Positions 1-64,000 of a stretch of 64,000 nucleotides of DNA are shown piece after piece. Position 1 is the stretch's first letter. Each line of letters begins with the position of its first letter. The translations under genes and the position numbers were made by a program. The notes under the pieces were generated by a model, which saw only the letters and a program-made list of their open reading frames with translations, was not told where the DNA came from and made no database searches. Origin of the DNA: Deltaproteobacteria bacterium (lineage in GTDB: Bacteria; Desulfobacterota; Desulfomonilia; UBA1062); contig JAHDRW010000028.1 of the NCBI GenBank assembly GCA_018433085.1, positions 4,804 through 68,803 of the forward strand. The letters run 5' to 3'.

Positions 1-180
1 TAATCTGATATAGATGATGTCATCCGTGTCCATGCCGAACGAGATCTCGGCAAGCACCCATCTTTCCGCTTCGCACTTGGAACCGAATATCACGATCTCG
101 CCGCATGAATCTCTCAGCCAGAAAAATTTTCCCTGTTCCATGTCGTAAGGCTCATATGCCACAGCCCATCGTTCGTACAT
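1..180 (-). CDS. Hypothetical protein, N-terminal part (gene runs off the window edge)
   Basis: Minus-strand ORF starting at ATG 180 (MYERWAVAYEPYDMEQGKFFW...) with strong RBS AAGGAGGGGG 6 nt upstream. No stop before window edge. No recognisable family. Confidence 0.4.
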   Translation of the reverse strand, partial: MYERWAVAYEPYDMEQGKFFWLRDSCGEIVIFGSKCEAERWVLAEISFGMDTDDIIYIRL

Positions 181-373
181 GCCCCCTCCTTACTACGCTG
201 GTCATGGGAGGAGCGCCTCCCCTGACATAATAATTATGCAACAGAAAGCATAAAGTACAGTTTGATACCACCCCTCTCTACAGATGCGGAGAGGTGCGGG
301 ATAAGGTTTTCCCGGTCGATTGACCTGCTCGAGCGTCTGTGGGTCACTGTGAAGGAAAGGACTTGTGTTGTTG

Positions 374-396
374 GTTATATTATGACAAAAATAACA
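374..396 (+). promoter_or_regulatory. Putative ModE-type molybdate-responsive operator upstream of modA
   Basis: GTTATATT-N9-ATAAC dyad (GTTATATTATGACAAAAATAACA) about 30 nt upstream of the modA start. It resembles my recollection of the E. coli modA operator (TTATATT gtcgcctac ATAACG). Confidence 0.45.
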
Positions 397-422
397 TAAT
401 AAAGTTTGGCGGGAGGATGGTT

Positions 423-980
423 ATGAGGATAAAAACATCCTTGTTGATGGTACTAATAGTCCTCTTGTGTCTTCCCGCCACGGCGTCCGAGGGGAAGATC
501 CTTGTCGCGGTGGCGGCTAACTACATGATGCCCTTTGCCGAGATCGTGCTCTTCTCGGGGCAGCATGATTTTTGCAGCCGGTTCACAGACTGGACGGATG
601 CGGTGCAGTCGGACGCGGTCAGGAAGATCGCCATCGCCAAACCCGAAACCGCCCCGTATGGTGCCGCCGCCGTGACCGGTCTGAAAGAGTCGGGCCTGTA
701 CGACACCCTGTATGACAAGTATGTATTTCCCCAGGACATCGGGCAGGCATTTCAGTATGCCACCACAGGCTCTGTCCAGGCCGGGTTCTGCGCCCTCTCG
801 TCGGCCATGACCGATGAGGGGAGGAAGGGCTGCTGCTTCCCTGTGAAGCAGGCACCTCCGGTGACCCAGGCCGCCTGCGTCCTCAAAAGAACGCAAAACC
901 GCGAGGCCGCGAAGAAGTTTGCTGCCTTCCTTCTGACTCAGACCAGTGTCCGGATCAAGGAGAAGTATGGATACCGGTAG
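423..980 (+). CDS. modA: Molybdate/tungstate ABC transporter periplasmic binding protein ModA, apparently degenerate (internal deletion)
   Basis: Signal peptide MRIKTSLLMVLIVLLCLPATA. N- and C-terminal blocks match ModA (KILVAVAAN..., VRKIAIAKPETAPYGAAAVTGL..., AAKKFAAFLLTQ). About 75 aa of the central region are missing and replaced by a non-homologous stretch (LFSGQHDFCSRFTDWTDAVQSD). RBS GGGAGG before ATG 423. Confidence 0.6.
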   Translation: MRIKTSLLMVLIVLLCLPATASEGKILVAVAANYMMPFAEIVLFSGQHDFCSRFTDWTDAVQSDAVRKIAIAKPETAPYGAAAVTGLKESGLYDTLYDKYVFPQDIGQAFQYATTGSVQAGFCALSSAMTDEGRKGCCFPVKQAPPVTQAACVLKRTQNREAAKKFAAFLLTQTSVRIKEKYGYR

Positions 981-1650
981 CATCCTCGGGCCGCTCTGGA
1001 TCTCCTTCAAGCTCGCGACGGCCACCACGGTCGTGCTTCTTGCCGCAGGTGCCTTTCTTGCCTATCTTCTCGTGTACCGGAAGGTGCCGGCCAGACCCGT
1101 GGTGGAGTCCCTCATCAGCGTGCCCATCGTGCTTCCCCCCACGGTGCTGGGCTTTTACCTGCTGATCCTGATGGGTCCGAAGGGGGCTCTCGGCAAAGCG
1201 TGTGAAGGCCTTTTCGAATCATCCCTTCTTTTCACCTTTACGGGCATCGTTATCGCGTCGGTTTTTTATAGCCTGCCCTTTGCGGTACAGCCGCTCAAGA
1301 CCGCCTTTTCCAAGATAGACAGGAGGATTATCGAGAATGCCCATGTCCTGGGCCTATCACCCTTCAAGGCATTTTTCCGCGTGGTCGTGCCCAATTCGGC
1401 CGCCTGCTTTGCAGCCGCCGCGATCCTGGTGTTCCTCCACACCCTGGGCGAATTCGGGGTGATCCTCATGGTGGACGGCAGTATTCCGGGTGAGACAAGA
1501 GTTGCATCGATCGCGATCTTCGAGGCGGTGGAATCGCTCAGGTACCGGGATGCCTGGATACTCTCTCTGATCCTGGCTATGGTGAGCTTTTCGTTCCTTC
1601 TGGCGGTCAACGCACTGAACAAAGGGGAGCATGATGGCCTTAAGGGCTGA
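967..1650 (+). CDS. modB: Molybdate ABC transporter permease ModB
   Basis: MDTGSILGPLWISFKLATATT..., multiple TM helices and the ABC permease EAA-like motif region. Overlaps the modA stop, giving an operon arrangement. Confidence 0.8.
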   Translation: MDTGSILGPLWISFKLATATTVVLLAAGAFLAYLLVYRKVPARPVVESLISVPIVLPPTVLGFYLLILMGPKGALGKACEGLFESSLLFTFTGIVIASVFYSLPFAVQPLKTAFSKIDRRIIENAHVLGLSPFKAFFRVVVPNSAACFAAAAILVFLHTLGEFGVILMVDGSIPGETRVASIAIFEAVESLRYRDAWILSLILAMVSFSFLLAVNALNKGEHDGLKG

Positions 1651-2382
1651 GATCAAGAAGAGGCTGAACCACTTCAACCTGGATGTCTCCCTGGCGTGCG
1701 GCGAGGGGAAAATCGTTTCAGTCGTCGGGCCTTCGGGCTCGGGCAAGACCACAATATTGGGGATCATCGCGGGGCTGGACGCACCGGACGAGGGAATCAT
1801 CACCTGCGGGGAGAGTGTCTGGGTGGACACCGGGCCGGAATCTTCCTGCCGACACAGAAGCGGCGCCTTGCCATGGTTTTTCAGGACTTCGCCCTGTTTC
1901 CCCACTGCAGTGTGTTCAAAAACGTCTGTTTTGCCGCCAGGGACAGGTCCCTGGCCGAGGAACTCATGAAACGATTCGGGATCTGGCACCTGAAAGACAC
2001 CAGGCCACAGTCCATATCAGGGGGCGAGAGGCAGCGCACCGCCATCAGCCAGGCCCTGGCACGTGAGCCCGAGGTGCTCCTCATGGACGAGCCCTTTTCG
2101 GCGCTCGATCCGATCACCCGCAGAAAGCTCCGCATGGCCGTGGCGGATATGAAAGGCGAGCTCCCGGTCCCCATCATCCATGTCACCCATGATATCAGGG
2201 AGGCGCTCTTTCTGGGCGACGAGATCGTCCCGGTCGTCAGCGGGAAGATCTTTCATAAATGGCTTTTGCAGTTCATGCTCACGACACGGGGCGCGGGCAT
2301 ATGTCCGGACCGCACGGACCGGGAGAACCAGGGAGATATCGAACTTGAGATATTTGAAACGCGAAAGGGGTGGATAAGATGA
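1631..2382 (+). pseudogene. modC: Molybdate ABC transporter ATP-binding protein ModC, disrupted by a frameshift near nt 1825-1835
   Basis: Walker A GPSGSGKTT in frame 2 (ORF 1631..1969). Q-loop, signature ISGGERQRTAIS, Walker B LLMDEPFSALD and H-loop VTHD continue in frame 1 (ORF 1696..2382). The frame switch lies in the accgggccgg run between VWVDT and GIFLPTQKRR. Confidence 0.7.
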
Positions 2383-3005
2383 ACATCGGGCCGTATTCGA
2401 TTGAAGACTACATGCATCTGGTAAAGTCGTTCCACGGCAGTATCGCGCCTGGGCTCATGATCGGCGGGTTTATGGTGGACCTCGCCAGGAGTGAGCTGCC
2501 GGACGGCGTGCTGTTCGACGCCATCAGCGAGACGAAAACCTGCCTTCCGGACGCTCTCCAGCTCCTCACGCCCTGCACGATCGGCAACGGCTGGCTCAAG
2601 GTCATGGACTTCGGCCGCTATGCCCTGTGTCTGTATGACAAGTATGAGGGCCAAGGGGTAAGGGTGTTTCTGGACCCGGAAAAACTGGAGTCCTGGCCGG
2701 AGATCAAGATGTGGTTCTTCAAGCTTAAGCCAAAGGCGGAACAGAATTCCAATGCCCTCAGGGACCAGATCATCGAGGCAGGGACCGACATCCTCACGGT
2801 GAAGCACGTCAGGGTGGATGCCGCATCTGTTCAGAAGAAGGGCAAAGGGGCAATCGCAGTCTGCCCGTCATGCAGGGAGGCATATCCCGCAAAGGATGGA
2901 GCGACCTGTCTGGCCTGTCAGGGGAACAGCCCGTACAGCAAGGAGACGCAGGATATGAACCCGGGTCTCAGGATTGTCTCCATGCCGGGGAAAGGCCGTG
3001 ACTAG
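2379..3005 (+). CDS. FmdE/FwdE-family protein (formylmethanofuran dehydrogenase subunit E-like) with C-terminal zinc ribbon
   Basis: FHGSIAPGLMIGGFMVDLA matches the FmdE HGxxxPG motif. C-terminal CPSC...CLAC zinc ribbon. RBS GAAAGGGG 8 nt upstream. Commonly linked to Mo/W cofactor loci. Confidence 0.7.
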   Translation: MNIGPYSIEDYMHLVKSFHGSIAPGLMIGGFMVDLARSELPDGVLFDAISETKTCLPDALQLLTPCTIGNGWLKVMDFGRYALCLYDKYEGQGVRVFLDPEKLESWPEIKMWFFKLKPKAEQNSNALRDQIIEAGTDILTVKHVRVDAASVQKKGKGAIAVCPSCREAYPAKDGATCLACQGNSPYSKETQDMNPGLRIVSMPGKGRD

Positions 3006-3077
3006 AGGCATGTTTGTATGATGGATCTTGAAAGGGACGTCTTTATCACTACTCTCTAGAAATAAGGAGAAGCGGAT

Positions 3078-3290
3078 ATGATGAAGATAAGCGCACGGAA
3101 TGTTTTGAAGGGAAAGGTGAAGAAGGTCACTCCCGGAGCGGTCAATACCGAGGTGGTCGTAGAGCTGCCCGGAGGCGGTCAGATCGTTTCCATCATCACC
3201 AAGGAATCGGCGGAGAACATGCAGATAGCCGAGGGAAAGGATATAGCCGCGGTCATCAAGGCATCGAACGTGATGCTGGCCGTGGATTGA
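3078..3290 (+). CDS. mop: Molbindin (Mop/TOBE domain molybdate-binding protein)
   Basis: 70 aa. MKISARNVLKGKV...SVMLAV is the classic single TOBE/Mop domain. RBS AAGGAG. Confidence 0.8.
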   Translation: MMKISARNVLKGKVKKVTPGAVNTEVVVELPGGGQIVSIITKESAENMQIAEGKDIAAVIKASNVMLAVD

Positions 3291-3293
3291 TAA

Positions 3294-3324
3294 AACCGGC
3301 CCGGAGACGAACCCCGAGCCGGTT
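3294..3324. terminator. Hairpin between convergent mop(+) and 3-hydroxyacyl-CoA dehydrogenase(-), likely a terminator
   Basis: AACCGGC...GCCGGTT stem. T-run on the minus-strand side (TTTTATCAA). Confidence 0.45.
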
Positions 3325-3329
3325 GCGCG

Positions 3330-4469
3330 TCAGATTTCTATCCTGCCTTCCTGGAGCGTCCCGGTGGGCCTGAAGGTTTCGATGCCGAACTTATCGGCGA
3401 GTTCGGTGCACTTGGCGACCAGGGTAGGGTAGCCGATGCTCTTGGCGAGCGTGAAGGGACCGACGCCGCCGCCTCCGTTGGCGATCGCGGTGTCGATGTC
3501 CTTCGGGTCGGTCACCACCCCTTCCTCCAGGAGCTTGGTGGCCTCGTTCGCCTGCAGCGCGATCATGTGCGTGGGGTCATACTCGCCGGTGGGGCTGGAT
3601 ACGTCGATCGCGGGCCTGCCAGCCGACCAGTCGTAAATCCCCCTGCCGGTCTTCTTGCCGAGCCGGCCCTGGTCCACGAGATCCTTCAGGGCCTTTCGCG
3701 GCGCATAGTCCGGGGAGAGGGTTTTGGCGTAGTAGCCTTGCGTGTGCAGCACGATGTCCATGCCCACGTAATCCAGCAGCTCGAACGGGGTCATGGGCAT
3801 TACCGGCTTGAAGGCCGCGTCGAAGTCGTTGGGGCTGGGCGATCCCTTGTCGAGAATGATCTGCAGGAGCAGGGCCGTGGGTGCGTTGACCCGGTTGTAG
3901 ATGAAGCCCGGCGAGTCCTTCTGCACGATCACCGGTACCTTGTTCATCTTTTGCGCCGTCTCATAGGTGGTTTTTATCGCCTCGGGCGAGGACTTTTCCG
4001 TGGAAATCACCTCCACCAGCTTGAGCAGCACGGCCGGGTTGAAGAAGTGCATTCCCACCACACTCTGAGGCCTCTTCGTGGCCGAGGCGATGGCGGTGAT
4101 GCTCATGGACGAGGTGTTGCTCGCGAGCACGGCGTGCCCGGGCGCAAGCGCGTCCAGGTCGGCGAAGAGCCTTTTCTTGATGTCCAGGTCTTCGAACACC
4201 GCCTCGATCACCAGGTCGGCGTCGCCCACCGCCTCCTTGAGGTCGGTGGTGGGCTTGAGGAGGGAAAACATCTCCTTGCCCTGGTCCCCGGTGATCTTGC
4301 CCTTGCCCGCGAATTTGGCCAGACTCTCCTTGATGGTGTTCACGCCCTTGTCCACAAAGCGCTGCTCGATGTCGTGCATGGCCACCGTGTAGCCCGCCAT
4401 GATCCCCGCCTGGGCAATGCCGTTGCCCATGGCGCCCGATCCGATTACTGCTATTTTCTTTACCTCCAT
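3330..4469 (-). CDS. 3-hydroxyacyl-CoA dehydrogenase (3-hydroxybutyryl-CoA dehydrogenase family, with C-terminal extension)
   Basis: N-terminal Rossmann IAVIGSGAMGNGIAQ and HFFNPAVLLKLVEVI motifs. Strong RBS AAGGAGGTGATAC. Confidence 0.85.
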   Translation of the reverse strand: MEVKKIAVIGSGAMGNGIAQAGIMAGYTVAMHDIEQRFVDKGVNTIKESLAKFAGKGKITGDQGKEMFSLLKPTTDLKEAVGDADLVIEAVFEDLDIKKRLFADLDALAPGHAVLASNTSSMSITAIASATKRPQSVVGMHFFNPAVLLKLVEVISTEKSSPEAIKTTYETAQKMNKVPVIVQKDSPGFIYNRVNAPTALLLQIILDKGSPSPNDFDAAFKPVMPMTPFELLDYVGMDIVLHTQGYYAKTLSPDYAPRKALKDLVDQGRLGKKTGRGIYDWSAGRPAIDVSSPTGEYDPTHMIALQANEATKLLEEGVVTDPKDIDTAIANGGGGVGPFTLAKSIGYPTLVAKCTELADKFGIETFRPTGTLQEGRIEI

Positions 4470-4494
4470 GGTATCACCTCCTTACTCATTCATC

Positions 4495-5266
4495 TCACTC
4501 GCCCTTGAACTCGGGCTTCCTTTTCTGCAGAAATGCGGTGAAGCCCTCGACGGCATCCTTTGAGGTCGCGCAGATATTGCTCTGCTCGGCCTCCATCCTG
4601 AGCCCCTCGTCCATGCCCTTATCCAGGTGGGCCTGGACGGAGCAAAGGACGGCCCGCACCGCAAGGGGGGCCTTCTCGGAGAGTTCCATGGCGGTCTCCA
4701 TGACTCTGGGCATGAGCTGATCGGGCGGATAGACCCCGTCCACCAGGCCGATGGCGAGGGCCTCCCCCGGATTCAGGCGCCTGCTGAAGAGCATGAGCTC
4801 CAGGGCCTTCGACCTGCCCAGCAGACGGGTAAGCCGCTGGGTGCCTCCCCAGCCCGGGATGATGCCCAGGTTCAGCTCGGGGCAGCCCATTTTGGCTTTG
4901 TCGTTGGCAGCCATGTACCGGAAATGACACGCCAGGGCCAGCTCGCAGCCCCCGCCCAGGGCATGGCCGTTGATGGCCGCGATAACGGGCTTCTCGAACC
5001 GGTCGACCCTGGTCCACAATGCCCGGCCAACCGCACCCACGTCCGGGTGGCTCACCGCGTCCGACACGTCCATGCCCGCGCAGAACGACTTCTCACCGCT
5101 GCCCGTAATGACCAGCACCCGCACCTCGCTGTCCGAGGCAACCTCGTCGAGCGCACGGGCGATCTCGCCGAGCATGGCATAGCTCACCGCATTGTTTGAC
5201 GGACGGTTCAGGGTCAGTACCGCCACCTTTCCTCTTTTCTCCAATAACAGGGTTTCATAGGCCATA
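4495..5266 (-). CDS. Enoyl-CoA hydratase/isomerase (crotonase family)
   Basis: Crotonase fold motifs (VLTLNRP, ITGSGEKSFCAGMDV, AAINGHALGGGCELALACH). RBS GGAGG before ATG 5266. Confidence 0.85.
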
Positions 5267-5374
5267 AAGGGTCCTCCTTCCGCAGAGAAAATCAGGATCA
5301 CATAACTCATGTTATTTGAATGATTCGAATATACGTGTTTCCTGATCTGGAATCAACGGGTAATTTTTATGATC

Positions 5375-6157
5375 TCACAATGATTCGGGATTCTTCAGGT
5401 TTTTCAGGGAGAAAAAATCCCCGTCAATCTCCACCTCGAACCGGATCGCCTCGTAGGTGATCTCGGTGAATGCTCCATCGTTCCCCGCGGGTGTGATGCG
5501 GATCGTCGAAGGCAGCATTCGGGAGCCCAGCTTCCGGATATCCGAATAGGTCATGGTCCGCACCAAGTTCGCCTTGTCCCCGTAGAATTCGATCTCCAGC
5601 GGAATCAGGTCCGATCGGCGCACCGTTGCGACCACCTTGCTCCATACTGTCTGGGTAGAGGGTTCGGGTACGAGGGTGATCTCGATCACCCCGGTTCTTT
5701 CCCGGGTGCCCGAGAAGGTGATTTCCGCGATATAATCCTCGGAGAGCATGTCTCCCCTCACGGCGTCGTCGTTGGTGAGATGGCTCCCCAGCCACGGCGC
5801 GCCCGCCATGGAAAGCGGGAGCTTGATGACCCGGTCGACATCGGGCAGGTAGCTCCAGATGCTGTTCCCCAGTTTTACGATCGAGTGTCCCTGCTGCCCT
5901 GCCGGTTCCAGGGTCCTCACCAGGGTGTACTTTCTCCCCTTGCTCCATGCCTCGACCATTGTCTCCCGTGCGGAAGGACCGGTGAATACCTTGATTTTCA
6001 TGATCGCATGGCTGGAGCCTCCCCGGTAGAGATCATCGATGCGGCCGGCGATCTCTTGCGGGGACATATCCTGAGCGGACAGGGCCGCCCCGAGGGGAAG
6101 GACGGATATGAAAAGGAAAAAGAGCAGCAGGCAGAGAGCGTACTCCGGCCTTGTCAT
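5375..6157 (-). CDS. Outer-membrane lipoprotein-sorting (LolA-like fold) periplasmic protein
   Basis: Signal peptide. Overall similarity to LolA-like / DUF4292-type proteins often paired with RND/MMPL transporters. RBS GGAGGTGGTG. Confidence 0.5.
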   Translation of the reverse strand: MTRPEYALCLLLFFLFISVLPLGAALSAQDMSPQEIAGRIDDLYRGGSSHAIMKIKVFTGPSARETMVEAWSKGRKYTLVRTLEPAGQQGHSIVKLGNSIWSYLPDVDRVIKLPLSMAGAPWLGSHLTNDDAVRGDMLSEDYIAEITFSGTRERTGVIEITLVPEPSTQTVWSKVVATVRRSDLIPLEIEFYGDKANLVRTMTYSDIRKLGSRMLPSTIRITPAGNDGAFTEITYEAIRFEVEIDGDFFSLKNLKNPESL

Positions 6158-6629
6158 GACACCACCTCCATGCTTCACGATGAAAAAAATGCGGGCTCTG
6201 TCCTGTACTCAGGAAAGAAGCCAAGGCCTCCCGCCGCCGCCCGGTCTTGCTCAAGGCGGGCCGGAGAGGTTTCCAGGTGCGTATTATTCCTGATTGCGGG
6301 TCTGAACATACATTTTGAGACAGTGCCCGAGCAAAAAATAAACTTTTCCCAAGAAATATAATAGACACGAAAGGCTGCATGACAAGCAGCGCGCGAGCAG
6401 CCGCGGAGCAGGATACCTTTCAGGTGGAGGCAGGTCCCCGCCCCGTGCCGGGCGTGCAGCAAAAGGCGCCCCGCGAGACCGGCGGAAACAGGACTCATAT
6501 TCCCGAGCCGGGCTCAGTGCTGGGGACGAAGCCGGGGAAGGACAGACCGTATCCGCCTCATCCATTGACGGGCGTGGTTCCGACGCCCGGGAAGGTGCCG
6601 GCCAGACCCTCATGTTCGAAACAAAGGTG

Positions 6630-7988
6630 TCATTTCAGGAGCGTTCGATAGAGCGCCACGAGCCCGGGATCGGCGTGCTTCTGGAAGATGCCGAAATGGA
6701 AGCTCAGCTGAGACGGTCCCTGGTCAACGATCTCGATGTTGATATTCTCCTGATAGAGCGCGGCCGACGCCCTGGCGAGAACCCCGGGAGTATCCCTCAT
6801 GCCGATACCCACGGGCGAGAGCAGGCACAGATCGTAGCGGATATCCAGAAAGTCAGGCGAAAGGCCCTTTGCGATGGTGTCCTTGAGATCGTCAGCCTTG
6901 TCCATGAGATCGTGCTGATCCACGATCACCGCGATATCGTCCTTGTCGGAAGGGTAGTGGTGCGTATTGATGCCGAAGTCTTTGAAGATATCGAGCAGTT
7001 CCTTGGTGAAGCCGATGGTCTCGCCGATCATGTCCTTTTCGATATATACATAGGCTATGCCGTCCATACGGGCGATGCCCACCGCTGTCTCGCCCGGGAT
7101 GCGCGAGCTCACGATCCTGGTGCCCGGGGCCGCGGGATTGTTGGTGTTGCGGATGTTGATGGGGATGTTCTTGTTCTTGCAGCTCACCATGGCGTCGAAG
7201 TGGAAGACATTGAATCCCCGCGACGAAAGCAGCCTGATCTCCTTGTAGGTCAGCTCCGGGATCACCGAGGCCTCGGTGATGATCCGGGGATCGACCTGGT
7301 AGACCCCGTCCGTGTCGGTCCAGTTTTCATAGCACGAGGCATCCACGGCATAGGCCACCTCGCCGCCCGTGAGGTCCGACCCGCCGCGGGAAAGGACCGC
7401 GATGTCTCCCTTGAGCGTAATACCGTAGTAGCCGGGGATGATATAGACCGGCCCGTCCTTCAGGCATTCCCGCATGCCGGAATGGGCTGCGGGAAGAACC
7501 TTTGCATTGCCGAACCGGTCGGAGACGAGGAAGCCCATGTCCTCGGGCAGCATAAGCTTCACGTCCATGCCCTTGCCCTGGAAATAGCGGGCAATGATCT
7601 TGGCATTGTAGTGCTCGCCGCGGGATGCAAAGAAATCGATCCTCTTCTTGTTGGAGATGTGCGACGCGAGATCCGACTCGAGATCCTCCAGGATATCGTC
7701 GCCTCTGATACCGAGGTCGACAACGAGGGATTTGAACTTGGCCAGCACCCGATCGAAGCTTTCACGTGCCGTGATGTTTTTTCCCCGTGACCCGAAATGG
7801 TGTCCGTGGGTGGCGACATTGAAGAGATGATCGGTAACCTTCTCCGGATCACTCCCGTCCTTGCCGGGCGCCGATACGACGACGAAACGGCGGTTCTCGT
7901 CGGCAGACACGATCCGGCGGACCTTTTCGATCTGGCCGGCGTTGGAAACAGAGCTCCCCCCGAACTTACATACGATCTTCGCGCCCAT
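6630..7988 (-). CDS. Aspartate kinase
   Basis: KFGGSSV kinase N-terminus, amino-acid kinase fold and C-terminal ACT domains. 452 aa. Confidence 0.85.
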   Translation of the reverse strand: MGAKIVCKFGGSSVSNAGQIEKVRRIVSADENRRFVVVSAPGKDGSDPEKVTDHLFNVATHGHHFGSRGKNITARESFDRVLAKFKSLVVDLGIRGDDILEDLESDLASHISNKKRIDFFASRGEHYNAKIIARYFQGKGMDVKLMLPEDMGFLVSDRFGNAKVLPAAHSGMRECLKDGPVYIIPGYYGITLKGDIAVLSRGGSDLTGGEVAYAVDASCYENWTDTDGVYQVDPRIITEASVIPELTYKEIRLLSSRGFNVFHFDAMVSCKNKNIPINIRNTNNPAAPGTRIVSSRIPGETAVGIARMDGIAYVYIEKDMIGETIGFTKELLDIFKDFGINTHHYPSDKDDIAVIVDQHDLMDKADDLKDTIAKGLSPDFLDIRYDLCLLSPVGIGMRDTPGVLARASAALYQENINIEIVDQGPSQLSFHFGIFQKHADPGLVALYRTLLK

Positions 7989-8328
7989 GGACCCAGCCCC
8001 CTTTCATGCTGAAGCTCTTCAGCACACCCTTCTATCCCAACTTCCCGCTCAGGGAAAGAGGCAATCAGAGGCTGGGATTCCGTATGGAGGGAGATGGACG
8101 ACGCGAGTGTCTGACCGGCAATCCCGGTAGCGGGGGCGAGAATATGGAAATGCGTGTGTTTTCTGGAAAAACAACGCGTACTCCAGGATGCCTTATGGAA
8201 ACGATCTGTGGATTCGTATCGTTATCCACGGGGCTTGCAAGGTTGCATTGCCTGTTCGGGGGATATAATATAGCCGGGTGTCAGAAATGCAGAAACCATA
8301 AGAAATGCATGGTCGGGGGAATGTGATT

Positions 8329-9264
8329 ATGTTTGATCAGGTCGTGAATTCCATCAATGCGGTGAGCTGGAACGGGCTGGGCCTTGTCGCGTTTCGTATT
8401 CTGCTCGTGCTCGTCATAGCCCTGGTGGTCTCCAAGGTGCTGGGCCGGTTCATGAATATCCTCAGGCAGAGGCTCGTCAGCGCCGGGTTGTCCAAAGGGG
8501 ATACGGCTACCGAGACCGCAAAGCGCACAGAGACCCTCATCAGGCTCGTCAGGCAGGCCTCGTACATTGTTCTGTGGGTCATGGTGGCCCTGGTCCTGCT
8601 CAAGGAGGTGGGGGTGGAGATCGCACCCATTCTCGCAGGCGCGGGCATCGTGGGACTGGCCGTGGGCTTTGGTGCTCAGAACCTGGTGAGGGACGTGATA
8701 TCGGGTTTTTTCTTCATTCTGGAGGACCAGGTCCGGGTGGGTGATGTGGCGGTGGTCAACGGCACCGGAGGGCTGGTGGAGGAAATAAACTTCCGGACCA
8801 TCATCCTGCGCGACATCTCCGGGGTGGTGCACGTTTTCCCCAACGGGGCCGTGACCACGCTCAGCAACATGACCAAAGACTGGTCTGCCTACCTGTTCGA
8901 TTTCAGCGTTGCCTACAAGGAGGACACGGACAAGGTGGCTCGGGTCATCGAGCAGGTGGGGAGAGAGATGGTCCATGACCCGAAGTTCGGTCCCCTCATG
9001 CTCGAAGTCCCGGAGATCTTCGGGGTAGACGCGTTCGCGGACTCTGCCGTGGTGATCCGGGGGCGCATCAAGACCAGGCCGATTCAGCAGTGGGCCGTGG
9101 GCCGGGAGTTCAACCGCAGGATCAAGTATGCCTTCGATGCAGCAGGAATCGAGATTCCTTTCCCCCACCGGACGGTCTATTTTGGTGACGCGAGCAAGCC
9201 CTTTGACTTGAGGATCACCGAGACTCATCAGGGGGCCGCAGTCGAGGAGGGCCGGAAGGAGTAG
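8329..9264 (+). CDS. Mechanosensitive ion channel (MscS family)
   Basis: TM helices plus MscS beta domain (AGIVGLAVGFGAQNLVRDVISG...VGDVAVV). 311 aa. Confidence 0.8.
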   Translation: MFDQVVNSINAVSWNGLGLVAFRILLVLVIALVVSKVLGRFMNILRQRLVSAGLSKGDTATETAKRTETLIRLVRQASYIVLWVMVALVLLKEVGVEIAPILAGAGIVGLAVGFGAQNLVRDVISGFFFILEDQVRVGDVAVVNGTGGLVEEINFRTIILRDISGVVHVFPNGAVTTLSNMTKDWSAYLFDFSVAYKEDTDKVARVIEQVGREMVHDPKFGPLMLEVPEIFGVDAFADSAVVIRGRIKTRPIQQWAVGREFNRRIKYAFDAAGIEIPFPHRTVYFGDASKPFDLRITETHQGAAVEEGRKE

Positions 9265-9298
9265 GGGACAGCGCAAGTCCCGGTGCGCATGCGTTTTT
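9265..9298 (+). terminator. Putative rho-independent terminator after the MscS gene
   Basis: GGGAC-agcgcaa-GTCCC hairpin and CGCATGCG palindrome, followed by TTTTT. Confidence 0.4.
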
Positions 9299-9367
9299 AG
9301 TCGCCGGGCCTTTTATAAGGGAAAGCAAAGCCCCAATCTTACCAGTTCAGCACTGTTCATAAACCCG

Positions 9368-10362
9368 TCAGATCGTCTTTGCGAGCTGGAGAATCTGAAG
9401 CGGCAGATCGATGCCGAGCTTCTTGGACGCATCCAGGTCGACGATGATATTCAGGTTCTCCTGCCGGGCAATGGGAACGTCCTCGGGCTTGAGCTTGTCA
9501 TTCAGGATCCGTGCAGCCTGATCCGAGGTCAGGTCGCCGATGTCGCGGAAGTCGGGGGCGATGTACAGGAGGGACCCCTTGATCTCCCCGGTTATGGACG
9601 AAACGCAGGGAACCTTGCTTTCATGAGATATCCTGCCTAGGTCGATGGCCTCCCTGAAGTTTCTCAACCCGTAGTACTTATCGATCGGGATAAAGAAGGC
9701 ATCGATCTTCTGCGCGAGCATTTCCTCGATTGCCGGGACAATGGAATCGCCCATGCCCACCTGCTTCGATATCACCTGGACGCCCAGCTGAGGGGCCTTG
9801 GCTGCGGTTTCTTCGGTATAGGCGACGGCGTTTTCGTCATCGCTGTGGATGATTCCGATCTTCTTCATGTTCGGAAGCGCCAGCTGGGAGATGCGGATCA
9901 CGTCGAGCGGATCCATGTAGATGGTCACCCCTGTCATGCCCTTGCCGGGTTTGGTTTTCGACGGACAGCCCACCAGCTCCGGTATGGCTACGCCGGTGAA
10001 CACCAGGGGAATGCCTGCCTTGAGGAACCTGTCCTTCGCATACTTGGTGGCCGGGGTCCCCACCGTAATGACCACATCGGGCTTGCGCGAGACGATGTCA
10101 CCGGCGGATCCCTTGATCTTTATGAGGATCTTGACCTTCTCCCACAGTCCTGCCTCGGCGTCGGCATCGATGACGGTGCGTCTGATGGTAAGGTTCTTTC
10201 CCTCCACGAGCCCGTGTTTTTCAAAACCCTTGACCGTGCCCTGGTAGAGATGGTCGAAGGCGAGCAGGTTTCCTACCTGGAGAACCTCCACCGAGTAGGC
10301 CTCCGCCCGGCACGGACCGAACATGATGAGCAGGGAAAACAGACAGAAAAGCATCCTTTTCA
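9368..10362 (-). CDS. ABC-type uncharacterised transport system substrate-binding protein (PF04392-like), orphan
   Basis: Signal peptide. GIIHSDDENAV...FIPIDKYYG pattern typical of PF04392. No cognate permease or ATPase adjacent. RBS GGAGG. Confidence 0.6.
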
Positions 10363-10529
10363 TAACCATCCTCCTAAAATACCGTGTATCCCCGATTGGT
10401 ACGAGGTAGATATCTTCCCATTCATCGGTAATCAGAGAAAATTTCTTGAAACGCCGACAAGGCAGTGATGGGGTGAACGGAACCGGCGCGGAGTCGCTCT
10501 TCATCGAAAAGACCAGCCCCGCGCTTCGA

Positions 10530-10853
10530 TCAGCTGCTCAGGTCCTTTTTCATCTCCTCGAATTCCGCCTTGGAGATCTCTCCCCTGGCATAGCGTTTCT
10601 TCGCGATGTCCAGAGGGGTTTCCCTTCCGGACTCATACGGAGCCGCAGGCCCTCTGGTGCTCCTGACGAAGAGATAGACCAGAAGCAGGATGAGAAGAAA
10701 GATGATGATCCACATGATCGCACCTCCGTACCACGAGTCCATCATGTGCCAGCCATGGTGGTCGTAATACCCCTGGGCCATGGCGGCGGTCGAAAACGTG
10801 AGCGTGAAGAGAGAAGCGAACCACAAGGCCGTGCCGGAATATGTCTTTTTCAC
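10530..10853 (-). CDS. SHOCT-domain membrane protein with His/Trp-rich periplasmic segment
   Basis: C-terminal LDIAKKRYARGEISKAEFEEMKKDL is a SHOCT motif. Signal peptide, GYYDHHGWHMMDSWYGG and one TM. GTG start with AGGAGG RBS. Confidence 0.6.
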   Translation of the reverse strand: MKKTYSGTALWFASLFTLTFSTAAMAQGYYDHHGWHMMDSWYGGAIMWIIIFLLILLLVYLFVRSTRGPAAPYESGRETPLDIAKKRYARGEISKAEFEEMKKDLSS

Positions 10854-10986
10854 ATGAACCTCCTTTCTTCTTCCGGCCTTTTCCGATGATCCCGATGCCG
10901 GTGGAATGGCGGGAAGAATCACGAGCTTCGGAAGGCCTTGGGAGTCGCCCGGAGCCCTTTTTTATTGTGAAATCATACACAGATTG

Positions 10987-11008
10987 GTAGTGCCGGGGCC
11001 TGGGAAAA
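10987..11008. repeat. Short GC-rich intergenic repeat element, copy 1 (TGGTAGTGCCGGGGCCTGGG)
   Basis: Near-identical copies at 11049..11069 and 35964..35985. Confidence 0.5.
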
Positions 11009-11048
11009 TCAACCACCGGCCTTGCCGCGTCAGAATGGCAGATCTCTC

Positions 11049-11069
11049 TTTGTGTGGTGCCGGGGCCGG
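11049..11069. repeat. Short GC-rich intergenic repeat element, copy 2 (TTGTGTGGTGCCGGGGCCGGG)
   Basis: Direct repeat of copy 1 about 60 nt away, and 20/21 identical to 35964..35985. Confidence 0.5.
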
Positions 11070-11118
11070 GGAGCGGGGAGGTTCAGAAAGGGAAAGAAAA
11101 GGGTGTATCGGTTCGGGA

Positions 11119-11630
11119 CTACAGGGTCCCGTCGAGCATATCGGCCACCGGTGCCTTGCAGGCCCGGCAGCGCTGAGCCCCCCTGAAGAGCGGCTCCCCG
11201 CAGAAAGGGCAGTGATAGCGATCACACTCCGAGCGAGCCCAGTCCACGCTGCCCTTATCGTCTCCGAGCTCTGCGGTCTTCTGCCGCCAGATGGGTATCG
11301 TGCGCTTCATTACCCTGATGCCCGTGGCGATGCCGAAGTTTTCTATCAGGCTGCACGGCCAATCGCCGCACTGATGGCAGGAGTAGAATCCCCTGGACCT
11401 CACGCAGTCACGGATGGGGCAGAGCCTGCAGACCCCGTAGAGCATCCTGGGAGGGTCGGGCTGCATGCACCCGAGACATGCGGTCTCCTCCGGCCTGGTG
11501 CCGTATAGCCTGCCCATCACGGTCCTGAACTTCTCGTTGTTGTCGCGCGTGGCGATATATACGCCGCAGGCGCCGCAGTACAAACCGCAGGGCGCCATCA
11601 GCTCCCTGTTCCGAAACTCCTCTTCACTCC
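11119..11630 (-). CDS. DUF3795-like cysteine-rich protein
   Basis: MAPCGLYCGACGVY and multiple CxxC pairs, as in DUF3795. RBS AGGAGAAGGGG. Confidence 0.55.
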
Positions 11631-11795
11631 ATCCCTTCATGGCATCCCCTTCTCCTGTCCGGATAAAGCCACGGGTTCCCCGGACGGGAAAGCCGGCAAT
11701 TTCGCGCACATGGTTCACGAGCCGGTATGTATGGGAATATACCTGAATTTATGGGAAAATCCGAGCAGAAATCGCGTCCCCTCGGAAAAGGGCAA

Positions 11796-11871
11796 AAAAA
11801 TAGCCAGAAGAAAATTTGGAGTTAGAGCATAGAAAAGGAAGGCTATGCCCCTTCTTCTGGCTAAAAAAAGG
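11796..11871 (-). terminator. Putative terminator of the histidine kinase gene (12-bp inverted repeat flanked by T-runs on the minus strand)
   Basis: TAGCCAGAAGAA...(38 nt)...TTCTTCTGGCTA, with A-runs on both sides of the + strand. Confidence 0.4.
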
Positions 11872-12081
11872 AGGTTTCTCTTACAGAGAGTGATCTTTTA
11901 CTAATCTATCACGAAATAATAGTGTATAGGTCATGAGCTGAAAGGTGTGTAATCTCTTGAGGGGCCGGAGGTGTAAGACTGAGACCTACAGGGGGGAGGA
12001 TGAATACCTGCTTGATAAGTTTATGAAATAACAAGGCAATGTTGCCTTCCGCCGGTCGGAGGGGGCCCGGCGCCCACCTCC

Positions 12082-15081
12082 TTATCTTCTGCTCGCCAGT
12101 ACCTGTTTTACGATCTCGCCGAGATTCTTTATGCTGTAGGGCTTCCTGATATATTTCTCCACGCCCAGGCGGATGGCCTCTTCCACCCGGATGTTCTCCG
12201 CATATCCGCTTGCAATGACCGCCTTCTGCCCGGGATGGTCCTGAATGATCCGGCGATAGGTTTCCAGTCCGTCCATGCCCGGGTCCATGATCATGTCCAG
12301 AAGCACCAGGTCCGCGGGGTTGCTTTTCAGGTATGCGACTGCCTCTTCCCCGCTGGCCGCGGTGACCACCAGGTAGTTCAGGCTTTTCAGTATCTCCGAC
12401 GCGATCTTTCTCTGCTGCTCGATATCATCCACCACGAGAATGGTTTCTCCGCTTCCCATGAGATCGCTCACTGGCGGGAGTTCACCGGTCTCCCCCCCGG
12501 CGGCATCCCTCGCGCTCGGAAAATAAAGTTCGAAGCAGGTTCCCCTGCCCACTTCGCTCTGGACGGTGATGTATCCACCATGATCATGGACCGTGCTCCA
12601 CACCACGGTCATACCAAGGCCGGTACCCTTTCTCTGGAGGTTTTTCTTGGTGTAGAACGGTTCGAAAATTTTCCTGATATCTTCCGGCAGAATGCCGATT
12701 CCGTTGTCGCTGACCTTTAAAACCACATAGCTGCCCTTGCAGATCGTATCATAGCCGGGCAGGGGCGAACCCACAAAACGGTTCTGTGTGGTTATGGTGA
12801 TCCAGCCTCCTTCGGGCTGCGCCTCCACGGCATTGATGAAGAGATTCGTGAGGGACTTTCTCAGATGGGCGAGGGAACCCCTCACGGGATGGAGGTCAGG
12901 GTCGAGCTCCGTCTTCACCCGGATGGCCGATCCTGCATTCTTCAGCCGCAGGCATTCCTGGGATTCGAGAAAATCGAGAACCACGTCCTTGTTCACATTC
13001 ACCAGAGACATGCCGGGCAGGTCCTGGCGGGCCAGGGTCAGGAGGTCCTCTACAATGGCGGCGGCCTTCAGGCCGGAATCTCTCATGAGCTGGATAGGCT
13101 CTCTCATGGGACTGTCCCCGGGCAGGCCGAGCAGGATCAGCTCAGGGTAGGTGACGATGCCCGACAGTACGTTGTTGAGATCGTGGGCAACACGGCCTGC
13201 CAGCATTCCCAGGGTTTCCATCTTTTTCGACCGGTCGAGCCTCTCCGCGAGCTCCTTTTTCTCCGCATCGGCGCGTTTCCGGGACGCGGTTTCACGCAGG
13301 AGCTGCTCGCTGCTTTGCATCAGCTCCTGCGAACGTTTTTCCACCATGTCCTCCAGGCGCTGGTTCATCCGCTCCAGGGCCTCCCGCGCCTCTTTTGCCT
13401 CGGTGATGTCGCGGATGAAAAACAGCACCGCCTCAGAGTTTTCCCAGGAGACCGGAAACCTGCTGGTCTCGATCCACCGGGTGGTGCCGTCCTTTCGTAT
13501 CAGCCTGCGCTGATCACCCTTCTTGCCCGAGGTGTCCGGCACCTGTCCGTGCAGGATGCCCAAGGACTTTCTGTCATCGGGATGGATGAAGCCCAGCGCA
13601 GGTCCGGGAACCAGCTCTTCCTCAGAGAAGCCGCTTATCTCCAGGATTTGGGGGTTTGCGTAGATGCAGGTTCCATGCCGTATCACCACTACGCCTTCGC
13701 TTGCATTCTCGACCAGAAGGCGATAATTCTGCTCGTACTGCCGGAGCCTGCGAAACAATCGGGACTGGTGCACGATCACGGCGATCTGCTGGGCAATCCC
13801 GGTGATCAGGTCCACGTCGCTCCGATTCAGGTCGCGCCGCGATACGGCAGGGTCGATGATCAGGAAGCCGGTTGGCTCGTGCCGGAAAACGATGGGTGCC
13901 ACGATGAACGACGAGATGCCTGTCTGCTCGGCGACCGGACCGAGGAGCTCACCGAGACCATCGGGAATATACCCCTCAGTGTCCGCGATAAAGGGCGTTG
14001 TCTGGGGGAACACGGTTTTCACCGTACGAAACAATCTTCTTCTCAGGCTGTCCTCTGCCTGGGGGCTTATACCGTACCCCTTGACAAGGTCGATCCGCCC
14101 CGGGTTTTTCTCGCTGACGAGCAGGATCATCGCCCGGTCGATGTCCATGTGCTCTTTCAGGCCCTCGAGGATCGAATCGAGGAGCTCCTCGGTGACGTAG
14201 GCCGAGGAGACCGCCGTGCCGATCTCCTGGATCAGGGCGGCGTTATCGTGCTTGCTGTCGACTTCCCTGAGAAACAGGTCGGCGGTCTCGGCCTGGTGCC
14301 GAATCTGTCTGTCCTGATCACGGTTCTCCAGATGTTCCTTGAACAGGCTGAAGCCCAGGAACAGCGCGAGCAGGGTCAGGCTCAGCTCCAGCCAGGAGTG
14401 ATATGGGAGAACGAAGAACGAGGAGGGAACAAGGGCGAGGATTGCCGCGAGGCCGTATGAGCGCACCATGTTGAGAAAATATTTGGGGCCATGGTCCCAG
14501 GATACGATATATCTGCAGCGCGAATCCCCCTGGTGTACACACTCGGGATGCTCTACCCGGGCATATTTGCCGGTAAACGGTTTTCCGAGGCCCTCGATAA
14601 AGCCCATGCGGTTTTTGCACTGGCGGGGTTTGTCTTTCACTCCCTCCCTGGGTGTGCACACGATCTCCACCTTGTTTTTTTCCAGCTTCCTTGTGGTGAT
14701 GGTTACCCCCCGGTTCAGTTTTGATGTGATGATTGCCGCACCCTTGTAAGCAGCGCACGGGGTAAGGAATCCGAGGAAAAACTGGCGAAAGGAGGTAAAC
14801 GAGTCTCCGTTTGCCACCATGCGGCCCGATTCTCGGGGGATGTCCGGGTTACCGGTCATCTCGATGCAGATATCACCGAATCTGTCTGCCTGTTCCTGGG
14901 TGAACCAGTATCCCGGGTCCTTGAAGTCGAGCGGCGAGATGCCGGCATACTCGAGGATGGAGTTGATGTCCACTTCCGGATGATGCTTCCGGATATACTC
15001 GATATAGCCCCAGGTGATCCTGATGTTGTACAAACGGGGCTCGTGCGCACTGGCGGCGCGACTCGTGTCAAGGGTATCCAT
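12082..15081 (-). CDS. Hybrid sensor histidine kinase/response regulator with N-terminal XylR-N/V4R-like sensor, TM, GAF, PAS, HisKA, HATPase and C-terminal REC
   Basis: V4R-like Cys pattern PRQCKNRMGFIEGLGKPFTGKYARVEHPECVHQGDSRCRY. H-box RVAHDLNN. N/G-boxes DNGIGI and GTGLGM. C-terminal ILVVDDIE...LLDMIMDPGMDG receiver. 999 aa. Confidence 0.8.
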   Translation of the reverse strand: MDTLDTSRAASAHEPRLYNIRITWGYIEYIRKHHPEVDINSILEYAGISPLDFKDPGYWFTQEQADRFGDICIEMTGNPDIPRESGRMVANGDSFTSFRQFFLGFLTPCAAYKGAAIITSKLNRGVTITTRKLEKNKVEIVCTPREGVKDKPRQCKNRMGFIEGLGKPFTGKYARVEHPECVHQGDSRCRYIVSWDHGPKYFLNMVRSYGLAAILALVPSSFFVLPYHSWLELSLTLLALFLGFSLFKEHLENRDQDRQIRHQAETADLFLREVDSKHDNAALIQEIGTAVSSAYVTEELLDSILEGLKEHMDIDRAMILLVSEKNPGRIDLVKGYGISPQAEDSLRRRLFRTVKTVFPQTTPFIADTEGYIPDGLGELLGPVAEQTGISSFIVAPIVFRHEPTGFLIIDPAVSRRDLNRSDVDLITGIAQQIAVIVHQSRLFRRLRQYEQNYRLLVENASEGVVVIRHGTCIYANPQILEISGFSEEELVPGPALGFIHPDDRKSLGILHGQVPDTSGKKGDQRRLIRKDGTTRWIETSRFPVSWENSEAVLFFIRDITEAKEAREALERMNQRLEDMVEKRSQELMQSSEQLLRETASRKRADAEKKELAERLDRSKKMETLGMLAGRVAHDLNNVLSGIVTYPELILLGLPGDSPMREPIQLMRDSGLKAAAIVEDLLTLARQDLPGMSLVNVNKDVVLDFLESQECLRLKNAGSAIRVKTELDPDLHPVRGSLAHLRKSLTNLFINAVEAQPEGGWITITTQNRFVGSPLPGYDTICKGSYVVLKVSDNGIGILPEDIRKIFEPFYTKKNLQRKGTGLGMTVVWSTVHDHGGYITVQSEVGRGTCFELYFPSARDAAGGETGELPPVSDLMGSGETILVVDDIEQQRKIASEILKSLNYLVVTAASGEEAVAYLKSNPADLVLLDMIMDPGMDGLETYRRIIQDHPGQKAVIASGYAENIRVEEAIRLGVEKYIRKPYSIKNLGEIVKQVLASRR

Positions 15082-15243
15082 AAAAACACACTCCTCGGAA
15101 AGATATCAAGGTTCACGTGATTTCAATATGATAAGGAATTAAGCAGAAAACAATTATAATTTCAAGTCAAAGATACCCCCGGAAAAACGGCTGCCCAACG
15201 AGGGGGCGGAGCGCTTCCGCACGCCTGATGTACTGTATCGCCG

Positions 15244-15522
15244 TCAGCTGCCGGTATCCGGGGCATCGCCGGAGCCTTCCGGGGACGTCCCGGCCGATAC
15301 CTCGATGATCCGCACCTTTGCCGTCCTGTTCAGCGCCCATCTGAAAAATGGGAGGATCACCCCGTTCGGTCTGGAGATGTCCTCTATGACGAAGAGGGCG
15401 ACCGGCACGGCGAGGCCCCAGATGCCTCTGCCAGGGGTCCTCTTCCCGAGCCGCGACAGACCGCCTCCCAGAATGCCTCTTGCGATCCCGCTCAATGGTC
15501 CGGTGGTGAATATGCTTCTCAT
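15244..15522 (-). CDS. Small hypothetical protein (92 aa)
   Basis: ORF with consensus RBS AAGGAG 7 nt upstream of ATG 15522. Sits between divergent kinase and TPR genes. No recognisable family. Confidence 0.35.
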   Translation of the reverse strand: MRSIFTTGPLSGIARGILGGGLSRLGKRTPGRGIWGLAVPVALFVIEDISRPNGVILPFFRWALNRTAKVRIIEVSAGTSPEGSGDAPDTGS

Positions 15523-15769
15523 GTATGTGCTCCTTGATGCGCGTCAACGGATAATATCAGATAAATCTCCGCGTGGAAAGCGCGCCCCTGGAAGAGGATG
15601 CGCCGTCCGTGATCCGGATGCAGAAAAAGTCTGTACAGGCACGGAATCCGGGTGTATTATCTATATTTATGACGTGAACGGCTTCCCGGTTCGGCCGGGT
15701 GTGTTCTGCCGGGTTCGGAGGGGTTGATCGCCCCCCAGATGAGAAGAAAACACGAACAGGAGGTGGGGT

Positions 15770-16498
15770 ATGAGAAAGGTTCTTTTGTCGGCGGTGGTCC
15801 TGATCGCCATGGTTCTGCCGGTGAGCGCCGTCGCGCAGGACGGGCTTGATGAGGCAAGGATTCTCCTGGAGAAGGATCACGATCTCGATGCGTTCCAGAA
15901 GGCCATCGATCTGTGCATGGCCGCTGCGGACAGTCAGCCGGAGAGCTTCGAGGCGAACTGGATGGCGGCCAAGGCCTACCGGCTGTACGCCGATGAGGTG
16001 AAGCAGCGGCAGCTGGCCGGCTGGCAGGACGTGTGCCGGGAGTACGGTAAAAAGGGTATGGGGTATGGAGAAAAGGCCATTGCCCTGGCACCTGAAAAGG
16101 TGGACGGCCATTTCTGGTACGGCACCTGCGTGGGCTCCTACTCGGACGGGGTGAGCATCTTCACCGCCCTGAAGGAAGGGCTCAAGGACAAGACCCAGAC
16201 CAGCTTGGAGACTGCGTACGAGATCGACAAGCAGTATTATGAGGCAGGCCCCATTCTCGCCATTGGCAGGTTCTGGTCGGTGCTTCCCTGGCCTCTGAAA
16301 GACAAGAAGAAGGCGCTGGCCTATATCGAGGAGTACCACCCCTACTATCCCGACAAGCCCGAGGGGCTCGTGTATCTCGGCGAGGCCTATCTCGACATGA
16401 AGGAAAAGGACAAGGCCAAGGCGGTCCTTCAGAAGGCTGCCGCTTCCGACGAGGAATATTACAGCGACTGGGCGAAGAGGCTCTTGGCAGATATGTAG
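15770..16498 (+). CDS. Secreted TPR-like repeat protein
   Basis: Signal peptide MRKVLLSAVVLIAMVLPVSAVA. Helical repeat-like composition. Confidence 0.55.
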   Translation: MRKVLLSAVVLIAMVLPVSAVAQDGLDEARILLEKDHDLDAFQKAIDLCMAAADSQPESFEANWMAAKAYRLYADEVKQRQLAGWQDVCREYGKKGMGYGEKAIALAPEKVDGHFWYGTCVGSYSDGVSIFTALKEGLKDKTQTSLETAYEIDKQYYEAGPILAIGRFWSVLPWPLKDKKKALAYIEEYHPYYPDKPEGLVYLGEAYLDMKEKDKAKAVLQKAAASDEEYYSDWAKRLLADM

Positions 16499-16533
16499 CG
16501 CCGGTACCGGAAGTTGTTGCCTGCAGAAGAATA

Positions 16534-16562
16534 GGCGCCCATGGCATGGGGCGCCTTTTTTC
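16534..16562 (+). terminator. Rho-independent terminator
   Basis: GGCGCCC-atggcatg-GGGCGCC followed by TTTTTTCT. Confidence 0.7.
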
Positions 16563-16661
16563 TGTCGCCTTTCCCGGCAGGAACGCGCAGGGTCCGGTCC
16601 GGAGACCCCGGCGTATTCTTCGGTCGCTGCGCTTCAAGGAAAATGCACTGGATGGGAAGAG

Positions 16662-17300
16662 CTACCTCCGGTACTTTCTGATCAGGCCGGCCAGGCCGGC
16701 CATGCCGGTGCCCAGAATCAGCAGTGTGGATGGCTCGGGCACCGGCTCGCTCCATTCATACTCGATATTGTCGATGCACAGGGTATGGGGGAAGTCCTCC
16801 AGGAAGCTCTCCACGGGAACGCCGTCCCCTGCCCACAGGGCGAAGAGGTTGATGTTCTGGAATCCGATCGGATAGCGGGTGAGCTGAAAGGCATCGTCGA
16901 CCAGGAAGGATTCCAGGTACTGTACGCGGTTGCCGGAGAGCCCGGCAGCGTACACCTCCTGGTCCTGAAAGAAGTACGAGCCGACACAAAGAGCCGTGAC
17001 GGTGAACGGCCGTACCTGGTTTGTCATGGACAGCTCGTCGGCGTACAGGTAGGTAAAACCGGTACCTTCCATCCACAGAAACGCCTCTGCCGTGGCACAG
17101 GAGGGTTTTCCCCCGAAGGGGTCCCCTGCCTTGTCCACAGACCAGGCGAAACCCGAGTAGCCGTCCGGAACGGGCTGCGTGTTTTCCAGGAACAGATCGG
17201 TCCCCGAAAGATATCGGGTGAGATCTTCAAAGTCGATGACCCCGGCAAAAGAACTGTTTGCAATCAGCAGGATCAAACCAATAAAAAACACCGTGCGCAT
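16662..17300 (-). CDS. PEP-CTERM sorting-domain secreted protein
   Basis: Signal peptide. C-terminus VPEPSTLLILGTGMAGLAGLIRKYRR is a canonical PEP-CTERM (PEP motif, TM, basic tail). RBS AAAGGAGG. Confidence 0.75.
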   Translation of the reverse strand: MRTVFFIGLILLIANSSFAGVIDFEDLTRYLSGTDLFLENTQPVPDGYSGFAWSVDKAGDPFGGKPSCATAEAFLWMEGTGFTYLYADELSMTNQVRPFTVTALCVGSYFFQDQEVYAAGLSGNRVQYLESFLVDDAFQLTRYPIGFQNINLFALWAGDGVPVESFLEDFPHTLCIDNIEYEWSEPVPEPSTLLILGTGMAGLAGLIRKYRR

Positions 17301-17948
17301 GAGAACCTCCTTTGGTAGGTAAGATATTTCTCCGGTCACCACAGGGAGAAAGAGCGGCGCATGTGACTTTTCCATACATGGCTGAACAACCTTTTATGCA
17401 TCTAGTAAGGGTAACCTGTTTTTCACAACCGCGATCGAATACGAGCGCACGTTTTCGTGCAGCTCATTTACGAAAGCTCTCGAGCTATGGCCATATTTCT
17501 CGGAAATGGGGAGATCCCGGTGTCAACGCTGTTTTTCAGGGGATGCAGGCGTTCCCGGAAGATCGCTGACGCATCCCTTGCCAATCCATAGCATCACTCA
17601 GTAAATAGGATATTCACCCCCGGATGAAAAACAATGCCCTTTTCCCCTGTTCAGTCCTCAAGCAGCAGGAAAACGGGTGATTTGCCCTATCCTGATGTAG
17701 CGGGTGCAAACAGGGGGCTCTCGCACCATGTTCATGCTCGGGTAATATGTCTGTAAGGCATCGAATACATGATGAGTATCACATCACAGCTTACAGAGGG
17801 GCCGAACGTTCAGGAAAAAGCTCGGAATCCCCATGAACTTCCGGATTGTGGACATGCGGCTCCTGGTATATAATTCTTTGTCAATATCTTCCGGCAGTTC
17901 GCGATCGTCGGCATTTGCTGTTGGGAAACCGCCAGGGGAGGCTATTCA

Positions 17949-19202
17949 ATGTTCAGGTTCATTCATGCGGCGGATATACACCTCGATAGTCCCATGAGGG
18001 GGCTGGCCCGGTACGAGGGCGCCCCTGTCGAAGAGATCCGCGAGGCCTCGAGGAGGGCGCTGGAAAATCTCATCCAGCTCGCATTGCAGGAGGGCGTGAG
18101 CTTCGTGGTGCTCTCGGGCGATGTCTTTGACGGCGACTGGCGGGACTACAATACCGGCCTGTTCTTTGTCAATCAGATGGCGAGGCTGAATCAGGCAGGG
18201 GTGCGGGTTTTTCTGGCCGCCGGAAACCACGATGCCGTAAGCCCGATCTCCCGGAGCCTCCATATGCCGGGCAACGTGCATGTCTTCTCCACCCGAACCT
18301 GTGAGTCCGTGCACATGGAAAAGCTGGGTGTGGTGATCCACGGCAGGGGATTTCCGGGGCGGGCGGTGGAGGAGAACTGGGTTCCGTCGTATCCCGATCC
18401 GGTTCGCGATGCCTTCAATATCGGTGTCCTGCATACCTCTCTGGCAGGCTATGCAGGTCACGACACCTATGCCCCCTGCACCATGGACGCCCTGATCGGC
18501 AAGGGGTACGACTACTGGGCCCTGGGCCATGTACACCACCGGGAGGTTCTGAGCACGTCGCCCCATATCGTGTTTCCCGGGAACATCCAGGGGCGGCACA
18601 TCCGGGAGACAGGTCCCAAGGGCTGCATGCTCGTGAGCGTGGACAACCGGGAGGTAATCGAAGCCGAATTCCGTGAGCTGGACGTGCTGCGCTGGTACAG
18701 TGTGAGCCTTGAGGCGAGGGACTTCAACGAAGACGAGCTCATGGCCGCGTTCCGAGACCGAATCCATGAGGTGATGGCCGATGCCGGCGGCAGGACAGCG
18801 GCGGTGCGCACCGTCATCGATACTGGAGAAAGGATTCACGGCACGTGGATGCAGGATCCCGACAGATGGCGGAACGAGCTCAGGGCCGCCGCCATCGATG
18901 CGGGCAGGGGGGACCTCTGGCTGGAAAAGATCGTTTTTGCCGCAGGCCCAGGCCGGAACAGTGCTCCCGACGGCCTGCTGGGCGAGCTTGTTGACGGCAT
19001 CCACCAGATGGGCGAGGACGAGGCCGCCCATATCCGGATCGGCAGGGCCGCGCTCAGGAAGCTGTTCGAAAAGCTGCCCGCCGAGCTCACCCTGGGCGAG
19101 GACGCCCTGTCGCCCGATGACGAGGAATGGATCGAGCAGGCACTCCGGGAGGGGCTGGATCTTTTCATGGCCCGCATTGCAGGCCCCGGGGGCCGGGGAT
19201 GA
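17949..19202 (+). CDS. Mre11/SbcD-like metallophosphoesterase (YhaO-type DNA repair exonuclease)
   Basis: MFRFIHAADIHLDSP, LSGDVFDG, GNHD, WALGHVHH are calcineurin-like phosphoesterase motifs I-V. 417 aa. Confidence 0.75.
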   Translation: MFRFIHAADIHLDSPMRGLARYEGAPVEEIREASRRALENLIQLALQEGVSFVVLSGDVFDGDWRDYNTGLFFVNQMARLNQAGVRVFLAAGNHDAVSPISRSLHMPGNVHVFSTRTCESVHMEKLGVVIHGRGFPGRAVEENWVPSYPDPVRDAFNIGVLHTSLAGYAGHDTYAPCTMDALIGKGYDYWALGHVHHREVLSTSPHIVFPGNIQGRHIRETGPKGCMLVSVDNREVIEAEFRELDVLRWYSVSLEARDFNEDELMAAFRDRIHEVMADAGGRTAAVRTVIDTGERIHGTWMQDPDRWRNELRAAAIDAGRGDLWLEKIVFAAGPGRNSAPDGLLGELVDGIHQMGEDEAAHIRIGRAALRKLFEKLPAELTLGEDALSPDDEEWIEQALREGLDLFMARIAGPGGRG

Positions 19203-22200
19203 AAATCCTGAGCCTCGATCTCCTTGCGTACGGGCCCTTTACCGCGCGGACACTGGATTTCTCCCGCGGCACGCACGGTCTCCACCTGGTCTACGGGCCA
19301 AACGAGGCGGGCAAGAGCGCGGCCCTGCGCGCCCTGATCTCGTTCTTTTACGGCATCCATCCCCAGACTCCGGACAATTTCGTGCACGATTACGACGCCC
19401 TGCGCATTGGTGCCCGGCTGAGGCTCTCTGACGGCACCGAACGTTCTTTCATCCGCCGCAAGGGCAGCAGGAACACCCTGCTGGACGAGACAGGCTCCAC
19501 CCTGGGCGAGCCGGAGATGGCACGGTTTCTCGACAATGTCTCGCAGGAGACCTTCACCCGGATGTACGGCATCGATTCGTCCTCGCTGGTCGAAGGGGGC
19601 AAGAAGCTCGTTCAGGGCGAAGGCGAGCTTGGCGCCGTGCTATTTGCCGCTGTCTCCGGAATTCCTGAGGTGCGGGAGATCGTCGCCGGGCTGGAGAAGG
19701 AGGCCTCCGGCCTGTTCAAGCCCACGGGCACGACGCCGGTGATCAACCGTCTTATCTCCGAATACCGGGAGCTCAAAAGGGCGTGCAAGGGGCATTCCCT
19801 CTCCGCTGTGGATTGGTCCCGCCTGGAAGACCGCATGTGCGAGGCAGTGGAAAGGCGCGATGCGTTCTCCCGCCGGGTACGTGAAAAGACTGCGCTGGCA
19901 AACCAGAGGAGACGGGTGTACGAGGCATACAAGGATGCCGGAGAACTCAGGGAGATCCAGGCCGAGCTCGATGCCATGGCGGGCACGTTCGTTCTTTCTC
20001 CAGGGTTCTCCTCGCGGCGCGAGCGGGCCGAAGAAAGGCTCAAGGACGCCGGGGAGGCGATCGCCGCAGGCACAAAGGAGCTCGCGCGCGTGCAGGAAGA
20101 GATCGCCGTTCTGAGCACACCTGACGCGCTTCTGGCGCACCGGGCTCGCATTACCGGGCTTTTCCAGTTGTCCGGGAACTATAAGCAGGCGTGCGAGCAG
20201 CTGCCCAGGCTCAAGGGCAATCTGCTGGAGATCGAACGAAGCGCCCGGAGGATCGTGAGGGATCTCCATCTCCCGGCAGGGAGCGACTTCGGCGAATACT
20301 GTCCTTCCCTCCGGGAGAGGACCCGTATCGAGGAGCTCTGCGAGGCGCACAGGGACCTGGTGGCGGCCCGGGCGCACCAGGATGAAATCCTGGCGAAGTA
20401 TAGCTCCGCCCTGGCCGCGCTCGGAGACAGGATTCGGTCGCTCCCTGAACCCCGGGACGTGAGCGGTCTCGAGGATCTGCTCAATGACTGCCGCCGGAGC
20501 GGGATCAGCGAGAGAGGACTTCGATCCCTGGAGGAGCAGGTGAGGGCGCTGGAAACGGCGCTATCTACAGGGTTGGACAGGCTCGGTCTCAATGGAGTGG
20601 TTTTCCAGGATTTTCTCTCGCTCCCCCTGCCCGGCAAACAGACCGTGAATATCTTTGCCAGGGATTTCATGGCATTGCAGCAGCAGATAAGAGAGACCGG
20701 AAACCGCGAGAAGGAAGAGCGCCTCACGCTTTCACGCACAATCGACGACATCAGGGCCCTGCAGATCCAGGGGGACATACCCACCGAGGACCAGCTCGCC
20801 CGGATCAGAGAGCGCAGGGACTTTCTCTGGAACCTGATCAGAAAGGCATGGGAGGAGCGGCGCGATATTCCCGAAGAGCTGTGGCGTCAGGAGGACGAGG
20901 CCGATGCCGATGCCGATGCGTCGGAGGCATTCGAACGCGCCGTGGCTGTGGCCGATGATATCAGCGACCGGCTGCGTCGCGAGTCCGATCGCGTTGCCCG
21001 GCTTGCCCGGCTCGTGGCAGGTAGAGAAGGCAGCCAGCGGATTCTGGAAGAGATCGTGCTCAGGAAACAGGGATTGTATGATCGGATGGAATCTTTGCAG
21101 CGTAAGTGGGAAGAGGCCTGGCGGCCTGCGGGCATCGAGCCCGGAAGTCCCGAGGAGATGAGCGAGTGGATGGACCTCGCCCGCGAATCTCTGAAAACCT
21201 GCCGGGAATGGAGCGAGCGGTCTGTCGAGCTGGAGGGAAAGACCCGCGAGCTCCGGGGCTTCAAAAAGGGCCTGGTCGATCTCCTGACCGCGGCCGGCCT
21301 TCAGGTCGAAGGCTGTTCCCTTTCTAGCCTCGACCGGAAGGCTGATGAGTTCCTCAAAAACCAGCGGGATGCGGATTTCAGGAAAAAAGAGCTGGAAGAG
21401 CGGATACGTGAAGGGCAGCAGCAGGTCCTGGCGCAGCAGAGAGAACTTTCGGCCTTATGCGAGCGCCTCGATGCATGGAAAAAGGCCTGGGCAGAGGCCC
21501 TGGTGCCCGTGGGTCTCGATGACGGCGCCACCCCGGAGCAGGCCCGGGCGGTTCTCGCCAGGTTTGCAGAGCTTGCCGGCCACGCGCGCGATATCGAGGA
21601 AAAGTCGAGCAGGGTCAGGGCCATCGAATCCGACAACGGCCGTTTCGAGGCGAGCGTGGAGGAGCTGTCGGGTGATCTGGGCAGAGAGATGGCGGGCGCC
21701 GGACATGCCGAATATATGGAGCAGTTGAACCGCGAGCTCCAGGAAGGCATTGAGATACGCGAGCGCCGGCTCGCCCTCGCCCGTAAGCAGCGGGACCTGA
21801 AGAAATCCCTGGAGTATCACCGGAGCATCGTATCCGTGAACGAAGAGGAAATCCGGGCCCTCCTGATCGAGGCCGGCTGTGACGATCCTTCTCTGCTCCC
21901 GGGGAGGGAGGCCCTTTCGGCCGAGTACCGGGAAAAGACCGGCCGGGCCGATGAGCTCAGGCGCATCATCAGCAGGTCTGCGGGCGGCACCGACCTCGAC
22001 GGTTTTCTGAAGGAGATCGCCGCTGCCGACGCGGACGTGCTTCCCCGGGAGATCGCGGAGATTCAGGAAGAGATCGAAGAGCTGGAGAGAGAGCGCAACG
22101 AGCTCAGCCAGGAGATCGGCAGGCTGGAAAAGGAAAGGGAGGGGATGGCCGGGACGAGCGCGGCATCCCGCGTGTCGCAGGAAATGGAGTCCGTGCTTGC

Positions 22201-22699
22201 CGCGATCAGGGATGCCGTACAGGATTATGCCCGGCTCGTCATGGCGGTATCCGGGATCAGGGGTAGTCTGGAGCGCTACCGCAGGAAGAACCAGGGGCAG
22301 GTGCTCACCCGCGCGGGCGAGTTCTTCAGGAAAATCACCCTGGGGAGTCTCCACGGGCTTGCCGCAGACTTCGACGGCAGCGACCGCCAGGTGCTCGTGG
22401 GCCTGCGCAACGGGAGCAGGGTGCCCGTGGAGGCCATGAGCGAAGGAACCTGCGATCAGCTTTTTCTGGCCCTTCGGCTGGCGAGCCTGGAGCAGCGTCT
22501 CATGGAGCGCGAACCCATGCCGCTCATCCTGGACGATATCCTGGTCAATTTCGACGACCCCCGCGCCGTGCAGACGCTGCGGATCCTCGCTGACATTTCG
22601 AACCGTACCCAGGTGATACTCTTCACCCACCATCGCCATCTCTGCGACCTGGCCGGGGAGAGCATTCCTCCAGATATCCTCCACATCCAGGAGCTCTAG
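19200..22699 (+). CDS. Rad50/SbcC-like AAA ATPase (YhaN-type, AAA_27-like) with long coiled coil
   Basis: Start overlaps upstream stop (ATGA). N-terminal Walker A GPNEAGKSAAL. 1166 aa with a long charged coiled-coil middle. C-terminal signature/Walker B/D-loop (CDQLFLALRLASLE...LILDDILVNFDD...FTHH). No CPxC zinc hook seen. Confidence 0.7.
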
Positions 22700-22794
22700 C
22701 CTTTTCTGCCAGCTCTGTACGTTGAGAACGATATCAGCGGGCATATCATTCATCGGTAGAGGCACAGAAAAAGAGAGGTACGGAGGTAAGGAGA

Positions 22795-22983
22795 ATGGTA
22801 AGTGCTGCTGAGGTGCTGGAGGCCATAAAAGGTGCAGGCCTGCCAAAGAGCAAATCCGAACTGGTGGACTATGCCCGGAGCAGGAATGCGTCACAGGACG
22901 TCGTGGACATGCTGAGCAGACTGCCCGACCGGCAGTATAGAACCGCCTCGGATATCACCCAGGCAATGGGCGATATTGAGTAA
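22795..22983 (+). CDS. DUF2795 family small protein
   Basis: AEVLEAIKGAGLPKSKSELVDYAR...DVVDML matches the DUF2795 pattern. RBS AAGGAG. Lies in a lower-GC segment. Confidence 0.6.
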   Translation: MVSAAEVLEAIKGAGLPKSKSELVDYARSRNASQDVVDMLSRLPDRQYRTASDITQAMGDIE

Positions 22984-23138
22984 TGGAAAGGGGACGGATT
23001 TATTTTCTGGAATGATCTTTTCTTGAGGTTCCCGAATAAGCTTAAGAAAATATTCTGTATTTTGACTGTCCCCCGAGTATTCCCTGGTTAGGCGGCCTTG
23101 CGGAAGGAACAAAGCAAAACCAATAATTGAGAATAGCC

Positions 23139-23741
23139 ATGCGAAAAATCATCGTCCTTACGTTTGTTACCCTTGACGGGGTCATGCAAGCGCCGGGCGG
23201 GCCGCAGGAGGATACCGACGGCGGCTTCGAGTATGGCGGCTGGGTTGTGCCACATTTTGACGAGCGTATTGGCGCTATCATGCACGAACAGATGACCGTA
23301 CCGCTTGATCTTTTACTCGGAAGAAAGACCTACGAAATATTCGCCTCCTACTGGCCGACACACGAAGGCGAGTGGCCGGGCATCAATTCGGCGACAAAGT
23401 ATGTTGTTTCGGACACTCGCACAGATTCGCTTTGGGACAATACTGTCTTTATCAAAGATAACGTCGTGGAAGAAATATGCAGAATGAAGCAGCAAGACGG
23501 TCCTGATTTACAGGTGCATGGCAGCAGCCAGCTTCTCCAGACGCTCTTTAAGCACGACCTGGTAGATGATCTGTGGATCAAGATTTTTCCTATTACCCTC
23601 GGCACGGGCAAGCGTCTCTTCGGCGAAGGTACCATGCCGGCGGCATTCAAGCTCACACACTCTGAGCCAACGCCAAGCGGTGTCATCGTCGCTAGATACG
23701 AGCGTGCCGGAGAGGTGAAGACGGGCTCTTTCGGGGCTTAA
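23139..23741 (+). CDS. Dihydrofolate reductase-family protein (RibD C-terminal domain, YwjB-like)
   Basis: IIVLTFVTLDGVMQAPGG...GRKTYEIFASYWP...VHGSSQLLQTL. Lower-GC region. Confidence 0.65.
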   Translation: MRKIIVLTFVTLDGVMQAPGGPQEDTDGGFEYGGWVVPHFDERIGAIMHEQMTVPLDLLLGRKTYEIFASYWPTHEGEWPGINSATKYVVSDTRTDSLWDNTVFIKDNVVEEICRMKQQDGPDLQVHGSSQLLQTLFKHDLVDDLWIKIFPITLGTGKRLFGEGTMPAAFKLTHSEPTPSGVIVARYERAGEVKTGSFGA

Positions 23742-23879
23742 ACGTACATGGTAATTCGCACAGCTAAGCATATCACTGCCTAACGGATTGCAGTCTATGT
23801 TGCTCCGTTGCGCTCCCGCAACGCGGCTGAACCCGAGTGTTATATTTTTTCGCCGCAGGGCGGTTCGCTGGTTTTCTTT

Positions 23880-24857
23880 TCAATGAGAAGTCTCCCCGGC
23901 ACACCTGGCGACATACTCCTTGAAATCCAGTTTTTCCCTGATGATCTTTCTCATGTCCGATCGCTTGAGCCATCTGGTGTAGAGCCAGAACCACTGTTCC
24001 GGATGCTTCTCGACCACCGAGACCACCCATGACTGCATGAAGTCGCTCAGTTTCCGGACAGCCTCGCCCCCATCACCGAACCGGGCGGAATCTATTGCCC
24101 TGGAAAAGCACCAGTGGTAAGACCCGCCCTGCTTCACGGTATACACCGGCAGCACCAGGGCATTTCCCCTGATCGCTATGGATGCGGGCGCGGATTTGGT
24201 GGGCGCCTGCATGCCGAAGACATCGCACATCAGGTCGTTTTCCTGATCGCCACGCATGTCGACAACCATGCCGATGGTCCTGCCCTTTTGCAGCTCGTCG
24301 ACGAGCAGGTGAAAGGTTCCGGTGGGGGGAAGGACGGTGGCGCCGCAGCGGTCCCGGATTTTGTTCACGATTGCCTCGAGCTTCGGGTCCTTGCGGATAT
24401 CGGCCATGACGCAGAACCGCGTTCCCAGGACCCTCGGTATATGCCCCAGGATCTCCCAGTTGCCGATGTGGCCGGTTATCATCATGACCCCCCTGCCGGA
24501 TGCCAGGGCCTCATCCAGATGCTCCCTTCCTTCCACCACGATCCGGTTACTGATCTCCTCGTCGCTCATATATGCATACCGGATCGTGTCCACGAGGATC
24601 TCTGCCTGGTTCATGAAAACCTTGAGCACCATGCGCCGGATATGCGTAAGCCCTAGAGCGGCCCGCATCTGGACCCCGGCTGCCTTGCGGTGGAAGGGGT
24701 CCGCGAGCCAGGCGATTATGCCCAGAGACCGGAAAAAACCCAGGACAAGGGAGTAGGGCAGGTGCCGGATAAGCCCGATCAGGGCGAGAAGTGCTGAATA
24801 TTTCAGGTTCCCTGCGGATGCGGGGAGTATTTTCGTGACCACTGATGGTCTCTTCAT
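23880..24857 (-). CDS. Lysophospholipid/lipid A-type acyltransferase (LpxL/HtrB-like, PF03279)
   Basis: GRGVMMITGHIGNWE (HX4D-like acyltransferase motif), PPTGTFHLL and overall HtrB/LPLAT topology. Confidence 0.65.
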   Translation of the reverse strand: MKRPSVVTKILPASAGNLKYSALLALIGLIRHLPYSLVLGFFRSLGIIAWLADPFHRKAAGVQMRAALGLTHIRRMVLKVFMNQAEILVDTIRYAYMSDEEISNRIVVEGREHLDEALASGRGVMMITGHIGNWEILGHIPRVLGTRFCVMADIRKDPKLEAIVNKIRDRCGATVLPPTGTFHLLVDELQKGRTIGMVVDMRGDQENDLMCDVFGMQAPTKSAPASIAIRGNALVLPVYTVKQGGSYHWCFSRAIDSARFGDGGEAVRKLSDFMQSWVVSVVEKHPEQWFWLYTRWLKRSDMRKIIREKLDFKEYVARCAGETSH

Positions 24858-25148
24858 CGCTGGTGCCTATCCCTTTCCGCCCTGGCGGCGCGTCTTTCAG
24901 GCGTCCACTGGTGAGCGCATGAACGTCCTGACGTGGTCACTCCCCATGGATGCGACTCCTTATCCCGCAGGCGCTCACATAAATACACCCTCTTCCATAC
25001 CCGATACAAACAGCGCATACAATCACCGATTCCACAAGGGCCCGTTTTCTGCCGGATAGCCCCCTGTCCCCCCGCCTGAAGGCAGGCGGACCGTCCGGGG
25101 GACGCACGTTGAGAAAACGATCGCGCAGGCCTTGAGATGACCCGTGCA

Positions 25149-25769
25149 TCAGGTAACGGGCAGCACCGCGAAGATGAACGCGCTCCACACCGAGTGGCAC
25201 ACGATAAGGGTGTCCAGCCGTTTCAGCTTCATATAGAGCAGACCCCAGAACGCCCCTCCCACCGCCGCGGCCCCGAACAGCATGAGGTTGAACGAGAGGA
25301 TGTGCACGCCGGCGTAGACCGCGGTCGCCAGGACCCAGCCCCTCGTTTCGCCATAGCGGAGCATGAGGTTTCTCTGAAGAAAGCCCCGCCAGTAGATCTC
25401 TTCACACGGGCCGGTGACAAAGAGCAGGAGCAGGAACACGACCCCCAGAGGGAACCCCTCCCCCCTGGCGTAGATGGCGCCCACCTGCTGCTGGGCAAAG
25501 GGGAAGATCAGCGACGATATCTCGTTGCCGAGCCAGAAGATGCCGTAGAGCATGGCGGCGCAGAGCAGGCCCTGGAACACGGCGGTGGCGTCGAAGTCGA
25601 GACGGTTGTGAGCCGCGGTGCCCGCCCGCAGGGCAAGGGCGGCGAGAAGGACGGCGGAAAGGGATATCTTGATCCAGAAGCCGGACCCCGGCAGCGAGAA
25701 GGTCACGAACCACAGGGCAGAGGCCAGGCCGACAGTGGGCCAGAGGAGACGCTGCCCGGGCTCGCTCAT
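25149..25769 (-). CDS. CPBP family intramembrane glutamic endopeptidase (CAAX protease/Abi)
   Basis: PCEEIYWRGFL (EExxxR) and FxxxH motifs, multi-TM. ATG overlaps the upstream gene stop (ATGA). Confidence 0.7.
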   Translation of the reverse strand: MSEPGQRLLWPTVGLASALWFVTFSLPGSGFWIKISLSAVLLAALALRAGTAAHNRLDFDATAVFQGLLCAAMLYGIFWLGNEISSLIFPFAQQQVGAIYARGEGFPLGVVFLLLLFVTGPCEEIYWRGFLQRNLMLRYGETRGWVLATAVYAGVHILSFNLMLFGAAAVGGAFWGLLYMKLKRLDTLIVCHSVWSAFIFAVLPVT

Positions 25770-26662
25770 CCCGTGAGCCCCTGAATGATCAGGGCTGTCA
25801 CCAGAAGCACGCCGAAGGCGGTGTCGAGCTTGGCGGTCCGGGCATCTGCGTCCGGGGGGACGCCGCGCTTCATCTGACGCAGGAGTTGCGCCGCCAGCGG
25901 CAGGGAGAGAAACACCAGGAACGCCCAAGGGGAGAGCATGCCCGAGAGGGTGATGAAGAGCATGCTCACATACGCGAGCACCATGAGCAGGAGATAGGCC
26001 TGAATGCCCCTGCTCGGACCGAGCCGGATGGCCAGCGTACTGATGTGCCGGCTGTTGTCGTGGTCGATGTCGCGGATGTTGTTGGCGAATATCGTCAACG
26101 CCACCAGGACCCCGAAGGGAATGGAGACCAGGAGGGCCTTGACGCTCAACGTCTGCATCTGCACGTAGTACGCGCCCTCCACCATCAGAGGGCCCCACAT
26201 GAGAAATACCGCGGCCTCGCCCAGCGCGATATACTTATACTTCATGGGAGGCGCGGTGTAGCCTATCCCGGCTGCAACACCCAGCGCCCCGATGGCCAGG
26301 ACCATCCACCCGCTCGCCACGGTGAGGAAGATGCCGATGAGGGCGGCCGCGCAGAAGAGCCCGTAGGAGGCCCACAACACCTGACGTGCAGGGATCAGCC
26401 CGTGGACGATCGGGTGAGGCCGGTACTGCGTTGTCGCGGCCGATTCCGTATCCAGACCGTTTTTCACGTCATAGTAGTCGTTCAGCAGATTGGTGCCCGC
26501 ATGCATGAAGACCGCTCCGGCAGCGGCCAGAAGATAAAGCGCCGGGGAAAACCGGCCGTCGAGGGCGGCAAGGGCGCTGCCTACGCTCACCGAGATGAAG
26601 GTCATGGTAAAAGACCAGGGCCGGGGCGCGATGAACCAGTTTTTCAGCAGCTCTTTTGACAC
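25766..26662 (-). CDS. UbiA-family prenyltransferase (MenA-like)
   Basis: NLLNDYYDVKNGLD Asp-rich motif, second motif NNIRDIDHD, 8-9 TM. GTG start with GGGAGG RBS. Confidence 0.75.
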   Translation of the reverse strand: MSKELLKNWFIAPRPWSFTMTFISVSVGSALAALDGRFSPALYLLAAAGAVFMHAGTNLLNDYYDVKNGLDTESAATTQYRPHPIVHGLIPARQVLWASYGLFCAAALIGIFLTVASGWMVLAIGALGVAAGIGYTAPPMKYKYIALGEAAVFLMWGPLMVEGAYYVQMQTLSVKALLVSIPFGVLVALTIFANNIRDIDHDNSRHISTLAIRLGPSRGIQAYLLLMVLAYVSMLFITLSGMLSPWAFLVFLSLPLAAQLLRQMKRGVPPDADARTAKLDTAFGVLLVTALIIQGLTG

Positions 26663-27195
26663 CCGGGCCTCCCGTGCACATTTTTATTTAGACCAGCACC
26701 GCATCTGCTCACGGATACTGATACGCGAGGAGGTCGTACACTGTCAATATGCTGGTTGCGTCAGTCTACGGGGCGCGAGCAGGGCCGGCACAGTATCTCC
26801 TGCCCGGAAGAGAACCGGGCAGCCGACTGACGCCGTTCTTTCCTTCAAGCGGCAACAAAAGGGAGTGAACCCGGGCCGGAAGCCTGGTCCCGGGAATCCT
26901 CCTTCTAAGGCCGCTTTTTGAGGATTTTGAAGGTGAGGTTGCATTCCCCTTAAGCTTTTAGGCTTCAGGAGGGTCCAAGGCTTGCCCTTAAGGTTTATAC
27001 CATTGATTGAGCCGGAGGAATGCCGACCGCGTTTATCGGGCCGCTTAAAAAGGGGATCTACTTCGGGCCCGTGCAACGAGGACAACCGTCCGGGCATAAA
27101 ACAGTGTCTCCGCCCCGGGGTACGGTGGACAGGCGGCCTCTGCGGGCATCCGGGATGTGCATGCACGGCCCGAAGCAGGATCGAAGAGTCCTTTG

Positions 27196-28878
27196 TCAGA
27201 CCATCACCGCCACCATGCCTCCTGCAGCCGCTGCCACGCCCGATACCAGAGCCGCGGCGAACACCCACCATGCAGCGGACGAGGCGGTTTTTCTCACTTC
27301 TTCGGCGTGGTAGAGGGCTGTTTCTTCCGCCTGCTGCACCCTGGTCTGCACTTCATCGCGCATTCTCTCGGCCCGTGCAATCACGTCGTCCCGGGTGTTT
27401 TCCACCTTGGAGACCATCCTCTCGGCATCTTCGTCACGCATGTTTGGGCTGCTCTGGAGAATCATATGCTTGATATCGTCACGGTCGATGCTCTTGAGCC
27501 GGTGAATGAGCGAGTCGGCCCCGGCCCGGGGATTGTGCAGCATGGTCTCGAAGTCGGCCTTGATGCCTTCGTAGTCGAGTTCGGGGTTTTCCGTAGATTC
27601 CAGGAAGCCCCGTGCTCTGCCCTCCATGCCTGCCTGGCTCTCCATGGTCGCCCCCCGGCCGGACTCTTTCGTTGACTGATAGCGGGACTTCAGATTGTTC
27701 ACCGTTCCCGCCACCATATCGACGACCCGACGGGCCTCGTTCTGGTCCATGTCCTTTCTCTGGGCCAGGATCGAGGTGATCGTGGAGCGGTCCATCTCGT
27801 TGAGCCGGGCGAGTATGGAGTCGACCCCTGCTTTCGGGTCGGAGACGAGCCTGTCGATATCGCGCTTGATCCCTTCGGGACTCAGCTCATCCTTGCCGGT
27901 TCTGGCCAGGTAGTCCTCGACCCGGTGCCGGTACTTCTCTGCGTCCTCGCGCGACATGCCTGCCATCCGCGCAGCCGCGTCCGCGATCTTCTCGGCCCTT
28001 TCCTTATCGGTGCGGGCCTCTTCACCCATGATGTCCCGGGCGGCCCCGGCCTGTTCCTTTGCCTGAGAAGCAGCGGCCCTGGCCATTCCCCCGGTGTGGA
28101 AGCGTGCAGTGAGGGTCTCCCGGTCCGGAGAGGCATGGATCTCGATCTCGGCGTTGTCGAGGATTCCCTCGATCTCTTTGCCCAACTGGCGATAGCTCGG
28201 TTTCATCTGGTCTACATAATTCTGAATGGTCTTTCTCACACCGATGTCACCGAACACCTCGCCGCGCACGACATCGATGATGCTGCGGGTCGTATCCGCC
28301 GCCTGCTTCTCCTCCGAGGTTCCGAGAAGTCCGGATGCCGTCGTGGAGACCGACCGGAAGCCTGACCTTGCCACGTCCATGAGCGATCCCACCATGGATG
28401 AGACTGCAGTCATCTCCAGGATCGCGGTAATGAGGTAGAAGAGGCCCCATATGGCGAGACCCAGGGTTATCCCTGCTACGGTGGTCAGTGCAATGCTGAA
28501 CTCCACCGCGAGCCATGCCGCGAAGAACAGGGATATGGCCGATGTGATAACAGCCCAGATGCCGAACGTCGTGTTTACGGTGCGCAGCTTCTCTTCCACC
28601 GGCTCTGTCTCTCCCTGCCGTTGCTGTTGTTGCCTTCCGCCGCTTGGCCCGACCCTTTTCCGCAACGATTCCAAGGGGCTGTGCATGGCGCTCAAGCCGA
28701 CCGCTGCAGAAAGGTTCGTCAGTATGAGCTGGAAGCCGAATGCCAGGATGATCCCTACCACCAGCGCGGTGATAAAGCTCGCCCCAGGAATCAGAAGGTC
28801 TGCCGGGAACGTCTCGACCTGGGCGAAAAGCGCTACCGGGACCAATGTCATGAGGAAGGTGAGAATGATTTTTCTCAT
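27196..28878 (-). CDS. Membrane protein with internal about 65-aa tandem repeats (unknown function)
   Basis: Signal peptide and N-terminal TM cluster. Repeats DELSPEGIKRDIDRLVSDPKAGVDSILARLNEMDRSTITSIL and ELDYEGIKADFETMLHNPRAGADSLIHRLKSIDRDDIKHMIL. C-terminal TM. RBS AGGAG. Confidence 0.55.
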   Translation of the reverse strand: MRKIILTFLMTLVPVALFAQVETFPADLLIPGASFITALVVGIILAFGFQLILTNLSAAVGLSAMHSPLESLRKRVGPSGGRQQQQRQGETEPVEEKLRTVNTTFGIWAVITSAISLFFAAWLAVEFSIALTTVAGITLGLAIWGLFYLITAILEMTAVSSMVGSLMDVARSGFRSVSTTASGLLGTSEEKQAADTTRSIIDVVRGEVFGDIGVRKTIQNYVDQMKPSYRQLGKEIEGILDNAEIEIHASPDRETLTARFHTGGMARAAASQAKEQAGAARDIMGEEARTDKERAEKIADAAARMAGMSREDAEKYRHRVEDYLARTGKDELSPEGIKRDIDRLVSDPKAGVDSILARLNEMDRSTITSILAQRKDMDQNEARRVVDMVAGTVNNLKSRYQSTKESGRGATMESQAGMEGRARGFLESTENPELDYEGIKADFETMLHNPRAGADSLIHRLKSIDRDDIKHMILQSSPNMRDEDAERMVSKVENTRDDVIARAERMRDEVQTRVQQAEETALYHAEEVRKTASSAAWWVFAAALVSGVAAAAGGMVAVMV

Positions 28879-29481
28879 GGCTTTTCTCCTTTTCATTCTT
28901 CCGGGCACGCTCGCCCGGGGTTATCTTTACGGACCCGGCCGGCTGTCAGGTTCTGGATACAGTCGGCCGGCCTTCAGCCGTTTATCGGGAACCTGCGCCG
29001 GGAGTCCGGGGAACCGCATATCCGTTCAAAAGCGGTTGTCCCTTCAGCGGGACGTCATAAGTCCGCCGACCCATGGCTTTCTAAAGGCAATGGTTTTTCA
29101 AAGGTTTTCTCTCGGCTTTTCGGTACTGTTCCCTCCGCACACCCGACCTGCTCCCCGCCTCGTCATGATGCCGTAGCGTCTCAGGCCGTTTTCTCTCGTT
29201 TCGGGGCCGGGGAAACCCGGTCCCATTACCCGGTCACGCACGCCTGCACACGGGGAATGCGCTGCATACACATATAATGGTGATCACCGCGGCGCTTATC
29301 CACCACACCAATGCATGCAATCATCGTTTTTTCAGGAATGGCGGATTTTTGGGGAAAAATGCGCCAATGTGCAGTCGGAAATACGGACAAGGAGGACGGG
29401 AGGCAACCCATGGGAAAGCCGGGAGCAGAGGGCTTGGGATGCAGCCGTGACAGGGCGCCTGCGGGAAAGAGTCGTGCGCCC

Positions 29482-29739
29482 TTACGAACCCTTCATGCCG
29501 CGCCTCAGCAGCAGGAAAGCCACCATCGCCAGAAAAAGGAGCGAATACCTCCACACCAGTGAGATCAATGTCCCGAGTGTCCACAGGACCATCCTCAGGC
29601 CGACATAGCCCGCCACCACCAGAGCCAGGGGCTTTGCGATGCGCATCATATTGCCGAATCTGCGGCCGATTTCGCCTTTCACCGCTCCGAGATCCCTGGT
29701 CGTGCTCTGAATCCTCTCTCTCAACTCTCTTTCAGCCAT
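29482..29739 (-). CDS. Small membrane-anchored protein (DUF883/DUF3618-like: N-terminal helix plus C-terminal TM)
   Basis: 85 aa. MAERELRERIQSTTRDLGAVKGE, then two TM segments. RBS GGAGG 7 nt upstream. Overlaps the upstream gene by 19 nt. Confidence 0.5.
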   Translation of the reverse strand: MAERELRERIQSTTRDLGAVKGEIGRRFGNMMRIAKPLALVVAGYVGLRMVLWTLGTLISLVWRYSLLFLAMVAFLLLRRGMKGS

Positions 29740-30104
29740 GTGATATCCTCCTTGATCCTGCCCATGTCCGTCTGCGCCTTCCTGACTCCTTTGCGCGTTT
29801 TCCTCATGCCGGCAATACCGAGAATCAGACCGAACAGCAGGAGCAGAAAGGTCATGATCAGGGCCGAGACCCAGGGCGGAAACCACACGTTCAGGAGAAG
29901 GGTCAGCGTGATCAGGAGGTATACGCCGGAAAGCGCCAGGAATACGAAACCCGATCCACCGAGGGTAATCCCTGATAATCCGGTCCGGACAGAGCCCTGG
30001 ACCGTGGTCTTCAGGTAGATCTTCTGATCCGAGACCAGACTTTTGATCAGACTCACCGCGTGTGCAAGCAACGCGGCCAGGGACATGTTTTCATACTTTT
30101 CCAT
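29721..30104 (-). CDS. Holin-X-like (phage holin superfamily III, PF07332-like) two-TM membrane protein
   Basis: 127 aa, two TM (FVFLALSGVYLLITLTLLL; LIMTFLLLLFGLILGIAGM), charged termini. RBS AGGAGAAC. Confidence 0.5.
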   Translation of the reverse strand: MEKYENMSLAALLAHAVSLIKSLVSDQKIYLKTTVQGSVRTGLSGITLGGSGFVFLALSGVYLLITLTLLLNVWFPPWVSALIMTFLLLLFGLILGIAGMRKTRKGVRKAQTDMGRIKEDITWLKES

Positions 30105-30602
30105 GACGTTCTCCTGCTGACCCGGGAGAGGAACGGCCCGAACAGCGGGTTTCCCTCTTCAGCGGGCGGCCGGTTTTTTGATCCGGGAGAGGACGGCCTT
30201 TTCCGCTTACTTAAGGAAAAGGATAGGGGGCAAGAGCCAACTTTCAATACACTTATCGGACCACAGACCCTTTTCCCATCGCCGAGCGGCAGCCGTTCTT
30301 TCTTGAGCGAAGGCAGGGGGGACGGCCGTGCCCGGATCATTCATTTGGCCCGATTTATCACAATTTTGGCAGGAATGATCATATCTTTTCCCCTTAAACT
30401 TGTGGTTTCATGCCATACTGATCCTGTGCCCTGTTCAAGGCATCGTCGCCCCAGGAAATACTTCTCATCGGAGAAAAGAGAACGCCGGAGCAGGAATTGC
30501 TCGTTGCCGGTTTTTGCACCTTTTTTTCGGGTCTTCGTGGGGGAGCACCCGGATGGATTTTCACAAGGAAGAGAGTCATCCATGAGGAAAGGGGGTTTCT
30601 TT

Positions 30603-31940
30603 ATGTCTCTGAAACGTTTTCTGATCATTCTGGGGATTCTCGGCGCATTTTTCACCACAGAGGCCCGTGCACAGATCGACAATCTGACCAACATGAGCGC
30701 CGAATGGGTCCGTCTGGCAAACCGCAATGCCGCCACCGACGCCGCTGACATCGTGGTCTATAACCCGGCCGGCCTGGTGAGCCTCTCTGACGGGTTTCAC
30801 CTCAACATCTCGAACCAGAGCATGTTCCGCAGGCCGCAGCACGAGTTCGTCGATCCTGTCACAAGCACTACCGTGAGCTTCGAGCAGGACGACCCGGACT
30901 GGTTCGTTCCCAACGTCTACGCGGCTTACACAAAGGACCGGTGGTCGGTGTTCACCGGCGTCTACATCCCCGGCAACGGTGCAGCCTTGGACTATCCCGA
31001 TGGATCCATCACCACGCGCCTCATCGGGTTGGAGCTGATACAACAGATAAATCAGGAAATCTTTGATGCATTCGGCGTGGGGAACGCATACACGGCCCTG
31101 GCAAACGAAAGCATCGAGGCCAGCTCTCTGTATCTCACCGGGACCGCAGGGGGGACGTACCGGGTAACGGACATCGTTTCTCTCGCTGCAGGGGTCCGCT
31201 TCATACGGGCGGAAAATGACATTGAGGGCGAGCTGACCGTAGCCGGAGGGATACTGGGGGCAAACACTCCGGACCTGCCGTTTGTCGTGGACGTGGATCA
31301 GTCGGCCGACGGATGGGGATTCGTGTTGGGAATTCAGATGATTCCGGTGGAGGATCTGGTTCTTGCCCTGCGATATGAATCAGAGGTGAACCTGAATTTC
31401 GAGAACGACGTGAACGGCTCGGACAACCTGGGCCTGTTCATCGACGGAGACCGGAGCCATCGGGATTTTCCGGCCATGGTCGGCTTCGGGGCCTCCTATC
31501 GGTTCACGCCCGAGCTCAGGGGAGAGGCGGATTTCAACTGGTTTTTCCAGGAGGCTGCCGACTGGGGCAGGTCTGATACGGGCCGGGACATTTCGGACAT
31601 GGCGGGAGACGTCTGGAGCTGGGGGCTCTCGGCCGCCTACCAGGCGACAAGCGAGCTGGAGGTCAGTGCGGGATTCCTGTATACCGACCATCTCTGGGAC
31701 GACATGGACGGATATTTCCAGAGTGCTACCGGGGCCGTCGAGACCCTGTACTCGGACAACTGGAACCTCTCGACCGGCATCGGCTACCTGATCAGGCCGG
31801 GCGTCAAGGTGAATCTCGGCGTTGCATTCACGATCTGGGAGGACGAGACCATCTTCATCAACGCCGATCCGCTGATCATTCCGGTGAGGACCGAGAACAG
31901 CACCACGACCGTGGCCGTGGGCGTGGATCTCGCGTTCTGA
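30603..31940 (+). CDS. Outer-membrane beta-barrel transport protein (FadL/OmpP1/TodX-like)
   Basis: Signal peptide, alternating beta-strand pattern, C-terminal ...VAVGVDLAF aromatic terminus. 445 aa. RBS AAAGGGGG. Confidence 0.5.
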   Translation: MSLKRFLIILGILGAFFTTEARAQIDNLTNMSAEWVRLANRNAATDAADIVVYNPAGLVSLSDGFHLNISNQSMFRRPQHEFVDPVTSTTVSFEQDDPDWFVPNVYAAYTKDRWSVFTGVYIPGNGAALDYPDGSITTRLIGLELIQQINQEIFDAFGVGNAYTALANESIEASSLYLTGTAGGTYRVTDIVSLAAGVRFIRAENDIEGELTVAGGILGANTPDLPFVVDVDQSADGWGFVLGIQMIPVEDLVLALRYESEVNLNFENDVNGSDNLGLFIDGDRSHRDFPAMVGFGASYRFTPELRGEADFNWFFQEAADWGRSDTGRDISDMAGDVWSWGLSAAYQATSELEVSAGFLYTDHLWDDMDGYFQSATGAVETLYSDNWNLSTGIGYLIRPGVKVNLGVAFTIWEDETIFINADPLIIPVRTENSTTTVAVGVDLAF

Positions 31941-32010
31941 ACAGGATCGGCTGCCCGTCCTTTTCTGAAAGGGCATGACCATGGGCTATCCCGCGCGGGT
32001 TGCGGCCGCG

Positions 32011-33090
32011 TCAGCGCGTCCTGTCCGCGGGAGCTCCGGCAAAGCCCGCGAACAGCATTCCCAGCATCCTTCCCACGTCTTTGAGGATATCCGTGGTCAC
32101 CGCGTCCAGGTATGCGAGAGACCGGATGTCGGGTTCGCGGAAAAAGACCCGTACGGCATCGGCCGAGCACGCCCTTGTCCGGGCGGCCACGTCCGCGCCC
32201 CTGCCGGGATCGACGGATGAGTAGGCCTCGATGAGGCCAGGTCCGAACCTCCTGACCAGAAGGCGGAAGAGGGGGTTCAGACGCCTCCTGGCCCGGCGGA
32301 TATAGCCGTCGAGCTCAGCGTGCACGTCATCCCCCGACGCCCGGCCTTCCCCGGCCCCGGTGATCAGCGCATCGCCGAAGGGGGCGAACCCCTGGCGGAA
32401 CCGTTGCTCGCTGTACACCTCGTATCCGGTGTGGATCGCCGAGAGCATGTGCACCATTTTGCGGGCCGAGAATAGATGCCGGAGCAGAAAGCCTGTCGGC
32501 GCGGCCTTGACATGAAACGGATGCCCCAGATCGGCGAGATAGTGGGCCGCGCGCGACAGGAAGCGCCACCCCCAGTAGTGGTTTCCGATCTCGAAGGCCT
32601 TGTGCGCGAGCCGGGTGTGATACCGGAAAGATTCCGGCGCCATGCCGATGGTGAGGCCCGGTAGCCTGAACTGCATATGCCGCCACCCGTGGGAGCCGCC
32701 GGTGATCTTCTGATACGGGTGGAGCTCGAGGCCGCAGTCGGGCAGGAGATCGGGCTCGGTGCTGTAGATGACCAGGATCTTCCAGGGTTCGATGGACTTC
32801 TGCGCGGGAGGCTCTGCGCTGAACTCGCCGTTTCGCCGGGCATAGTCGAACGAGATGGACGGGTCGAGACTTCGGACCTCCCGGTACTCTTCCTTATAGA
32901 GATCCACGTGGTCCGGGTTGATGGGGAATCGGCTGTCATGGAGCCGCGGGTTCGGCATCACCTTCACCGGCTTCAAGTGCATGATCTCCGGTACGCCCAT
33001 GACGGCAAAATAGGTGATATACTCGTGGGAAAACCACGGCCCCCAGGCAGAGGGCATCCGCGGATCGTCGTGCAGGAAGCGCTCCGTCAT
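32011..33090 (-). CDS. Hypothetical protein (His-rich motifs, possibly metal-dependent hydrolase), last gene of the RLP operon
   Basis: 359 aa. No confident family. HYLADLGHPFH and HTGYEVY motifs. Confidence 0.35.
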   Translation of the reverse strand: MTERFLHDDPRMPSAWGPWFSHEYITYFAVMGVPEIMHLKPVKVMPNPRLHDSRFPINPDHVDLYKEEYREVRSLDPSISFDYARRNGEFSAEPPAQKSIEPWKILVIYSTEPDLLPDCGLELHPYQKITGGSHGWRHMQFRLPGLTIGMAPESFRYHTRLAHKAFEIGNHYWGWRFLSRAAHYLADLGHPFHVKAAPTGFLLRHLFSARKMVHMLSAIHTGYEVYSEQRFRQGFAPFGDALITGAGEGRASGDDVHAELDGYIRRARRRLNPLFRLLVRRFGPGLIEAYSSVDPGRGADVAARTRACSADAVRVFFREPDIRSLAYLDAVTTDILKDVGRMLGMLFAGFAGAPADRTR

Positions 33091-33167
33091 CCATTCGTCC
33101 TCTCGGCCCGGGCGTGCGCCGTGAGCACGGGCGCCCCCGGGTCCGCAAGCCGCCCGCGTGCCTCCCT

Positions 33168-34478
33168 CTATGAGATTTTGAACTCGGTCTTTTTCTGCCA
33201 GGTGCCGAGCGCAATGCCCAGTTCCTCGTGCTCCTTGGAGTACTCCTCGACGGGCACCCCCTGAAGCACGGCGTCGATGGCCTGGCGGAAGGCCTTCACG
33301 CCCGCCATGGGGCCCTTGGGATGGGCGTGGATGCCGCCGCCCGAGCCGATCATGATATCTTTGCCCAGGGAGTTGATGATGTCGGGTACGTTTGCCGGGG
33401 TGATACCGCCCGAGGGCATGGGCAGCACGGGCTTCAGATTGCCGAAGGGGTAGGTGAGATTGCGGCAGGTGGCCATGAAGCGGTCGTGCATGTAGATGCC
33501 CTTGCCGCCGAGCGAGAAGGGCAGCACGATGCTGTCCGCACCGCAGAGCCTCGGGATCTTGCCGAAGATGATGGACGAGGAGATGCCCTGGTACGGCGAC
33601 ATGAAGTACGCACCGCCCACGTCCATGTGGGCCAGGATGGGCACGTTGATCTCCGGGTCTTCGGCCAGGGCGCGCATGGCCTCGGGTCCCACGGCAAGGT
33701 AGTTGACCATCATGGCGTTGGCTCCCGCTTCGATGCAGCGCTTCGCCAGGTCGAACATCCTCGGCAGCCGGTCGGTCACGTTCACGGTATAGAGCGTGTG
33801 CTCGCCCGTTTCCTCAAAGACCTGCCGCTCGATCTCCATATAGGTCTTCACGCGCTCCACCGCGCCGTTGTAGCACATATTCGCGATGAGCTCGTCGTCC
33901 TTGATCACGTCGCAGCCGCCCATGGCCACCTCGCGGAAGAGCCTTGCGCCCACCTCCAGAGGGTAGCCGCTGCAGGGCTTTATCATGTTGTTCATGATGG
34001 GGCGGTTCTTCTCGATGCCTAAGGCCTCGTACCATCCGTCGATCCCGAAGCGCGGGCCCTGGTACTGCTCCAGGGTGACTTTCGGCATCCTCAGGTCCAG
34101 AAGCTTGAAATTGGGCACCAGCGAGATGTTCCCGATCGTGGCGGTGAGCAGCATGGGAAGCTGGTCCTCCACGTTGGCAGCCGGGAACGCGATCTGGACG
34201 ATGTACTGCCGCTCCCTGACGTCCTCGGGCAGCCCGTACTCGTGCGAAGGCGCCTCGTAGACGCCGATTACCTTGGCCACGTGCCTGGCCCTGACCTCGG
34301 GCGTCTCGCCCGGCACCGGCACCCAGGTGCCCGTGGTTTGCTCGATGGCCAGGATCTGGCCCATGAGCGACATGTCCATGGCCTTGTCGGCCTTGGCCCA
34401 GTAGGTGGCGATCACATGGTTTTCCATATCGACGCTCTCGGGTATGGCAATGGGTTTGTCCGCGAATGCATCCGTCAT
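33168..34478 (-). CDS. RuBisCO-like protein (RLP, form IV RuBisCO large-subunit homolog; not a carboxylase)
   Basis: GGCDVIKDDELIAN matches RuBisCO GGLDFTKDDEN (carbamyl-Lys, Asp, Glu retained). KPK is replaced by KPC. H327/R295 equivalents are substituted. PSGGI and GSGGGIHAHP loops are retained. RBS GAAGGAGGG. 436 aa. Confidence 0.8.
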   Translation of the reverse strand: MTDAFADKPIAIPESVDMENHVIATYWAKADKAMDMSLMGQILAIEQTTGTWVPVPGETPEVRARHVAKVIGVYEAPSHEYGLPEDVRERQYIVQIAFPAANVEDQLPMLLTATIGNISLVPNFKLLDLRMPKVTLEQYQGPRFGIDGWYEALGIEKNRPIMNNMIKPCSGYPLEVGARLFREVAMGGCDVIKDDELIANMCYNGAVERVKTYMEIERQVFEETGEHTLYTVNVTDRLPRMFDLAKRCIEAGANAMMVNYLAVGPEAMRALAEDPEINVPILAHMDVGGAYFMSPYQGISSSIIFGKIPRLCGADSIVLPFSLGGKGIYMHDRFMATCRNLTYPFGNLKPVLPMPSGGITPANVPDIINSLGKDIMIGSGGGIHAHPKGPMAGVKAFRQAIDAVLQGVPVEEYSKEHEELGIALGTWQKKTEFKIS

Positions 34479-34534
34479 TTTTTCACCCTCCTTCTTGTAA
34501 AAAACCGTGACTGATTTCGGTTCATTTATTTTTA

Positions 34535-35944
34535 TCATCCCCGGGGAATGAGTGAGAGCAGGTACTCCCATACCTCCAAAGTCCTGTTCAGGGCCTCGTC
34601 GTCGTGCTGCATGCACGTGTACATCCGGGTCCCTGCCAGGGTGCACAGCCCCTGGCCCAGGGTGACGGTCTGGTAATCGTCAGCGGCCTGCTTGCGCGCC
34701 ATGATCTGGGTGAAGGCGTCCGGGGAAGAGAGGTCCACGGCAAAGAACGCGGTGGTCACATAGTGCATGATGGGCCCGAAGTTATAGACAAAAAAGCCCA
34801 GGTCCTTCCGCGTGGCGAACAGATCGTTCATGGCCGCGGTGAGCCTGTCCGCGTAGGCGGTTGCCCTGCCTACGGCATCGTGCTCTTCCATGAGCCGTAA
34901 GGCGTGGTAGCAGGCCGCCGTGGAAATGGGATTGGCCGCCAGGGTTCCGCCGATATAGATCTTCTCGCCCATGCCCCCCTGGCAGACGCTCATCACGTCC
35001 TTCCTGCCGCCCACCGCGCCCGCCGAGGGGAACCCGTGGGCGATGATCTTGCCCAGGACGGTGAGATCGGGCGTGATGTTGAAGTATCTCTGCGCCCCGC
35101 CCATGTCCAGCCTGAAGCCGGTCACCACCTCGTCGAAGACCATCAGCGAGCCGTAGTGGTCGCACAGCTCGCGGATGCGCGTGTTCCACTCCGGGTGGAC
35201 CGGGTGGGTGCCGGACTCCCCGCCGATGGGCTCCACCATGACGGCGGCAACCCCGCCCTTGTCTGCATTGTCCTCGAACGCCTTTTCCAGGGTTTCGAAG
35301 TCGTTGGGCGGCACGTCGATGATGTGCGCATAGCTCTCGGAGGTGATGCCCCGGGAATTGAGCGGTCCGGTGCCCGGCACGTGCAGGGAATAGACCATCT
35401 GATCGGACCACCCGTGGTAGCTCCCGCCTATCTTGATGATCTTCTGCCTTCCCGTGAATGCCCGCGCGATCCTTACGGCCGCCATGTCCGCCTCGGTGCC
35501 GGACTGGAGGAAACGGACCATCTCGACACCCGGCATGTGCCGGATGATCTCGCCTGCGGCCAGGAGCTCGTATTCCGAGGTCAGCCCGGTGGCAGGGCCC
35601 TTCTCCCGGATGATCTCGATGATTTTTTCGTCCAGGGGGTCGAAGGCGTGGCCCAGGATGATGGGGGCGCCGCACATGAGGTAATCCACATACCCGTTGT
35701 TGTCCACGTCCCACATGCGGTAGCCTTTGGCCCGGTCCATGGCGATCGGGAAGGGCTTGTTCTGGCTCAGGTTGTGCTCCACGCCCCCGGGAATAAGTCC
35801 TTTGCCCCTCTCGAAGAGCTCCAGCGAGCGCCGGTTCCGCCGGTGATAGATCTCCCGTTCTCTGTGGAGCCTGTCATCGGGGATCGCCCTCACGGGGTGT
35901 GAGAGGATCTCTTTGTTCCGTCCTACGATTTCCTGGTATTCCAT
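34535..35944 (-). CDS. Class-III PLP aminotransferase, glutamate-1-semialdehyde 2,1-aminomutase-like
   Basis: MVFDEVVTGFR, LTVLGKIIAHGFPSAGAVGG (PLP lysine present). 469 aa with N-terminal extension. RBS GGAGG. Confidence 0.75.
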   Translation of the reverse strand: MEYQEIVGRNKEILSHPVRAIPDDRLHREREIYHRRNRRSLELFERGKGLIPGGVEHNLSQNKPFPIAMDRAKGYRMWDVDNNGYVDYLMCGAPIILGHAFDPLDEKIIEIIREKGPATGLTSEYELLAAGEIIRHMPGVEMVRFLQSGTEADMAAVRIARAFTGRQKIIKIGGSYHGWSDQMVYSLHVPGTGPLNSRGITSESYAHIIDVPPNDFETLEKAFEDNADKGGVAAVMVEPIGGESGTHPVHPEWNTRIRELCDHYGSLMVFDEVVTGFRLDMGGAQRYFNITPDLTVLGKIIAHGFPSAGAVGGRKDVMSVCQGGMGEKIYIGGTLAANPISTAACYHALRLMEEHDAVGRATAYADRLTAAMNDLFATRKDLGFFVYNFGPIMHYVTTAFFAVDLSSPDAFTQIMARKQAADDYQTVTLGQGLCTLAGTRMYTCMQHDDEALNRTLEVWEYLLSLIPRG

Positions 35945-37584
35945 TGATTTCCTCCATCCTCCTGTTTTGTTGTGGTGCCGGGGCCGGGTACCGTGCATAC
36001 CGGAGGTGTCTTTCTGTTCACGCGCGCGCAGATCTTTTTGTGGGACTGGTAGAGCTGAAGAAAATCAGCGAAGATCTCATCGTAAATCCTGCGGTTGCCA
36101 TGGTCGGGGAGATACTCCCTTTTGGCTCGGATATACCCGGGGATGTCCTCCGCCGTGATGTGGCCCAGTGCGATCGAGGCGAGGAAGGCCGCACCCCGGG
36201 CATTGGCATGCACCGGATCCGTCGCCTGGCGTATGGGTCTGTCCAGAACGTCGGAGAGGATCTGGGACCAGACGTCCGAGTTGGCGCCGCCGCCGATGAA
36301 GTTCAGGTATTCGAAGCGCCTGCCCATGAATCTCTCCACGGACTCAAGGAGCCATTTCTGGTTGAAGGCCACACCCTCGAACACGGCCCGGGCGATATCC
36401 TCGCGGGTGTTCTGAAGCGACAGGTTGAACAGCGAAGACCGGATGTGGCAGTCCTCCACCGGCGTGCGCTCGCCATAGAGCCAGGGGGTGAAAATCACGC
36501 CGTTTGCGCCAGCAGGGACCCGCGATACGATCCGGTCCAGGAACTTGAAGATGTCCGGGGCGTTTTCCTCCTGCATGAGCTCGTCCTTGTGGTACAGCAC
36601 ATTGTCCCTGAGCCAGGTCAGGCACTTGCCCGCGCACTCCTGCTCGTCCAGGATCATATAGCGCCCGGGCAGCGGGCTCGGGAACGATCCGAAGCTGTGG
36701 AAGAGATCGGTTTTCTTGAAGGGCACATGGGCGGATATCCAGGACGAGGTGCCGATGTAGAGGTGACCTTCGTAATCCCGCACCGCCCCTGACCCGACGC
36801 ATGCGGAATGCACGTCCGGGGTGCCGCCGATCACGGGCGTGCCGGGTTTGAGCCCCAGCTCGGCCGCCACCTCGTCCTTCACCGGTCCGAGCACGTCCAC
36901 GGCGCGGATCAGGTCCGGGAGCTTTTCGCGCTTAAGCCCTGCCATCTTCAGCAGTTTGTCGTGGTAGACCACCCGGGCGGGGTCGCGGTTGTCCGTGACC
37001 CAGTGGAGCAGGATGGAGTCGTAGGTGGCCGCGAACCTGCCCGTGAGGCAAAGGTTGATATAGTCCTTGGGTTCCAGGAACTTGTACGTTCGATCAAAGA
37101 TGCCCGGGCGCTCTTTCTTGATCCAGAGGATATGGGCCAGGGGGTCCTTTCCCGAGAGTGCCGGCGCCCCGCCGGTGAGCCTGAGCCAGGTAAGCGCCTT
37201 CCACAGCGGGTAGCCCCCGAACCGGGGCACTCCCTGGAGGATATCCTGAAGCGCTTCGCAGCCCCGGCAGTCCATCCAGGTGATGGCGTTCATGAGATTC
37301 CCGCCTTCTTTGTCCACCGGAACCGTGCCGGACCACTGGGTGGTCACGCTCACGGCCACGATATCGTCGGGAGACACCATGCCCCTGGCCAGCACCCTGC
37401 CGGACGTGGCCACAATGGCCTGCCACCAGAGCCCGGGGTCCTGTTCGGCGCCTCCGCCCGGAAGCAGGATCACGGGTATTGCCTGAAACTCGCTGTGGGC
37501 CACCTCTCCACGCACGGAAACAAGGGCGGCCTTGGGCCCGGACGTCCCCAGATCGATGGCCAGAACATGCTTGTCTTTGTTCAT
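35923..37584 (-). CDS. FGGY-family carbohydrate kinase (xylulo/ribulo/glycerol kinase-like)
   Basis: LAIDLGTSGPKAALV N-terminal ATPase motif, GGGANSDVWSQILSDVL C-terminal motif. The C-terminal tail overlaps the aminotransferase start and a repeated GC-rich element. Confidence 0.75.
   Translation of the reverse strand: MNKDKHVLAIDLGTSGPKAALVSVRGEVAHSEFQAIPVILLPGGGAEQDPGLWWQAIVATSGRVLARGMVSPDDIVAVSVTTQWSGTVPVDKEGGNLMNAITWMDCRGCEALQDILQGVPRFGGYPLWKALTWLRLTGGAPALSGKDPLAHILWIKKERPGIFDRTYKFLEPKDYINLCLTGRFAATYDSILLHWVTDNRDPARVVYHDKLLKMAGLKREKLPDLIRAVDVLGPVKDEVAAELGLKPGTPVIGGTPDVHSACVGSGAVRDYEGHLYIGTSSWISAHVPFKKTDLFHSFGSFPSPLPGRYMILDEQECAGKCLTWLRDNVLYHKDELMQEENAPDIFKFLDRIVSRVPAGANGVIFTPWLYGERTPVEDCHIRSSLFNLSLQNTREDIARAVFEGVAFNQKWLLESVERFMGRRFEYLNFIGGGANSDVWSQILSDVLDRPIRQATDPVHANARGAAFLASIALGHITAEDIPGYIRAKREYLPDHGNRRIYDEIFADFLQLYQSHKKICARVNRKTPPVCTVPGPGTTTKQEDGGNQWNTRKS
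35964..35985. repeat. Short GC-rich repeat element, copy 3 (TTGTTGTGGTGCCGGGGCCGGG)
   Basis: Lies immediately upstream of the aminotransferase RBS and within the 3' tail of the FGGY kinase ORF. Confidence 0.5.
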
Positions 37585-38173
37585 TACCGGCTACTCAAGA
37601 TATCCCTGCCCGGCGTACCGGGCAAATGCGCCATCCACCATGGTGCAGCGGGTACAGGTCTCATCGGCGGGGAAGTTTTTCACCCTTGTTCCCTGTTTCT
37701 GAACCAGAGACCTTCCTGCGATTTTACGATAAGACCGCCCAACCGAACACTTCATGATTTTACCGATAACCCGGAACACCAGGGGATGAATAGTGCCGAT
37801 CAGGTCAAAAACATGAGAAATCGGGCCAAAAGAGATCGTGGACCACCCATTGGCCGGTGCCCTGCCGCCTTGCATCTTTCGTCTGTTTGACTTGTACGGT
37901 AAATCATCGTAAAATTAACGACGTGCTCTTTTCGGGGACGGGTTCTCATTTAAGGTTGCTGGAACTTGAAGGTCACACCCTGCCTGCCGAGGTGGATATG
38001 GCGGGGTTTCCATTCGTTTGAAGCGGCGAATAAAACCGCTGCTTATGAGTCCTCTCCGCTGGTGGCCGCGAGTGCCGGCGACTCGCGAGAGTGCTTGATA
38101 CTTGGGGTCTCGCGGGTTGGCCGAGGGGATTGGCTGCCGCGCTTGACAGTATTGATTGAACGAGGTTTTAAGG

Positions 38174-39204
38174 TGAGGGAAAAGATTCCGTCGGACAGCG
38201 CCAGGTGGCTGGTGAGGGAGATGGCCTCGATGGGAATACCTCCCGATCGTATCCTGAAGGGCACGAACCTGCCGGAGGAATGGCTGCAGGACACGGGCGC
38301 GCTGATCACCCCTTCCCAGTACTTAAGCGTTGTGACCAATGCGCTTGAAGAGAGCGGGGATCCGGCCCTGGGGCTCCATGTGGGTCCGAGGCAGCAGCTG
38401 GGCGAGCTGGGTTTCTGGGGTTACGCCATCATCAGCAGTCCGACCCTGAGGGAGGCAAACCAGGTCGCCCTGCAGTTCTGGGAGCTGAACGGTTCCCTGG
38501 TCACCCTCGATTTCCGGGAGGGGCCGGACTATGTGGCCTGGCGGATTCTCCCCGCGTTTCCCATGGAAGACGAGCGTTTGTGGATTTTCGCCGTGGAAGA
38601 GCTTCTCACCACCTTCCATACCGCTGCCTCCTTTCTTACGAACCACGAGTTCCGCTATGCCCGGATCGATCTGTCGTACCCTGATCCCGGGCATGGGCTT
38701 AGGTATCGCGAGCTGTTTGAATGCCCGGTCTGTTTCGGATCGGAGGAGGATATATTCCGGGTGGTCGTTACCGATACGGACCGCCCCACCTTCACGGGCC
38801 ATCCCCGGATGGCGCTCGTCTGCCGGGAGCAGTGCCGCGAGCTCCAGGCCAGGCTCAGGTGGGGCGATGAGCTGACAGGGGCCATCCGGGAGATCATCAT
38901 CTCCTCCATGGGCCGGATTCCCCACCTGCCCGAGGTCGCCCGCAGGCTCGCCATGAGTCCCCGCACCCTGCGGAGGAGACTCCAGGGGCGCGGCACCACC
39001 TATCAGCACATCCTCGACGAGGTGAGGATCGAGCTGGCGAAGGAGTACCTGGCCTCCACGGGCTTGAGTGTCGACCAGATCGCGGGCCGGATCGGATTCA
39101 CCGAGGCTACCACCTTCCGCAGGGCGTTCAAGAAGTGGACCGGGAAGAACATCAGGGAGTTCCGGATGATTCGGGCGGAGCAGCAAAGGGCGGGCGTAAC
39201 CTGA
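38174..39204 (+). CDS. AraC/XylS-family transcriptional regulator
   Basis: C-terminal HTH_18 region (RLAMSPRTLRRRLQGRGTTYQHILDEVRIELAKEYL...FTEATTFRRAFKKWTG). Start uncertain: GTG 38174 or ATG 38221; ORF open from 37966. Divergent from the RLP operon. Confidence 0.65.
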
Positions 39205-39279
39205 CGCGCCGGGGCCAGGTTCGCCTGGAGAACAGCCGGCAGGCGCCGCCGCGGGTTCCCTCGATGGTCAAGGGAAATT

Positions 39280-40704
39280 CTATCCGGGGTTGCGGTCTCC
39301 GAGCCATTTGGAGACGATCCGGAAGCGGTCTGCTCCGGGTGCCCCTTTCAGAAAACCGCCCTCCTTCATGACCATCCTGACCTTGCTGACGACACCCAGA
39401 TCCTCCAGGGGGTTTCCCTCCACAGCGATCATGTCCGCGATCCTGCCCGGACCAATGGTGCCGATCCGGTCGCCCATGCCCAGGATCGAGGCGTTGCCCG
39501 ACGTGGCGAGCACGAGCACCTGTGCAGGGGTGAGGCCTGCGAGTTGGAGCCGTTTGAGCTCTTCGGCATAGAAAACCCCGAACAGGGCGGTGGGAAGGCC
39601 GCCCGAGTCGGTGCCCACGCCCACACGGCCTCCCGCATGGAGGATCCGGCCAACGTTGGCCAGGGCATGGGGGAACCCGCGAGCGATGAGGGGCAGATCG
39701 AAACAGGGTTTCGTCCGGTATGTGCTCTGCGGAGGCGGGTAAGGGTCTGTGCGGTAGTTGCGGATGTGCTGCCTCACCTGCCGTAAGGGTTCGGTCTCCA
39801 GGAAGGCCGGCCCTTGCTCGTCAAGCACGGCATCCACGGTTTGCCAGAGCTCGTCGCTCCCGACGTCCAGGCAGGCCAGCGTGGGGTTCAGAACCATTCC
39901 CCGCGCCGCAAACTCGACGGCAACCTCGTCGGGGATCTCCTCCAGCGGGCTGTGCTCGAAGGTGTCGACCCCCATGGACATGGCGTACTCCAGGTCTTCG
40001 AGCCCGCTGATGTGGCAGCACACCTTTCTGCCAAAGCGCCGGGCCGTGTCCATGACCGCCCGGAAGGTGTCCCGGTCGAGCACGGGAAGCTCGCCGCCTC
40101 CCAGCAGCCACGAGCGGTTCTGGCAGTAGACCTTGATCCACTGAGCGCCCCGCCGGATCATCTCGCCTGTCTGCCGGGCCGCCTCTTCGGGACTGCCGAC
40201 CCGTTCGGCGTACTGCCCGCCGAGAAAGGCCTTCACGAAATACCCGAACGAGGGCACCCAGTCCGGGCATCCCCCGGGTGCGGCGATGCACGAGTTGCAT
40301 CGGATGATCCGGGGCCCGGGGATGTCGCCGCTGTCGATCGCGGAGGCGAGACTCGAGAGCCTCCCGAGGAAGCCGCCGGCATCCCGCACCGTGGTGATGC
40401 CCGCCTCGATGCAAGCCCTGGCGTTGCGCTCGATCTGGCGCCCCATGGCAAAGAGTGCCCGGGGAGTCACCTGGTGCATGAAGGGGACGGTGATATGTAC
40501 GTGGGTGTCGATGAGACCGGGCATGAGCGTGAGCCCTCCGAGGTCCACCGGGGTGAATGCCCCGGCCCCGTCAGCCGCATTGCCTTTCTCCACGGCCTTG
40601 ATCTTCCCGTCCTCCACCAGCACCGATCTGTTATCCAGGAGTCTGCCCCGCACGCTGTCGAAGAGCCGGCAATTGAAGAGAACAAGCCGGTTGTCGAATT
40701 TCAT
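39280..40704 (-). CDS. Amidohydrolase-family metal-dependent hydrolase
   Basis: LMPGLIDTHVHI metal-binding HxH motif, TIM-barrel amidohydrolase pattern. RBS AGGAGG. Confidence 0.75.
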   Translation of the reverse strand: MKFDNRLVLFNCRLFDSVRGRLLDNRSVLVEDGKIKAVEKGNAADGAGAFTPVDLGGLTLMPGLIDTHVHITVPFMHQVTPRALFAMGRQIERNARACIEAGITTVRDAGGFLGRLSSLASAIDSGDIPGPRIIRCNSCIAAPGGCPDWVPSFGYFVKAFLGGQYAERVGSPEEAARQTGEMIRRGAQWIKVYCQNRSWLLGGGELPVLDRDTFRAVMDTARRFGRKVCCHISGLEDLEYAMSMGVDTFEHSPLEEIPDEVAVEFAARGMVLNPTLACLDVGSDELWQTVDAVLDEQGPAFLETEPLRQVRQHIRNYRTDPYPPPQSTYRTKPCFDLPLIARGFPHALANVGRILHAGGRVGVGTDSGGLPTALFGVFYAEELKRLQLAGLTPAQVLVLATSGNASILGMGDRIGTIGPGRIADMIAVEGNPLEDLGVVSKVRMVMKEGGFLKGAPGADRFRIVSKWLGDRNPG

Positions 40705-40782
40705 CCATCCTCCTGTGCGCCGGAAAAGATCCGTTCGGGAAAGTGCGCAGAGACAGGGTGCGAGGTCATTGTTCCCGGGCCC

Positions 40783-41985
40783 TCATGCCGGGAAGGCGGT
40801 CGTCTCTGTCAGACGTTTTCTCAGGTCGTCCTGCACGTTCCCGTCAACCGGCTCGATAACGACCCCCGGTACCCCGCCCGATATCCGGCAGGCATGCATG
40901 AGGACCCGGTCGTCCCAGAGCGTGTGGATGTCGTTCTTGGTGAATGTCTCGGAAAACAGGGCCTGGCCCATGCCGCCCAGCATGCTCACCACATAGCGGT
41001 TGCCCATTCTTGCGACCAGCCGGCTGGTGTCCAGGAACCCGTCCTTTTTTGAAGAGGGCATCACCTGCCTGTTTTCCAGCAGCCATGCCAGCGATACCAT
41101 GTCATGAGCGGGCAGCGACGACGACGCGATGACCAGCCCGTTTTGGGGCTCGGAGACATACCCGTCATCCGGCCCGAAGGTGGCGAGGATCTTGTCGGCA
41201 GCGGTCACGACCAGGCGCTGCTTTGTGCGCAGGGTTTCCACCGTGTTGCCTTCCGCGGTCTTTTCCTGGAGGGTGGACGCCTCCCGGTGATACTCCAGAC
41301 GCGTGTCGGTACGCCAGTAGCCGACCGCGGCCTTCAGGCCGAGGGTGCTGCCTGCCAACACGTGACGGGCGCATCTGGGCATGAGCACGATGTGATCCAT
41401 CTGTTTGAGGATGACGGGCATCATGATGCCGGTTCTCCAGTGCGACCCTGCCGCCGGAGCTTCCTCATAAAAGGCGTCCCAGCCCGCCTCTTCGAAGAAA
41501 TGCAGTTCTCCGCCCGCGGCAAGCACGGCCCGGGCCATGCCGGATGCCTCCATCAGGCTCCGCGAGCTGCCGGAGAGCTTTTCCGGAGAGAGCTTTACGT
41601 GCTCGATGCCTGACATGTCCCCCACCACCACCCGCCCGGCACCTCGGTCCTTGAGGAGCTCGATCATGGCCCCGATGGCTGCAGGGCTGGTGGTGGCCGG
41701 GTAGGGATTGCCGGAATTCAGGACCGGCTTGATAAACACGCTATCCCCCCTGGACAGCCAGGAGAAATCCGAAGCCGCCTCCGCGGCTGCGCGAACGGCG
41801 CGGCGGACAATTTCCTCACCGGATCCCCTGCTCACTCCCGCCAGGAACACGGTTGCATCCCTTCCCCGGGCAGGCACACCAAGGTCCGGTGCCTTGGCGC
41901 TGGTCTCCAGGGTTCCCCCTGCACATGAAGAAACAGCCGCGGCCGCCGAGCCTGCCACCAGTCTCAGAAAGTCTCTCCGTTTCAT
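40783..41985 (-). CDS. Tat-exported DUF362 domain protein
   Basis: Twin-arginine signal MKRRDFLRLVAGSAAAAV. DUF362-like central region. RBS GGAGGGGG. Confidence 0.55.
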   Translation of the reverse strand: MKRRDFLRLVAGSAAAAVSSCAGGTLETSAKAPDLGVPARGRDATVFLAGVSRGSGEEIVRRAVRAAAEAASDFSWLSRGDSVFIKPVLNSGNPYPATTSPAAIGAMIELLKDRGAGRVVVGDMSGIEHVKLSPEKLSGSSRSLMEASGMARAVLAAGGELHFFEEAGWDAFYEEAPAAGSHWRTGIMMPVILKQMDHIVLMPRCARHVLAGSTLGLKAAVGYWRTDTRLEYHREASTLQEKTAEGNTVETLRTKQRLVVTAADKILATFGPDDGYVSEPQNGLVIASSSLPAHDMVSLAWLLENRQVMPSSKKDGFLDTSRLVARMGNRYVVSMLGGMGQALFSETFTKNDIHTLWDDRVLMHACRISGGVPGVVIEPVDGNVQDDLRKRLTETTAFPA

Positions 41986-42472
41986 TGGGTCCCCCTCCAT
42001 GGCGCCGGCATTGTAATTTCTCTCATCTGTGCATACAGGCCCCTTATCCGCGAACCGGTCCCCGGGCATGTTTTTTCTCGGATGTCCGCAGCCAGGATGA
42101 CCGGTCTTTGCCGTTGGATCGGGTGAGCTCGTTTCGTTGCCGGCTGGATAATTATACTCCCTTCAGGCCTTTTCTCAAAACATGATTTTTCCGGTCCACT
42201 GTTCTGAAGATCCCCTTCCGGCCGGTCAACAGGGTTGCATGAGGAAACCGGAAGGCGCTTGTAGACTATCCGGGTGCATGCCCCGTCATAGTGGAAAAGA
42301 AACCCTGTACAAGCCCTGTTCTTTGTGATCGGATGCGTGATTACGGCCCTGAGAGGCATTAAGGGCCGGCCGGGACGGGCACAGGGTCCAGGGGGAAAGG
42401 AAAGCCCCCTGAGTTCGCGGCGGGAGAATCTGGAAAGAAACGGGACAAAAGGAAAGGGAACTCGAGGCGGGA

Positions 42473-43930
42473 ATGAAGAAAATCCTCATGGGAAGAAAAG
42501 AGAAGCACCGGACCCGGGCGTGCCTCCTCCTGTTGCCAGCGATTCTGTTGCTCGCCGGGTGCATGACCGTGGGGCCCGATTATATCGTTCCGGAGCCCGG
42601 TGCGCCTCCGGCGTGGAACGCCGGGCTCGGCGACCGCCTGATAACCGGGAAGACAGACCCGGAAGAGCTGGCGCGCTGGTGGGAGACCTTTGAGGACCCG
42701 GTGCTGGCCTCCCTGATGGACCGGGCGGTGAAGGGAAACCCGGACCTGAAGGAGGCGTCGGCCCGGGTTCGCGAGGCGCGAGCCAGGCGGGCCGCCGCAG
42801 GCGCAGGGATGTTCCCTGCGCTCGACTCCACGGCCTCCTTTCAGCGGAGCGGCGACAGCGAGTCGGCGCGCAACCTCTATTCAACGGGGTTCGATGCCCG
42901 GTGGGAGATCGACCTGTTCGGCGGGGTCCGCAGGTCCGTGGAGGCTGCGGGCGCAGATCTCCAGGCCGCGGGAGAGGCGATGAACGACACCCTGGTTAGC
43001 CTGACCGCCGAGGTGGCCCTGAACTATGTGGAGGTGCGGGCTTTTCAGGCCCGGTTGGAAACCGCCGAGGCGAACCTGGCTCTCCAGGAGGAGACCTACC
43101 GGCTTCAGCAGGCTCTCGTGCAGGCCGGGCTCAGCGATGGGCTCGCGCTCCAGCGGGCCCGGTCCAACCTGGAGAGCACCCGAGCCCTGGTCCCGTCTCT
43201 GCGCGCCTCTCTCGAAGGGGCCAAGAACCGGCTCGCCGTGCTCCTGGGCGAACGCCCCGGAGCGGTTCACGAAGAGCTCGCCCGGAGCAGGCCCGTGCCC
43301 ATGGTGCCCCCGGAGGTTTCCGTTGACGCCCCCGCCGACATCCTCAGGCGCAGGCCCGACGTGCGGCGTGCGGAGCGCGAGCTCGCGGCCCAGAGCGCGC
43401 GGGTGGGCGTGGCCATGGCGGATCTCTATCCCAGGATCACGCTGAACGGCTCCATCGGCCTGAGCGCCCTCTCCTCCGGGGATCTCCTCACGGCCGGAAG
43501 CCGGACCTTCGGCTACGGACCCCGCATCACTTTGCCCATCTTCTCCGCAGGCTCGATCCGTGCGGGGATCGATGCCCGGTCCGCGCTGCAGGAGCAGGCG
43601 CTTATCCGGTATGAGGCTGCGGTTCTAATCGCCCTGGAGGAGGTGGAGAACGCCCTCACCGCCTACGCGCAGGAACAGGTGCGGAGAGTCTCTCTCCAGG
43701 AATCCGCGCAGGCGGCTCAGGAAGCGGCTGAGCTCGCGGAATACCAGTACCGCTCAGGGATGGTCGATTTCACCGTTCTGCTCGACACCCAGCGCTCCCT
43801 TCTGTCCGCCCAGGACGAGCTGGCCCGGAACAGCGGCGCGCTCGCGTCCAACCTGGTGAGATTGTACAAGGCGCTCGGAGGCGGGTGGCCGGCACACGAG
43901 GCTGAAGAGTACGAAAGGGGAAAACCATGA
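42473..43930 (+). CDS. Efflux transporter outer membrane factor lipoprotein (NodT/OprM family)
   Basis: Lipobox LLAGC. Two OEP repeats with conserved Gly/Ala pattern. 485 aa. Confidence 0.8.
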   Translation: MKKILMGRKEKHRTRACLLLLPAILLLAGCMTVGPDYIVPEPGAPPAWNAGLGDRLITGKTDPEELARWWETFEDPVLASLMDRAVKGNPDLKEASARVREARARRAAAGAGMFPALDSTASFQRSGDSESARNLYSTGFDARWEIDLFGGVRRSVEAAGADLQAAGEAMNDTLVSLTAEVALNYVEVRAFQARLETAEANLALQEETYRLQQALVQAGLSDGLALQRARSNLESTRALVPSLRASLEGAKNRLAVLLGERPGAVHEELARSRPVPMVPPEVSVDAPADILRRRPDVRRAERELAAQSARVGVAMADLYPRITLNGSIGLSALSSGDLLTAGSRTFGYGPRITLPIFSAGSIRAGIDARSALQEQALIRYEAAVLIALEEVENALTAYAQEQVRRVSLQESAQAAQEAAELAEYQYRSGMVDFTVLLDTQRSLLSAQDELARNSGALASNLVRLYKALGGGWPAHEAEEYERGKP

Positions 43931-45228
43931 TGAAGGAACACGAACACCCCCAGGCCGACATCGCGAAGATTCTGGAAAACGGCGGCGCGGGTCCTGCCGG
44001 ACATCTGAAACGCCGGATCGTCTGGTCTTTCCTGGTGCTGGCCGCTGTTCTGGCGGTTTTCGCGTGGGGATTCTCCGGCGGCAAGGAGCAGGTCACCTAC
44101 CGTTTTCAGGAGGCCCGGCGCGGGGATCTCACCATCACCGTGAGCGCGACCGGAAACCTCCAGCCCTTGAACCAGGTGGATGTTGGAAGCGAACGCTCCG
44201 GGATCATCCGGAGCGTGGAGGCGGACTACAACGATCAGGTGAAGGTGGGCCAGGTTCTGGCGCGTCTCGATACCGCTATGCTCGAAGCCGAGGTCAGGAA
44301 GGCGTCCGCGGCCCTGGAATCGGCGAAGGCCAAGGTCCTGCAGGCCCAGGCGACCCTGAGGCAGGCCGGTGCGGAACTGGACCGGATGAGGCAGGCCCAC
44401 GAGCTCACCGGCGGCAGGGTGCCGTCCGCCAGGGAGCTGGATGTGGCGGAAGCCGCCCTTGCGAGGGCCAGGGCCGACGAGGCCGCAGCGCGTGCCCAGG
44501 TCTCACAGGCCCGGGCGACCCTGGAGTCGAATCAGACCGATTTTTCCAAGGCCCTGATCCTCTCCCCCATAAACGGCATCGTGCTTTCGCGGAGCGTGGA
44601 GCCGGGCCAGACCGTGGCCGCATCGCTGCAGGCGCCGATCCTGTTCACCCTGGCCGAGGATCTCGCCCGCATGGAGCTGCACGTGGACCTGGACGAGGCG
44701 GACGTGGGCAGGGTAAGGCCGGGGCAGCAGGCGGCGTTCACGGTGGATGCCTATCCGGAGAGGGTATTCCCGGCAGAGGTCGTCCAGGTACGGTACAGCG
44801 CAAAGGCGGAGGCAGGGGTGGTCACCTACGAGACCGTGCTCAGGGTGGACAACACGGAGCTGCTCCTGCGGCCGGGCATGACCGCCACGGCGGATATCAC
44901 GGTCAACGAGATCAATGATGCCGTGCTGGTGCCCAACAGCGCCCTGCGTTTTATGCCCCGCGAGGAAGGAAAAGAGACCCAGGAGAAAAGCAGCATGCTG
45001 AGCAAGCTCATGCCGCGTCCGCCGAGGCACGCCAGGGGAGATTCTCAGAACGGGCGCACCACCGGTGCGGGCAGGACCGAACAGACGGTCTGGATGCTTC
45101 GGCAGGGTTCCCTCGTGTCCCTCCAGGTCACCACCGGGGCCACGGACGGAGTCATGACCGAGATCGTCAAAGGGGAGGTGGAGCCGGGCATGAGCGTCGT
45201 CACGGGAAGCATGAGCATCCACAAATGA
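43927..45228 (+). CDS. Efflux periplasmic adaptor subunit (MacA/HlyD family)
   Basis: N-terminal TM, coiled-coil hairpin, barrel-sandwich domains. ATGA overlap with the upstream gene. Confidence 0.8.
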   Translation: MMKEHEHPQADIAKILENGGAGPAGHLKRRIVWSFLVLAAVLAVFAWGFSGGKEQVTYRFQEARRGDLTITVSATGNLQPLNQVDVGSERSGIIRSVEADYNDQVKVGQVLARLDTAMLEAEVRKASAALESAKAKVLQAQATLRQAGAELDRMRQAHELTGGRVPSARELDVAEAALARARADEAAARAQVSQARATLESNQTDFSKALILSPINGIVLSRSVEPGQTVAASLQAPILFTLAEDLARMELHVDLDEADVGRVRPGQQAAFTVDAYPERVFPAEVVQVRYSAKAEAGVVTYETVLRVDNTELLLRPGMTATADITVNEINDAVLVPNSALRFMPREEGKETQEKSSMLSKLMPRPPRHARGDSQNGRTTGAGRTEQTVWMLRQGSLVSLQVTTGATDGVMTEIVKGEVEPGMSVVTGSMSIHK

Positions 45229-45953
45229 GTGCGACGACCCCTGAATCCATTGAAAGCCCTCTCATCCGGCTGGAGGGCATCACCAAGGTGTACGGCTCGG
45301 GCACTGCGGCGGTTCACGCGCTCAAGGGCGTGGACCTGAAGATCGACAAGGGTGAGTTCGTTGCCGTGATGGGCCCCAGCGGATCGGGCAAGTCCACCTG
45401 CATGAACATTCTGGGTTGCCTGGACACGCCCACCGCGGGCGCTTACCGGTTCAAGGGCGCGGATGTGGGCGTCCTGTCGCGCGACCAGCGGGCGCTCCTG
45501 CGCAGGACCTTTCTCGGCTTCGTTTTTCAGGGCTTCAATCTCCTCAGTCGCACCTCGGCCCTGGAAAATGTCGAGCTCCCCCTGATCTATCGCGGCATCC
45601 CGGCCAGGGAGCGGCATGCAAAGGCACGGGACGCGCTTAAGGCGGTGGGGCTCGACGGGTGGGAATACCACACCCCGGCCGAGCTCTCGGGCGGACAGCA
45701 GCAGCGGGTGGCCATCGCCCGGGCCATGGTGATCGAGCCCGAGGTGCTCATGGCGGACGAGCCTACCGGCAACCTGGACTCCACCAGGAGCCGCGAGATC
45801 ATGGATCTGCTCTGCTCCTTCAACAGGGACAGGGGGGTGACCATCGTCATGGTCACCCACGATGCCCGCATGGCCGGATATGCCGGGCGCATCATCCGGT
45901 TCCTGGACGGCCTCATCGATTCGGAGGAACCCGGCAGGAGACACGCCTTATGA
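45225..45953 (+). CDS. MacB-type ABC transporter ATP-binding protein
   Basis: GPSGSGKST Walker A, LSGGQQQRVAIARA signature, ADEPTGNLD Walker B, VTHD. Confidence 0.85.
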   Translation: MSATTPESIESPLIRLEGITKVYGSGTAAVHALKGVDLKIDKGEFVAVMGPSGSGKSTCMNILGCLDTPTAGAYRFKGADVGVLSRDQRALLRRTFLGFVFQGFNLLSRTSALENVELPLIYRGIPARERHAKARDALKAVGLDGWEYHTPAELSGGQQQRVAIARAMVIEPEVLMADEPTGNLDSTRSREIMDLLCSFNRDRGVTIVMVTHDARMAGYAGRIIRFLDGLIDSEEPGRRHAL

Positions 45954-47161
45954 TCTGGGAGACCGTCATACTGGCGCTGCGCGCCATCCGGCGCAATGTT
46001 CTGCGGTCGTTTCTCACCGTTTTGGGCATCGTGATCGGCGTGGCCGCGGTCATCACCATGGTCACCCTGGGAGACGGTGCCACCGAGCAGGTGAGGGCCG
46101 ACATATCGAGCCTGGGCAGCAACATGCTCCAGGTCCGGCCCGGTCAGGGGTTCCGGGGACCCGGCGGCGTGAGGATGTTTGCCGAGAGGTTCGAGATCTC
46201 CGACGCGCAGGCCATCGAACGGGAGATCGCGGGTCTCCAGGCCGTGGCGCCCATGACGGATCAGTCCGCGCAGGCCATCTATGGAAACCGGAACTGGTCC
46301 ACCTCGGTCATGGGAAGCACGAATGACTATCTCGCTGTCCGCGACTGGCCGCTCGAACAGGGACGTGTCTTTACCGAAGCCGAGCTGAAATCCGGCAGGG
46401 CGGTGTGCATCCTGGGTGCCACCATTGTCAAAGAGCTCTTCGGGGATCAGGACCCCCTGGGGGCCTTTATCCGGCTGGACAGGCTCTCCTGCCAGGTGGT
46501 GGGCGTTCTTGCGTCAAAGGGTCAGTCGAGCTTCGGACAGGATCAGGACGATCTGGTGATGGTTCCCATCAGGACGCTGCAGAGGCGCATTGCAGGCAAT
46601 ACGGACGTGAAGGCGGTCATGGTCTCCGCCATGGACGGTGTTTCCACCGAGACGGTAAAGGGGGATATCGAACGCCTGATGCGCGAGCGGCGCCGCATCC
46701 CTGTGGGACAGGACGACGATTTTCACGTTCGCGACATGCAGGAGATCGTAAGCGCGCTCACGAGCACCACCCGGGTGCTCACCGCCCTGCTGGGCGCGGT
46801 GGCTGCGGTGAGCCTGCTGGTGGGCGGCATCGGGATCATGAACATCATGCTGGTCTCGGTCACGGAGCGCACACGCGAGATCGGCACGCGCCTGGCGATC
46901 GGCGCCCGGGAGAACGAAGTGCTCATGCAGTTCCTGATCGAGGCGGTGGTGCTCTCGTCCCTGGGCGGGCTCTTCGGCATCGCCCTGGGCCTCGGCGCAG
47001 CGGCCCTGGGGGCCCACCTGCTCGGGATGCCCTTTGTGCTCAACCCGGGCATCGTGGTCCTGGCCTTTGTGTTCTCCGCCTCTGTGGGGGTGGTCTTCGG
47101 GTTTTTCCCGGCACGCCGGGCGGCACGCATGGACCCCATCGAGGCCCTGCGGCACGAGTGA
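45950..47161 (+). CDS. MacB-type ABC transporter permease (FtsX-like, MacB periplasmic domain)
   Basis: N-terminal TM, large periplasmic domain, three C-terminal TM helices with the FtsX motif. ATGA overlap with the upstream gene. Confidence 0.8.
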   Translation: MIWETVILALRAIRRNVLRSFLTVLGIVIGVAAVITMVTLGDGATEQVRADISSLGSNMLQVRPGQGFRGPGGVRMFAERFEISDAQAIEREIAGLQAVAPMTDQSAQAIYGNRNWSTSVMGSTNDYLAVRDWPLEQGRVFTEAELKSGRAVCILGATIVKELFGDQDPLGAFIRLDRLSCQVVGVLASKGQSSFGQDQDDLVMVPIRTLQRRIAGNTDVKAVMVSAMDGVSTETVKGDIERLMRERRRIPVGQDDDFHVRDMQEIVSALTSTTRVLTALLGAVAAVSLLVGGIGIMNIMLVSVTERTREIGTRLAIGARENEVLMQFLIEAVVLSSLGGLFGIALGLGAAALGAHLLGMPFVLNPGIVVLAFVFSASVGVVFGFFPARRAARMDPIEALRHE

Positions 47162-47482
47162 GACGCCCCGGCTCCGGGAATTCAGCCTATCCCCTATTTC
47201 AAGCCCGGTTCTTCGCGGTATTCCTCTGGTATCGTCAAGAGGGGGCCTTGTTTTCAAGTGACATTGGCTTTCCGTTCCCAGAGCTTATCATGAATTACAT
47301 CCAGGGCTCCAAAAAGACCGCACACCCTTAAAAACCGGAGGATGCCCGGAATGTGCGTCGTGATGAGTGTACGTAAGTGAGACCAAAGTGCGCCCCCGGG
47401 TGTCCGTGGAATGAGCGGAGCGACGCCCGGTTCCCCTTCTCGAGGGAAAGGGCGGCTCTTTTCGCGAACCAGGAGGACATGC

Positions 47483-48319
47483 ATGAACGATGCCTGGAAC
47501 ATACTGTGGTTGCTGCTCATTGCAGCCATCCTCGTCCCCGTCGTCCAGCAGAAACTGATGCGGGTCAGACGGATGCGGCTCATCAGGACCATCGAGAAGA
47601 AGCGCAGTTCCCGCGTCATCACCCTCATCCACCGGCAGGAAACCATGAAGCTCTTCGGGATCCCCCTCATGAGGTACATCGACATCAACGACTCCGAGGA
47701 TATCCTGCGGGCGATCAGGTTCACGCCTGAGGACATGCCCATTGACGTTATCGTCCACACCCCGGGCGGGCTCGTGCTCTCATCGGAGCAGATCGCCATG
47801 GCCCTGAAGCGGCACAGGGCAAAGGTGACCATCTTCGTCCCGCACTACGCCATGTCCGGCGGAACCCTGCTGTGCCTTGCGGCAGACGAGGTTGCCATGG
47901 ACGGCAACGCTGTTCTGGGACCGGTGGACCCCCAGGTGGGAAAGTACCCGGCCGTTTCCGTCTTGGCGGCGGTGGAGAAAAAGGAACCCAAGGACATCGA
48001 CGATGAGACCTACATCATGGCCGATATCTCGCACAAGGCGCTCAGGCAGATGAGGGAGTTCGTGGAAATCATTCTCTCGGGCGAGAGAGGCCACGAAGAT
48101 GTGGAAAAGATCGTGAAGGCCCTCACCGAAGGCAGGCGGACGCACGATCACCCGATCTTCCTCGAGGATGCGAAAAGGCTGGGGATCAACGTGACCGACC
48201 GCGTCCCGGGCGACATCTACCGGCTCATGGAGCTGTTCCCCCAGGCCGAGCAGCAACGGCCCTCGGTACAGTACGTACCCGTTCCCTACAAGGATGACGG
48301 GCGCGAACCAAAGGAATAG
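47483..48319 (+). CDS. SDH-family serine protease (ClpP/crotonase fold, PF01972-like)
   Basis: N-terminal TM, IDVIVHTPGGLVLSSEQIA...HYAMSGGTLLCLAAD typical of SDH/SppA-like peptidases. RBS AGGAGG. Confidence 0.6.
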   Translation: MNDAWNILWLLLIAAILVPVVQQKLMRVRRMRLIRTIEKKRSSRVITLIHRQETMKLFGIPLMRYIDINDSEDILRAIRFTPEDMPIDVIVHTPGGLVLSSEQIAMALKRHRAKVTIFVPHYAMSGGTLLCLAADEVAMDGNAVLGPVDPQVGKYPAVSVLAAVEKKEPKDIDDETYIMADISHKALRQMREFVEIILSGERGHEDVEKIVKALTEGRRTHDHPIFLEDAKRLGINVTDRVPGDIYRLMELFPQAEQQRPSVQYVPVPYKDDGREPKE

Positions 48320-48528
48320 CGCGCAGGCCGGGTTTTTCTTCCTGTGCTTCCCGGGAAGGACCGGTTGATTTTCTTATCGCCCGTGTTACTTAACTCACTA
48401 TATCTCGAAAGAAGCACATCTCTCCCTTCATGCTGGAACATGATTGCCGGCGTGAATTCTCCAAGCAGCGGCTTCATGCCCGCGAATGCGCGCGGTCCTC
48501 TTTTCGGGAGAGATCCAAGGAGGTACGG

Positions 48529-48816
48529 ATGCAGACGTATATAATCCTGAGCAAGCTGTCCCCCGATGCGCTCAAAGAGCCTGTCATCTACCGGGAGATG
48601 GCGGCCAGGGTTTCGAAGAAGATCAAGGATGAATGCCCCGAGGTCCACTGGAAGCAGAGCTTTGCCGTGCTGGGACGCTTCGATGTGGTGGATGTCGTGG
48701 AGTCGGACAACCCCAAGCAGGTGGAGAAGGCCGCCATGATCATCCGGGCCTTCGGCAACTCCACCACCGAGACCCTGTTCGCCACCCCGTGGCATGAGTT
48801 TCTTGACATGCTGTAA
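48529..48816 (+). CDS. GYD domain protein
   Basis: 95 aa MQTYIILSKLSPDAL...GRFDVVDVVESDN pattern. RBS AAGGAGG. Confidence 0.6.
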   Translation: MQTYIILSKLSPDALKEPVIYREMAARVSKKIKDECPEVHWKQSFAVLGRFDVVDVVESDNPKQVEKAAMIIRAFGNSTTETLFATPWHEFLDML

Positions 48817-49118
48817 CCGGCTCCGGTATCAGCGGCAAGGAATTTTTGAGAACATTTGCCATGCCACGATTGCCTCAGACAGGCCGACCGCCCGGATGTG
48901 CGTTCACGGGCCGGTCGTGACCGGCCTGTATCTCCGGTCTGCCATTCCGTTTCGTACTTCCGCTCTGCCTTCCTCCGGCAGGTTTTTAAGCCGCAGGGGA
49001 CTGTTTCTTCTGAATAAATTTCCTCGGGCAGGGCCGGACACGCTATTCTTCCCCTGCCGTTGTTCTTGATATGAAAGGGCAGGGTACTTAGTATTTAGCT
49101 TACTGGAGGAGGTTTACC

Positions 49119-50339
49119 ATGATGTACCTATTTCACATTCGATCTCTCAAATCACTCGCCTTTCTCACACTCGCGGTTCTCCTCTCGTCGTGCAGCAGCG
49201 ACAGCCACGATCACGATCCCCAGGCGGAGAGCAGCACCGGTCCCGGAGGCGTGCTCTCATCCATCGCCGTCACCCCGGGAAACTCGAGCATCGGCATGCA
49301 GCAGACCAGGCAGTTTACCGCCGTGGGCATCTACAGCAACGGCTCTTCCGAGAATCTGACAGATTCCGTGACCTGGTCCACATCCGACGAGAATATCGTC
49401 AGCATCAGCGAAACCGGCCTGGCCACCGCCCATGCGGAAGGCGACGCGACCATCACCGCCACCATGGACGGCGCCTCGGGCTCTACCCTCGTGAGGGTGT
49501 CTCTCTCGGACGCCACGGACCCCTCACCTCCGGAAAATCCCGATTCTCTCCCCGGCGTCTCGACCGTCATTATCGACCACACCGCCACGAATATCGATGC
49601 CGTGCCGGCTGAATGGATCGAGAAGGCCGCAGAGAGCCTGTGCATCGCCTATGGCCATACCTCCCACGGGAGCCAGATCATCGACGGCATGACCGGGCTG
49701 GTGGATTTCAGGGGAAGCAGCTATGCCTTCAACGCAAGCGGCGCCGGAGGCGCGCTCGAGCTACGCGACACGCCGTTTCCGGGAGCGAACGATCTCGGCA
49801 GCCCGAGCCGCACTGCATGGGCCGGGGCCACCCGGACCTATCTGGACGCGCACCCCGAGGTCAATGTGGTCATGTGGTCATGGTGCGGCCAGGTTTCCGA
49901 CGCCACGGAGGCGGACATCAATACCTATCTGAACCTCATGGATACCCTGGAGGGTGAGTATCCCGAGGTGCGGTTCGTCTACATGACCGGCCATCTCGAC
50001 GGTACCGGTCTCGAAGGGAACCTGCACCGGAGGAACGAGCAGATCCGGCAATACTGCAGGGAGAACGGTAAAATACTCTATGATTTTGAAGACATCGAAA
50101 CCTACGACCCGGACGGCGTCTTCTACGGCGACAGGTATCCGAACGACGCCTGCGCGTACGACTCCGACGGCGACGGGAGCCGTGATGCAAACTGGGCCAT
50201 CCAGTGGCAAAATGCCCATGTGGAGGGCCAGGACTGGTATGACTGCTATTCGGCGCACTCCCAGCCGCTCAATGCAAATCTCAAGGCCTATGCGGCATGG
50301 TCGCTCTGGGCGAGGATCGCGGGGTGGAACGGGCGGTAG
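49119..50339 (+). CDS. Lipoprotein with Big_2 (bacterial Ig-like) domain and C-terminal domain of unknown function
   Basis: Lipobox LLSSC. IAVTPGNSSIGMQQTRQFTAV...ATAHAEGDATITA is Big_2-like. RBS GGAGGAGG. Confidence 0.55.
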   Translation: MMYLFHIRSLKSLAFLTLAVLLSSCSSDSHDHDPQAESSTGPGGVLSSIAVTPGNSSIGMQQTRQFTAVGIYSNGSSENLTDSVTWSTSDENIVSISETGLATAHAEGDATITATMDGASGSTLVRVSLSDATDPSPPENPDSLPGVSTVIIDHTATNIDAVPAEWIEKAAESLCIAYGHTSHGSQIIDGMTGLVDFRGSSYAFNASGAGGALELRDTPFPGANDLGSPSRTAWAGATRTYLDAHPEVNVVMWSWCGQVSDATEADINTYLNLMDTLEGEYPEVRFVYMTGHLDGTGLEGNLHRRNEQIRQYCRENGKILYDFEDIETYDPDGVFYGDRYPNDACAYDSDGDGSRDANWAIQWQNAHVEGQDWYDCYSAHSQPLNANLKAYAAWSLWARIAGWNGR

Positions 50340-50360
50340 CGGAACATCCGCCGGGAGAGG

Positions 50361-51542
50361 GTGCAAGGCATGGGTCTCCATCTTTTCGGAGAGGCCCTTC
50401 AAAGAACCGACATGTACCTTTTGCCTGAAGACACGGCCGGGGCGGCTGTCCACCCAATCAACGGGATTGCCCGGATGCCGCTTTCGCAGATCGGACGTCT
50501 CTGCTGCATGATCGACCGGGACAGGCGCCGGCGGGGCAGGGCGCTCGACACGATAGGGCTCGGCCCCAGGGAGACCCCGTCGGAGACCGTGCTGGCAGGG
50601 CCGTCGTTCACGCTGAGGTCGTATGGAGACGCAGGGAGCGAAGGGCGAGCGGTGCTCATTGTTCCGGCGCCCATCAAACGGGCGTATATCTGGGATCTCG
50701 ATCCGCAGATCAGCGTGGTGAGGCGGTTCCTGAAGCAGGGTATCCGGGTCCGGCTCATCCGCTGGGAGATGCCGGGGATTCGGGAGCAGGGGCTCGGTCT
50801 GGCCCATTATGCCGGGCAATGCATCCTCGACTGCCTGGACGCCATGAAACCCGGGTTGGGGGAAAAAAAGCCTTTTCTGGCAGGGCATTCTCTGGGTGGC
50901 ACCTTTGCCGCGATCTTCGCCTCCCTGCATCCCGATATGGTCGGGGGGCTCGTTCTGCTTGGCGCCCCGATCAGGTTCGGACCCGGTATGGGGGCGATCG
51001 ATTCTCTGGTGGCCTGTGCCCCGGATGCCCGAGTGTTCCCCTTTGTGCCGGGAAATGTCCCTGGCTGGTTACTCAGCGCCATGAGCACCTTGGCATCTCC
51101 ATCGAGTTTTCAGACCGAACGGTGGGTCGACTGGCAGGCGAGCCTGCCTGACCCCCGGCTGCTGGCGACGCACGTGAAGGTACAGCGCTGGACCTTGGAC
51201 GAGCTGCCCATGCCCGGGTTGATCTTCCAAGAGATCATGGAAAGGCTCTACCGCCGGGACTGCTTTATGAGCTCCACGCTCGAGATCGACGGTACACTCG
51301 CCTCGCCCCTGAACGTCAGGGCCCCGATCCTCACGGTGGCGGACAGGCGCTCGGTGCTGGTTCCGCCGGAGGCATCCCTGCCGCTGCACGACATCGCCGG
51401 GAGCCAGGCGAACCGGGTGCTCTGGTACGAGGAAGAGCAGGGGGTCGCATTGCAGCACGTGGGGATGCTGGTGGGCAGGAAGGCCCACCGCTCACTGTGG
51501 CCCGGGATCCTCAGGTGGATCGAAGAGTGTGATGAGGCCTGA
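50361..51542 (+). CDS. Alpha/beta-hydrolase fold protein (PHA synthase/depolymerase-like N-terminal topology)
   Basis: GHSLGG nucleophile elbow. Start uncertain. Confidence 0.5.
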   Translation: MQGMGLHLFGEALQRTDMYLLPEDTAGAAVHPINGIARMPLSQIGRLCCMIDRDRRRRGRALDTIGLGPRETPSETVLAGPSFTLRSYGDAGSEGRAVLIVPAPIKRAYIWDLDPQISVVRRFLKQGIRVRLIRWEMPGIREQGLGLAHYAGQCILDCLDAMKPGLGEKKPFLAGHSLGGTFAAIFASLHPDMVGGLVLLGAPIRFGPGMGAIDSLVACAPDARVFPFVPGNVPGWLLSAMSTLASPSSFQTERWVDWQASLPDPRLLATHVKVQRWTLDELPMPGLIFQEIMERLYRRDCFMSSTLEIDGTLASPLNVRAPILTVADRRSVLVPPEASLPLHDIAGSQANRVLWYEEEQGVALQHVGMLVGRKAHRSLWPGILRWIEECDEA

Positions 51543-51543
51543 A

Positions 51544-53877
51544 TCAGCCGCGTTTCCGACCCGAAGAGGCCGGAACGGGTTCCGCGAGGGTTTCCCATGG
51601 CGAATCACCCGGTCTCCCTGTCTCCTTCTCGAAGAATCTCCTGAAAACCAGGAGCAGGGACGAGAGCACGAACAGGTCGCAGATCAGCGCGATGAACAGT
51701 GTGAGCGAGAGCAGCAGCCCGAAATCACGTGAAGGCTGGAAGCCGGAGACGATCACCACGGAGAAGCTCGCCACGATGATCACCGTGGTGAAGATCAGGG
51801 CCCTGCCCACGAGGATGGTGGCCTTTCTCAGAGCGACGTGGAACGTGTTCCTTCCCCCCGCGAGCTCCCTGCGGAACCGGGAGATCAGATGGATGGTGTC
51901 GTCCACGGCAATCCCTAATGCCACGGAAGAGATCATGACCGTTCCCACGTTCAGGCTGATGCCCGCCCAGCCCATGATTCCGATGACGAACATGATGGGG
52001 AGCAGGTTGGGAAGCAGGGACAAAAGACCGAACCGTATCGAGAACAGGATGAGAAAGAGCATCCCGAACACCAGGACGAACGCCAGCGAGAACGACTTGA
52101 TCTGGCTCTCCACGATGTACTTGTCCAGCATGCTCAGGAGGTACGACGAGCCGGTGACGGATATGCGCAGGCCCTCCACCCCGGCGTACGCTGTCTTTGC
52201 CAGGGCGAGTATCTTATCGGAGATGATGCGGCCTTGCTCGGAGCTTCCGTAGGAGAGCTTTACGGCGATCCTTCCCTTGGAGAAGTCATGGCTCGCCACC
52301 CGCTCCAGCTCCTCGGTTCCGGTTTCCGAGAAGCTCAGCAGCAGGATTTCCTGGGCGATGAGCTCCCGTGAGTCCGGAATCCGGTACTCGTCGGGCGAGC
52401 CTTCGTTCAGCGCCCTGTTGAGCGCCTTGACGTAACCGGCAAGCGAGATGACCTTCTTCACCTCGGGCATTGCCTCGATATCCAGCACCAGCGCGTCCAT
52501 GCGGGAGAGGATGCCGGGTTGCATCATGAGATCGCTTTCACCCTCGATGATGACCTCCAGGGTGCCGATACCGGTGAGCTCCCGGTCCAGGGTTTTGGCG
52601 TTGCGGTACATGGCGCTGTCCCGGGGGAACCACTCCAGCTCGTTGGTCTCGATCCGCACCCGGTTCATGCCGAGCACCGCGATGGCAAGGGCTGCCGCGG
52701 TCATGAAGAGAATGAGCCGGGAGTGCCTTTCGTTGATCCGGAACACCGTGGCCAGCAGATGTCCCCAGTACTTGTGCGGTATCTTCCGGTGTGCTGGCGT
52801 CAGCGAAAGCATGAGCGGCACGATGCACAGGGAGATGACGAAGCCGAACATCACCCCTGCCGCGGAAACCATACCGAAGTGCCGCACCGCGCTGATGGGG
52901 CTGGTGGTCAGCGACAGCAGCCCCATGGACGTGGTGATGGAGGTGTGGAAACAGGGTGTGGTGATGTAGGAGACCGCATTGATGAACGAGCGTTCCGCGC
53001 TCCCCTTCTCCCGCACCTCTTCGAAATATTCCATGATATGGACCGTGTTGGACACGGAGAGTATGATGATCAGCGGGATGATCATCCCGCTCAGGGCATT
53101 GAAGCTCAAGCCGAGAAGCGAGTGGAACCCGAGTGTCCAGCAGAGGCTCATGAGAATGACGGCCACGGCAATGCCGATTTTGACCGGGGACCGGAAGAGT
53201 ACATAAACGATGACCACGATAATGGAAAGGCCGAGTATGGGCAGGATGGTCTCGTTCTGCTCGGTCACCCGGTTGAACTCGTGGTTGACCATGATATCGC
53301 CGGAGAGGAAGGTGTCGACCCCCGCCGGCCTGCCCTGCTCCATGCATGCCTCCACCTGGCTGACGGTCTGCGCCATCTCCCGGGCGTCCATGTCGTCGAA
53401 AACCAGCACGATGGCGCCCAGCGTGCCCGACCGCGAGACGAGATACCCGGCGAAGAGCTCGTCCTCGAGCGCATACCGTCTGATCGTGTCCGTGTCCGTA
53501 CTCTCGAGGTTTTTTAGCAGGGGGTTGATCTCCATGCCCTCGGCGGTTCCGATGATCTTGCTGGCCGTGGCCAGGCTGTAGGCCTGCTTTACGCGTTCAA
53601 GACCCTTGAGTTCCTCGGTCTTCAGGCGGAGATAGCCCAGGCTCTCCCGGGTGAAGAGCTCCCCGGCCTGCACGGCAACGATGAGATACCTGCTTCCCTC
53701 GAAGGTGTCCCGGAAGGCCTGGTAGTTGACGGAAACCGGGTCGTCGGGTGAAAACCACGAGCTGATAGAGTTTTCCATCTCCATGGAGATGGACAGCCCG
53801 AAGAAGGCGGTCAGGGCGAGGGTCAGGACACACAGGGCGTATCTGGCCCGGAAGAGGATGTGCGCGATAATTTCCAC
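51544..53877 (-). CDS. MMPL/RND-superfamily transporter (HpnN-like)
   Basis: 12 TM with two large periplasmic loops and sterol-sensing-like repeats. 777 aa. GTG start with weak RBS. Confidence 0.75.
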   Translation of the reverse strand: MEIIAHILFRARYALCVLTLALTAFFGLSISMEMENSISSWFSPDDPVSVNYQAFRDTFEGSRYLIVAVQAGELFTRESLGYLRLKTEELKGLERVKQAYSLATASKIIGTAEGMEINPLLKNLESTDTDTIRRYALEDELFAGYLVSRSGTLGAIVLVFDDMDAREMAQTVSQVEACMEQGRPAGVDTFLSGDIMVNHEFNRVTEQNETILPILGLSIIVVIVYVLFRSPVKIGIAVAVILMSLCWTLGFHSLLGLSFNALSGMIIPLIIILSVSNTVHIMEYFEEVREKGSAERSFINAVSYITTPCFHTSITTSMGLLSLTTSPISAVRHFGMVSAAGVMFGFVISLCIVPLMLSLTPAHRKIPHKYWGHLLATVFRINERHSRLILFMTAAALAIAVLGMNRVRIETNELEWFPRDSAMYRNAKTLDRELTGIGTLEVIIEGESDLMMQPGILSRMDALVLDIEAMPEVKKVISLAGYVKALNRALNEGSPDEYRIPDSRELIAQEILLLSFSETGTEELERVASHDFSKGRIAVKLSYGSSEQGRIISDKILALAKTAYAGVEGLRISVTGSSYLLSMLDKYIVESQIKSFSLAFVLVFGMLFLILFSIRFGLLSLLPNLLPIMFVIGIMGWAGISLNVGTVMISSVALGIAVDDTIHLISRFRRELAGGRNTFHVALRKATILVGRALIFTTVIIVASFSVVIVSGFQPSRDFGLLLSLTLFIALICDLFVLSSLLLVFRRFFEKETGRPGDSPWETLAEPVPASSGRKRG

Positions 53878-54407
53878 TTTCCAGCACTAACTGCGCGAAA
53901 TCCGCATGTCTTAAAAACCCTCCTCGCGGGCTCAACCCGCCCTCGGGCGGGATCTCTCCCGGCGGACGGGGATGCCCGCCGCCGGAGGCCCTCCCTGGTA
54001 ACCCCGGGGTCTCGTCGCTTCGAGGCCCTGCTGTTTTCCCGCTGACGCGAAAGGATTCGTCGACCAGGGGAAAAGAGTTCCCCGCATGCCCCTCTCCCCT
54101 TTGGCCGGGTAATCCATCGAGGGCCTTCCCGGGCCCGGATTTGACGGGTGCATGCCCCGGACAACAGCACCATAGTCCAATAAATACAGATATCATAATA
54201 TCACAGGATCCTATGAAATCCAGGGCATAGATTGGGCCGGCATATTTTTCTGGCATCCGGGAAGACGAAAGTTTGCCCTTTCCATCCGGGCGGGTCCTGG
54301 GATAATACTGATCCGGAAAATAAAGCACTGAACCGAATTCCGGGAAGGAACCGTGTGTAATCCGGAAGAATCGGATACCGGGGCGGTAAGGCGCATTGAG
54401 AAAGATT

Positions 54408-54890
54408 ATGGGGGTGTTGACTACCGTGAACGTACAGCCTGCGACCATCGAGGATTTCGAGAGCTGGCTCGACCTGGCCGGCGAAGTGGAGCACCTGTTC
54501 GGGGCCATGGTCGACGAGCCGTCGTTTCGCGACGCCCTGAAGGAGTCGATCCGAGAAGGGCGATCGTTCTGTGTGAGAGAGGGCGATGCCGGGCCCGGCG
54601 CGCCTCTGCTCGGCGGTATCGTGATCATATTTTCCCGCAACGAGATCGAGTGGTTCGCCGTGTCCGGGAGGTGCCGCGGCAAAGGGGTGGGGAAGGCCCT
54701 GCTGACCCATGTCCTCACCTTGCTGGATGCCCGCAGGGACATCACGGTCAGGACCTTTGACCACTCGTCGGAAGAGGGGAGGCCGGCGCGCCGGCTCTAC
54801 CGCGCGTTCGGCTTCCGCGATCACGGCTCGTACGGACCCACCCCAACGGGATTTTCCACCGTGGTCATGCTTCGGCAGAAAGAGGGGTAG
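54408..54890 (+). CDS. GNAT family N-acetyltransferase
   Basis: CRGKGVGKALL acetyl-CoA binding motif. Confidence 0.65.
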   Translation: MGVLTTVNVQPATIEDFESWLDLAGEVEHLFGAMVDEPSFRDALKESIREGRSFCVREGDAGPGAPLLGGIVIIFSRNEIEWFAVSGRCRGKGVGKALLTHVLTLLDARRDITVRTFDHSSEEGRPARRLYRAFGFRDHGSYGPTPTGFSTVVMLRQKEG

Positions 54891-54997
54891 CGCGGCATGC
54901 CGTCCGGACGGGCGGAAACAGGGTGTATCCGGGCGTGATCGGCAAGCGCTGGAGGTGACGGCCTAGAGGAGTTGTCCCTTTTCTCCTTATCTTATAC

Positions 54998-55606
54998 TTA
55001 TGCACCCGGTGTGGCCGCGCAATACCGGTCACCCTCCCGGAACACCCGGCCCATCCGCATGAGCCTGTCCAGGTGCTTGTGCATCATGTGCCGCTCCGAT
55101 ACGGCCAGGTTCCAGGCCCCGATGCTCTCTGCCCGTCCATGGATGATCCCCTGGTCCGTTATCCGGTCCAGGGTCGCGGGCCCCTGGCGAAGGAATTCCA
55201 GCGGCCGCTCTTCACGTGTCGCTATGCTTCCGAGGTACTGCTCGATGAGTTCCGGGTCTCCCTCGTGCACCCCTTTCCCGTGAGCGGTGAGGTAGACATC
55301 GGCGGGGATGGTCTTGAGGCGCTTTAAGGACGAGATAGTCTGGTCCAGGTCCGAGACCGGGTCTCCGTAATACGGCCCTGATTTTACCAGGTCCCAGTCC
55401 GCGAGATAGAGAATTCGCTCTTGGGGGAAATAAAAGGAACAGTGCCCCGGGGTGTGGCCGGGCGAGTGCACTACCCGGCACAGTGTGCCGCCCGGATTCA
55501 ACTCAAGGGTCTCGAACGGACACCGTACACCGTCCGTCTCCGCGCCCGTCCATGACCCCGCTCCACGCTTCCGCTTGCGCCGACCGCCGGCATCATCAGG
55601 AAACAC
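54998..55606 (-). pseudogene. MBL-fold metallo-hydrolase, C-terminal fragment only (5'-truncated remnant?)
   Basis: HSPGHTPGH and downstream MBL motifs present. HxHxDH N-terminal half absent. A low-GC non-coding stretch lies upstream. Confidence 0.4.
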
Positions 55607-55828
55607 CGGTCATTGTAGTATAGAAGATAGCCAGGGGAAACACCAATGATGAGATACTCCGGCGACCGGAAGCGCCCTTTCCCCGGGCAGAAGGATGAGG
55701 CCCCTGGACAATTATCGGCAGAAGGACACGGCGCACTTGTTTTTTATTAGTTATTCAACTAAATTAAATATTGACAACCCCGGCGGGATTCATAATTAGT
55801 CATGTGACTAATATTGAAGGAGGTTGCC

Positions 55829-56941
55829 ATGAAGGTTGGTGTCCCCAGGGAGATCAAGGAGCGTGAAGGGAGGGTTGCCATAACCCCGGCAGGGGTGTCG
55901 GCGCTGACCGGCCACGGGCATGTGGTGTATGTGGAGAAGGGCGCCGGGGCGGGCTCAGGCATAACGGACGAGGCCTTTGAAAAGGCGGGTGCGTTCATGG
56001 CCTCGGATTCCGAGTCCCTCTGGGATTCCTCAGAAATGATCGTCAAGGTCAAGGAGCCCGTGGAAGCGGAGTTCGAGCGGATGCGCGAGGGGCAGGTCCT
56101 CTTTACCTACCTGCATCTCGCCGCATCGGAAAAACTGACGGACAAGCTTCTCGAGCGTGGGATCATCGGGATTGCATACGAGACCATCCAGCTCGAGGAC
56201 GGTTCGCTCCCCCTGCTGGCACCCATGAGCGCCGTGGCCGGAAGGTTGTCCATTCAGGTCGGGTGCGCATGCCTGGAGGCGAAAAACAGGGGCAAGGGCA
56301 TCCTGCTCTCGGGTGTCCCCGGGGTGCATCCCGGCAAGGTCACCATCCTGGGCGGAGGCATTTCCGGCCTTAACGCGGCACACCTGGCCGCGGGCATGGG
56401 TGCCCTGGTCACCTTGCTGGACATCAGCCAGAAAAGGCTCGGCTACCTTTCCGACCTCTTCCACTCACGGGCCGTCACCCTCATGTCAACCCCTGCCAAT
56501 GTGGAACGGAGCGTGGTGGAGGCGGACCTGGTCATCGGCTCAGTTCTCGTCCCGGGGGCAAAAGCTCCCCATCTCATCACCCGGGAGCTCCTCAGGAAGA
56601 TGGAACCAGGGTCCGCCCTGGTGGACATCGCCATAGACCAGGGAGGGTGTGCCGAAACGAGCAGGCCCACCACCCACGACAATCCAGTCTACATCGAAGA
56701 GAACATTGTGCATTATTGCGTGTCCAACATGCCCGGCGCGGTGCCCCGTACCTCCACCCAGGCACTGACCAATGTGTCTCTGCCCTATGTGGTGGAACTG
56801 GCGAACAAAGGATGGCCCAGGGCCCTGCGGGAGAACAGCGCCCTGGCAAAGGGGCTGAACGTCATGAAGGGGAGCCTCGCCAACAGGAAGGTGGCCGAGG
56901 CTTTCGACCGGGAGTATACCGACTGCCGGTCGCTCCTGTAA
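55829..56941 (+). CDS. ald: Alanine dehydrogenase
   Basis: MKVGVPREIKEREGRVAITPAGV N-terminus, VTILGGGISGLNAAHLAAGMGA Rossmann, about 370 aa. RBS GGAGG. Confidence 0.8.
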   Translation: MKVGVPREIKEREGRVAITPAGVSALTGHGHVVYVEKGAGAGSGITDEAFEKAGAFMASDSESLWDSSEMIVKVKEPVEAEFERMREGQVLFTYLHLAASEKLTDKLLERGIIGIAYETIQLEDGSLPLLAPMSAVAGRLSIQVGCACLEAKNRGKGILLSGVPGVHPGKVTILGGGISGLNAAHLAAGMGALVTLLDISQKRLGYLSDLFHSRAVTLMSTPANVERSVVEADLVIGSVLVPGAKAPHLITRELLRKMEPGSALVDIAIDQGGCAETSRPTTHDNPVYIEENIVHYCVSNMPGAVPRTSTQALTNVSLPYVVELANKGWPRALRENSALAKGLNVMKGSLANRKVAEAFDREYTDCRSLL

Positions 56942-57218
56942 AGGCTGTATGCCTGAGCGGGAGCACACCGACCGTGGCTCGGCGGGACGATCTGTGGGCA
57001 GGTGCCCGCCCGGACAGGAGGCACCGGTTCCCGGGTGAGCATTGGTGGAGCCGGCATCGGTTCCTGCGCCCCGGGGCGCAGGTTGAACATGTGCGTGGAA
57101 CGGTTCCAGTGTCTGTGCTGGGCCGGATATTTCATGAACGGGGAGGTTTGCAGTGGAATATTGTCAGGAAACGGCATTCCTAAACGCGGTCATATGGGCG
57201 GGCAGTCCCATCAGGAAA

Positions 57219-58790
57219 ATGCAGGGAACCATGCGGATCGGGGGCGGGAAGATCCTGGGTATTGCCGCAAACGGACAGGCCCCGGGTGATGACCGGGATG
57301 CCCGGGACCTCACGGGAAGGCACATCATCCCCGGGCTCATCGACGCGCACCGGCATTTTTTCATATCAGCGCTTATCGCCCGGCACCGGGACGCGGGCGG
57401 ATGGAAGTCCAAATCCGATGCCCTGGACGCCATCCGTGAGGCGTGCCGCGGGGACCGGTCACCGGCCGGGTGGGTGTTTTTCTCGCGCATGGATCATACG
57501 AAGTGGAAGAATCCCGTACTGCCCACCTTAAGAGAGATGGACGCCATAGCCGGGTCGCGGCCGGTATTCGTTACGGACCTTACGCTGCACCGGTCGCTGG
57601 CTTCCACCGAGGCGATGCGGCGTGCGCAGCTCAGCAGGGATAGTCTCCGCTTTGCCGGGGACATGGATGTCCGCCGAAACGGCGAGCTCAAGGGCACCGT
57701 GTGGGAGGAGGCCCTTGGCAGAATTCTGTCCACCATGTACCGGGAGACGCTCCGGCATGCAACCGGGCAGGAAAAGCGGGAGATCATCCTCCAGGAGGCG
57801 AGCCGGTGCATCCGGATGGGTATCACCCATGTCCATGACCCGGGTGTCTCTTCCGACGTGCAGGTTCTCCTGGACGACGCGGGCAGGCATACCCCCCTGA
57901 AAATCAGCTGGGCGGTCGCTTCCGGGCAGTGCCTGTATACGCCGCCGTGCAGCGATGACGAGGCCGAGGCCGTCCATTCCCCCCATGCTCCCAGGAGCGT
58001 GAAATTCTTCCTGGACGGAGCCCATCGCACCGCGGCCAGCATGCCGGTCATGGCGGGCCTCAAGGCAACGATCCGGGCGGGGTTCGACAGCGTGTCCCAG
58101 ATGAACCTCGCCCCCGTGAAGCTCCTGCTCGAGCAGAAGATTCTCCTGAAGGGCGGGCGTCTGGTCATGCCGTATCTGCGGTTCGAAGATGCCCGTGATC
58201 TCCAGAAGCGGGCATCCGTGTTCTCCGAAAAAGGCTACCGGCTGGTGATTCACGCACTGGGAAATGTGGCCGTCCGGCAGGCGGCCGAGCTCATCAGGAC
58301 GATCCGGCCCGCCGGCGGTGCTTCGGTGGAGCACCTGCTCGTCATGGACGACGAAGACCTGGACATATTCGCCGGATGCGGGGCCGTGGCGTCGGTCCAG
58401 CCGGGCTTCATTCCCGGGTACGCCGAGACCATCGAGCGCATGGGGGCCATACCTTATCTGAAAACCTTTGCCCTGGGCAGCATGAAAAGGCGGGGCATCC
58501 CTGTCTGCATCAGTTCGGATGGACCCTGCGGGCCGGACGATCCCCTGTACAACGCCAGAAGGGCCGCAGACCGGAGAAAACCCGACGGCACCATGCTGGA
58601 TCCCGACGAACGGCTTTCCCAAGAAGACGCCCTGGCCGCCGCCAGCATCGGGGGAAGTCTCTCCATGGGCATGGCCAATGGGGGGCTGTGCACGGGAGCA
58701 CCTGCAACGTTCTGCGTGGTGGACGGAGACCCCTTCTCCGATGCGAGCCGCGTGATCCAGACCTGGATCGACGGGGTGAGGGTATATTGA
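57219..58790 (+). CDS. Amidohydrolase (Amidohydro_3 family)
   Basis: IIPGLIDAHRHF metal-binding motif. C-terminal SSDGPCGPDDPL and long insertion typical of Amidohydro_3. Start uncertain (57219 or 57231). Confidence 0.7.
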   Translation: MQGTMRIGGGKILGIAANGQAPGDDRDARDLTGRHIIPGLIDAHRHFFISALIARHRDAGGWKSKSDALDAIREACRGDRSPAGWVFFSRMDHTKWKNPVLPTLREMDAIAGSRPVFVTDLTLHRSLASTEAMRRAQLSRDSLRFAGDMDVRRNGELKGTVWEEALGRILSTMYRETLRHATGQEKREIILQEASRCIRMGITHVHDPGVSSDVQVLLDDAGRHTPLKISWAVASGQCLYTPPCSDDEAEAVHSPHAPRSVKFFLDGAHRTAASMPVMAGLKATIRAGFDSVSQMNLAPVKLLLEQKILLKGGRLVMPYLRFEDARDLQKRASVFSEKGYRLVIHALGNVAVRQAAELIRTIRPAGGASVEHLLVMDDEDLDIFAGCGAVASVQPGFIPGYAETIERMGAIPYLKTFALGSMKRRGIPVCISSDGPCGPDDPLYNARRAADRRKPDGTMLDPDERLSQEDALAAASIGGSLSMGMANGGLCTGAPATFCVVDGDPFSDASRVIQTWIDGVRVY

Positions 58791-58856
58791 GGTAAAGTGA
58801 ACAGTGGAGTGGCAATAAACCATGCGTGAGAAAATCATGCAGTGAAGGAGGATTGT

Positions 58857-60260
58857 ATGGGATACAGCGGGTGTAGGAAAATGGATGTCCAGGAGCGTGA
58901 CTATGTCCAGCACCTTTTCGGCAGGCATATCTCCAGAGGCCAGGTGAGATACCTGAGGTGCGCGCACCTGGATATCTATGAGCGCGACCGGCAGGGCTGC
59001 ACGGTGACGGATGCGGTTTCGGGGAAGCGATTCTTCGACTGCTTCAGCTCCGCCGGGTGCTTCAACGTGGGCAGGGGCAACCCGAAGATCAGGGAGACCC
59101 TGGAGAGAGCCCTGGACGACTGGGACATGGGGTCGCACCGGATGCTCTCGGAGCCCAAGATCAGGTTTGCGGAGAAGCTTGCATCGCTCTGTCCGGGCGA
59201 CCTCAAGAAGGTGGTGCTCTGCGCGACGGGCGCGGACGCGTGTGCGGCGGCCATAAAGCTGGCCAAGGGCGCCACGGGCAGGAACGACGTGATCACCATG
59301 GACAAGGCGTACCACGGGCACGAGGGCTTCAGCCTTTCCGCCAACGGCAAAGACTACTACAAGGAGCTGTTTCTGCCCCTGATGCCGGGATTCCACGTCG
59401 TTCCGTTCAACGACCTGGAGGCGGTAAGGAAGGTGGCGTCAAAGGACACCGCAGCCATCGTGCTGGAGCCGGTGCAGGGTGAGGGCGGCATTCACGTGGC
59501 CACCCGGGAGTTCATGAACGGCTTGAGGAAGCTTTGCGACGAACTGGGCATCATGCTCATCTTCGACGAAGTCCAGACCGGCTTCGGCCGTACGGGCAAG
59601 CTATGGGGGATGGAGCACTATGGGCTTGTCCCGGACATCATGTTCATCGCCAAGTCAATCAGCGGTGGGTTCTACCCCAACGGCGCGGTGGTCTACCGTG
59701 ATACTGAACGACTCACCGGCTACGTGGAACAGAATCCCCTTTTTCACTCATCCCACTCGGGCGGATCGGACTTGGGCTGCATCGTTTCCTCGGCCGTGTT
59801 GGACTACCTGGCCGAGAACAAGGTCTGGGACCACGCGGCAGAGATCGGGGCGCGGTTCAAGGAAGGGCTCATGGAAATATGGAGGGAAAACAGCCACGTG
59901 GTTCGGGAGGTGAGGGGGCTCGGCCTCATGATCGGCATTGAGTACAAATACGAGTTCCTGGGCGCGCTCATGGCCGACTGTCTGGCAAAGCAGGGCGTCT
60001 GGGCGGTGTACTCGGGCAACGCCCCGCAGGTCATGCGATTCCAGATCCCCGTCACCGCCGCCATGGACGAGGTGGAGGAGCTCCTGGCCCGCATCAGGGC
60101 CGCGGTGGACTCCATGAAGATATACCTGGTTCTTCTCCTTCCTCTGGCGAAGGTTCCCCTGTTCCGAATGGCTCTCGACAACCTGAAGGTGCAGATCATC
60201 GCATTCAACCTCGTGCGGGATCTGGAAGAGTTCGTCTTCAAGTATGTACTGAAGCGGTAA
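58857..60260 (+). CDS. Class-III PLP aminotransferase (divergent subfamily)
   Basis: LIFDEVQTGFGRTG, FIAKSISGG (PLP lysine present). GHxHP is replaced by GRGNP. RBS GGAGG. Confidence 0.75.
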   Translation: MGYSGCRKMDVQERDYVQHLFGRHISRGQVRYLRCAHLDIYERDRQGCTVTDAVSGKRFFDCFSSAGCFNVGRGNPKIRETLERALDDWDMGSHRMLSEPKIRFAEKLASLCPGDLKKVVLCATGADACAAAIKLAKGATGRNDVITMDKAYHGHEGFSLSANGKDYYKELFLPLMPGFHVVPFNDLEAVRKVASKDTAAIVLEPVQGEGGIHVATREFMNGLRKLCDELGIMLIFDEVQTGFGRTGKLWGMEHYGLVPDIMFIAKSISGGFYPNGAVVYRDTERLTGYVEQNPLFHSSHSGGSDLGCIVSSAVLDYLAENKVWDHAAEIGARFKEGLMEIWRENSHVVREVRGLGLMIGIEYKYEFLGALMADCLAKQGVWAVYSGNAPQVMRFQIPVTAAMDEVEELLARIRAAVDSMKIYLVLLLPLAKVPLFRMALDNLKVQIIAFNLVRDLEEFVFKYVLKR

Positions 60261-60273
60261 GGGAGGTGCGGAA

Positions 60274-61536
60274 ATGAAAAAGGCAGTTTCGACCAAACAA
60301 ACGGACAGGGACACGAAACAGACCGACAGGGACAATCTCTTTGCAGCAGCGGAGCGGGTGTTTTCCAAAAGTTTTGTGGATGATATCCGGAGCAGGGGGC
60401 ATGGCTTCCTGGAGGCAGGCCGGGAGGGTTCGTATATCTTCGATGAAGAGGGCAACCGGTATCTCGACTGCTTCACTTCAGCCGGGACCTTCAACCTGGG
60501 CAGAAAGAATCCGGCCATAGCGGCGCAGCTTAAAAAGGCACTCTTTGAAACCGACCAGGGCAACTTCGTGATGCCCTCCGAAGAAAAGGCCCTGCTTGCC
60601 AGAAGGATCGCCGAATTTGTGCCTGGCAGTCTGGAGTGCGTCCTCTTCGGGGTGACCAGGGGCGAGTCCATGGATGCGGCCTGCAAGCTCGCCCGGGGGT
60701 TCACGGAGAGGCCTGAGCTCATAACGGTGGACGGAGGGTGCTACGGAGAATCCGGGTTTGCCTTGAGCCTCTCCGCCAGAAAGGGCAAGGAACAGTTCGG
60801 CGCACTGATCCCCGAGGTGAAGGTCGTGCCGTTCGGCGATGCGGATGCGGCACGCTCGGCAATCAGCCCCCGGACAGCGGCCTTCATCATGGAGCCCGTG
60901 CAGGCGGAGAACGGCTGCCGGGAGGCCGAAAAGGCGTACTACGCCCAAATCCGCTCCCTGTGCGACCGGCACGGTGCAAAGCTCATCTTCGATGAAACCC
61001 AGAGCGGTTTCGGGAGAACCGGCGCCCGGTTCTTCTTCGAACACATCGGTGTGGAGCCGGACATCCTCATCGTGGGAGAGGCCATCACCGGAGGCGTCTT
61101 TCCCATGACGGCCATGGTTTTCACCCCTGAGCTCAAGGGGTTTTTCGACATACACCCGCTCATCCATCTCTGCACCTTCGGCGGACACGATCTGGGCTGC
61201 AGGGTGGCCATGACCGCGCTTGACGAGTATGACCGGGAGTGCCCCTGGGGGAACGCCCGGGAAACGGGCGAGAAGCTGATCAAGAACCTGGGAGGGCTGG
61301 CGGGCGGAAACAAGCCCCTGAAGTCGGTGACAGGCAGAGGACTGCTCATCTCGCTCAATTTCGGTGCAGAGGAAACCGCCGGCGCATTCTGTTCCCATGC
61401 GGCAAAGAACGGGCTGTTTGCTGACACCGGCAGGGTGGACGGCTCATGCGTGCTGCTGAGGCCGAGCCTGCTCATAGGCGGGGAAGAGGCGGCCGCTGTC
61501 ACGGATGCGGTGGAGCGCACGCTGAAATCGCTGTAA
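60274..61536 (+). CDS. Class-III aminotransferase paralog lacking the PLP Schiff-base lysine (K to E)
   Basis: LIFDETQSGFGRTG is conserved. IVGEAITGG has Glu where the catalytic Lys sits in the upstream paralog (FIAKSISGG). The N-terminus has an imperfect repeat TDRDTKQTDRD. Confidence 0.7.
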   Translation: MKKAVSTKQTDRDTKQTDRDNLFAAAERVFSKSFVDDIRSRGHGFLEAGREGSYIFDEEGNRYLDCFTSAGTFNLGRKNPAIAAQLKKALFETDQGNFVMPSEEKALLARRIAEFVPGSLECVLFGVTRGESMDAACKLARGFTERPELITVDGGCYGESGFALSLSARKGKEQFGALIPEVKVVPFGDADAARSAISPRTAAFIMEPVQAENGCREAEKAYYAQIRSLCDRHGAKLIFDETQSGFGRTGARFFFEHIGVEPDILIVGEAITGGVFPMTAMVFTPELKGFFDIHPLIHLCTFGGHDLGCRVAMTALDEYDRECPWGNARETGEKLIKNLGGLAGGNKPLKSVTGRGLLISLNFGAEETAGAFCSHAAKNGLFADTGRVDGSCVLLRPSLLIGGEEAAAVTDAVERTLKSL

Positions 61537-61574
61537 TCAGATCCTCGGGCAAACCACGTACCGGCATACCAGAA

Positions 61575-61617
61575 GGGGGGGCAACTTCACTTCAGGTCCC
61601 CCCCCTTCCCGCTTTTC
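61575..61617 (+). terminator. Rho-independent terminator after the aminotransferase pair
   Basis: GGGGGGG-loop-CCCCCCC followed by TTCCCGCTTTTCC. Confidence 0.5.
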
Positions 61618-61692
61618 CTCCGAGAGCGGAACCCCGAGCCCGGAGGGCCACGGGCGACCGTGATCCGGTCCTGTTGATTCACAGGGAGTAAT

Positions 61693-62331
61693 GTGCCATA
61701 CTCTGGGGCACTGATAGCACCGGAGAAAGGTGGCCGAATCGTGGCAAGGAAACCGGTACGGGAAGAGCGGAAAAAGCAGATACTCAAGGCGCTGGACCAG
61801 TGCCTTCGGGAGAAATCCTTTCAGAAGACCTCCATCAAGGATATCTCCCGGGTTGCTGGCGTAAACCACGGTGTGCTGCACTATTATTTCGCGAACAAGG
61901 AAGACATCCTCCTGCAGTATATCGATTACGTGGTGAAGGACTTCAAATCGCAGATGCAGGAGCTGACGGCATCCGGAAACATGCCAGGCATGTCGCAGGC
62001 CGATTTCGTCAGGGAGGTCTTCGGCTTCGTGAACCACAGGATCACGCTCGACCGGAATCTCTCGAAGATCTTCGTGGAGATCTGGGAGATCGGGCTGTAT
62101 AATGATGCGGTGCGCGCAAAACTGCGGCAGGCGTATGTCGAGTGGATTCAGACCCTGGCCGGGAATATCGGCGGCGGCTCGACGGACACGGATGCCGCGT
62201 CCGTCATGAGTGTCGCCATGGTTGCCTTCTGGGAGGGAATGGCGCTGCTCTCCACGGTATTCGAAAACGGGGAGATACGGTTCGAAGAGGTCCTTGAGAG
62301 ATTTCAGCAGCAGATCATCGAGATTCTGTAA
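61693..62331 (+). CDS. TetR/AcrR-family transcriptional regulator
   Basis: N-terminal HTH KTSIKDISRVAGVNHGVLHYYFANKEDI. Confidence 0.75.
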   Translation: MPYSGALIAPEKGGRIVARKPVREERKKQILKALDQCLREKSFQKTSIKDISRVAGVNHGVLHYYFANKEDILLQYIDYVVKDFKSQMQELTASGNMPGMSQADFVREVFGFVNHRITLDRNLSKIFVEIWEIGLYNDAVRAKLRQAYVEWIQTLAGNIGGGSTDTDAASVMSVAMVAFWEGMALLSTVFENGEIRFEEVLERFQQQIIEIL

Positions 62332-62489
62332 AATGTTTCCGGCCTCCACCGGCCCATGCCGGGGACGGGTGAGATGATCCGCCCGCCCGTTTCTTCTCGG
62401 GCCGGCGGGTTGTGGTGCTGTTCATGGAATTGGGGCACGGGGAAAGGGGATGCCCTTCCCCCTCTCTCCCGCGCCGGATGAAGGTATGG

Positions 62490-63350
62490 CTACAGAGGAT
62501 AGAATCTGACCTGGAGCAGCTTTGCCCCGTTGTTGTCCATGTTCCAGAGATAGTCGACGTAATCTCCGATGTTAAACACCCACTCGTTCAGATACTCCAT
62601 GCAGTAGACCGGAGTCCCTTCGCACAGGGAATCCTCGGTCATGGGGGAGCACTCGTCGAATATCCCGTCTGAGTCCAGGTCCACACAGCAGGAATCCGGC
62701 GGCGTGAACTCGTCGGGGGCGGTGAGATAGCAGACGCTTCCCGACCATTGGAACAGACCGGTGATATCGGTTGCCCGGGACTTTCCCGAGGTGCGGACAA
62801 AGCTGGCAGAGGTCGTCAGGAAGCCCCTGTCCGTGACCAGGCCGAGATAGAGCAGGTCGTTGCCGAACTCATCCTGCACCATGACGAACCCGGGGTCGTA
62901 GATCTCGATGGTTCTGAGATCGCCGGTATCTTTCGAGGGTTTTCCCAGGACCCGGGCATAGACCCGGTAGCCGTTCTTGTTTTTCGGCAGGCGCAGGGTC
63001 GCGGGATCGTTCGGGGTAAAGCCGGTGCAGGTATCCGTCACCTGCAGCCCCGTTACATCGGGTGCGCTCTTGGGACCCTTCTTGCCCGATTCCATGACGA
63101 TCTGCACATTATACTCAGGATATTCCGGCATGAAGATAACGTTTCCATAGACCGGGTCGCCATACTCGTCACAGGAGACACCGGGGCAGGAGAAGTCGCC
63201 TTTCTTGGCGATGATGGTGAGATTGAAGTGCCCGCCCGAGGGGAATCCGTTGGGGTTGACCTCGCTGCCCGGTCCGGTGCAGTGCGCATAGCCGGTAATG
63301 AGGAGAATCAGTACGCATGCCAGGATTGCCTCTTTTATCAGCTTGCCCAT
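62490..63350 (-). CDS. Secreted cysteine-rich hypothetical protein
   Basis: Signal peptide, 12+ Cys, no recognisable family. RBS AAGGAGG. Confidence 0.45.
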   Translation of the reverse strand: MGKLIKEAILACVLILLITGYAHCTGPGSEVNPNGFPSGGHFNLTIIAKKGDFSCPGVSCDEYGDPVYGNVIFMPEYPEYNVQIVMESGKKGPKSAPDVTGLQVTDTCTGFTPNDPATLRLPKNKNGYRVYARVLGKPSKDTGDLRTIEIYDPGFVMVQDEFGNDLLYLGLVTDRGFLTTSASFVRTSGKSRATDITGLFQWSGSVCYLTAPDEFTPPDSCCVDLDSDGIFDECSPMTEDSLCEGTPVYCMEYLNEWVFNIGDYVDYLWNMDNNGAKLLQVRFYPL

Positions 63351-63867
63351 TTCTCGCGCCTCCTTATGTGATCTTTGCCCGCTTCGGGCGAAGAACCTTG
63401 CTCCGGTATTCCCCGGTTCTCTCTTCCCTGAAGAAAGGTACCCGGTCTTCGATGTATCGTCCGGAGCGATTCCGGTATATCAATAACTGTGCCGCATGAA
63501 AGGTGTTAATATAAGAGGCCTTATTATAAATTATAGTCTTCACTGGTACACGATATCGTATTCCGTGTTTCAAGATTGGCAGGGAAGGGGAGTGGGGAAA
63601 AAGGACGGATATCGCCAGTGAAAACCGTTGTCTCGTTTCCCGCTCCCGTCCAAGGATGCGTTCCCGTGGCCCTGCACTGACTTCCCCTTTCCCGAAGGAG
63701 CGAAAGACGCATCCTTATGAAAGGAACTCCTTTTGAAGACAGGTCGCCCGGGTACGTTCACCATCTCCCTGAAGCAGGGCCGAGAAAAGAAGTCGTGCAT
63801 TGACTCTCGTTTGAATGCGTGTCAGTCATTCGGTAACGAAGGAAAAGGCGAAAGGAGATCAGCGTCC

Positions 63868-64000
63868 ATGGCCGGAGCTCCCCCGAATGACCGCACCCCG
63901 GCGCAGGGGCCGGTCGCTGTAGTGAACCCGGGCGCGAGCCCGCAGGAAGAGGTGACGATCGTGGACGAGAAGAACACCGTTCTCGGCAGTGCCTTGCGGG
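63868..64000 (+). CDS. Hypothetical protein, N-terminal fragment (possibly Nudix/IDI-like; runs off the window)
   Basis: MAGAPPNDRTPAQ...VTIVDEKNTVLGSA resembles Nudix/IPP-isomerase N-termini. Partial. Confidence 0.3.
   Translation, partial: MAGAPPNDRTPAQGPVAVVNPGASPQEEVTIVDEKNTVLGSALR

Follow-up and report, generated by a model that had tools for sequence, protein, structure and literature searches.

A four-gene operon on the minus strand of the 64-kb window (the whole stretch of DNA that was analysed) encodes, in this order, an FGGY-family kinase, a class-III aminotransferase, a RuBisCO-like protein (RLP) and a protein with a phospholipase C (PLC) fold. Uncultured anaerobes from four phyla share this operon, which may represent an undescribed, oxygen-free route for breaking down the sphingolipid backbone. 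We tentatively read it as a substrate-inducible catabolic operon, through which a 2-amino-1,3-diol of sphingoid type (most likely a sphingolipid-derived long-chain base) would be phosphorylated, deaminated to a 2-oxo-3-hydroxyalkyl phosphate and enolised by the RLP. The substrate, the order of the steps and the RLP product are inferred.

The operon genes and the divergent AraC gene, five in all, were confirmed where the initial annotation had placed them, as was their tight spacing. The kinase and aminotransferase genes overlap by 22 nt, and the following two gaps measure 56 and 77 nt. Shine-Dalgarno sequences precede the starts of the aminotransferase, RLP, PLC-fold and AraC genes. The profile searches proposed earlier assigned domains to the RLP, the aminotransferase, the kinase and the AraC protein.

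Features of the operon and its surroundings (window positions)
Feature	Position	Strand	Evidence
FadL/TodX-type outer-membrane channel for hydrophobic compounds, convergent with the operon	30582..31940	+	Toluene_X, E 6e-17
Cytoplasmic protein, new family, zinc phospholipase C/S1-P1 nuclease fold	32011..33090	-	Fold and metal motifs
RuBisCO-like protein (RLP), uncharacterised clade	33168..34478	-	RuBisCO_large + RuBisCO_large_N (PF00016 + PF02788), E 3e-42
Class-III PLP aminotransferase, GSA-aminomutase-like	34535..35944	-	Aminotran_3, E 3e-50
FGGY-family kinase, first operon gene	35923..37584	-	FGGY_N + FGGY_C
Divergent regulatory region, FGGY to AraC	37585..38172	.	Deletion scar at ~37641-37752
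AraC/XylS regulator, PF12625 ligand domain, divergently transcribed	38173..39204	+	Arabinose_bd, E 2e-39, + HTH_18
Amidohydrolase adjoining AraC	39280..40704	-	Amidohydro_1, E 2e-29

Of the 72 related loci with enough upstream DNA, which belong to Desulfobacterota, Spirochaetota, Actinomycetota and Chloroflexota, 70 have an FGGY gene no more than 7 kb from the RLP gene. All the genomes are MAGs, and all trees were built by neighbour joining (NJ). This arrangement is far beyond chance, and the neighbourhood of kinase, PLP enzyme and RLP is strongly conserved across genomes, as the initial proposal required. The FGGY-RLP pairing had also been proposed to fall outside the known RLP contexts. Its novelty holds: full-text literature searches returned no description of a kinase/aminotransferase/RLP operon, and the YkrW/MtnW, apiose and tetronate settings are absent, as are the mtn, apiose and tetronate genes themselves. 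The pairing is, however, general to a whole RLP superclade and no peculiarity of the window.

The motifs of the RLP were found as first described, with VIKDDE and IKPC retained, and Met and Val at the positions of RuBisCO R295 and H327, supporting its assignment as a form-IV protein and not a canonical carboxylase. When compared with bona fide RuBisCO large subunits (forms I-III), 14 of 19 canonical active-site positions are identical, including E60, T65, W66, N123, K175, K201, D203, E204, H294, K334, S379, G381 and G403/404 (in what we take to be spinach numbering). The changes are T173M, K177C, R295M, H298A/G and H327V. Every residue contacting the first phosphate (P1), O2/O3 and Mg is kept, whereas the second-phosphate (P2) residues R295, H298 and H327 have become apolar (M, A/G and V). 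At position 298, the window RLP has G and all other family members have A, within the essentially invariant family signature ETWNMKCKDEHM[A/G]VKSGGG. The loss of the second phosphate site rules out ribulose bisphosphate as the substrate, and no phosphoribulokinase or AMP-pathway genes were found near the operon. The apolar P2 site does not prove a long-chain substrate.

In the tree, the RLP belongs to a large, uncharacterised clade that is neither MtnW, DeepYkr nor apiose-type and is sister to YkrW. Its closest characterised relative is the 2,3-diketo-5-methylthiopentyl-1-phosphate enolase MtnW/YkrW of Bacillus subtilis and Geobacillus kaustophilus (PDB 2oek, the best PDB match, and 2zvi; E 1e-73, ~37% identity by eye from the alignment). 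Both share the fold, the carbamylated-Lys/Asp/Glu Mg site, the conserved P1 site and apolar changes at P2, where MtnW has a similarly apolar pocket for the substrate tail, and both probably enolise a keto-phosphate with an apolar tail. However, the scores against two NCBIfam MtnW models (330 and 293 bits) are below the respective cut-offs (409 and 514). The partners also differ, with FGGY kinase, class-III aminotransferase and PLC-fold protein here and MtnK/A/B/X/D for MtnW. The Rhodospirillum rubrum-type DeepYkr RLP (5-methylthioribulose-1-phosphate 1,3-isomerase) and the apiose-pathway RLPs (OiaC/OiaT/OiaX) likewise enolise ketose-phosphate-like substrates in catabolic or salvage routes, and ketol isomerisation as in the R. 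rubrum enzyme is, by analogy, one plausible outcome for the window RLP. Both are distant in sequence (111 bits to 3qfw, presumably of the DeepYkr clade; 183 bits to the OiaX model, against a cut-off of 700), and their neighbours, a cupin methylsulfurylase and a DUF1537 kinase, are absent around the window RLP.

The best models for the kinase are XylB and GntK. It scores 270 bits against XylB (cut-off 380) and shares 29% identity with E. coli XylB, compared to 43-52% with kinases encoded directly upstream of sphingosine-1-phosphate (S1P) lyase. Of 31 metagenome loci with orthologues of this lyase (631 bits to 3mad), about 28 have an FGGY gene directly upstream of it, in surroundings that otherwise bear no relation to one another. 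The window kinase forms one clade with these FGGY kinases (NJ bootstrap 94), in which all other members are directly upstream of S1P lyase and from which six E. coli sugar kinases are excluded. In Spirochaetota, the two modules adjoin in the order FGGY2-SPL-TetR-FGGY-AT3-RLP-PLC-like. The kinases of the Actinomycetota and Chloroflexota loci fall in another FGGY clade (31-37% identity), and the joint monophyly of all these kinases has a bootstrap of only 54. We know of no lipid-phosphorylating FGGY kinase; the kinases known to act on long-chain bases are members of the diacylglycerol-kinase family. The canonical degradation of sphingoid bases, by long-chain-base kinase and S1P lyase, resembles the proposed route in that ATP-dependent phosphorylation at C1 comes first and a PLP enzyme then acts at C2. 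The window lacks the lyase and has the transaminase and RLP in its place.

The aminotransferase retains the Schiff-base Lys, in GKIIAHG, and scores 303-310 bits against HemL models, under their cut-offs. GSA aminomutases and D-phenylglycine and beta-amino-acid transaminases are its nearest solved structures. Among the 50 loci with full flanks, 28 carry a class-III aminotransferase gene and 16 a saccharopine-dehydrogenase-family gene, while none has both, and two loci (L035 and L036) are identical in layout except for the exchange of these genes. This mutual exclusion points to an amine/carbonyl interconversion step.

The fourth operon product had been described as an unknown His-rich protein. 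Without any sequence match in Pfam, NCBIfam or the PDB, it represents a new family, which adopts the tri-zinc phospholipase C/P1-nuclease fold and has PLC-like metal motifs. The FadL-type channel, which has a signal-peptide-like N-terminus, also lies next to the cluster in three relatives (L007, L008 and L011) and is probably the uptake component; other relatives have a PF13557 protein or another outer-membrane protein at this position. In Smithella (L001), the only species with ceramidase genes next to the cluster, two neutral ceramidases, a DUF2147 protein and an MFS transporter are encoded beside it, and L007, L008 and L010 carry an SDR and an HpnA/SdmB/OleD-like reductase. Four unrelated amidase types occur in or beside the cluster across the window and its relatives: the window amidohydrolase, syntenic in L007 and L009, and the non-homologous PF07969 (L022, L144), PF04909 (L011) and ceramidase types. 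The amidohydrolase is a possible N-deacylase feeding the pathway, in a tentative association. In the 64-kb window, we found no S1P lyase, ceramidase, class II aldolase or MFS transporter gene, nor any gene for processing fatty aldehydes or fatty acids.

Taken together, the initial proposal of a sugar or amino-sugar phosphate processed by RLP enolisation and PLP chemistry is partly supported, and a sugar substrate appears less likely. A sphingoid-type amino-alcohol, probably lipidic, is favoured because of the S1P-lyase-linked kinase relatives, the ceramidases, the channels for hydrophobic substrates, the lipid-type reductases, the PLC-fold protein and the apolar P2 pocket. The compound would enter through the FadL-type channel, and the kinase would phosphorylate the C1 hydroxyl of the amino-diol or of its 2-oxo derivative. 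Before or after this step, the class-III PLP enzyme, or the saccharopine-dehydrogenase-like enzyme in other phyla, would convert the C2 amine to a ketone. The resulting 2-oxo-3-hydroxyalkyl 1-phosphate would have the same C1-C3 head group as ribulose bisphosphate or methylthioribulose-1-phosphate. In the RLP, the P1 site would hold the phosphate and the former P2 site the alkyl tail, while the Mg2+/carbamylated-Lys centre would take the C3 proton, leaving a 2,3-enediolate. Ketol isomerisation or tautomerisation would then resolve this intermediate, probably followed by cleavage in those loci that encode a class II aldolase. The PLC-fold protein may hydrolyse a phosphoester, either freeing the base from a lyso-sphingophospholipid or taking off the phosphate at the end, and the AraC protein would sense the substrate.

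Divergent AraC control seems to parallel the sphingosine sensor SphR in the Pseudomonas aeruginosa sphingosine regulon (SphR, SphA, SphBCD, CerN; PMC3900636, PMC11398299). Only some relatives share its 'meta-pathway phenol degradation'-type outer-membrane channel and its ceramidase; their PF13557 proteins appear to be of the same family as SphA, which is apparently PF13557 as described in PMC3900636. In P. aeruginosa, the enzymes are an oxidoreductase of the periplasm, a cytochrome c and a threonine-aldolase-like protein (PMC3900636, PMC11398299), which makes that route respiration-dependent, whereas the proposed route would run in the cytoplasm of strict anaerobes and require ATP and PLP.

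Less probably, the substrate is a small and hydrophilic amino-polyol or amino-sugar. After deacylation of an N-acetylated or free amino-sugar or alditol, the FGGY kinase would add the phosphate and transamination would yield a ketose phosphate, to be isomerised by the RLP and cleaved by a FucA-like aldolase to DHAP and an aldehyde. FGGY kinases are sugar or polyol kinases, as the best models reflect, a FucA-like class II aldolase is encoded in 16 of the 50 loci, the amidohydrolases could be NagA-like deacetylases, and L014 has a GH1 glycosidase. Sister RLP clades adjoin a Liv-type (L136) or sugar (L137) ABC importer, which implies that small hydrophilic compounds are what the superclade handles overall, and L137 has alcohol dehydrogenases in place of the aminotransferase or saccharopine-dehydrogenase-like gene. 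Moreover, no lipid-uptake genes or other lipid-related neighbours were found in the Actinomycetota and Chloroflexota loci. However, this explanation accounts neither for the tight, repeated FGGY-S1P-lyase module and the clade of the window kinase, nor for the ceramidases, the FadL and PF13557 channels, the OleD/HpnA-like reductase and the PLC-fold protein. Literature searches retrieved no amino-sugar pathway with a GSA-aminomutase-like transaminase and an RLP, and none is known to us.

Two further explanations are improbable. The cassette could run in reverse as a biosynthetic one, with a kinase-made ketose phosphate rearranged by the RLP and aminated by the PLP or saccharopine-dehydrogenase-like enzyme; the resulting amino-polyol phosphate would go into a lipid head group, a cofactor or a natural product. 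Both enzyme families can work in either direction, the aminotransferase shows similarity to the biosynthetic GntE as well (262 bits), and in some Dehalococcoidia the cluster is flanked by PlsY and a radical-SAM gene. Against this, further tailoring, ligase or export genes are absent, the cluster goes with ligand-sensing AraC/TetR regulators, uptake channels, ceramidases and amidases, and the kinase relatives are paired with a degradative lyase. Least probable is an anaerobic variant of methionine or 5-deoxy-sugar salvage, in which the kinase would phosphorylate a 5-methylthio- or 5-deoxy-pentulose, the aldolase homologue would correspond to MtnB, the RLP to MtnW and the PLC-fold protein to the MtnX phosphatase, and the aminotransferase would yield the amino acid. 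Among characterised proteins, DK-MTP-1-P enolases are indeed nearest to the RLP, JGI auto-annotates family members as such, and the Bacillus mtn enzymes likewise include a kinase, an RLP, a phosphoesterase, an aldolase-family protein and an aminotransferase. Yet the enolase general base (Lys98 in G. kaustophilus) is Asn throughout the family, including the window RLP, the E60 and K334 missing from YkrW are present, and the RLP lies outside the YkrW clade. No MtnA, MtnK, MtnP, MtnN, MtnD or MtnX-type family occurs among the annotated conserved neighbour clusters or the scanned window genes. FucA models score the aldolase homologue higher than MtnB models do, the class-III aminotransferase is exchanged for a dehydrogenase in other phyla, and the presence of inducible regulators, outer-membrane channels and transporters speaks for a catabolic route fed from outside the cell.

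Around 37641-37752, the regulatory region contains a deletion scar, where relatives carry two extra genes: ~1.8 kb encoding the SDR and reductase in L007 and L008 corresponds to ~110 nt in the window (blastn). One sigma-70-like match was found at 37887-37915, in a promoter scan that performed no better than on shuffled sequence. GTG 38173, and not 37966, is the most likely start of the AraC gene: it has a ribosome-binding site (GAGG), and the domain matches begin just after it. The AraC protein is weakly similar to QhpR, CypR and GliR of the same subfamily, with all scores under the cut-offs. The gene is kept beside the operon in eight close relatives, and a TetR gene takes its place in Smithellaceae and Spirochaetota.

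All five genes named by the initial annotation lie where it had placed them (table), open reading frames being called heuristically. The kinase and aminotransferase genes overlap by 22 nt, the following gaps measure 56 nt and then 77 nt, and Shine-Dalgarno sequences lie upstream of the aminotransferase, RLP, 359-aa protein and AraC starts. The window kinase has 553 aa, compared with about 535 aa in its relatives, and it is the C-terminal extension (35923-35998) that reaches into the aminotransferase gene. The divergent gene encodes a PF12625-type AraC/XylS regulator, in which the Arabinose_bd N-terminal domain and a double HTH are both present; its start is most likely the GTG at 38173, within a longest ORF of 37966-39204. 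A promoter and terminator scan of 31800-39400 gave nothing better than shuffled sequences.

[quoted passage not shown]
Feature	Position	Strand	Evidence or arrangement
FadL/TodX-type outer-membrane protein	30582-31940		converges on the operon
359-aa protein	32011-33090	-	no Pfam, NCBIfam or PDB sequence match
RLP	33168-34478	-	PF02788 (E 7e-09), PF00016 (E 3e-42)
Class-III PLP enzyme	34535-35944	-	domain match
FGGY kinase	35923-37584	-	FGGY_N (E 7e-40), FGGY_C (E 7e-25)
AraC regulator	38173-39204	+	PF12625, Arabinose_bd (E 2e-39); PF12833, HTH_18 (E 1e-21)
Amidohydrolase, 474 aa	39280-40704		after AraC, opposite strand

About 1.8 kb between the AraC and FGGY genes is missing from the window compared with its two closest relatives, L007 (98% RLP identity) and L008: window positions 37641-37752 correspond to L007:3029-4840 and L008:3031-4848. 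In both relatives the missing segment holds genes for an SDR and for an HpnA/SdmB/OleD-like NAD-dependent reductase, and a further related locus, L009, also lacks the two genes. The AraC-side promoter-proximal sequence has been kept in the window and is now joined to the kinase gene. Beyond the regulator, the amidohydrolase is accompanied on its strand by a DUF362 protein that bears a twin-arginine-like signal (MKRRDFLRLVAGSAAAAV); this pair (39280-42069) is syntenic in L007 and L009.

The presence of both the N-terminal and the catalytic large-subunit domain places the RLP in the RuBisCO superfamily. The VIKDDE and IKPC motifs reported from the sequence alone are both in the protein, and the assignment to form IV holds, with K201, D203 and E204 kept and K177C, R295M, H298G/A, H327V and T173M substituted. 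The best curated models are those of MtnW enolases, yet the protein scores below both cut-offs (330 bits against 409 for PRK09549 and 293 against 514 for TIGR03332). Its best solved relative is 2oek, the Geobacillus kaustophilus enolase (E 1e-73), and the match to 3qfw, which we take to be a DeepYkr-type RLP, is distant (111 bits). Identity with the apiose/tetronate RLPs (OiaC/OiaT/OiaX) was not found, the score for OiaX being 183 bits against a cut-off of 700 and the accompanying kinase being FGGY, not DUF1537. Database names for family members are generic or read 'DK-MTP-1-P enolase', and the latter name is mistaken.

We aligned 103 sequences, comprising family members, representatives of 50%-identity clusters drawn from a search of 1.84 billion proteins, two enolase sequences and what we take to be spinach RbcL, and scored 19 canonical active-site positions; RLP clade names and residue roles are likewise used as we understand them. 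The signature of the window family (57-98% identity) is essentially invariant, ETWNMKCKDEHM[A/G]VKSGGG, compared with ETWN[IT]KKKDEHRHHKSGGG in true RuBisCOs and G[TS]WKIK[MV]KDEHPSLSSGGG in YkrW/MtnW. From this comparison, the residues touching the first phosphate site (P1), O2/O3 and Mg are all kept by the window RLP. E60, N123 and K334, which handle CO2 and the carboxylate in RuBisCO, are also kept, whereas MtnW has lost them. The second phosphate site (P2) is altered throughout: R295 is Met, H327 is Val, and H298 is Gly in the window RLP and Ala in all other family members. The general base of DK-MTP-1-P enolase is reportedly Lys98 of the G. kaustophilus enzyme, as Imker et al. are said to have found in 2007. 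Because this residue (FGK98LSL) aligns with Asn117 (IGN117ISL), an Asn in all family members, the window RLP lacks the MtnW enolase base.

In a neighbour-joining tree of the 103 sequences, built without bootstrap, the window family falls outside the YkrW clade, in a sister group of 30-43 uncharacterised representatives with a different signature. No mtnK, mtnA, mtnB, mtnX or mtnD neighbours were found among the scanned window genes (Pfam/NCBIfam) or in the annotated conserved neighbour clusters of 80 related loci. Membership of the YkrW/MtnW clade, which the initial annotation had named as a finding that would overturn its proposal, is thus contradicted by both placement and neighbourhood.

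These 80 loci, all from MAGs, were retrieved by scanning one genome per GTDB species (57-98% RLP identity) and come from Desulfomonilia, Syntrophales, Smithellaceae, Spirochaetota, Actinomycetota (Geothermincolia and relatives) and Chloroflexota. An FGGY gene lies within 7 kb of the RLP gene in 70 out of 72 loci with enough upstream DNA. Gene counts were taken over the 50 loci flanked on each side by 3.5 kb or more, where the class-III aminotransferase is present in 28, a saccharopine-dehydrogenase-family gene, a class II aldolase and the gene for the 359-aa protein in 16 each, an MFS transporter in 13 and AraC in 7; Smithellaceae and Spirochaetota carry TetR instead of AraC. Sister RLP clades, at about 45% identity, are FGGY-linked as well. 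One (L136:6001-11837) has the order RLP, FGGY, class II aldolase, Rrf2 and a different class-III aminotransferase beside a Liv-type ABC importer; another (L137:1164-6694) has Fe- and Zn-alcohol dehydrogenases around RLP and FGGY, with GntR, beside a sugar ABC importer. The FGGY-RLP pairing is a superclade-wide theme. In several Dehalococcoidia loci (L082:4460-6150, L077, L078, L069 and L070), genes for a PlsY acyltransferase and a radical-SAM protein lie directly upstream of FGGY-RLP, and an acetyl-CoA hydrolase/transferase gene lies downstream of the aminotransferase; the arrangement could be lineage synteny or a functional lipid link.

The aminotransferase itself scores below both HemL models (TIGR00713, 303 bits against 527; PRK00062, 310 against 398); it has the class-III fold and the Schiff-base Lys only, and is GSA-aminomutase-like. 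Among solved structures, its relatives include transaminases for D-phenylglycine and for beta-amino acids, as well as the aminotransferase domain of mycosubtilin synthase. No locus carries the aminotransferase together with the saccharopine-dehydrogenase-like gene: among the 50 loci, 28 have the former alone, 16 the latter alone and 6 neither, three of these six having a more divergent class-III gene. Two loci, L035 and L036, share one layout in which the two genes are swapped. Solved relatives of the saccharopine-dehydrogenase-like protein are carboxyspermidine and saccharopine dehydrogenases, which form or break C-N bonds via imines. We infer from this pattern that the two enzymes may stand for an equivalent amine-to-carbonyl step. 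The swapped genes and the sister clades therefore point to a superclade logic of a kinase, a carbonyl-generating enzyme and an RLP. The window aminotransferase also has an orthologue (66% identity) at L143:9001-19410 that has neither RLP nor FGGY beside it; the neighbours there are a ferredoxin-like gene, an MFS transporter, a BKACE beta-keto-acid cleavage enzyme, TetR, ChsH2-like/thiolase pairs and an enoyl-CoA hydratase, a gene content indicative of an acyl-CoA-type catabolic setting.

Both of its domains place the window kinase in the FGGY family. It is XylB-like, sharing 29% identity with the E. coli enzyme, but scores under the XylB equivalog cut-off (270 bits against 380). Ahead of the operon in three genomes of Spirochaetota and on two metagenome contigs lie another FGGY gene (FGGY2) and the gene for a PLP enzyme that, from its match to 3mad (631 bits, E 1.5e-188), is by sequence an unambiguous orthologue of sphingosine-1-phosphate (S1P) lyase. 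A metagenome scan with this lyase as the query returned 49 loci. In about 28 of the 31 loci with upstream DNA, the lyase gene is immediately preceded, and often abutted, by an FGGY gene in the same orientation; the surroundings are otherwise not conserved. This self-contained two-gene module (among L087-L122, e.g. L096:5472-8485 and L097:228-3283) suggests a non-canonical FGGY-type long-chain-base kinase. Our literature search found no relevant paper on an FGGY kinase together with S1P lyase. A neighbour-joining tree was rooted on six FGGY kinases from E. coli as outgroups. In it, one clade (bootstrap 94) unites the kinases linked to the lyase, FGGY2 of the Spirochaetes and the kinases that accompany RLPs in Desulfobacterota and Spirochaetota, and within this clade FGGY2 and the RLP-linked kinases group together (bootstrap 98). 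The window kinase thus groups with S1P-lyase-linked kinases and not with XylB. Kinases of Actinomycetota and Chloroflexota form a different clade (31-37% identity), with a bootstrap of only 54 for joint monophyly.

Only 199 homologues of the 359-aa protein could be detected, and none has a name. The AlphaFold model, for which 26 of these were used (pTM 0.85), has the all-alpha PLC/P1 fold of the zinc-dependent phospholipase C/S1-P1 nuclease superfamily. Two motifs are invariant in the family, HYLADLGHPFH and H-x2-Y-E, with the spacing of what we take to be the PC-PLC zinc ligands H118/D122/H128 and H142/E146; this residue-level comparison covers these two motifs. No sequence-level match to PF00882, PF02265 or any other Pfam family was found, even with a profile, which also matched no PDB sequence at E<=10. 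The relationship to phospholipase C is therefore one of predicted fold and motifs. Neither a signal peptide nor the N-terminal Trp of a secreted mature enzyme is present, the conserved Trp16/19 being internal. We conclude that the protein represents a new cytoplasmic family with a predicted tri-metal phosphoesterase fold.

Several neighbours bear on a lipid or sphingoid context. Hydrophobic-compound channels occur in Gram-negative loci: FadL in the window, L007, L008 and another relative, L011, and PF13557 in five loci. The P. aeruginosa protein SphA has been described as resembling meta-pathway phenol-degradation proteins, a description from which we take it to belong to PF13557, and the Pseudomonas sphingosine regulon is controlled by a divergent AraC-family sphingosine sensor (PMC3900636). 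The reductase that the window has lost is similar to enzymes acting on lipid secondary alcohols, and the acyl-CoA-type neighbourhood of the aminotransferase orthologue in L143 also bears on this context. Amidases of four unrelated types occur within the cluster or next to it, depending on the lineage, which would fit N-deacylation of ceramide-like precursors. In a Smithella locus, two neutral ceramidases, DUF2147 and an MFS transporter lie immediately upstream, an adjacency that is confined to one Smithella species and is weak evidence. The 64-kb window contains no S1P lyase, class II aldolase, MFS transporter, saccharopine-dehydrogenase-like gene or ceramidase, and S1P lyase was found beside the relatives' clusters in Spirochaetota only.

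We tentatively propose a sphingoid-type substrate, to which we give somewhat less than an even chance. The FGGY kinase would phosphorylate the C1 hydroxyl, and the PLP enzyme, or the saccharopine-dehydrogenase-like enzyme in its place, would turn the C2 amine into a ketone, in either order. The product would be a 2-oxo-3-hydroxyalkyl 1-phosphate, with the same CH2OP-CO-CHOH head group as ribulose bisphosphate and methylthioribulose-1-phosphate. The RLP would hold the phosphate in its intact P1 site and the alkyl chain at the former P2 site, and its carbamate/Mg centre would take off the C3 proton. The enediolate could then undergo ketol isomerisation or phosphate elimination, or 2,3-diketone tautomerisation provided a reductase has oxidised C3. 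In loci with a FucA-like aldolase, 4-hydroxylated bases could yield DHAP and a fatty aldehyde. The PLC-fold protein would hydrolyse a phosphoester before or after the kinase, PLP and RLP steps.

A further fate, carboxylation and cleavage, has a low probability. Here the RLP would cleave a C-C bond in a lipid ketol phosphate and might use CO2: once the substrate is enolised, CO2 (or a proton) would be added at C2 and the C2-C3 bond broken, in the manner of RuBisCO, to give 3-phosphoglycerate and a fatty acid. This is suggested by the family-wide retention of E60, N123 and K334 and weakened by the K177C, T173M and H327V substitutions, and we regard it as very unlikely; if true, it would be an oxygen-free route by which an entire sphingoid base enters glycolysis and beta-oxidation. 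A methionine-salvage-like route is just as improbable, given the MtnW scores, the missing Lys98 base, the placement relative to YkrW and the lack of mtn neighbours, while a biosynthetic role for the operon seems scarcely less so.

A small amino-polyol or amino-sugar is an appreciable, though unlikely, alternative to the sphingoid-type substrate. The importers beside the sister clades favour it, and we know of no FGGY kinase that uses a lipid, but the FGGY-S1P-lyase linkage points elsewhere. The substrate's chain length is uncertain, since hydrophilic compounds are clearly what the sister clades import. Two other candidates were rejected. The transaminase/RLP pair could have acted on the phosphoethanolamine that S1P lyase releases, going through phosphoglycolaldehyde and, with an aldolase, on to a pentulose bisphosphate, but the RLP lacks a second phosphate site, and most loci encode a kinase of their own without any lyase. 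A hopanoid side chain, raised by the HpnA-like match, fits the S1P-lyase linkage less well.

To our knowledge, most RLP clades have no function assigned yet, and no sphingoid-base degradation route is known for strict anaerobes. We take the finding for a keto-phosphate pathway centred on an RLP, in which the partners are new and the substrate class probably is too. In the literature search, no account emerged of an RLP paired with an FGGY kinase or aminotransferase; a single-cell study mentions an RLP, function unknown, that may be a relative (PMC7325909). The clade is large, with at least 80 species-level genomes in four phyla, within a wider FGGY-linked superclade, and is directly testable with purified proteins because it is tightly conserved with a clear set of partner enzymes. 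What P. aeruginosa makes from sphingosine is likewise unknown (PMC11398299). If the sphingoid reading is true, the long-chain-base kinase would be of a non-canonical FGGY type, the transaminase and RLP would be an alternative to S1P lyase, and syntrophic and sediment anaerobes would recycle sphingolipids of Bacteroidota and eukaryotic detritus. Retention of RuBisCO CO2-site residues on a monophosphate, apolar-tailed substrate would bear on the origin of carboxylase chemistry in the superfamily.

Elsewhere in the window, a 570-aa ORF without a Pfam match (27196-28908, minus strand) overlaps opposite-strand ORFs, including 28451-29176 (plus strand). The SbcD-like (Metallophos) and SbcC-like (AAA_27, 1190 aa) genes at 17949-22699 are ordinary DNA-repair genes with no relation to the operon. 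A candidate tripartite efflux operon occupies 42473-47161; its MacB-like permease (MacB_PCD and FtsX) is confirmed at 45659-47161, and from their sequences we read the two ORFs upstream as a putative TolC/NodT-like outer-membrane factor and a MacA/HlyD-like adaptor.

Follow-up and report, generated by a model that had tools for sequence, protein, structure and literature searches.

The genes described here occupy positions 55,829 to 62,331 of the window, i.e., the whole 64-kb stretch of DNA that was analyzed. This interval runs exactly from the ATG of ald through the stop codon of tetR. Profile matches to TIGR00518, PF07969, PF00202 (twice), and PF00440 bear out the gene order and families given in the preliminary description. 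The features are as follows:

55771–55798, plus strand: promoter-like region 5′ of ald (sequence reading, tentative)
55795–55812, no strand: palindrome of 18 bp without mismatches, putative operator for TetR (inverted repeat)
55829–56941, plus strand: ald, alanine dehydrogenase, 370 aa (TIGR00518; AlaDh_PNT_N and AlaDh_PNT_C)
57153–58790, plus strand: Amidohydro_3 metal-dependent hydrolase, 545 aa, with the HxH motif 'DAHRH' (PF07969, 161.4 bits)
58857–60260, plus strand: AT1, class III aminotransferase, 467 aa (PF00202, 289.1 bits)
60274–61536, plus strand: AT2, Lys-less class III aminotransferase, 420 aa (PF00202, 218.4 bits)
60295–60334, plus strand: tandem duplication within AT2, 21-nt unit (TRF)
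61693–62331, plus strand: tetR-family regulator, 212 aa (PF00440 TetR_N, 40.8 bits)
62366–62395, plus strand: terminator-like hairpin with a T-rich tail, 3′ of tetR (consensus match only)

The start codon of ald at 55829 is preceded by a ribosome-binding site, GAAGGAGG, at 55816–55823. Further upstream, TTGACA (55771–55776) is followed by an A/T-rich −10-like sequence, CATAATTA, at 55791–55798; because the spacer is 14–16 nt, the consensus scan made no call for an ald promoter. The palindrome ATTAGTCATGTGACTAAT (55795–55812) overlaps the −10-like region, and its imperfect arms reach 55789–55818. It is the sole match within the window, against 0.05 expected by chance. Among 43 related loci, 24 have a TAGTCA-N2-TGACTA-like site between −200 and +60 relative to the gene that opens the module, compared with 0.006 expected from background density. 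A tetR orthologue accompanies the module at 36 of 54 loci, located either downstream in the same direction or divergently upstream. The regulator combines the TetR_N helix-turn-helix domain with a palindrome in the promoter, the two marks of TetR-type control, and the tetR product is a probable repressor of the module. Sitting on the conserved promoter palindrome, it would keep the module off until its ligand appears. The hairpin at 62366–62395 is likely the end of the transcription unit; it matches a terminator consensus only, and matches of this kind show no enrichment over shuffled sequence.

AT1 and AT2 are 37% identical to each other, and both far exceed the PF00202 gathering score of 30.5. 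Arg replaces the first His of the GHxxP motif in both proteins and is invariant in both orthologue families. The shared atypical motif (GRGNP/GRKNP) noted in the preliminary description is therefore genuine but not unique to the pair: among the 150 nearest 50%-identity representatives, this column is His in 103 and Arg in 20. YgjG (PatA, PDB 4uox) is the nearest solved structure and the best NCBIfam match for both proteins; its alignment with AT1 covers almost the whole length (E = 1e-70). Nevertheless, the putrescine aminotransferase cut-offs are reached by neither AT1 nor AT2 (NF008570, cut-off 612, 296.9 and 217.2 bits, respectively; TIGR03372, cut-off 658.65, 249.5 and 182.4 bits). Both proteins share with YgjG the class III fold and an additional N-terminal helix, which makes dimer contacts in that enzyme (PMC4244111). 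In the crystal structure of YgjG, the Schiff base forms on Lys300, the ring nitrogen of PLP is contacted by Asp271, and the ring is sandwiched between Phe180 and Val273 (PMC4244111). The PLP phosphate is bound by Gly150, Thr151, and Thr332*, the asterisk denoting the other subunit; Glu243, Gln274, and Arg426 are conserved, and Phe327* is located at the cleft entrance (PMC4244111).

AT1 keeps every same-subunit PLP residue. Its residue numbers refer to a 472-aa form that starts at an upstream in-frame GTG (58842), while the ATG at 58857, where the database copy (P0121) begins, gives 467 aa. The Lys271 column is Lys in all 47 orthologues and all 121 database proteins. Gly130, Tyr157, Asp242, Gln245, and the Glu214/Arg399 pair are likewise invariant among the 47 orthologues, as are the Gly and Asp columns among the 121 database proteins. 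The column of YgjG Val273 is V/I, and that of Thr151 is Ala (Ala131). The position of the partner-donated Thr (YgjG Thr332*) is occupied by His305; this column is H/S/F/L/Y/M/Q/P in the AT1 family and never Thr. Since Thr or Ser is near-universal there in relatives (142 of 144 aligned nearest representatives), its loss from AT1 is exceptional. The Phe327* column is variable in the AT1 family. AT1 also has a C-terminal extension of ~40–45 residues, conserved in all orthologues and predicted to be helical at 403–431, 434–441, and 443–464 (467-aa numbering).

The pattern in AT2 is complementary. Its 'IVGEAITGG' aligns with 'CLAKALGGG' of YgjG (HMMER, PDB 4uox), placing Glu269 on Lys300; this reference to a solved structure agrees with the earlier assignment of Glu to the Schiff-base position, and the alignment suggests no alternative active-site Lys, although Lys288 is invariant in AT2. 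Two further YgjG residues are absent: Arg129 replaces the phosphate-loop Gly150 in 46/46 genomic orthologues and 120/120 database homologues, and Leu394 occupies the position of the carboxylate-binding Arg426 (family column L/V/I). The ring-sandwiching columns have changed to C/W/S/L (Phe180) and T/S (Val273). What AT2 retains is the part donated to a partner. Thr301, equivalent to Thr332*, is Thr in 46/46 orthologues and 119/120 homologues, and Leu296, at the Phe327* position, is Leu in every sequence of both sets. Its own pocket is conserved as well: Arg129, Glu212, Cys215, Asp240, and Glu269 are invariant among the 120 homologues, and Asn213, Arg216, and Gln243 are nearly so. An Arg two residues past the lost Arg426 position is conserved in 118 of 120.

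Loss of the catalytic lysine is a classic signature of an inactive paralogue, and AT2 might in principle be a decaying duplicate, or its Glu codon an assembly error. We assign this reading a negligible probability, as it is refuted by conservation and purifying selection. Glu occupies the 269 column in all 120 database homologues (51–100% identity) and all 46 genomic orthologues, independent sequences from several phyla, which rules out a sequencing error. AT2 is under purifying selection, with dN/dS of about 0.085–0.2; among pairs with unsaturated dS, the values are 0.085–0.18, compared with 0.056–0.13 for AT1. The gene, 13 nt past the AT1 stop codon, has a strong ribosome-binding site (AGGGAGG) and an intact reading frame. 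Its product is confidently predicted to adopt a full-length class III fold, the AlphaFold2 model having a pLDDT of 88.6 and superimposing on 4uox with a Foldseek TM of 0.91 and an rmsd of 2.0 Å.

The Lys-less family is kept beside a Lys-bearing partner in other genomes, too. At each of the 41 loci with both genes at full length, in more than 40 genomes, the gene directly upstream of AT2 is a same-strand orthologue of AT1; loci without an upstream AT1 show a contig end or apparent frameshifts. The pair is found in Desulfobacterota, including the cultured Desulfosudis oleivorans Hxd3, as well as in Spirochaetota, SAR324, and Bacteroidales. The intergenic gap is −4 to +29 nt in 33 of the 41 pairs, with six 4-nt overlaps. 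The two families co-diverge, their pairwise identities being correlated at r = 0.93. Position 305 of AT1 covaries with position 128 of AT2, a signal confounded by phylogeny. The Lys is also missing from three further representatives, P0257 (K→R), P0268 (K→R), and P0296 (K→H); these keep the partner-donated Thr, and their adjoining Lys-bearing partners have E, E, and D there, respectively.

The preliminary description had offered three roles for AT2, namely a regulatory subunit, a PLP-independent function, or a heterodimer partner. Strict adjacency, tight spacing, and the correlated identities favor the last, and the most telling evidence is the complementary loss of same-subunit and partner-donated residues. 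We consider it probable that AT1 and AT2 are the α and β subunits of an obligate heteromeric, YgjG-like class III aminotransferase with one working PLP site per dimer. The gene and residue patterns point to a physical complex with a single active site, and the assembly could be αβ or α2β2. AT1 would supply the Schiff-base Lys271, the phosphate loop (Gly130/Ala131), and Tyr157 and Val244 flanking the ring, along with Asp242, Gln245, and the pair Glu214/Arg399. AT2 would contribute across the interface, with Thr301 directed to the PLP phosphate and Leu296 at the cleft entrance. AT2 Phe98, equivalent to YgjG Gln119, probably also reaches across, by analogy with omega-transaminase structures. The loss of the partner-donated Thr from AT1 would be explained by its supply from AT2. 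The reciprocal site, made of AT2's own residues and the cross-interface loop of AT1, appears to be dismantled on both sides, and for this reason AT2 would be a structural, substrate-shaping pseudo-subunit rather than an enzyme. That its own pocket is not freely drifting counts against AT2 as a mere scaffold, and the site could still bind something.

This conservation is the main argument for a second functional site, in which the remodeled pocket of AT2 (Arg129, Glu269, Asn213, Cys215, and Arg216, alongside Asp240 and Gln243, which are kept) binds a ligand or acts without an internal aldimine. The ligand might be an allosteric effector, non-covalent PMP/PLP, or an amino-aldehyde or imine product. 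In that case, AT1/AT2 would be regulated or bifunctional instead of consisting of a catalytic subunit with a scaffold. The pocket is invariant or nearly so across the 120 homologues down to 51% identity, beyond what a decaying site needs; Asp240 (the pyridine-N ligand), Glu212, and Gln243 are kept, and so is the Arg near the Arg426 position. Moreover, Lys-independent chemistry has precedents in fold-type I, such as ColD and E1, PMP-dependent dehydratases in which the lysine position is His. On the other hand, the phosphate cup is altered from both sides (Gly to Arg in AT2, Thr to H/S/L/M/F in AT1), the ring-stacking position of AT2 is variable, and Glu is a poor chemical stand-in for Lys or His. 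The invariance would be accounted for just as well by a salt bridge between Arg129 and Glu269 that fills the vacant cofactor pocket. We regard a second site as unlikely, at roughly one chance in six.

Less probable still, and in our view quite doubtful, is that AT2 forms an independent homodimer with lysine-independent chemistry (as a racemase, lyase, or isomerase) acting before or after AT1, the two genes being co-located only through a common pathway. Tandem paralogues of catabolic operons often take successive steps, and the solved class III structures matched include racemases and phospho-lyases. Such a homodimer, however, would have two sites without the Lys, the phosphate-loop Gly, and the carboxylate Arg. 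It would also leave unexplained the frequent 4-nt overlaps, the loss from AT1 only of a near-universal Thr that is kept invariant in AT2, and the complementary pattern in the three further Lys-less pairs.

No report was found of a two-subunit enzyme with one dead partner within the class III aminotransferases, and the closest precedents of the AT1/AT2 pair are serine palmitoyltransferase and SerTA. Serine palmitoyltransferase is eukaryotic, membrane-bound, and obligately heterodimeric. Its subunits are paralogous PLP proteins of fold-type I; LCB1 is missing the Schiff-base Lys as well as other PLP ligands but is still needed to complete the single active site with LCB2. It differs from AT1/AT2 in belonging to the α-oxoamine synthase family (class I/II fold, Aminotran_1_2) and in catalyzing a Claisen condensation; we know of no sequence relationship between the two pairs beyond the fold type. 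SerTA (Ser4/Ser5) of Serratia sp. ATCC 39006 is heterooligomeric, and complex formation is needed for its activity (PMC11726168, 2024). Like AT1/AT2, it is encoded by a tandem of paralogous genes for fold-type I aminotransferases, and one of the two proteins is without the Schiff-base Lys (PMC11726168), an arrangement found here at 41 loci. SerTA, in contrast, belongs to the sugar aminotransferase group and a secondary-metabolite cluster (PMC11726168), whereas AT1 and AT2 match PF00202 only and are encoded, together with alanine dehydrogenase, in a small module under probable TetR control. The Lys-less chain of SerTA is cut down mostly to the large domain, at about 210 residues, while AT1 and AT2 are both full-length PF00202 proteins, and the catalytic chain AT1 has the extra C-terminal extension. 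For SerTA the complex is established, while for AT1/AT2 it is suggested by the genes. YgjG itself forms a homodimer in which both sites are complete; AT1 conserves its Glu243/Arg426 pair, Asp271, and Gln274, but Lys183 is replaced by His and the cleft residues Phe91, Leu419, and Tyr402 by Ala, Gly, and Ala.

The neighboring genes bear on the substrate. The ald product scores 525.9 bits, above the TIGR00518 equivalog cut-off of 391.85. An ald orthologue lies within the module in 30 of 54 loci, and Ald is missing from the module in roughly one third. The Amidohydro_3 protein reaches no NCBIfam equivalog cut-off, and its only related solved structures are the uncharacterized hydrolases 3igh and 3icj. 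It was previously taken as an operon member and is present here, but it occurs in only 13 loci, with an Amidohydro_2 gene instead in 13 others; Amidohydro_3 is thus an accessory, not a core, member. An amidohydrolase-superfamily gene is present in about 60% of loci with a visible module start. Given the linkage of Ald and TetR, the earlier proposal that the operon serves the catabolism of an N-acylated or amino compound is plausible, though only in part supported.

A comparable arrangement is known from taurine-degrading anaerobes, in which taurine:pyruvate aminotransferase (Tpa) works with Ald, so that alanine is recycled and ammonia and NADH are released. The likeness lies in a class III transaminase gene linked to ald, and the Hxd3 orthologue of AT1 bears the automatically assigned name 'Taurine--pyruvate aminotransferase' in UniRef. 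None of the AT1/AT2 neighborhoods examined has a linked gene for sulfoacetaldehyde processing, no Tpa model is among the best 25 NCBIfam matches, and Tpa, to our knowledge, has not been described as a heteromer. No aldehyde-oxidizing enzyme or transporter is consistently linked in the module neighborhoods. At the substrate carboxylate-binding position of OAT, GABA-AT, and AcOAT, AT1 has His, not Arg/Lys (PMC4244111). We infer a non-carboxylated amine as the substrate, and it is the ald linkage that points to pyruvate as the amino acceptor. The heteromeric enzyme probably acts as an amine:pyruvate transaminase, with alanine dehydrogenase as the coupled enzyme. The amidohydrolase (Amidohydro_3 here, Amidohydro_2 elsewhere) would probably free or process the amine, the AT1/AT2 enzyme would move its amino group onto pyruvate, and the alanine dehydrogenase of the same operon would then restore pyruvate, releasing NH4+ and NADH.

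Finally, the repeat at the 5′ end of AT2 has a unit of 21 nt rather than the 18 nt reported earlier (TRF period 21, 1.9 copies, 89% match, score 66). It encodes TKQTDRD twice within the N-terminal tail, where residues 1–15 have pLDDT values below 50. Since the 13 closest homologues among the matches listed have a single TKQTDRD copy and 413–415 aa, the repeat represents a seven-residue insertion of this genome; the duplication appears genome-specific and is probably neutral.

The tandem class III aminotransferases AT1 (the proposed catalytic α subunit) and AT2 (the proposed Lys-less β subunit) lie in a group of five closely spaced genes on the + strand, at 55.8–62.3 kb of the window:

55829-56941, + strand: ald, alanine dehydrogenase (TIGR00518, 525.9 bits against a cut-off of 391.85)
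57153-58790, + strand: Amidohydro_3 hydrolase (PF07969)
58857-60260, + strand: AT1, 467 aa from ATG (PF00202)
60274-61536, + strand: AT2, 420 aa (PF00202)
61693-62331, + strand: tetR-family regulator (PF00440)

An in-frame GTG at 58842 is an alternative start for AT1 that adds five residues. The stop codon of AT1 is separated from the start of AT2 by 13 nt, and AT2 has the ribosome-binding site AGGGAGG. The two proteins share 37% identity, and the closest match for both is YgjG, the E. coli putrescine aminotransferase (297 bits for AT1 and 217 bits for AT2, far under the curated cut-off of 612). By appearance, none of the upstream neighbors (an MMPL transporter, a GNAT acetyltransferase, and an MBL-fold protein) has a functional connection with the cluster. 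AT2 and tetR are separated by a 156-nt spacer that holds a G/C-rich inverted repeat (61572-61608; 15-nt arms, 87% complementary, 7-nt loop, no T-run), which may act in attenuation or in RNA stability. Immediately 3′ of tetR, a 286-aa Cys-rich ORF on the − strand (62490-63350) has a hydrophobic N-terminus and no Pfam match.

HMMER alignment to the YgjG structure (PDB 4uox) bears out the preliminary description of AT2 as lacking the catalytic lysine. Glu269 of AT2 falls on Lys300, the Schiff-base lysine in the crystal structure of YgjG (PMC4244111), and AT1 has Lys at this position. In a database search, the lysine column was Glu in 120/120 AT2 homologs of 51–100% identity. A genome scan using one genome per species found 54 loci, distributed over Desulfobacterota (Desulfomonilia, Syntrophaceae, Desulfosudis, and Desulfarculus), Spirochaetota/Leptospirales, SAR324, and Bacteroidales, and the AT2-type family spans several phyla and more than 100 sequence clusters. 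For pairs with unsaturated synonymous sites, dN/dS was 0.085–0.18 for AT2 and 0.056–0.13 for AT1. A sequencing error, considered earlier as a possible origin of Glu269, is excluded by the conservation of Glu and by dN/dS, and a pseudogene is ruled out on the same grounds. The AlphaFold2 model of AT2 has a pLDDT of 88.6 and superimposes over the whole chain on YgjG, with a TM score of 0.91 and an rmsd of 2.0 Å. Collectively, the Glu conservation, the low dN/dS, and the confident full-chain model indicate that AT2 is a full-length class III-fold protein under selection and not a truncated remnant or an assembly error.

The atypical motif described for both paralogs is also present: Arg replaces the first His of GHxxP, and it is invariant in the AT1 family as well as in the AT2 family. 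Among the 150 nearest representative clusters, however, 103 have His in this column and 20 have Arg; the Arg motif thus marks a subclade that extends beyond the AT1-AT2 pair. Only the length of the repeat unit had to be corrected in the preliminary description. AT2 does have a repeat at its 5′ end, but the unit is 21 nt rather than 18 nt, with 1.9 copies at 60295-60334 that encode TKQTDRD twice. TKQTDRD is single-copy in the 13 closest homologs listed (413–415 aa), and the repeat is located in an N-terminal tail of AT2 that is predicted to be disordered; it has the look of a duplication that arose recently and is probably neutral.

Class III enzymes act as dimers whose two active sites lie at the interface. 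In YgjG, one subunit binds the PLP phosphate through Gly150 and Thr151 and the other through Thr332; Asp271 is the ring-nitrogen ligand, and Phe180 and Val273 sandwich the PLP ring. Conservation is strict at Glu243, Gln274, and Arg426, and the entrance to the cleft is shaped by Phe327 from the other subunit (PMC4244111). The YgjG positions were mapped onto 47 AT1 and 46 AT2 sequences.

Active-site positions of YgjG and the corresponding residues in AT1 and AT2
Gly150, same-subunit PLP phosphate: AT1, Gly invariant; AT2, Arg 46/46
Thr151, same-subunit PLP phosphate: AT1, Ala 45/47; AT2, Gly 46/46
Phe180, ring stacking: AT1, Tyr invariant; AT2, C/W/S/L
Val273, ring stacking: AT1, V/I; AT2, T/S
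Gln274, conserved Gln: AT1, Gln invariant; AT2, Gln 42/46
Lys300, Schiff base: AT1, Lys invariant; AT2, Glu 46/46
Arg426, carboxylate binding: AT1, Arg invariant; AT2, L/V/I
Phe327, partner-donated cleft entrance: AT1, variable (L/E/D/F); AT2, Leu 46/46
Thr332, partner-donated PLP phosphate: AT1, H/S/L/M; AT2, Thr 46/46

In the wider sets, none of 121 AT1-type proteins has Thr in the Thr332 column (H/S/F/L/Y/M/Q/P instead), and it is Thr in 119/120 AT2-type proteins, where Leu296 and Arg129 are found in 120/120. The background for this column is Thr or Ser in 142/144 aligned sequences from the 150 nearest representatives. AT1 would contribute all own-chain residues of a PLP site and AT2 the cross-interface residues, while the contributions of both chains to the reciprocal site would be dismantled. 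The simplest reading of these patterns is that AT1 and AT2 form a heterodimer with one working site. Among the roles proposed earlier for AT2, that of heterodimer partner is well supported by the logic of the sequences, the physical complex itself being a prediction. Phe98 of AT2, which corresponds to Gln119 of YgjG, hardly varies, and its AT1 counterpart does; as in omega-transaminase structures, this segment may also act across the interface. Covariation between AT1 position 305 and AT2 positions 128, 156, 214, and 394 was also considered, and His at AT1 305 was accompanied by Thr128 of AT2 in 21/22 cases. Since the patterns track clades, they were not counted as evidence.

The two genes are consistently linked. 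In 41/41 loci with both genes at full length, AT2 is immediately preceded by an AT1 ortholog in the same orientation; the loci without an upstream AT1, which have a contig end or apparent frameshifts, are outside these 41. The gap between the genes is −4 to +29 nt in 33/41 pairs, including a 4-nt overlap in six. Across 42 genomes, the pairwise identities of AT1 and AT2 correlate (r = 0.93), and AT2 diverges slightly faster, with a mean identity of 57% versus 65% for AT1. The pair is also present in the cultured Desulfosudis (Desulfococcus) oleivorans Hxd3, in the order tetR (divergent), ald, Amidohydro_2, AT1 (ABW66879.1), AT2.

Three more Lys-less proteins were found among the 150 representatives: P0257 and P0268 (K to R) and P0296 (K to H). 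Each of their genes lies in tandem with, and ahead of, an Aminotran_3 gene whose product has the lysine (loci L057, 552-3061; L058, 3047-5652; L063, 5001-7477). In all three pairs, the partner-donated Thr is kept in the Lys-less protein and lost in its partner (E, E, and D). In L058, L059, L063, and L064, the pair follows a DUF6206 (PF19709) gene; in L057, the contig end cuts the gene upstream of the pair, for which there is no Pfam call. In a further tandem pair (L060, 192-2833), neither protein has lost Lys or the partner-donated Thr. P0256, the downstream member of this pair, already has Arg at the phosphate-loop Gly and joins the Glu-type subunits with 96% bootstrap, and the pair may represent an evolutionary intermediate stage. 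The canonical relative P0250 is encoded by a single gene. A neighbor-joining tree places the Lys-less subunits in one group (79% bootstrap), but the deep nodes of the catalytic partners are unsupported (4–53%), and we therefore draw no number of origins for the Lys-less subunits.

Class III aminotransferases, including the omega-transaminases of industrial amine synthesis, are regarded as homodimers whose two sites are identical. The classic analog of the proposed arrangement is the LCB1/LCB2 pair of serine palmitoyltransferase, which belongs to another fold-type I family. Automatic annotation treats AT1 and AT2 as ordinary aminotransferases, which is wrong for AT2. To date, heteromer formation between aminotransferases is poorly understood (2022 review, PMC9309667), and SerTA (Ser4/Ser5) from Serratia was published in 2024 as the first heteromeric aminotransferase (PMC11726168). 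SerTA, however, belongs to the sugar aminotransferase group and has a truncated Lys-less chain (PMC11726168), whereas AT1 and AT2 are full-length PF00202 chains. By analogy, AT1-AT2 would work like SerTA and LCB1/LCB2 while being a member of neither. A literature search on heteromeric or Lys-less class III aminotransferases and DUF6206, in a library covering few subscription journals, returned SerTA only. If the heterodimer is real, class III too has seen one of two subunits degenerate, leaving a catalytic and a non-catalytic chain, with a division of labor that is readable from sequence and is met again in related lineages without the lysine (K→E, K→R, and K→H). This bears on PLP enzymology and on genome annotation, and AT1-like genes expressed alone in enzyme screens may fail. 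Since Hxd3 is cultured and has the pair, the prediction is directly testable there.

The pocket of AT2 itself is not drifting. Arg129, Glu212, Cys215, Asp240, and Glu269 are invariant or nearly so among AT2 homologs, and Asn213, Arg216, and Gln243 are found in more than 90% of them. This conservation could reflect a salt-bridge network that occupies the empty cofactor pocket; the main rival reading is that it could reflect a retained binding function. On a further reading, which we consider rather unlikely, the pair would exemplify a hidden, recurring architecture of class III α-β heteromers in which the AT2 pocket (Arg129, Glu269, Asn213, Cys215, and Arg216) is more than plugged and has a function of its own: it might bind an effector or product and so gate the single PLP site, or house a PLP-independent step on a reactive amino-aldehyde or imine product. 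An Fe-S cluster in AT2, by analogy with E1 dehydrase, was dismissed, as no cluster-type motif was apparent in the alignments inspected; AT2 has four invariant Cys, two of which (Cys230 and Cys309) are common to AT1 and YgjG. Lys288 (61135-61137) is also invariant, in 120/120 AT2 homologs, and its YgjG equivalent, Phe319, is absent from the PLP and substrate contacts given for that enzyme (PMC4244111).

All AT1 orthologs carry a conserved C-terminal extension of ~40–45 residues that is missing in AT2 and YgjG (60124-60257, AT1 residues about 423–467 in the 467-aa numbering), with the consensus YLxxLxPLAxxPxxRxxLDNxxVQIxxFNxxRDxEE. Three helices are predicted, with confidence dropping toward the end. 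At a guess, the extension clasps AT2.

AT1 and AT2 are the constant core of the module. Across the 54 loci, TetR is linked in 36, Ald in 30, and an amidohydrolase-superfamily gene in 26. The latter is Amidohydro_3 in 13 loci and an unrelated-looking 305-aa Amidohydro_2 (PF04909) in 13 others. Amidohydro_2 replaces Amidohydro_3 in these 13 scan loci and in Hxd3 (L022, L023, L026, L027, L028, L030, L034, L036, L039-L042, L047, and, for Hxd3, L055, e.g., at 6958-7935 of L055), and its gene is placed between ald and AT1 or 3′ of AT2. The hydrolytic step seems to have passed to another enzyme family. In front of ald, the −10-like region is overlapped by a perfect 18-bp palindrome, ATTAGTCATGTGACTAAT (55795-55812, with imperfect arms out to 55789-55818), which is likely the operator of the linked TetR. 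A TAGTCA-N2-TGACTA-like site occurs just 5′ of the first module gene in 24/43 loci across phyla, with 0.006 expected. This conserved site at the front of the module argues that the module is a conserved TetR-controlled unit.

The linkage of ald suggests, by analogy, that pyruvate is the amino acceptor. Alanine dehydrogenase would recycle pyruvate and free ammonia and NADH, which is the established logic of amine:pyruvate transaminase modules. AT1 has an invariant His at the position of the carboxylate-binding Arg of OAT, GABA-AT, and AcOAT, and small residues at three positions that narrow the cleft in YgjG; these features hint at a non-carboxylated, possibly bulkier amine as the substrate. 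Solved homologs of both amidohydrolases did not point to a substrate, their relatives being only uncharacterized hydrolases or distant decarboxylases, and the neighboring genes in the loci examined include no consistently linked transporter or aldehyde dehydrogenase/aldehyde-oxidizing enzyme. Molybdopterin oxidoreductase genes (Fe4S4, Molybdopterin, and Molydop_binding) adjoin the module in some loci only, namely L055 (10663-16281) and L028 of Spirochaetota (8673-11009); in L026 (9289-11802) and L027 (9348-9986 and 12198-14369), the same assignment is by ORF clustering alone. L027, L055, and L056 also have an FMN-reductase/flavodoxin-like gene.
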